Part shown: piece by piece, positions 1 through 20,000 of the stretch | How the letters are laid out: every line of letters starts with the position of its first letter | Numbering within the stretch: the stretch's first letter is position 1 | IMG/VR virus record: IMGVR_UViG_3300035034_004488 | Direction: 5' to 3' (one strand) | Length of the DNA: 20,000 bases | Source: an uncultured virus (IMG/VR IMGVR_UViG_3300035034_004488) | Taxonomy: Duplodnaviria; Heunggongvirae; Uroviricota; Caudoviricetes | Notes under the pieces: generated by a model | The model's input: only the letters and a program-made list of their open reading frames with translations | Database searches by the model: none | Told to the model about the DNA's origin: nothing | Program-made: the position numbers and the translations under genes

Positions 1-268
1 CCAAGCGTTGACACTCCGCGTCCCACGGCTGGTCCGCGTCGAACCTCATCGTGAACTCGACCTGGACGTCTCGGACGCCCTTGGCGAGGCGATCGAGACC
101 CTCCGCGCCAAGGCGGTTCTTGGGGTCGAAGATGAAGGCTGCCCCCTTCCGGAACATGAGGTTGCGGAGATCCACGGAGAGGTCTCCGAATCGGAGGAAC
201 CCTCCACGCTCAAGTGCCGCTTCGATGTCGAGGAATCCGTTCTCAAGGGCCTGATCGAATGCGTTCAT
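1..268 (-). CDS. Hypothetical protein, 3' end runs off the window (MNAFDQALENGFLDIEAALERGG...)
   Basis: ATG at 268 preceded by AAGGAG; frame open to the window edge; lies downstream of the promoter at 330-358. Missing from the ORF track because it has no stop in the window. Confidence 0.8.
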   Translation of the reverse strand, partial: MNAFDQALENGFLDIEAALERGGFLRFGDLSVDLRNLMFRKGAAFIFDPKNRLGAEGLDRLAKGVRDVQVEFTMRFDADQPWDAECQRL

Positions 269-329
269 GGTGTGTTCTCCTTCGCGGTGCGCCGTGATCC
301 GGCGTGGTGTGTTGCTCTCTTACACACAC

Positions 330-358
330 TCTATACCATAAGGAGGGTGGCCCGTAAA
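330..358 (-). promoter_or_regulatory. Repeated sigma70-like promoter, TTTACG-N17-TATAGA with extended -10 TG
   Basis: Minus strand reads TGAGATAGTTTTTACG GGCCACCCTCCTTATGG TATAGA; same architecture recurs across the window. Confidence 0.8.
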
Positions 359-365
359 AACTATC

Positions 366-905
366 TCACCGAAGCGTGTAGCCGTTCGCGCTCGCGACCG
401 TAGCCAGCTTGGCAAAGTACCGCTCGAACTTCTTGAGGACGTTGGCAGGGGAGCCCGTGCCATTCCGCCAACCCACCTTGACCCGATCACGGCTTGGCGT
501 CCTCACGCTACCTCCCATGCTCAGCTCAACCGTAATGCGATCAGCAAGGCCGGAGTTGCTGTAGCTGTCGTGCATCCAGATCTGGTGGTAAGAGGGGTCG
601 TTTCGCTGGATTCCATTGGCCCACTCAGACTTGGGCAGCAGCGTAAACCCGATGAAAATCGAGTTCGAGCCAAACTTGGTCTCTGCGACGGCGCGAAATT
701 CACCCCGGAAATGACGCGCATACATGCGCTCAATCGCCGCAAGGAAAGCCCTCACGTCCGGGTGATCCGAAGCCTTGCCCGGCGAGAGGATGTCCTCAGC
801 CCCCGCCTCCTTTACAACGGAAGCAATAACCGGCTTGAGATGCTTGCGCAGCTCCGGGTTAGCGTTTCCAAGTCGAATCAGTTCGGTTTTCAGCGCGTCA
901 CTCAT
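366..905 (-). CDS. Hypothetical protein (179 aa)
   Basis: ATG-started ORF with coding-like composition; its TGA stop is the first triplet of the promoter module TGAGATAGTTTTTACG. Confidence 0.8.
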   Translation of the reverse strand: MSDALKTELIRLGNANPELRKHLKPVIASVVKEAGAEDILSPGKASDHPDVRAFLAAIERMYARHFRGEFRAVAETKFGSNSIFIGFTLLPKSEWANGIQRNDPSYHQIWMHDSYSNSGLADRITVELSMGGSVRTPSRDRVKVGWRNGTGSPANVLKKFERYFAKLATVASANGYTLR

Positions 906-932
906 AGCTAGAACCTAGGTCTTGAGGTGTAA

Positions 933-972
933 GGTTGCGGTAAACCCTTCTCATAAAGAGTTTACCGCAACC
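933..972. terminator. Perfect 13-bp inverted repeat (GGTTGCGGTAAAC / GTTTACCGCAACC), probable terminator or processing hairpin
   Basis: Arms at 933-945 and 960-972; lies just after the stop of the gene fragment at 977-1048; no strong U-tract. Confidence 0.5.
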
Positions 973-976
973 CCTC

Positions 977-1048
977 TCACTTGACCGGGAAACCGTTGTC
1001 GCTCGCGACCGTGGCCAGCTTGGTGAAGTAGCGGTCGAACTTCTTGAA
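977..1048 (-). pseudogene. Orphan C-terminal fragment paralogous to the end of gene 366-905
   Basis: Translates FKKFDRYFTKLATVASDNGFPVK* versus LKKFERYFAKLATVASANGYTLR* (366-437), 15/23 identical; no start codon. Confidence 0.8.
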
Positions 1049-1066
1049 GGGGCCGTAAAAACTATC

Positions 1067-1423
1067 TCACGTCACGAGGAGGTTCACCTTCAAGTTGAGC
1101 CGAGCGACGAGGTGCTGGCATGCAGACAGGTCTTTCGGGTTGCGGAGTTCCAGCTCCCTCACATGACCCAGGACGTTGGTGTGAAGGCTATAGTGAAGCA
1201 CCTGAAGAGCCTCCAGCTCCGCAGACATCTCGCGTGGGGTCAAGGTACGGTGAGCGCTCACCTCGACGGTGTATACGTCTCCCAGGCCCATCCACTCCAG
1301 CACGCTTCGGGCTTGTAGACATTGCTCCAGGTCCGACACGCCTAGATGGGTGTATCCCAACAGGAAGACGCTCGACACGTTCGCCGTATCGAGCGCATGG
1401 ATAAGGTCTTCGAGGGTGGGCAT
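1067..1423 (-). CDS. Hypothetical protein (118 aa)
   Basis: ATG preceded by GGAGG; follows the DUF2958 gene on the same strand. Confidence 0.75.
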   Translation of the reverse strand: MPTLEDLIHALDTANVSSVFLLGYTHLGVSDLEQCLQARSVLEWMGLGDVYTVEVSAHRTLTPREMSAELEALQVLHYSLHTNVLGHVRELELRNPKDLSACQHLVARLNLKVNLLVT

Positions 1424-1442
1424 GAGAGCCTCCGTGTGTGCT

Positions 1443-1757
1443 TCAGCGGTTGATCTCGCTGAACTTCTTGGGGGTGAAGTAGACGTCCTGCTCCACGGCG
1501 GGGATAACGCCCCCCACCATGGCCGCCTTCAGCTCGTTGAGGTCGATGTATCCCCACTCACTGTGGGCGCCCTCGGTGTAGCCGAACGCGCGGTTCGTCT
1601 CCGGGTCCAGTTCCACGATGAACCACTTCCAGCCAATGTACGGGCTGAATAGTACCATCGTCACGATCTTGTCGGCGGCGGCCACGTCCTCGGTGGCGTA
1701 TAGGGCGGGGGTGTTCTTGATGTCGCGCTGGCGGGGGTAGCTGAATCCGGCTTTCAT
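1443..1757 (-). CDS. DUF2958-family protein
   Basis: Pattern P.LYATE...LFSP..GWKWFIVELDP....FGY......EWGYIDLNEL is characteristic of DUF2958. Confidence 0.8.
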   Translation of the reverse strand: MKAGFSYPRQRDIKNTPALYATEDVAAADKIVTMVLFSPYIGWKWFIVELDPETNRAFGYTEGAHSEWGYIDLNELKAAMVGGVIPAVEQDVYFTPKKFSEINR

Positions 1758-1800
1758 TGGGTGCCTCGTGGTGCGGTGTGTCGTTTCGTCTTACACACAC

Positions 1801-1829
1801 CATATACCACAAGCAGGAGCGCCCGTAAA
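1801..1829 (-). promoter_or_regulatory. Repeated promoter, TTTACG-N17-TATATG
   Basis: Minus strand TTTACG GGCGCTCCTGCTTGTGG TATATG, upstream of the DUF2958 gene. Confidence 0.8.
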
Positions 1830-1835
1830 AAAGAT

Positions 1836-2183
1836 TTAATCGTCCTGAGCCTCCCAATACGCCTGATACCCATGCACATCGGACTCGAACGCGCGCGGCA
1901 GCTTGTGGTAGTCATCCCAGACGGCCCCCTGGAGCAGCGACGACATGTCATCCGCATGAGACAGGCCGGTCCGCTCGTGTATGTCCCGGTACAGGTGCCA
2001 CTTCCTCCACAGGCCCCACGTGTTGCGTATATGACGACCCACGGTGTGGTGGAACATACACAAGAACTCCTGTCGGTCGTCAAAGAACGTGTGAGGACGC
2101 GAGAGGTCCTCCAACAGGAGCTTGAGCAACTCCGAGACCCCTTGCTCAAAGGTCTTGGGTACACATAGAGCATTCAAAAGCAT
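1836..2183 (-). CDS. DUF6794-like hypothetical protein
   Basis: Motif HHTVGRHIRNTWGLW...G..HADDMS; ATG at 2183 overlaps the upstream stop (TGATG). Confidence 0.65.
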   Translation of the reverse strand: MLLNALCVPKTFEQGVSELLKLLLEDLSRPHTFFDDRQEFLCMFHHTVGRHIRNTWGLWRKWHLYRDIHERTGLSHADDMSSLLQGAVWDDYHKLPRAFESDVHGYQAYWEAQDD

Positions 2184-2962
2184 CAAGGAACCTCGGGGGT
2201 TGGGACTTCCGGGATGTCAATGATCTGGAAGTCTGCATCATTGACCAGGGAGACGCACCTCGCCTCGCACCCGTCCACAACAGCCGACCACTTCACGTGG
2301 TAATGCCCGAACAGCCAGCGATCCGGTCGGACGATCTCGAAGAGGTCATCCAGGAAGGGTCGATTCGGGTCGGGCCCGAGCTTGACAGCGGTGAACTGAC
2401 GACCTGCTGCGATCACGGTGGACATGACGTCGAAGCGTGTGGGGCAGTCATGAGCCACGACGGTGTGAATGTTCTCGGGCCCGTAGGCTTCCACCTGTGC
2501 CAGCACGTGCTCTTTGTCCGCCTCACTGAGGTTCTCTTGTGGGAACCAGTTGTGTCCGGGCGTGAGCCAAGGCTTGTTGACCGAACGACCGCCGCCTACG
2601 AACAGGATACCGTCGGTGATCGTGCCGCGCGGCTGATACTCCCAGGTCTGAAGGAACGTCTCCCAGCCGGCCACCCAAGACGTCTCAGGAGGCACCCCAA
2701 AGTGCGCCTCCCGTTTCTCCAGGCGATCGAACTGCTCGTGGTTGCCGTCTACCCAACGCGCCGGGTGATCAAACGTACGGCGCCAGGGTGGGTTGAGCCC
2801 TGGCCAGAACCCCAGGTCCCCCACCTGAATGATCTCATCCCACTCATACGGGCTCGCCTCCAACTGGTCGAGCAGGTAGTCCGCGTGGGCCCAACTGCCG
2901 TGCACGTCTCCCAGAAACAGAATCCGACTCATCAAGCTTTCCGTGGCTGTAGCCTTAAACAC
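2183..2962 (-). CDS. Calcineurin-like metallophosphoesterase
   Basis: Ordered motifs GDVHG, VGDLG, GNHE, AHDCP, FGHYH. Start may be the second Met (MSRILFLGD). Confidence 0.92.
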   Translation of the reverse strand: MFKATATESLMSRILFLGDVHGSWAHADYLLDQLEASPYEWDEIIQVGDLGFWPGLNPPWRRTFDHPARWVDGNHEQFDRLEKREAHFGVPPETSWVAGWETFLQTWEYQPRGTITDGILFVGGGRSVNKPWLTPGHNWFPQENLSEADKEHVLAQVEAYGPENIHTVVAHDCPTRFDVMSTVIAAGRQFTAVKLGPDPNRPFLDDLFEIVRPDRWLFGHYHVKWSAVVDGCEARCVSLVNDADFQIIDIPEVPTPEVP

Positions 2963-3022
2963 TATGAGGCCCCTCAGGGCCCGTCTGTGCGGTCTGAGGA
3001 GCCCCCAGACTACAGCAAGGGG

Positions 3023-3859
3023 TCAAGCCCGTCCAGCCACCTTGAGCGTCCTGTGCGGGCTGTACTTGACACCCTGGAGGTGGAAGTTGGCGACCAGATC
3101 TTCGTAGACCTTCTGGCCCATCTGGGCTCGGAGAACCTCCGCGTAGACTCGACAGAAGAGCCGACCGTGCCCGGCGTGGGGAGAGGGGATCAGGGCGTGC
3201 ACCAGCTCGTGGAGCAAGATGCGCTCATTCTGATGCACGGGGAGGATTCGGATGAGCGCGGCATCTCCCTTTCCCCGGCAGTAGGACTTGCGAAACCCCT
3301 GAGTCCTCTCGACCTTCACGGTCAGTGGCCCGAATCGTCGTGTGAACCATTCGCTGGAGGTGACCTTGTTGAGATAGGCCTGACACTCCGCGACCGTGGC
3401 GAAGCTCTCGCCCTTGGAGACCCCATCCTCTGCCTTGTAGAGCTTCTGGCGCCGGGAGTCGACCTCCGCGCCCCACTTGTTGGTGGAGTGTCCGTCGAGG
3501 TAGTACATCGAATCTTTGATGTACTTGGGCGCATCCTTGAGGCTACAGGCCGCGACCATCTCCTCTTGGGCCTTGAGAGCCTTCTGGTAGGTGCTCAGCT
3601 TCGGGGACCTTGGCGACTTCCGAGCGTGGACCGGGACGGGCTCCTGAAGCCTCGGTGAGGCCTCAACCGACTCGGAGTCGCTCTGCACCAAAGTCTTGGA
3701 GACGTTCCAGACCGTGCCCGCCTTTCGGGCCCGGTTCGTTCCCCTACTCTCGTCGGTCTTGACCTTGACCGTCTTGCGGTTGACCTTCACGATCACGCCG
3801 GCGGTCTTCTCCCCGTTCTGGCGACCGAAAAGGACGCGATCTCCGATACGAAATTCCAT
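3023..3859 (-). CDS. SH3/KOW-like N-terminal domain fused to a HEXXH zinc metallopeptidase-like domain (TIGR04338/SprT-like)
   Basis: N-terminus FRIGDRVLF...GVIVKVNRKTVKV; C-terminus DSRRQKLYKAE...ILLHELVH...HAGHGRLF. Confidence 0.7.
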   Translation of the reverse strand: MEFRIGDRVLFGRQNGEKTAGVIVKVNRKTVKVKTDESRGTNRARKAGTVWNVSKTLVQSDSESVEASPRLQEPVPVHARKSPRSPKLSTYQKALKAQEEMVAACSLKDAPKYIKDSMYYLDGHSTNKWGAEVDSRRQKLYKAEDGVSKGESFATVAECQAYLNKVTSSEWFTRRFGPLTVKVERTQGFRKSYCRGKGDAALIRILPVHQNERILLHELVHALIPSPHAGHGRLFCRVYAEVLRAQMGQKVYEDLVANFHLQGVKYSPHRTLKVAGRA

Positions 3860-3897
3860 TTCTCTCTCCCTCGTGTGGTGTGCTGTCTCTCACCACT

Positions 3898-3926
3898 CAT
3901 ATACCACAGGGACGGCAGAGCGTAAA
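3898..3926 (-). promoter_or_regulatory. Repeated promoter, TTTACG-N17-TATATG
   Basis: Minus strand TGAGATTCTTTTTACG CTCTGCCGTCCCTGTGG TATATG. Confidence 0.8.
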
Positions 3927-3933
3927 AAGAATC

Positions 3934-4353
3934 TCACCCCTCTCCCGAGGTTACCGGCTCATCGGAGAGAATCTCCTCGGTGGAGATAACGACCTCGCGC
4001 GTCTGATGCTCCGTTGAGGTGGCTCGCGAGGCGTAGCTTTGCCCGAGTCCCGTGGAAGACATGAGACTGCCCTCCACGTAGCTCACGTCAGAGAAGAGGT
4101 CTTCAAGAGGGCCCATCACCTCCTGTATACGCGCAAGCAGCGCTGGCGTTTTGTTCTGAAGAGAGCGGCTGCTCCCCTTGAGGTTGAGGGCCCACAGCTC
4201 AAGTTGAAGCTCTCGGATGAGCAGGTGGAGGTCTTTGGCCGAAACCAAAAGCTCCTCGAAGTCCTGAGCCCGAACCTTGATACGACGATCTCCACCGCCC
4301 ATCCGAAGACGGACCTCCTCAAGCATGACCTCATACCAATAGACGGGCTTCAT
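3934..4353 (-). CDS. Hypothetical protein (139 aa)
   Basis: ATG-started ORF in the minus-strand gene run; its TGA begins the promoter module. Confidence 0.7.
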   Translation of the reverse strand: MKPVYWYEVMLEEVRLRMGGGDRRIKVRAQDFEELLVSAKDLHLLIRELQLELWALNLKGSSRSLQNKTPALLARIQEVMGPLEDLFSDVSYVEGSLMSSTGLGQSYASRATSTEHQTREVVISTEEILSDEPVTSGEG

Positions 4354-4368
4354 TGCAGTAGCCTCGGC

Positions 4369-4653
4369 TTAGCGCCGCAAGGGTATGGAGAGGCAGCCCC
4401 GGACGGCTCGCGCGCTCTCCGTGTTCGTGGTCGGATAGACCTCTCGAATGAGGGCGTGCAAGCCCTCGAACATCTCTTCCGAACCTGCCCTACGCGAATC
4501 CACGCGACCGTAGACCTCACCTCCCAGGTCCTCACGAAGGTTGAAGTGGGTCGCCATTGTCGCCGGCTCCCACACTGAGTAGAACATGTTCGCGCTGATG
4601 CGCTCACACGTAACCACGCGACCTTCGAGCAACCTGCTTTGAACCGTCGTCAT
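4369..4653 (-). CDS. Hypothetical protein (94 aa)
   Basis: ATG preceded by GAGG; downstream of promoter 4719-4747. Confidence 0.7.
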   Translation of the reverse strand: MTTVQSRLLEGRVVTCERISANMFYSVWEPATMATHFNLREDLGGEVYGRVDSRRAGSEEMFEGLHALIREVYPTTNTESARAVRGCLSIPLRR

Positions 4654-4718
4654 CTTGACCTCTCATGTCTGCACGTCTTGTAACGTCGGGCGCCTACTCA
4701 CAGGCACCTGACATAAAC

Positions 4719-4747
4719 ACTGTACCACAACGAACTACAACCGTAAA
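4719..4747 (-). promoter_or_regulatory. Repeated promoter, TTTACG-N17-TACAGT
   Basis: Minus strand TTTACG GTTGTAGTTCGTTGTGG TACAGT, immediately after the stop of gene 4750-5625. Confidence 0.75.
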
Positions 4748-4749
4748 AG

Positions 4750-5625
4750 TTAGTAGTGGTAGTTTACCAGCACGAGGACATCTTTCGGATCACCCTTGGA
4801 CACGACCTCTCGGTAAAACCACTCGGACCACTGGCGATCCGACTCCACCCGCGCTTCCGAAGGGAAATTCGGAGTGGGCATCTCCACCCATCCGGTCTCA
4901 GGGCTCAGTACGCTGAACGGGCTGAACAGAAAGAAGTAGTCGTAGTCCGAACTCCGGGCCAGCAAGGGCGTAGGGTCCGCGAGCCACACAGGCTCAGGCA
5001 CCGAGTCGCGCCGCTGTCTTGCCTGGACCATCTCCTTGAGGTTCTGCGGAGAGAGGTTCATGCGCTCAAGCGCGCGAGCGATCTCATACTCGGCGGGACT
5101 CTCCGTATTGAGGGCCCGGATAAAGTCGCTCTTCTCGGCCATGGCGGCGCGGTGCATCGAGGCCACGTCAACCGTCTCGCGAGTGCAACAGTTCACCGGT
5201 GACGACGACAAGGGTATCCCACTGCGTGCCGGAGGGTTTCGACGGTGCAAGAGCTGTCCTCGAAGGTTCCAGCTATCCCACATGCCCTCTGGGTTGGTCC
5301 AGTAGCCCCACTCCCCCTCGTGGTAGGTCATGCCGTCGTGCGCCGCGAGGAAGTCTTTCGGAGTCGCGTCCTCCACTGCCATGTCTACGCCTGCAAAGCA
5401 TTTCTTGGCGTAGGCAGAAGGCCCCGCCAGTTCCTTGGCCCCACGCTGAAGGCGCTCCTCCGAGGTCTCCACATGTTCCGGAATGAACGTCACGTGAGGG
5501 TTATCTCTGCTCCAGGACTCCTCGTAGGGCGCCAGAAGGGGCTTCAAGTGTTCCGCCAGGGTAGACGTCGACAGCTCCGAAGGGGCGTTCGCTGCGGGGA
5601 TAGTGAGGATGAGATTAGAACGCAT
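4750..5625 (-). CDS. Hypothetical protein, phage-type family with NP...WD.W motif (291 aa)
   Basis: Long ORF; WGYWTNPEGMWDSW and terminal LVLVNYH resemble an uncharacterised phage protein family (from recall, not searched). Confidence 0.75.
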   Translation of the reverse strand: MRSNLILTIPAANAPSELSTSTLAEHLKPLLAPYEESWSRDNPHVTFIPEHVETSEERLQRGAKELAGPSAYAKKCFAGVDMAVEDATPKDFLAAHDGMTYHEGEWGYWTNPEGMWDSWNLRGQLLHRRNPPARSGIPLSSSPVNCCTRETVDVASMHRAAMAEKSDFIRALNTESPAEYEIARALERMNLSPQNLKEMVQARQRRDSVPEPVWLADPTPLLARSSDYDYFFLFSPFSVLSPETGWVEMPTPNFPSEARVESDRQWSEWFYREVVSKGDPKDVLVLVNYHY

Positions 5626-5634
5626 TGGAGGTCC

Positions 5635-6096
5635 TCAGAGAAGGTCGTTTTGGAACGGGTCTCGCGACGGGCCGGTCACGGCCACGTGAGGGCTGGAGTC
5701 GGTTAGATCCGTGGAGATCCGTGGAGGGAGGGCATGTGTGGTCGGCACCACCTCAAGCTCTTCCAAGGTACCCAGGAAATCTCTTTTGGCGGCTGGCGCT
5801 GCCGTCTCCGGGAAGAACTCCGGGTCGAGAGTGCACCCCAACCACCGCTCCAGGAACCTCGCCGTCAGTATGACGTACTTTTTGCGGTCCAGGCATACGC
5901 TACGGCCTTCCGGAATGCGGATGCGCACGATGCCTTGCTGAGCCATCATGGCAGTCACGACCCCGCTCACGATGATGGAACGTCCCGGCACACGGGCCCA
6001 AATCGTGTGCCCCAACGACAGGGTGGGGTCAGTGAGGTCGAGTTGGATTGGTCGGGACGGGAGGTCTTTGAGGTACGGCGTCAAGTCGAGAGGCAT
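5635..6096 (-). CDS. Hypothetical protein (153 aa)
   Basis: ATG preceded by GGAG; downstream of promoter-like 6125-6154. Confidence 0.7.
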   Translation of the reverse strand: MPLDLTPYLKDLPSRPIQLDLTDPTLSLGHTIWARVPGRSIIVSGVVTAMMAQQGIVRIRIPEGRSVCLDRKKYVILTARFLERWLGCTLDPEFFPETAAPAAKRDFLGTLEELEVVPTTHALPPRISTDLTDSSPHVAVTGPSRDPFQNDLL

Positions 6097-6124
6097 TGGA
6101 GGGCTCCATTCGGGTATAGCTTCG

Positions 6125-6154
6125 ACAGTACCACGACAAGCAGGTTGAAGTCAA
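6125..6154 (-). promoter_or_regulatory. Promoter variant, TTGACT-N18-TACTGT
   Basis: Minus strand TTGACT TCAACCTGCTTGTCGTGG TACTGT; the -35 overlaps the stop of the upstream gene. Confidence 0.55.
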
Positions 6155-6822
6155 GAGACCTCGACGCTACGAATACGTAGGAAGCAGTTTTCGTTGAGGG
6201 AAGCCACAATAGACTGAATGTAAGCGAGTGCCTTGAGGTAGGTGTTCCAGTTGGTGCGTGTGTAGTGCAGGTAGGTCACAGGGCTTCCATCGGACTCCAC
6301 CCCCATCATCACGGCGTGAACCTTCACGTCTTTGAAGTACGCGCCGAGGTCGGTCGTGCCCCGTGTCTCATTGCGCTTGAGCGGGCTTTTGTAGGAGTGC
6401 ACGGCCGTGTGGGAGTCGCTCACCATCGTGGACCCTACAGAAGAGATCCTCAAGACATCGCGGCCGCGCTTCGCGCCGATGTAGATGCAGAGCTGCTCGT
6501 GTATCTTGCCCAGCTCCTCGACCACAGCGCTCACGTCGACCTGATACCAGTCTTTGCCTTCCTCATACCCGAAGACCTCAGCCAGGGTTTGACCGACAGT
6601 CCTCTCAAGCAAGGCGTCGAGACCGTCGTGGTTGTAATCGCATGTCCAGCGGTTAGAAGAGACCCCACGGATCGGCACGCCTTCCCCTGAAACCTCCAGG
6701 GAGGTGAGGCCTGCCGGAGGGTCTTGAGCGAAGAACGAGTTCTTGGGCGAGGAGGGTGAGCTAGCTTCGATCTCGCAGGGGTTGGCTCCGCTGGAGATGA
6801 ACGGTTGAAATATCATGCCCAT
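6151..6822 (-). CDS. Hypothetical protein (about 223 aa)
   Basis: Start re-called to ATG 6822 (AAGGA upstream) because the ORF-track start at 6897 lies inside the promoter. Confidence 0.7.
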   Translation of the reverse strand: MGMIFQPFISSGANPCEIEASSPSSPKNSFFAQDPPAGLTSLEVSGEGVPIRGVSSNRWTCDYNHDGLDALLERTVGQTLAEVFGYEEGKDWYQVDVSAVVEELGKIHEQLCIYIGAKRGRDVLRISSVGSTMVSDSHTAVHSYKSPLKRNETRGTTDLGAYFKDVKVHAVMMGVESDGSPVTYLHYTRTNWNTYLKALAYIQSIVASLNENCFLRIRSVEVS

Positions 6823-6887
6823 GGTCGATTTTCCTTGTGTTAGGATGCTTGAGGGGTTGACCCTTCCAGTCTGGGAGGGTTGCCCTT

Positions 6888-6916
6888 CATATACCACAAG
6901 CCTCAGGAGCCGTAGA
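6888..6916 (-). promoter_or_regulatory. Repeated promoter, TCTACG-N17-TATATG
   Basis: Minus strand TCTACG GCTCCTGAGGCTTGTGG TATATG. Confidence 0.75.
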
Positions 6917-6918
6917 AA

Positions 6919-7221
6919 ATGAATCAGGATCTAGTGGACCCGGTAAGCTACCACCTCCAGATCGTAGACAGTTTTTTCAATGCCCTCTGCACGCTGTATA
7001 TCCTCCGAGCCGGCATACTGAACCACGCACGCCCGGAGGTCACCTTGCAGAGCCTCGACGAGGTGATGGAACAGGCTCAGAAACAGCTCTCGCACGAGGC
7101 CTACCAACGGGTCGTCTACAAGATCGAACGCAACCTCACCCGCATGCTTCTGGGAGAGAGCAACCCCTTTTTCGAGGCGTTGGCGAACCAATACTTCGAG
7201 CGAAAGAACCTCCCGAACTAG
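6919..7221 (+). CDS. Hypothetical protein (100 aa)
   Basis: AGGAG upstream of ATG; converges on the 7218 gene with overlapping stops. Confidence 0.65.
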   Translation: MNQDLVDPVSYHLQIVDSFFNALCTLYILRAGILNHARPEVTLQSLDEVMEQAQKQLSHEAYQRVVYKIERNLTRMLLGESNPFFEALANQYFERKNLPN

Positions 7222-7793
7222 GACAAGGAGAGGTAGTTGCGCCACTCCCGGCCGCTCAAGTCGCACTGGAAGTTCAAGTAGACCCCATCGGCCACGGTAT
7301 GACACTTCAGGATCACGGCGTAGTTCTCTTCCACGTGCCCTTTGAGGCCTCGGATGAGACACAAAAGAGTCTGGTAGAAGTTCGTGAAGCTCCTGGAAGT
7401 GCCTCGTATCGGTTCAAACGCATCGGACATGTGCCGAGCACACACGATATTGAGATGCCCACGGAGCGAGTCCTGAGCACAGATCCATCCAGGAGGGAGC
7501 TGGTAGGACATGGCCGGACTGCCAAAGGCGTCTCGAACCGTCTGCTCTATCTCATGGATGCTCGACGACTCAAATTGACGTGTGAGACGTCCAGGAGGTT
7601 CAAAGACCGTGATCCGCCAGCCCTGCTCGGTCTGGGTCAAATGCCACCGGCCTCCCAACCCATCAAGGAGGCAGTCCCCGTATTAGTCGAACAACCGCTC
7701 ACCGTCTGTCCGCGTAGGGTCTTCCGGGAGCATACAGGAAAGCACGTCTTGAGCCTCAAGTTGACGCAAGGCCAGTGCGTTAATCAGCATCAT
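7218..7793 (-). pseudogene. 191-codon gene interrupted by one in-frame TAA (7683-7685)
   Basis: ATG 7793 overlaps the upstream stop (ATGA); reads MMLINALALRQ...ERLFD*YGDCLLDGLGGRWHLTQ... in frame with ORF 7218-7658. Confidence 0.7.
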
Positions 7794-8347
7794 AGGACCT
7801 CAAGTTGGTAAGACCACTCCACTTTCTGGCGCATCGCGTGCCCTTTGATCCGTGCGCGCTCCATAGCCGCCGCCGAACAGAGACTGAGGCTATGTTCCAG
7901 CTTGAGCAGCCAGGAGTCATAGGAGACTATGTTCATGGTGAAGTTCCCGACCTTATCCTCCCGGCAGGTGCAAAAGACACGGAGAGTGCCTGTCGGTAGG
8001 AGGACGCACTCATAGTCGAACATCACATAGACACTGTTGCGCTGCGTCACCGGCTGACACACGAAGCCCCACGTCATAGAAAGAATCAAACGGGGCGTCA
8101 ACGGACAGTCAAGCACGAGAGGGGGTGGCGTGTCATTGAATTCGCTCCATGGGCTGCTGCTGGAAGACGTGTAGCGCATCGGGTCTATTTCGGGAGGCAG
8201 GGGAGAGGCTAGGTTCCAGGAGGCAAAGTCGCAGGCCATGAAGAAAATGTGGTTGGGGAAGAGGTCGTAGTCCCGGACTATCTTCTGGATGCCTGGAGGA
8301 AGCCGAGAAATCTGATCGCCAACACGGAATTGAGAGATAATCATCAC
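7790..8347 (-). CDS. Hypothetical protein (185 aa)
   Basis: Tightly packed between neighbours (3-nt gap upstream, ATGA overlap downstream). Confidence 0.7.
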   Translation of the reverse strand: MMIISQFRVGDQISRLPPGIQKIVRDYDLFPNHIFFMACDFASWNLASPLPPEIDPMRYTSSSSSPWSEFNDTPPPLVLDCPLTPRLILSMTWGFVCQPVTQRNSVYVMFDYECVLLPTGTLRVFCTCREDKVGNFTMNIVSYDSWLLKLEHSLSLCSAAAMERARIKGHAMRQKVEWSYQLEVL

Positions 8348-8350
8348 ACC

Positions 8351-8938
8351 CTACCCAGCCAAGTCATGTGCGCGGAACATCCGGTCTATTTCAATAGGAA
8401 GGTACTTCGCGGAGGAGCTGTTACCCGCGTGCACCCTCCCCGACAGGTCCTTGACATGCGGTATGAAGCAATCCGTATTCACGCGGTACTGGAGAGCAAA
8501 GGCAACGCCCCAGAGGCTACACTTCAGCACTCCTCTCTTTTGGTCCAACCCCACCCACTGGTAGGTGGAGCCCGGCCTCTTACGTCTCGCGTGTGGGGAA
8601 GACTTCGAGTCAAAAGCCCATGCAAGTTGACCCGATGCCTCGGCCATTGCAGGTCCCAGGAAGTTACGCTGCCAGTGCAGTTGGACGGCCTCAAACATGT
8701 CCGTGGTGTTAAAGTTGAACGTTTGGTCTGAATGACGCGTACTGACCAAACAGAGAGAGTCTTCCTTCTGGACCGCCCACTCGTAAGACCAGAAATGAGA
8801 CTCGGGATGCGCGCCCCAACGCATCTGCTGAGCCTTCGAGACTTTCATTAGGTAAAGGTGCTTCAAGAATGGAAGCTCCTCACGCCACGCGCCGATCTGG
8901 CGCAGCCACTCCCCCTCCTTGAAATGATTGATGAGCAT
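8351..8938 (-). CDS. Hypothetical protein (195 aa)
   Basis: Strong RBS AGGAGG before ATG. Confidence 0.8.
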   Translation of the reverse strand: MLINHFKEGEWLRQIGAWREELPFLKHLYLMKVSKAQQMRWGAHPESHFWSYEWAVQKEDSLCLVSTRHSDQTFNFNTTDMFEAVQLHWQRNFLGPAMAEASGQLAWAFDSKSSPHARRKRPGSTYQWVGLDQKRGVLKCSLWGVAFALQYRVNTDCFIPHVKDLSGRVHAGNSSSAKYLPIEIDRMFRAHDLAG

Positions 8939-8959
8939 CGAAACCTCCTGTAGAGCTTG

Positions 8960-8989
8960 AGCCTACCACAAGACCTCAGAAGAGAACAA
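8960..8989 (-). promoter_or_regulatory. Weak promoter variant, TTGTTC-N18-TAGGCT with CTTGTGG
   Basis: Conserved CTTGTGG-TA core between a terminator and an RBS; the -35 is poor. Confidence 0.45.
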
Positions 8990-9012
8990 GAGAATCCTTC
9001 CTGAGAGAGACC

Positions 9013-9049
9013 AAAGAAAACCCCTCTCCCTTCATCGAAGGGAGAGGGG
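9013..9049 (-). terminator. Rho-independent terminator after the Ro60/TROVE gene
   Basis: 13-bp stem CCCCTCTCCCTTC / GAAGGGAGAGGGG, 3-nt loop, followed by TTTTCTTT on the minus strand. Confidence 0.9.
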
Positions 9050-9072
9050 CCGAGGTCAACAGGAGGTCCGGC

Positions 9073-10713
9073 TTAGAATCCGGAGATGAACTGGTTGAAG
9101 AGCTGAGGAACCTGCGCATCACAGCCCACGATGTCGAGCATGCCAGGGTCCTGCGGGTCCGCGATGGTGGTCCGCGTCGAGGTGAAGGCGAGCACAGCCG
9201 AACGCGCCGGGATGCCCGTCTGCTTTCGGTAGTTCGCCAGCTCGACCGAGGGGTGTGCCCCGGAGTGGTACGTCTCGCTGTCCGTCATGACCGCGAAGGC
9301 GTCGAAACGCTTCCCGTTCGTGCGAGCCCAACGGAACGGAACCGAGCAGTCCGTGCGCGAGAAGGACAGGCGCGACATCACCTTGAGGACGTCATCGAGG
9401 CGCTGCTTGGGAGAGATGTTCAAAGGCTGGAAGCCCTCCGAGAACGCCATGGCCTCCCAGTTCTCCTCCGTACGCATGATGCACATGGCCATCGCGGCAG
9501 AAGCCTCGTAGTTGGTGAGCATTTCCAGACCGTTGACGGGCTGACCCATCGAGCCCGAGACATCGAGCGCCAAGCAGATGCGCTTGCCCGTCGGTGTCAC
9601 GTTCTCAAACGCCGCGTAGAAGGCATCATCAAGCGCGTCGACGATCTTGGGCGTCACGTCCCAGGTGTTCGATCCCCGGAAGCCGCGACCCTGGCTGTAG
9701 GTCTTGAGCGCGGCGAGGACGTTGATGGGGTGGATGCGTGCCCGGCGAAGAGCCTCCGAATCCGTGATGCGAGACACGACGAACTTGGTGTTGTCGGACA
9801 TGTTGTCCAGCATCCCCAGCTTCGACATCTTCCCCAGGTTGCGGATCATCGCACCCAGCGGCATCTTTTCCAGAAGGGCCTCCCACACCTCGGTCGAGTT
9901 GAGCAGCTCCGTGGGGATGCACTCACGCGGCAAATTGTACGTCTGGATGAGGTCAACCACCTCCGACGCATTCGTGGCCCGCTTGGCCGTCTCGAAGGCC
10001 CAGACGCGACGGAGCACCTCGTCCTCGTGAGGCTTGGGGCCCACGTCCTCCCAGCCCTTGACCGCCCAGTGGAACAACGCGTTGCGCGTGTCCGTGTCCG
10101 GAGCGATGCGCGCGCGCCGGAGCACGTCACGATGTGACCAGCCACCACGCTGCTGGTACTTGATGAGCTGGTAGGCGAGGTCCGCCTCCGACTTGCCAAG
10201 GTACCACTTCTGGAAGGCACCCTTGGTCACCCGGTTCCAGCCGCCAAAGCCCTTGAGGTACTGCGCGAAGGTGAACAGATGCGTCCCCGTTCGGCAGACC
10301 TTGGGCACGGCCTCGCTCGCGGCGCGACGGACCTTGACGGCCTCCGTGTCACGCCCGTCCGAGTACCCCTTGCCCTTGTGCTGAAGAGCCAGCACGAGCG
10401 TGAAGATCGCCGGATCGTTCTTGAGAGCGCGGCCCGACGTCGAGACCTCGACGGCCATGTCCACCACACGCTGGCCGTTGAGCTTGAGACACTCCCCAAC
10501 GCAGCTAATGTTGTCCATCGTGAGGTCGCGCTGAGAGGCGTAGTAGGTGCCACCCTCAGAGCCCAGAATGAGGAACCGCTGGAGCTGGCCCCAGGGGCCC
10601 GTATCGAAGCCGACACCTCCCGCAGCGTTGGGGAGCATCTCAGCCTCGCGGCCCGGAAGGGCCTCGGTCTGAGGCGTGTTCTGAGGCGTCTTGATGTAGC
10701 TACCGTAATCCAC
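9073..10713 (-). CDS. rsr: Ro60/Rsr-like TROVE domain RNA-binding protein with C-terminal vWA domain (about 546 aa)
   Basis: NAAGG..F, LQRFLILGSEGGTYY, VCRTGTHLF, YQLIKYQQRGGWSHRDVLR, MPLGAMIRNLGKM, ARIHP, ALDVSGSM, TDCS, TDSET, IADPQDPGMLDIVG. Start re-called to GTG 10713 behind GGAG. Confidence 0.95.
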   Translation of the reverse strand: MDYGSYIKTPQNTPQTEALPGREAEMLPNAAGGVGFDTGPWGQLQRFLILGSEGGTYYASQRDLTMDNISCVGECLKLNGQRVVDMAVEVSTSGRALKNDPAIFTLVLALQHKGKGYSDGRDTEAVKVRRAASEAVPKVCRTGTHLFTFAQYLKGFGGWNRVTKGAFQKWYLGKSEADLAYQLIKYQQRGGWSHRDVLRRARIAPDTDTRNALFHWAVKGWEDVGPKPHEDEVLRRVWAFETAKRATNASEVVDLIQTYNLPRECIPTELLNSTEVWEALLEKMPLGAMIRNLGKMSKLGMLDNMSDNTKFVVSRITDSEALRRARIHPINVLAALKTYSQGRGFRGSNTWDVTPKIVDALDDAFYAAFENVTPTGKRICLALDVSGSMGQPVNGLEMLTNYEASAAMAMCIMRTEENWEAMAFSEGFQPLNISPKQRLDDVLKVMSRLSFSRTDCSVPFRWARTNGKRFDAFAVMTDSETYHSGAHPSVELANYRKQTGIPARSAVLAFTSTRTTIADPQDPGMLDIVGCDAQVPQLFNQFISGF

Positions 10714-10797
10714 TTTGGTACTCCGAAGGAAGTTGTCCCGAGCCTCACAGCTCATACTGCGTACGAGCAAAGAATGAGAGGCTCATGATGTCCGAGG

Positions 10798-10826
10798 ACC
10801 CTGCCACAAGAGACCCAAGGGGTCAA
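10798..10826 (-). promoter_or_regulatory. Promoter variant for the Ro60 gene, TTGACC-N17-CAGGGT with CTTGTGG
   Basis: Near-consensus -35 and the shared CTTGTGG, but a poor -10. Confidence 0.5.
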
Positions 10827-10832
10827 GTTATT

Positions 10833-11414
10833 TCAGAAGTAGAGTCCGGACAGCTCCCCGGCGAGTACCTTGGCGCGCAGCTCCTCAACGCGAGCACGAA
10901 CCCTGGACTCGAAGGGCCACATCCAAAAGTACCGGCTGGTGGTGAACTGCTTGACGATCCAGTCCACGGTCGCGTCGGTGATCTGGCCAGACTCCTCGAA
11001 GGCCACGATCATGTTCGCCGTGTACCCTCGCATCTCCCAGTGCGCGCGCATGGTCCAAATCGCAGGAAAGAAGAGCGCATAGCTCACGGGAAACCAGATC
11101 GGGTGCGCGAGGCGATCACGCATATGCACATACTCATGCCTCAAGACGGAGTACGTCGAGTACACGGTGAGGTCTTGAGGCATGCGAGGGAACGCCATAT
11201 GGTTCGGAGTCACGACCGTGTAGCGCTCTCTCCAACGCTTGGCAAAGGCGGGCATGATCACGTCGAGGATCGCCATCCCAACCCAGATAAACCACAGGCT
11301 CAGGCTCTTCTTGTGCCAACCCTCTTCGTCTCTCCCGATGATCTTCATCTCGGGGTTGGCCCTACCCATCGCCTCCAACAACTCCTGTACCTTCTCCGTG
11401 TCGACGTTTGACAT
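10833..11414 (-). CDS. Putative membrane-associated HEXXH zinc metalloprotease-like protein (about 193 aa)
   Basis: LRHEYVH plus downstream RAHWEMRGY glutamate; hydrophobic segments; start re-called to ATG 11414 behind AAGGAGG. Confidence 0.65.
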   Translation of the reverse strand: MSNVDTEKVQELLEAMGRANPEMKIIGRDEEGWHKKSLSLWFIWVGMAILDVIMPAFAKRWRERYTVVTPNHMAFPRMPQDLTVYSTYSVLRHEYVHMRDRLAHPIWFPVSYALFFPAIWTMRAHWEMRGYTANMIVAFEESGQITDATVDWIVKQFTTSRYFWMWPFESRVRARVEELRAKVLAGELSGLYF

Positions 11415-11437
11415 CTCTAGCCTCCTTGTGGTAAGCC
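11408..11437 (+). promoter_or_regulatory. Promoter variant, TTGACA-N18-TAAGCC with CTTGTGG
   Basis: Perfect -35; overlaps the start codon and RBS of the divergent gene; upstream of plus-strand run 11484-13335. Confidence 0.6.
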
Positions 11438-11483
11438 TGTTTGAATCCATAACTCCACGGTACAAGACGATTAAGGTGGCTCG

Positions 11484-11894
11484 ATGCTCATCAACTATTT
11501 CCAGCGCTCCCGCTTCAAGAAGGTGACCCACCACCGCTACCTGGACCTCGCATCGGAGGTCATCCTGGTGAGGCCTTCCAAGACAGAGAGGGGGACCTCC
11601 GAGACGACCCTGGTTCGCGGCTACATCTCAGGAGGTGACCCGTGGCCCAAGCCCAAGAAGGTCGAGATAGAGCTGGAGACCGGCGACCACGGGATCTGGA
11701 CCTACGAGACCCTGACCGGAAAACTGTCTGGCCGGAGCTTACCCGTACGCCGTCACGAAGACTCTCGGAAAATGACCTTCGACCTCAAGGATCGAAACTC
11801 CGTGCTCCTCGTGTGGCAGGGGTCGGGCGAGGCGGGGCCCATCACTGAGAGTCTGGTGCACGTCCTGTGCGACATTCTGGAGATGGCACTCTAA
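11484..11894 (+). CDS. Hypothetical protein (136 aa)
   Basis: ATG behind AAGGTGG; first gene of the plus-strand run. Confidence 0.75.
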   Translation: MLINYFQRSRFKKVTHHRYLDLASEVILVRPSKTERGTSETTLVRGYISGGDPWPKPKKVEIELETGDHGIWTYETLTGKLSGRSLPVRRHEDSRKMTFDLKDRNSVLLVWQGSGEAGPITESLVHVLCDILEMAL

Positions 11895-11901
11895 ACCTTT
11901 T

Positions 11902-12351
11902 ATGAGACTGGTCACCAGACCGGAAGTGCGTACCCAAGCTCTTATGCCGCAGGGTGCCCTCATGCCACTGGTCGTTCCCAAGTCGCGCTACCGGGATGGT
12001 GATCTGATCGTCTGCCTACGCACGCAGACCATGTACGGGTACTACCCCGAACGTCTGCTGGCGACCTTGTGTCTGGCCATCTACCGTACGGGGAGACACT
12101 ACACGGAGCTGGAGACGTGGTACGGGTTGAACCTGTCCCTGGCAGGAAGGTGCGAGGCGAGGGACCTCCATGACGTCGAGGACTGGGCCGTAGAGGACCC
12201 CGACGTACACATCTACGGTGCAGTCTATGGGCGGATGAATCTTGACGATCACGTTGAAATGACTCAGTATCTGCGGCACGTACTCGACATCATCTGGTCA
12301 GACCTCCTGTCTGACTGGTACTGGCGAGCCACTCAAACACCCTACACATAA
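11902..12351 (+). CDS. Hypothetical protein (up to 149 aa)
   Basis: Fills the operon gap; exact start uncertain. Confidence 0.7.
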   Translation: MRLVTRPEVRTQALMPQGALMPLVVPKSRYRDGDLIVCLRTQTMYGYYPERLLATLCLAIYRTGRHYTELETWYGLNLSLAGRCEARDLHDVEDWAVEDPDVHIYGAVYGRMNLDDHVEMTQYLRHVLDIIWSDLLSDWYWRATQTPYT

Positions 12352-12360
12352 GGGCACCCC

Positions 12361-12861
12361 ATGAAGAAAGCACTCGTGATCCTGAGCCTACTGCTGTTGA
12401 GCTTCGGCTGCGACAAGACTGACACGCCGGACGCTGGAGACGCAAGCACAGACGTCTCGACGGACGGCTCCAAGGAGGTCTCCACGGATGCCGGCCCCAC
12501 CTGCGAAGAGCATTTGGCCAAGGTCGAGAGCGACCTGACCGATGCTCAGGACACGCTCAACGGTTGCATGACGAGCATGCCCAAGCGCGAGACCTTCGAG
12601 ATCACGAAGGACGAGCAGGAGCTGCCGTGCGGCCACGACCTGTCCATCTCCATCCACAAGCTGGACTCGAAGGCGCTCTACCTCGGCTACCGTACGAGCC
12701 CCAAGGAGCGAGAGTTCTCGGGTCGTATGGACATCCGGAAGCATGCGGACCGTCGCGCGCTCTACCTCGCGGAGTCTCAGACGCTGATCAACGTGATCTC
12801 GTGTGGCAAGGACAAGTGCAAGGTGAGCTGCGTCGGCCTGTCCGGCGTGGATGAGGACTGA
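12361..12861 (+). CDS. Predicted lipoprotein, Cys-rich
   Basis: Signal peptide MKKALVILSLLLLSFG-C with lipobox, then an acidic linker and six further Cys. Confidence 0.8.
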   Translation: MKKALVILSLLLLSFGCDKTDTPDAGDASTDVSTDGSKEVSTDAGPTCEEHLAKVESDLTDAQDTLNGCMTSMPKRETFEITKDEQELPCGHDLSISIHKLDSKALYLGYRTSPKEREFSGRMDIRKHADRRALYLAESQTLINVISCGKDKCKVSCVGLSGVDED

Positions 12862-12867
12862 ACGCTC

Positions 12868-13335
12868 GTGTTGGACTTGGTAGCACAGGAGACGCGGATC
12901 ACGGAGACGCTTGATATCTGGCGTGGACGTGATCCGGAGCCCGAAGACTTCACACAGGAGGTCTGGGTGCGTCTGGTAGAGGTCCGACACCTCTACGACT
13001 CCGGCCGAGGGACCGTAGAGGCCTTCGTCATGCGAGTCGCGCGCAGCGTCTGGGTCGGGCGTCTTCGGTATGACCAAGCGCTCAAGCGTACCCCGGTCGT
13101 CGACGCTACCGAGCCCCTGTATTCTCCTGAGCCCAAGCCAGCTCCAAAGCCGTTCAAGGCGTACCTCCTGGAGCACACCGATTTCGAGGACGTTGAGCCC
13201 CGCCGAGTCTACAAGCTCTTGAGCATGGGCTACACGCGACGAGAGATATGCGACTGCCTTGACCTGACCCTGTATCAGGTCAATCAGGCCAAGGCACACC
13301 TTCGCACTCTCTTTGAGAGATACGAAGGCCCTTGA
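12868..13335 (+). CDS. ECF-type (sigma70 family) RNA polymerase sigma factor-like protein
   Basis: Region 2-like EDFTQEVWVRL....YDSGRG..EAFVMRVARS....RLR and region 4-like HTH RRVYKLLSMGYTRREICDCLDLTLYQV. Confidence 0.75.
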   Translation: MLDLVAQETRITETLDIWRGRDPEPEDFTQEVWVRLVEVRHLYDSGRGTVEAFVMRVARSVWVGRLRYDQALKRTPVVDATEPLYSPEPKPAPKPFKAYLLEHTDFEDVEPRRVYKLLSMGYTRREICDCLDLTLYQVNQAKAHLRTLFERYEGP

Positions 13336-13339
13336 GGTT

Positions 13340-13627
13340 TCAGTTCGACACGAAGGGCTTCAGGGCAGCGAGTACATGCTTGCACGGCCCTTTATGGTAC
13401 TTGTGGGCGGGGCATGAGCAGGACCGGACGCGCTTCTGGGCGTCCACCTTGACCTTGTAGGGCGCGTCTCCGTTCCCTTCGACTTCCGCCCTCAGCACGC
13501 CCTCGGCATCGAGGGTCAGATTCTTGACCTTGCCCAGCGACACGTAACGCTCGGCGCGTTGTGCGACGTCGCTCGGGGCCTTATCCCATAGGGCTTTGAA
13601 GGTCTCAGTGGTCTCAGGGTAAGTCAT
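13340..13627 (-). CDS. SWIM zinc-finger protein (95 aa)
   Basis: A.V.G....Y.V...CSCP......PCKH.LA; ATG 13627 behind GAGGAG. Confidence 0.88.
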   Translation of the reverse strand: MTYPETTETFKALWDKAPSDVAQRAERYVSLGKVKNLTLDAEGVLRAEVEGNGDAPYKVKVDAQKRVRSCSCPAHKYHKGPCKHVLAALKPFVSN

Positions 13628-13666
13628 GTCCGTCTCCTCTCGTGGTGTGATCGCGTTGACACACAC

Positions 13667-13695
13667 TATATACCACAAGAGAGGTGGGTCGTAAA
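13667..13695 (-). promoter_or_regulatory. Repeated promoter, TTTACG-N17-TATATA
   Basis: Minus strand TGAGATAGTTTTTACG ACCCACCTCTCTTGTGG TATATA. Confidence 0.8.
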
Positions 13696-13706
13696 AACTA
13701 TCTCAA

Positions 13707-14107
13707 AAAATACCCCCGCTTATACGAGGAAGGGCAAGCTCGGAATGCTAAGCACCCCGGCCGACGAAGAAAGGGGACATCCCCGCGTGTACGGGGAAGG
13801 GAGCGCGATGAGGTCGTATGACCCGACCGGAATGGGGACATCCCCGCGTGTACGGGGAAGGGAGGTTTTCGTCGTGCTTTCGGACGCTGCCAGCGGGGAC
13901 ATCCCCGCGTGTGCGGGGAGGGGGTGGTGCATCTCAGCGCGCAAGGTCACCATGCGCGGGACATCCCCGCGTGTACGGGGAAGGGTGAAGGTGGCTCACC
14001 GACTGCGGTGAAGGAGGGGGGACATCCCCGCGTGTACGGGGAAGGGATCTCAAGATCACGACCGGCATTGCCCACGCTCGGGACATCCCCGCCTGTACGG
14101 GGAAGGG
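13707..14107 (-). CRISPR. Type I-E-like CRISPR mini-array: 6 repeats, 5 regular spacers, plus a degenerate terminal repeat
   Basis: 28-nt repeat GGGACATCCCCGCGTGTACGGGGAAGGG starting at 13774, 13835, 13896, 13958, 14019, 14080 (period 61-62). Reverse complement CCCTTCCCCGTACACGCGGGGATGTCCC matches the I-E pattern TTCCCCG...CGGGGAT. A 20/28 degenerate copy lies at 13707-13734. Confidence 0.95.
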
Positions 14108-14177
14108 TCTGCGACAAGAAGTCACATCTAACACAGGTCCGTGCGGGCATCCTTCAGGACGAGCCATAACTATCACA

Positions 14178-14597
14178 CTACTTCTTGTCTTGTAAAGCAG
14201 AATCTGAGTTAAGACCTCTCAGGAGCTTTTCGAGCTGTTCGGTGATGGTACTGGAGGGCCCGTCGAGGCGGTGGACGACGCGGAGGCGCCTCTTGTAGTA
14301 GCTCGACCACATGTAGAGATGCTGCGCAGGATCACGCTCGTAATCGTCCAGGACATGCAAGAGGCCCACATTCTTGAACCAGGAGAGCATCGTACACACC
14401 GTTCTGTGGTGGTACTTGAAGCGCACCGGGTCCAGATCCTCCAGCTTCTCGACGAGATCGTAGACGTCCGCATACCGGAAGGGGGTGTCCCGGATCAACT
14501 CGTCCCTCATCCAAAAGAGCATCTGATTGACGTTGCAAAAGCTCCTGGGGGCGTGCACGAGCGCGTCTTCGAGGGGCTGATGCGTGGGGAACGACAT
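14178..14597 (-). CDS. Hypothetical protein, possible winged-helix DNA-binding fold (139 aa)
   Basis: ATG behind AAAGGA; pattern FRYADVYDLV...RTVCTMLSWFKNVGLL is wHTH-like (inference). Confidence 0.7.
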   Translation of the reverse strand: MSFPTHQPLEDALVHAPRSFCNVNQMLFWMRDELIRDTPFRYADVYDLVEKLEDLDPVRFKYHHRTVCTMLSWFKNVGLLHVLDDYERDPAQHLYMWSSYYKRRLRVVHRLDGPSSTITEQLEKLLRGLNSDSALQDKK

Positions 14598-14703
14598 GTA
14601 CTAATCCTTTTGTATTCGAGACGAGATGCACCCCTACGGGAGTGCTGGAAGCGTGAAGGTCAATACCAGAACGTACAAACACCTTACGCGATGTGGAGCA
14701 CTC

Positions 14704-15381
14704 ATGGGCATGCACGATTGGCACTCAAAATACGGCGGACGGGAGTGGAGGATCACACATCAGGGCATCGAAGCCCGTGATGTCGGTCTCTTCCGCACAC
14801 GTGGCACGCCTTCGACCGTCATGACCCTCTGGGACGATTTCGGGGAGCATCTCCTCTACGCGAGCCACGAGCTGGGCGTCCCCGTGGACTGCATCATCGC
14901 CATGATCCCGATCGAGGCGAGGCGCCGGGGTGGTCACTATGACCCCCAATCACGTCGAGAAGAGCCGGGGTACATCTCCGACACGCAGACGCCTCACAGG
15001 GTCTCTCCAGGCCTCATGCAGACGCTCATCTCCACCGCCAAGGACATGGCTCGGCGCTACAATTTGCTCGACCCTGGCTTGATCACGTCAGAGCTGTTGT
15101 ACGATCCGTTCTATTCGATCCTGCTCGGCACGGCTTTCCTGGCGCGTCAGATCGAACGGTACGGGCCAGACCCCATCCTCCTGTGCGCCGCGTACAACGC
15201 GGGCTCGGTCCGAAAGCACGACGAAAACCTCTGGCATCTTCGCGTCCACGGACCGACCCGGATGGACAGATATGCCAGCTTCTTCAACGACTTCCTGTTC
15301 GCGATCGACCACGGACTGATCAAGCTCGACAGCCGGATCATCTTGACGCGTGACTTCCTCCCCCTTGACCTCAATTCCTGA
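14704..15381 (+). CDS. SLT-domain lytic transglycosylase
   Basis: LGVP...IIAMIPIE (catalytic Glu), SPGLMQ, LYDP..SI..G..FL, AAYNAG; start re-called to ATG 14704 behind GGAG. Confidence 0.88.
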   Translation: MGMHDWHSKYGGREWRITHQGIEARDVGLFRTRGTPSTVMTLWDDFGEHLLYASHELGVPVDCIIAMIPIEARRRGGHYDPQSRREEPGYISDTQTPHRVSPGLMQTLISTAKDMARRYNLLDPGLITSELLYDPFYSILLGTAFLARQIERYGPDPILLCAAYNAGSVRKHDENLWHLRVHGPTRMDRYASFFNDFLFAIDHGLIKLDSRIILTRDFLPLDLNS

Positions 15382-15396
15382 ACCGGAGTACCCCTC

Positions 15397-16401
15397 ATGA
15401 GCCTGCGACTGGCCGCCTACCTTCATCAAGCACAGCTTCACCTCTACCGTCAGGCGACCACGCGCGATTTCCGCGCAGCGGTCGCGATGGCGCGTATCTT
15501 CCACGACACCAACCCGAAGTCTCGCTTCGCGTCTCGCCGGGTGAAGAAGGCGTACTCGGACCGAGACCTTACGGTGGCGATCAACCAGATGATCGCGCGT
15601 GAGGGAGTCAACAAGAGGCTCACGGAGGAGGGTCACGATCCGATCCCCAGCGACATCAACTGGGGCCGGGTCATTCTGCTCCACGCGAAGAAGTACGCAC
15701 GCGTCGCCAAGGTCGACATCAACGACTTCGTGGGTGAGCTGTTTGCAGACATGCTCGCGGGACAGCGTGGACGTTCGGTCCGTGAGACGGGCTCCTGGCG
15801 CAACAACATCATCGGTGAGATTGAGGAGTGGGGCCGCCAGGACTACAACAAGGCCCGGATGGTCAAGACGTTGGCTCAGTTCACCAAGAACAAGGCCTAC
15901 AACATGATGCGCACCGAGCAGGTGCGGCTGAACCCGGACACGGGCTTCGACTCGGGAGATGCTCCTGAGGGCGGCGCGGCTGGCGGTGGTCGGCTCTTCG
16001 AGTCCCTGTTCACCCTGGACGGGATCACGAAGTCGATGATGGGCAACTGGATGTCGCTGTCTCGACGTAACCCGGTCCTCACCGACCTCGTGAACAAGGT
16101 CGAGGAGAAGCTCTCCAAGCGCGACGACGAGTACGCGTTCATTTTCAACGCCTACATGCAGGACCCGTCGGCGCCGCTCTCCGAGCTGCTCGACACGGTG
16201 ATCATGGCCAAAGACCCGGAGACGGGAGCGCGCGGCCGCATGCCCCTGTGGCATGCTCTCGGATTCCCCGAGAACGACTCTTCAGGTGCCCGCAACTCCA
16301 ACAAGGCCAACTTGAGCTACCGCGTCAAGAAGATGCGCGCCATCCTCAACAACATGTTCCCCGAGGTCGAGTCCTTCCTTCGCGACCTCAGCATCCGCTG
16401 A
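15397..16401 (+). CDS. Hypothetical protein (334 aa), possibly a divergent sigma-like factor
   Basis: ATG behind GGAG; strong GC3 codon bias; followed by a terminator. Function is inference only. Confidence 0.85.
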   Translation: MSLRLAAYLHQAQLHLYRQATTRDFRAAVAMARIFHDTNPKSRFASRRVKKAYSDRDLTVAINQMIAREGVNKRLTEEGHDPIPSDINWGRVILLHAKKYARVAKVDINDFVGELFADMLAGQRGRSVRETGSWRNNIIGEIEEWGRQDYNKARMVKTLAQFTKNKAYNMMRTEQVRLNPDTGFDSGDAPEGGAAGGGRLFESLFTLDGITKSMMGNWMSLSRRNPVLTDLVNKVEEKLSKRDDEYAFIFNAYMQDPSAPLSELLDTVIMAKDPETGARGRMPLWHALGFPENDSSGARNSNKANLSYRVKKMRAILNNMFPEVESFLRDLSIR

Positions 16402-16427
16402 TCACACGCGACATACCCTCCAGGACG

Positions 16428-16461
16428 ACCCCCGGACTTTGCCGTCCGGGGGTTTTCTTTT
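16428..16461 (+). terminator. Rho-independent terminator fused to the next promoter
   Basis: Stem ACCCCCGGAC / GTCCGGGGGT, then TTTCTTTT running into TTTACG. Confidence 0.88.
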
Positions 16462-16487
16462 ACGGCTCAAGTCTCCTGTGGTATACA
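16459..16487 (+). promoter_or_regulatory. Repeated promoter, TTTACG-N17-TATACA
   Basis: TTTACG GCTCAAGTCTCCTGTGG TATACA upstream of the AAA ATPase. Confidence 0.8.
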
Positions 16488-16517
16488 AGACCCGTACATC
16501 CAAGAGCAGGAGTAAAG

Positions 16518-17738
16518 ATGCTGACAGTGACGACGCCCGGAGACTTCCTCATCGAATTCAATAATGGGCTCGCCGTGGACGCGGAGACGGGGGACAAGGC
16601 GCATAGCCTTCTGAGCTTTCTCAAGGAGCGGGGACTTACGGTCGAAGAGTACCTTAACGAGAATGGGAGAGACGCCAGCCTCTTCAGCCCGAAGGTCTGG
16701 AAGGCCTTCTACGAGCTGGAGCGGCTTGACGATGTGACTCTCGTGGACGAGGAGCACCTCTACGGCATGCGCCTGAACCTCCAGGCGAAAGATGTGAGCG
16801 TGCTCAAGATGCCGGCGAGGGCGACCCCTGGTTACAAGTTTCCGGAGGAGGGAGAGGCAGGCAAGGCGGCCAAGCGCGCGGTGAGGCATCTGATCTGCGG
16901 CCGTAAGCTCTTCATCCACGGAGAGGCAGGTACGGGCAAGTCGTCACTGGTGCGAGAGTGGGCGTACCGGACGCAGCGTGAGTTCCTACACGTGGAGATG
17001 CGAGAGGACCTCGACCCCGCGAGCTTCCTCGGACAGCGAGAGGTGGTCATTGACCCGGAGACCAAGCAGAACGTTACCAAGTTCGTGCCGGGCAAGCTCC
17101 TGGAGGCCCTCAAGGGGAACGTGGGGAGTGATGGCGAGCGGCGAGGGGTCCTCATCCTTGTGGACGACATTGACCGGGCCCCGGCCTCCTACCACGAGGT
17201 CTTTCGCCACATGCTCGACGACAACGCGCGCAAGATCTATGTCCAGGAGCTGGGCCACGACATCGACATTCACCCGGACACGACGTTCGCGGTGACCGCC
17301 AACTCCCGTGGGCGCGGTGACGACGGCGGCGGTTACGCGTCCGTCATGCAAATGGACGCGAGCATTCTGGACCGTCTCAACGCCTTCGTGGAGATGCCCA
17401 GCATGGACACCACCGAGGAGTGCGACATCCTCATGAAGAAGTTCCCCCAGCTCCTTGAGATGAGCCCCAAGACGCAACACAACCCGTTCTACAAGGTGAT
17501 GAAGGTCGCAGAAGACCTACGTAAGATGGCCCGCACGGAGCACTTCCCCATCAACTTCTCACACCGACGCTGTGAGGACTGGCTGCGTAGCATCGAAGAC
17601 ATGACCGTACTCAACGGCTCCTACGACGTCGCATTCCTCGCGGAGACGGCCTCGGATTGGCTCGACCGCTTCACCGCCTTCGAGCAGGATCGCTTGCTTA
17701 AGCGCGCCGCGAGCATCCACGTCAACCTCGCCCTCTGA
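16518..17738 (+). CDS. CobS/MoxR/CbbQ-like AAA+ ATPase (406 aa)
   Basis: Walker A GEAGTGKS, Walker B ILVDDID, sensor TANS, Arg finger ASILDRL; start re-called to ATG 16518 behind AGGAG. Confidence 0.9.
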   Translation: MLTVTTPGDFLIEFNNGLAVDAETGDKAHSLLSFLKERGLTVEEYLNENGRDASLFSPKVWKAFYELERLDDVTLVDEEHLYGMRLNLQAKDVSVLKMPARATPGYKFPEEGEAGKAAKRAVRHLICGRKLFIHGEAGTGKSSLVREWAYRTQREFLHVEMREDLDPASFLGQREVVIDPETKQNVTKFVPGKLLEALKGNVGSDGERRGVLILVDDIDRAPASYHEVFRHMLDDNARKIYVQELGHDIDIHPDTTFAVTANSRGRGDDGGGYASVMQMDASILDRLNAFVEMPSMDTTEECDILMKKFPQLLEMSPKTQHNPFYKVMKVAEDLRKMARTEHFPINFSHRRCEDWLRSIEDMTVLNGSYDVAFLAETASDWLDRFTAFEQDRLLKRAASIHVNLAL

Positions 17739-17761
17739 GACGGCTCGAAGGCCGCCCGGAG

Positions 17762-17800
17762 AACCCACCTTCAATTAACCTCGAAGGTGGGTTTCTTTTT
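17762..17800 (+). terminator. Rho-independent terminator fused to the next promoter
   Basis: Stem AACCCACCTTC / GAAGGTGGGTT, then TCTTTTT running into TTTACG. Confidence 0.85.
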
Positions 17801-17826
17801 ACGCCTTTCGCTCCTTGTGGTATAGG
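17798..17826 (+). promoter_or_regulatory. Repeated promoter, TTTACG-N17-TATAGG
   Basis: TTTACG CCTTTCGCTCCTTGTGG TATAGG upstream of the vWA gene. Confidence 0.8.
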
Positions 17827-17852
17827 GGGGATGTATATTCAAGGAGGACAGG

Positions 17853-20000
17853 ATGAGCAGACAGTACGACGGCCGCGACATCGCGATGGGACACGCGCCC
17901 TTGATGCGGATGTTGCTGGATGAGGCTGACCACGACACGGTGATTGAGAGCCGTGGTGACCAGTTCTACAATGCGAGCGACTTCCCTTTGCTCACGTTGG
18001 TGATGCGCATGCTGGCGTTGAGGACCTCCTGGACGTGCCCGGACATGGCGGAGCTGAAGCAGGGCTGGAACCGCCATCGCAGTGAGGTCAGCTTGGACAA
18101 GAAGATCGTAATTGGCGTAACGCCGATGGAGGTGTCCTCGGAGTACCTCGCCATCCTGGACGGAGGGCTCATTCATGAGGTCTTGCATAGCCTCTACACG
18201 GTGAGAGGGCACTGGTTGGACCTGAAGCGGCTACACAAGCTCCTGGAGGCGAACTGGGACGCCTCCGTGCAATACAGAAGCAAAATGCCGCTCTTCAAGA
18301 GCCTGTGGAACATCTACGAAGACGCCATGATAGAGCGTCACGGGCTCAAGCGCTGGCCGGCGACCCGTGAGAAGCTGGAGCGGACGCATATGAGCGTCTG
18401 GGAGCTTGAGGAGCCGGGCCGTCTCCAGGGGGGCTTCTCGCTGACCGACCACGTGTGCTGCTACCTGCGAGATGTCATACAGGAGTGGTCAGACCGAGCC
18501 CCCCTGGAGACCTACGACCCGAAAGCGCGCCACATCGTCGACGATCTGCTGTCCAAGGAGGTTCGGGATTCCGACGCAGCCATGGATTCGTACGACACGC
18601 TGGCGCTGACCTTGCGCACTTTGAGCATCCTCACGAACCTCCCGACAACCAAACCCGAGCCTGAGCCCGAGCCCAAGCCTGACCAGTCCTCACGCAAGAA
18701 GAAGAAGAATGAGGAGAGTGAGGAACCGTCAGACCCTGGCTTTGAGCTGCCGGGCGACGGCGGCGAGGGCGAGGAGTCGGGCGAGGAGTCGGACGAGGAG
18801 TCGGACGAGGGCGGCGAGGGCGAGGCCGGCGAGGGTGGGGAATCTGGAGAGGAAGGCGGCGAAGGCAATAGCTCCAAAATGGACGCAGGAGGCGAGGAAG
18901 AGTCTCAAGAGGGTGAGGAGTCGGGTGAGAACGCGGGCGAGAGTTCTGGGGCATCTGAGAGCCCTTCAGCGGACGATTCACGCCGGGACCCCGAAGAGGA
19001 GTCTCTGTTGAGCCAAAAGGACGTCGACGAGATGGCAAGCGCTACGAAGACTCGGGCGCTTGAGACCTCGGACGCGCTGGAGACCCACACGGTCAACGGA
19101 AGCGACCTCCGCAACGCACGCTGTCCTCGACCTCTGGAGCCTGGAAGGGATCTGCGCTTCGTAATCAAGCCCGACTCCCGGTACCGCAAGCTCCTGGATA
19201 AGAAGAAAGCCCAGCTTGAACCCTTCGTCACGACTCTCCGCAGCCAGCTCGCGCTTTTCCTCCGAGGAGAAGCCAAGGTCCGACGCCTGCGACATCTCCA
19301 GAAGGGTCGCAGGCTCTCCAACCGGAGCCTGAGCACTCTGGTCACGAGCCGGAATCCGAAACCCTTCGAGGATCGCGTCAACACCCAGGCCCGCACCACG
19401 GCCGTACAGGTCGTGCTTGACCTCTCCGGGTCCATGAAAAGCGACACGCCCACAAACCTCCTAATGATCTTCGGGATGCTCCTTGGCGATCTGGGGGTGC
19501 CCTGGAGCGCCATCGGCTTTCAGGGTACGCCCTACGAGTACCGAAACCCCGGAGGCTACCACGCGCCTGACCGCACAAGGTTCTCTAGCCACGTCACGCG
19601 CACCGAACCCGTCCAGTTCCCGTTGTTTCATGACTTCGAGGACTCCAACGGGCCCGACGACCTCACCCGCCTCCTCCAACACAGAGCAAGTGGCGGCACG
19701 CCCTTCATGGATGGTTTCTGGGAGGGGGTCCAGCGCATAAAAGCTCGGCCAGAGAAGAGGCGCCTTCTGGTGCTCATTACGGACGGGGACACCTCTCCAG
19801 GCTCCTTGACCAAGTTAGCGGCTCACAAGGTCCTCCGAGCCATGCACGAGGACATTCGTAAGGAAGGCGTCGAGGTCCTCGTGGTGGGCTACCAGCACAA
19901 CGTCAGATACCTCCCTCAGGAAGACGTGATTTCGGTGCGCGACCCCCACTCCTTCGCGGAGGCTTTCCAGAGCTGGCTCCTGGAGCGACTCAAGAAGTGA
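17853..20000 (+). CDS. CobT-like vWA domain protein with N-terminal HEXXH domain and acidic linker (715 aa)
   Basis: LIHEVLH...NIYED..IE, long E/G/S-rich linker, MIDAS motifs VVLDLSGSM, GGTP, LITDG; RBS AAGGAGG; stop TGA at 19998-20000. Confidence 0.88.
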   Translation: MSRQYDGRDIAMGHAPLMRMLLDEADHDTVIESRGDQFYNASDFPLLTLVMRMLALRTSWTCPDMAELKQGWNRHRSEVSLDKKIVIGVTPMEVSSEYLAILDGGLIHEVLHSLYTVRGHWLDLKRLHKLLEANWDASVQYRSKMPLFKSLWNIYEDAMIERHGLKRWPATREKLERTHMSVWELEEPGRLQGGFSLTDHVCCYLRDVIQEWSDRAPLETYDPKARHIVDDLLSKEVRDSDAAMDSYDTLALTLRTLSILTNLPTTKPEPEPEPKPDQSSRKKKKNEESEEPSDPGFELPGDGGEGEESGEESDEESDEGGEGEAGEGGESGEEGGEGNSSKMDAGGEEESQEGEESGENAGESSGASESPSADDSRRDPEEESLLSQKDVDEMASATKTRALETSDALETHTVNGSDLRNARCPRPLEPGRDLRFVIKPDSRYRKLLDKKKAQLEPFVTTLRSQLALFLRGEAKVRRLRHLQKGRRLSNRSLSTLVTSRNPKPFEDRVNTQARTTAVQVVLDLSGSMKSDTPTNLLMIFGMLLGDLGVPWSAIGFQGTPYEYRNPGGYHAPDRTRFSSHVTRTEPVQFPLFHDFEDSNGPDDLTRLLQHRASGGTPFMDGFWEGVQRIKARPEKRRLLVLITDGDTSPGSLTKLAAHKVLRAMHEDIRKEGVEVLVVGYQHNVRYLPQEDVISVRDPHSFAEAFQSWLLERLKK

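Follow-up and report, generated by a model that had tools for sequence, protein, structure and literature searches.

CRISPR array B, a six-repeat array within a 20,000-nucleotide stretch of viral DNA (IMG/VR record IMGVR_UViG_3300035034_004488, here called the window), is a genuine type I-E array with its crRNA sense on the minus strand. Since the element to which the window appears to belong encodes its own Cascade and Cas3, array B most likely arms this phage's own, diverged I-E interference module, most likely against sibling phages, rather than serving the system of the host. We place the probability of this reading at roughly two in three.

A 28-nucleotide unit, GGGACATCCCCGCGTGTACGGGGAAGGG on the plus strand, occurs six times in the window at ≤3 mismatches (four copies are exact, one has a single mismatch, and one has two) and was found 0 times in 200 dinucleotide-preserving shuffles. 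The copies begin at 13774, 13835, 13896, 13958, 14019, and 14080, with start-to-start periods of 61, 61, 62, 61, and 61 nt. With the adjoining variable base counted, the repeats are 29 nt in length and enclose five internal spacers of 32, 32, 33, 32, and 32 nt. A degenerate seventh repeat (13707–13734) is set off from the last good repeat by a spacer of 38 nt rather than 32 nt. Read on the minus strand, the repeat (CCCTTCCCCGTACACGCGGGGATGTCCC) forms a hairpin with a 7-bp stem and a 4-nt loop (−12.2 kcal/mol, z = −2.5). Hairpin energies range from −12.2 to −14.3 kcal/mol, with a GC-rich stem (CCCCG.../...CGGGG) that is retained in all six repeats; the two variants differ in the loop or by replacement of G-U with G-C, and both changes leave the hairpin undisrupted. 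An 8-nt handle, ending in CC plus one base, lies 3' of the hairpin. The repeat resembles I-E repeats in many genomes, with the same core occurring in I-E arrays of Streptomyces and others, and it is probably also like the E. coli I-E repeat consensus. The preliminary description of this DNA had called the locus a real I-E array on the basis of its six repeats, 61-nt period, 32–33-nt spacers, and hairpin, and these observations bear it out. The spacers of array B are unique when compared with those of the other arrays of the element, and therefore array B is not a copy of another array.

Table. Features of CRISPR array B and its surroundings (window coordinates)
Feature	Position	Strand	Remarks
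CRISPR array B	13773..14107	-	six 29-nt repeats, five spacers; I-E type by likeness to I-E arrays
Array B repeats	14107-14079, 14046-14018, 13985-13957, 13923-13895, 13862-13834, 13801-13773	-	
Array B spacers	sp1 14078-14047, sp2 14017-13986, sp3 13956-13924, sp4 13894-13863, sp5 13833-13802	-	
Spacer 4	13863..13894	-	closely resembles a segment of the phage's own SLT-domain gene
Terminal 38-nt spacer	13735..13772	-	between last good repeat and degenerate repeat, read from sequence
Degenerate terminal repeat, terminator-like	13703..13734	-	repeat 13734-13707; stem 13730-13713, then T-run tail TATTTTTTGA
Leader	14108..14168	-	20 nt adjoining the first repeat conserved in arrays A, D, E, and F; rest unique to array B
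Candidate array promoter	14169..14196	-	-35 TTTACA 14196-14191, 16-nt spacer, TG-extended -10 GATAGT 14174-14169; consensus match alone
SWIM zinc-finger gene, downstream of array	13340..13627	-	probable start ATG 13627
Upstream ORF, 139 aa, no recognisable family	14178..14597	-	stop codon 70 nt ahead of first repeat
Protospacer-like site	15196..15230	+	inside SLT-domain ORF 14626-15381; AAC in PAM position 15196-15198

Transcription of array B is predicted to run on the minus strand from the short right-hand leader toward the degenerate repeat at the trailer end, as had been proposed earlier from the repeat polarity and the degenerate repeat. The promoter candidate, previously described as weak, is the sole sigma-70-like match (TTTACA-N16-GATAGT) between 13200 and 14800, where 0.4 such matches are expected by chance, and its sequence extends into the final codons of the upstream ORF. 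That ORF has no family match and no relative in IMG/VR. Next to the first repeat, the leader includes a 20-nt junction (14127-14108, ATGTGACTTCTTGTCGCAGA in crRNA sense), all but two of whose alignment columns are invariant among array B and the element's arrays A, D, E, and F. The candidate promoter and the distal leader of array B are unlike those of these four arrays. Other contigs of metagenome run X1 depart from the window beyond 14126.

At the opposite end, the degenerate repeat with its T-run looks like a candidate intrinsic terminator of the array transcript, to judge from its sequence, and the predicted fold of its hairpin is weak (−8.7 kcal/mol, z = −1.2). Directly past array B is a promoter-like motif belonging to the SWIM gene (TTTACG-N17-TATATA, 13695-13667), a motif that is also found after array C. 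Contig depth in run X1 is several-fold higher over 13659-13705. A search of Rfam gave no family at E ≤1 over the array region, and no match in the window, L131, or L001 attained its gathering score.

Among 28 ORFs of the window scanned with Pfam and PADLOC, no cas gene was found, as the preliminary description had stated, and thus no Cas1 or Cas2. The cas genes are instead found elsewhere on what is, by a strong but indirect line of sequence evidence, the same element, about 235 kb from the window. The window matches a segment of metagenome contig Ga0306866_1000002 (365,960 bp) at 99.994% identity. This contig also carries array A, and the 20 kb around array A are 99.985% identical to an IMG/VR record of 125,429 bp (G001). 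In addition, for three of four tested window proteins the longest contig with the exact sequence measures 373,477 bp, and the same length is obtained for three of four tested Cas proteins and for three of six other tested proteins of G001. The linkage thus comes from near-identity over 20 kb and from proteins that agree in the length of their longest contig, and not from a direct read across the cas operon. The preliminary description had termed the array "Cas-less" and had named, as evidence that would speak against this, a cas operon in another part of the replicon; with a full I-E interference module indicated some 235 kb off, the term is not supported.

G001 encodes Cas3, Cas7e, Cas6e, Cas5e, and a Cas8e-Cas11e fusion, in the gene order cas3, cas7e, cas6e, cas5e, cas8e-cas11e, as identified by I-E models in Pfam, NCBIfam, and PADLOC (E = 3e-140 for the Cas3e model). 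The cas8e and cas11e genes form a single ORF of 735 amino acids, for which a word-based homologue search returned only the protein itself. Cas7e is 448 amino acids in length, and among 5.8 billion proteins none exceeds 33% identity to it along that length. Neither Cas1 (PF01867) nor Cas2 (PF09707) was detected in the six frames of G001; together with that for the window ORFs, this negative result covers ~41% of the element.

Five I-E arrays occur in G001, two of which (C and D) directly flank the cas operon. The arrays of the element have 6–12 repeats each and, with array B counted, number at least six. The repeat of array B is identical to repeat types present in arrays A and D, and its 20-nt leader-repeat junction is common to four of the five G001 arrays. 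In array C, the closest one to the Cascade genes, the repeat is unlike that of array B at its 5' end and in its loop, and because of this the specificity of the phage Cas6e for the array B repeat is only assumed.

The sequence evidence makes the carrier most likely a phage-like element of about 366–373 kb from lake-water metagenomes, in keeping with the phage-like context that had been proposed for the window. G001 is classed as viral in IMG/VR, and Pfam recognizes a Baseplate_J domain, DNA polymerase A, a DnaB-like helicase with an intein, a primase zinc finger, PhoH, and IF-1 on the element, which also has several ORFs of >1,200 amino acids and weak PHROG matches to tail proteins. Eleven of 70 G001 ORFs had any match to PHROGs. 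A giant plasmid is the alternative to a phage here, and it would accord with the result that no capsid, portal, or terminase gene was recognized in the ~149 kb examined and no tRNA in the ~149 kb scanned. The window as a whole had no megablast match among phages and plasmids, and two of its proteins have no relatives in IMG/VR. Contigs of runs X1 and X2 show no differences in array B or the SLT site in any part that they cover, the coverage in X2 being partial.

A single spacer provides a clue to the targets of array B. Within the SLT-domain gene of the phage itself, 15199-15230 of the window agrees with spacer 4 at 28 of 32 positions, 23 of them contiguous; the earlier report of no spacer match inside the window is thereby corrected. 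Among 41 spacers, spacer 4 is the sole one with <8 mismatches to any sequence of the element examined, and a control with shuffled spacers gave 0–8 matches per replicate, all at ≤9 mismatches. The four mismatches are at spacer positions 3, 7, 8, and 9, three of them in the seed, and all are synonymous (GCG/GCT for Ala, TCG/AGC for Ser). In E. coli Cascade, I-E binding is least tolerant of mismatches in seed positions 1–8. The peptide encoded by spacer 4 agrees with that of the SLT gene in all 11 residues (AGSVRKHDENL); it starts inside an invariant YNAG motif and is absent from relatives at ≤55% identity. The AAC trinucleotide at the PAM position constitutes a single data point. This sequence pattern suggests that the target of spacer 4 is a close relative and that the phage's own SLT copy escapes. 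Because spacer 4 is a synonymous-site variant of the phage's own SLT gene, competition between phages is plausible. The preliminary description had also put forward such competition, carried out through a borrowed host I-E system; the competition stands as a plausible function, and the borrowing is not supported, given the cas module indicated on the same element.

No perfect protospacer for any window spacer was found in phages, plasmids, or IMG/VR; exact searches of IMG/VR with 22-nt PAM-proximal parts of spacers 1–5 gave 0 matches each, and the terminal 38-nt spacer has no match in the element sequence examined. Nor was an SLT variant with a perfect spacer 4 protospacer seen in contigs of runs X1 and X2 (X2 in part). 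Against phages (E ≤1), array B had no spacer match and one weak match at the level of the repeat, in Saccharomonospora phage PIS 136, whose array is unannotated; against plasmids, all 41 matching records matched at repeats and not at spacers. Arrays A, C, D+E, and F likewise gave only repeat-level or low-complexity (GTTCCT runs) matches to phages. A 28-nt match of array C to a DNA polymerase gene arose from two repeat positions and was read as chance.

The 25-nt core of the repeat had 0 exact matches in genomes of 185,579 species, and the host may be outside this collection. A degenerate pattern of the core identified at least 124 loci, mostly Actinomycetota among the matches listed. The nearest full repeats among the matches listed (24–25 of 28 positions) include those of arrays in Streptomyces sedi and in a Deinococcus MAG as well as one lone match in a Chloroflexota MAG, and are scattered across unrelated phyla.

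From these observations we infer every step of the following mechanism. Array B would be transcribed from its own promoter (14196-14169), and the transcript would stop at the hairpin and U-run of the degenerate repeat, as far as can be predicted from sequence. Phage Cas6e would cleave at the base of each repeat hairpin, producing crRNAs of ~61 nt with a 5' handle of AUGUCCC[C/G], a 32–33-nt guide, and a 21-nt 3' hairpin. These crRNAs would load onto phage Cascade, which would recruit phage Cas3 for the destruction of matching DNA, most likely that of closely related competing phages. A sibling phage with spacer 4's version of the SLT gene would be cut, and the carrier's own gene would be spared. 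The spacers were probably acquired in trans by the Cas1-Cas2 of a host I-E system, or by genes in the remaining ~59% of the element. Acquisition of this kind has a parallel in a plasmid type IV-A system that has no Cas1 and uses host I-E adaptation in trans (PMC11656645).

Three other readings of array B were weighed. It might lack a Cas partner of its own, with its crRNAs processed and used by a host I-E system, which could also take place alongside use by the phage Cascade. The window indeed has no cas gene within its 20 kb, the repeat belongs to an I-E family common to many bacteria, and spacer acquisition without phage Cas1-Cas2 would need a compatible host I-E system in any case; virus-borne arrays that exploit host Cas proteins are also established (PMC6858448, PMC11656645). 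However, the element itself is indicated to encode the whole set of I-E interference genes, between arrays that have this repeat and leader junction, and the repeat core is in none of the 185,579 species, its nearest counterparts being imperfect and phylogenetically scattered. Mini-arrays are moreover defined in PMC11656645 by one or two spacers and repeats identical to those of the host, whereas array B has five or six spacers. We consider this reading unlikely. Quite unlikely is that array B is a relic, an inactive duplicated fragment of a cas-proximal array whose transcription and use have ceased. The promoter and distal leader common to arrays A, D, E, and F are missing from it, its terminal repeat is degenerate and its last spacer has an odd length of 38 nt, and five of its six spacers have no target found. 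Decay is nevertheless at odds with a hairpin kept in all six repeats, with promoter-like and terminator-like signals of its own, and with an array sequence that is the same wherever contigs of two runs cover it; the uniqueness of its spacers sets it apart from a copy.

The last reading has spacer 4 acting on the phage's own SLT gene, either as a partial-match regulatory guide or as a tolerated self-target. The sole detectable spacer match is to that gene, only 1.3 kb away, but the site is in the middle of the gene and not at a promoter, and three of the four mismatches are in seed positions 1–8, where I-E Cascade is least tolerant. Partial-match crRNA-like regulators are known (10.1101/2023.03.03.530964 and 10.1101/2024.10.29.618823), but mismatches that are exactly synonymous are the pattern of an orthologue or of escape, not of a designed partial match, and we regard this reading as highly improbable. 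The reading in which array B supplies guides to the phage's own Cascade is the one we retain.

The system resembles those of huge phages (>200 kb) in its very large phage-like genome, compact arrays, interference genes, undetected Cas1 and Cas2, and a spacer pointing at a phage gene. According to Al-Shayeb et al. 2020 (PMC7162821), the CRISPR-Cas systems of huge phages are mostly without Cas1, Cas2, and Cas4, the median array has six repeats, and the targets are other phages. The systems named in the passages covered are type II, type V, or a type I-C variant, and "I-E" occurs 0 times in its main text, whereas the present system is I-E. It also differs from them in its Cas8e-Cas11e fusion, reordered genes, and at least six dispersed arrays, one of which is ~235 kb from the cas genes. 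As in the virus-borne mini-arrays described by Medvedeva et al. 2019 (PMC6858448) and in PMC11656645, the array is most likely carried by a virus, a spacer may be from a closely related virus, and the carrier's copy is mismatched. Those mini-arrays have one or two spacers, host-identical repeats, and host Cas proteins, as opposed to five or six spacers, a repeat for which no identical host counterpart was found in the genomes of 185,579 species, and the phage's own Cascade and Cas3 here. The type I-F system of Vibrio phage ICP1 (PMC11656645) is likewise a phage-encoded class 1 system with its own effector and nuclease; unlike the present one, it includes an adaptation module, is of type I-F, is directed at a host defence island, and keeps its arrays beside the cas genes. 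The 29-nt hairpin repeat, 32–33-nt spacers, 61-nt period, and full set of Cas3, Cas7e, Cas6e, Cas5e, Cas8e, and Cas11e by I-E models are as in canonical E. coli-type I-E systems. No Cas1-Cas2 was found, however, and the fused cas8e/11e, the order cas3-cas7-cas6-cas5-cas8e/11e, and the diverged Cas7e are unlike canonical I-E. Phage CRISPR-Cas systems without adaptation genes have been known since 2020, and hence this is not a new kind of system. The literature covered, in the parts available and with a 2022 survey of virus-encoded CRISPR-Cas outside its scope, contained no phage-encoded I-E system and no natural Cse1-Cse2 fusion.

A more detailed scenario can be offered tentatively, and its parts, taken jointly, are somewhat unlikely all to hold. 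The carrier would be a lake phage of at least 366 kb with a private, deeply diverged I-E system lacking adaptation genes and fed by at least six dispersed cassettes that share only the 20-nt junction. Array B, being on a different promoter and having its own terminator, might release its guides on a different schedule in infection. Spacer 4 would then be a record of sibling conflict, in which the phage's own gene was recoded synonymously in the seed, including a switch of serine codon family (TCG/AGC), for self-immunity.

The element adds a complete, very divergent I-E effector carried by a probable phage, with its large and small subunits fused. For scans of limited windows it serves as a caution, as an array that looks like an "orphan" within 20 kb may be served by cas genes 235 kb off. 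Arrays scattered over hundreds of kilobases with a short common junction bear on the copying of arrays, or on their filling in trans, without resident Cas1-Cas2. The spacer and self sequence that differ at synonymous sites, seed included, provide a testable case of how a phage may be immune to its own guides while excluding its siblings.

Array B, on the minus strand of the window, is built from a 28-nt unit, GGGACATCCCCGCGTGTACGGGGAAGGG (+ strand), whose six copies begin at 13774, 13835, 13896, 13958, 14019, and 14080, with start-to-start spacings of 61, 61, 62, 61, and 61 nt. A pattern search allowing up to three mismatches returned exactly these six copies (four exact, one with one mismatch, one with two) and none in 200 shuffles, bearing out the repeat array of the preliminary description. 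With the variable adjoining base counted, the repeats are 29 nt in length and the five internal spacers 32, 32, 33, 32, and 32 nt; a seventh, degenerate copy lies at 13707–13734, with a 38-nt spacer before it. Read on the minus strand, the unit (CCCTTCCCCGTACACGCGGGGATGTCCC) forms a hairpin with a stem of 7 bp and a 4-nt loop, and type I-E arrays on plasmids of Streptomyces, Paracoccus, and Acetobacter and in many genomes have the same core. A consensus scan of 13200–14800 yielded a sole sigma-70-like match, TTTACA-N16-GATAGT (14196–14169), and a sole terminator-like site on that strand, the degenerate repeat with its T-run (13730–13703), the fold of which is itself weak. The orientation, leader side, and candidate promoter proposed earlier stand as predictions on these signals. 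Downstream of array B (13659–13706, minus strand), and again downstream of array C (G001 about 48.0 kb), lies the promoter-like motif GAGATAGTTTTTACG-N17-(G)GTATAT. In sequencing run X1, whose contigs cover the locus, contig depth over this ~45-nt stretch is several-fold above that of its flanks and many contigs branch at 13659 and 13705, which suggests a multi-copy phage promoter.

GC3-guided ORF picking gave 28 likely genes in the window, none of which matched a Cas model in Pfam or PADLOC; array B is therefore an orphan within these 20 kb. The Ro60/TROVE protein also has a vWA domain, and its nearest relatives (58–66% identity) are on contigs of 112–177 kb; no Y-RNA-like family was detected in the window with Rfam.

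Features of the window and of the 125,429-bp viral record G001 (window genes by Pfam/PHROGs)
Feature	Location	Details
Metallophosphoesterase	window 2183–2962	
Ro60/TROVE protein	window 9073–10770	minus strand
Sigma-70 region-2 protein	window 12868–13335	
SWIM zinc-finger protein	window 13340–13678	
SLT-domain protein	window 14626–15381	
MoxR-like AAA ATPase	window 16248–17738	
CobT-like vWA protein	window 17853 to beyond 20000	
Cas3		876 aa; HD + helicase
Cas7e		448 aa
Cas6e		domain at residues 96–312 of 319-aa ORF
Cas5e		248 aa
Cas8e-Cas11e fusion		735 aa; Cse1 match 4–500, Cse2 match 579–729
Array A	G001 22.8–23.4 kb	12 repeats
Array C	G001 48.1–48.5 kb	8 repeats; directly downstream of fusion gene
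Array D	G001 57.3–57.8 kb	6 repeats; upstream of cas3; preceded by solitary repeat with own leader
Array E	G001 59.8–60.3 kb	7 + 3 repeats
Array F	G001 113.0–113.4 kb	7 repeats

Searches of isolated phages and plasmids returned nothing similar to the window. The repeat core matched a single IMG/VR record, at a stretch (L001) inside the 'linear' viral contig G001 (CheckV completeness 27%), and two places on one 365,960-bp metagenome contig (Ga0306866_1000002). One of these is the window itself (window 3838–20000 against L128, 99.994% identity, reverse orientation); the other, L127, lies ~268 kb off, carries another array, and matches L001 at 99.985% identity across all 20,144 bases. Because of this near-identity in both places, the window lies, as judged from the loci at which the contig was read, on a ~366-kb element, a 125-kb piece of which has been catalogued as viral. 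A 56-nt stretch at window 1775–1830 recurs with 80% identity at L127/L001 9331–9386, just upstream of array A, as a short dispersed repeat.

A six-frame search of G001 found Cas7e, and the adjoining ORFs, all on one strand at G001 48.66–56.61 kb, complete an I-E set of Cas3, Cas7e, Cas6e, Cas5e, and Cas8e-Cas11e. All five ORFs are assigned to subtype I-E by Pfam, NCBIfam, and PADLOC alike. Neither Cas1 (PF01867) nor Cas2 (PF09707) was matched in G001 with the E threshold relaxed to 1. By sequence, these Cas proteins are far from anything known: the best non-self match to Cas7e in a database protein search has 33% identity, and a word-based search with the fusion retrieved only itself. The operon order at L131 6659–14615 (minus strand) is unusual, running cas3, cas7e, cas6e, cas5e, and a single Cas8e (Cse1)-Cas11e (Cse2) ORF.

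We infer that the cas genes and the window are on one molecule from the near-identical 20 kb of contig and G001 and from exact-sequence look-ups. By the same contig/G001 offset, contig positions would be ~54.6–62.6 kb for the operon and ~297.6–298.0 kb for array B. In the look-ups, a longest contig of one and the same length, 373,477 bp, and belonging to other sources, came up for three of the four Cas proteins tested, three of the four window proteins (2183–2962, 4750–5625, and 15397–16401), and three of the six other G001 proteins (the 1,242-aa SLT-containing protein, the DNA polymerase, and a 1,452-aa protein). This is most simply explained by one independent assembly bearing both window and operon. 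No match came from the remaining look-ups, most likely because the start codons chosen here are not those of the gene calls. The earlier observation of no recognisable cas gene in the window holds, the element as a whole probably has such genes, and the term 'Cas-less' is contradicted by the G001 operon insofar as the two share a molecule.

Mismatch-tolerant scanning of G001, followed by dissection of each array, gave five further arrays. All of their repeats keep the hairpin and ATGT handle; variation is in the loop, and one stem pair varies in a compensatory way (CCCCGT...GCGGGG vs CCCCAC...GTGGGG). The array B repeat type occurs also in arrays A and D, and its variant fourth repeat is of the array F type. 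Alignment of arrays A, B, D, E, and F shows conservation of the 20 nt directly adjoining the first repeat, ATGTGACTTCTTG(T/G)C(G/A)CAGA, with arrays A and B identical across this leader-repeat junction. Farther upstream, arrays A, D, E, and F have in common a longer leader and a TTGACA-N18-TACCAT motif, both of which array B lacks; it has TTTACA-N16-GATAGT in their place. Contigs of other arrays in run X1 follow the window as far as 14126 and from there switch to the other leader. Array B would accordingly be assigned to the element's I-E system, the 20-nt junction being the most telling sign.

Arrays A (G001 about 23.13–23.19 kb) and E (60.13–60.22 kb) are composite, the former with a 21-nt partial repeat duplication at the junction of two repeat types and the latter with a GTTCCT-rich 56-nt filler separating two blocks of different repeat type, which suggests recombination between arrays. 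Between arrays D and E, upstream of cas3 and some 170 nt upstream of the full leader of array D, stands a lone I-E repeat that has a short leader-like junction of its own (L131 about 15600–15830; G001 57.6–57.83 kb) and might act as a crRNA-like regulatory unit.

The element is probably a phage. G001 is viral by IMG/VR classification, and by Pfam one protein of 1,132 aa has a Baseplate_J domain and the 1,242-aa protein an SLT domain. Several ORFs of 1,270–1,450 aa, weak matches to tail and tail-fibre PHROGs, and the presence of DNA polymerase A, an intein-split DnaB-like helicase, a primase zinc finger, SNF2, PhoH, thioredoxin, and an IF-1 homologue point the same way. Some doubt is left by the lack of any recognisable capsid, portal, or terminase gene, by a tRNA scan of ~149 kb that came back empty, and by the majority of ORFs having no match. 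The helicase intein (L135 5715–8657; G001 87.7–90.7 kb) has a LAGLIDADG homing-endonuclease domain, and the IF-1 homologue is at L132 15172–15456 (G001 about 77.2 kb).

The 41 spacers of the six arrays were compared with the window, the adjoining 4.1 kb, and G001. A single one, array B spacer 4 (13894–13863), had a non-self match with fewer than eight mismatches; shuffled spacers gave 0–8 matches per replicate, counted at up to nine mismatches. Spacer 4 matches 15199–15230 (+ strand), inside the SLT-domain ORF 1.3 kb from array B, at 28 of 32 positions, the last 23 contiguous. Spacer and gene encode the same peptide in the ORF frame, AGSVRKHDENL, and differ at spacer positions 3, 7, 8, and 9 (GCT vs GCG, Ala; AGC vs TCG, Ser). 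The peptide starts within the family's invariant YNAG motif and runs into a variable stretch, and is absent from the seven closest full-length homologues aligned (39–51% identical). The spacer source would therefore be a very close relative's copy or an earlier version of the phage's own gene. The seed, where E. coli Cascade is least tolerant of mismatches, contains three of the four, and the three bases upstream of the site are AAC (one observation). The spacer search that the preliminary description proposed gave no perfect target in isolated phages, in plasmids (41 of 41 matching records match on repeats only), or in the two runs containing the locus, and exact 22-mers of array B spacers 1–5 had no match in IMG/VR.

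The isolated Saccharomonospora phage PIS 136 has an unannotated array of four repeats with a 61-nt period (L002 5875–6085; JX006077.1 about 15,680–15,890) between PIS_013 and PIS_014, with an I-E-like repeat (GGTTCATCCCCGCGTG[C/T]GCGGGGCGGAT). Isolated actinophages may have a further small array of I-E-like type: in Streptomyces phages Eklok and AxeJC, a ~90-nt unannotated stretch at about 34.5–34.96 kb is 71% identical to a repeat-spacer-repeat segment of array D.

In huge phages, almost all CRISPR systems are described as lacking Cas1, Cas2, and Cas4, and arrays as compact (median six repeats), with some spacers aimed at other phages' genes (Al-Shayeb et al. 2020, PMC7162821). The present element fits this description. 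The Cas-less mini-array family is not a match, neither of the two defining features tested, absence of cas genes and repeats identical to the host's, being found. What appears unusual against known systems is an I-E type with fused large and small subunits, its strong divergence, and the number and dispersal of its arrays; the literature searched, a 2022 survey of virus-encoded systems aside, has no description of such features. Acquisition in trans has a precedent in a plasmid type IV-A3 system that is described as filling its own array via host I-E Cas1-Cas2 (PMC11656645), and the conserved leader-repeat junction would be a natural docking site for it. The spacer 4 pattern is one described for virus-borne arrays excluding related viruses (PMC6858448, PMC11656645).

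Of the preliminary description, the array observation stands and the interpretation does so in part: array B is an orphan within the window but, with an I-E operon in G001, probably not 'Cas-less'. Array B would be, with a probability of roughly two in three (0.68), a distal guide cassette of a phage-encoded I-E system, used against sibling phages.
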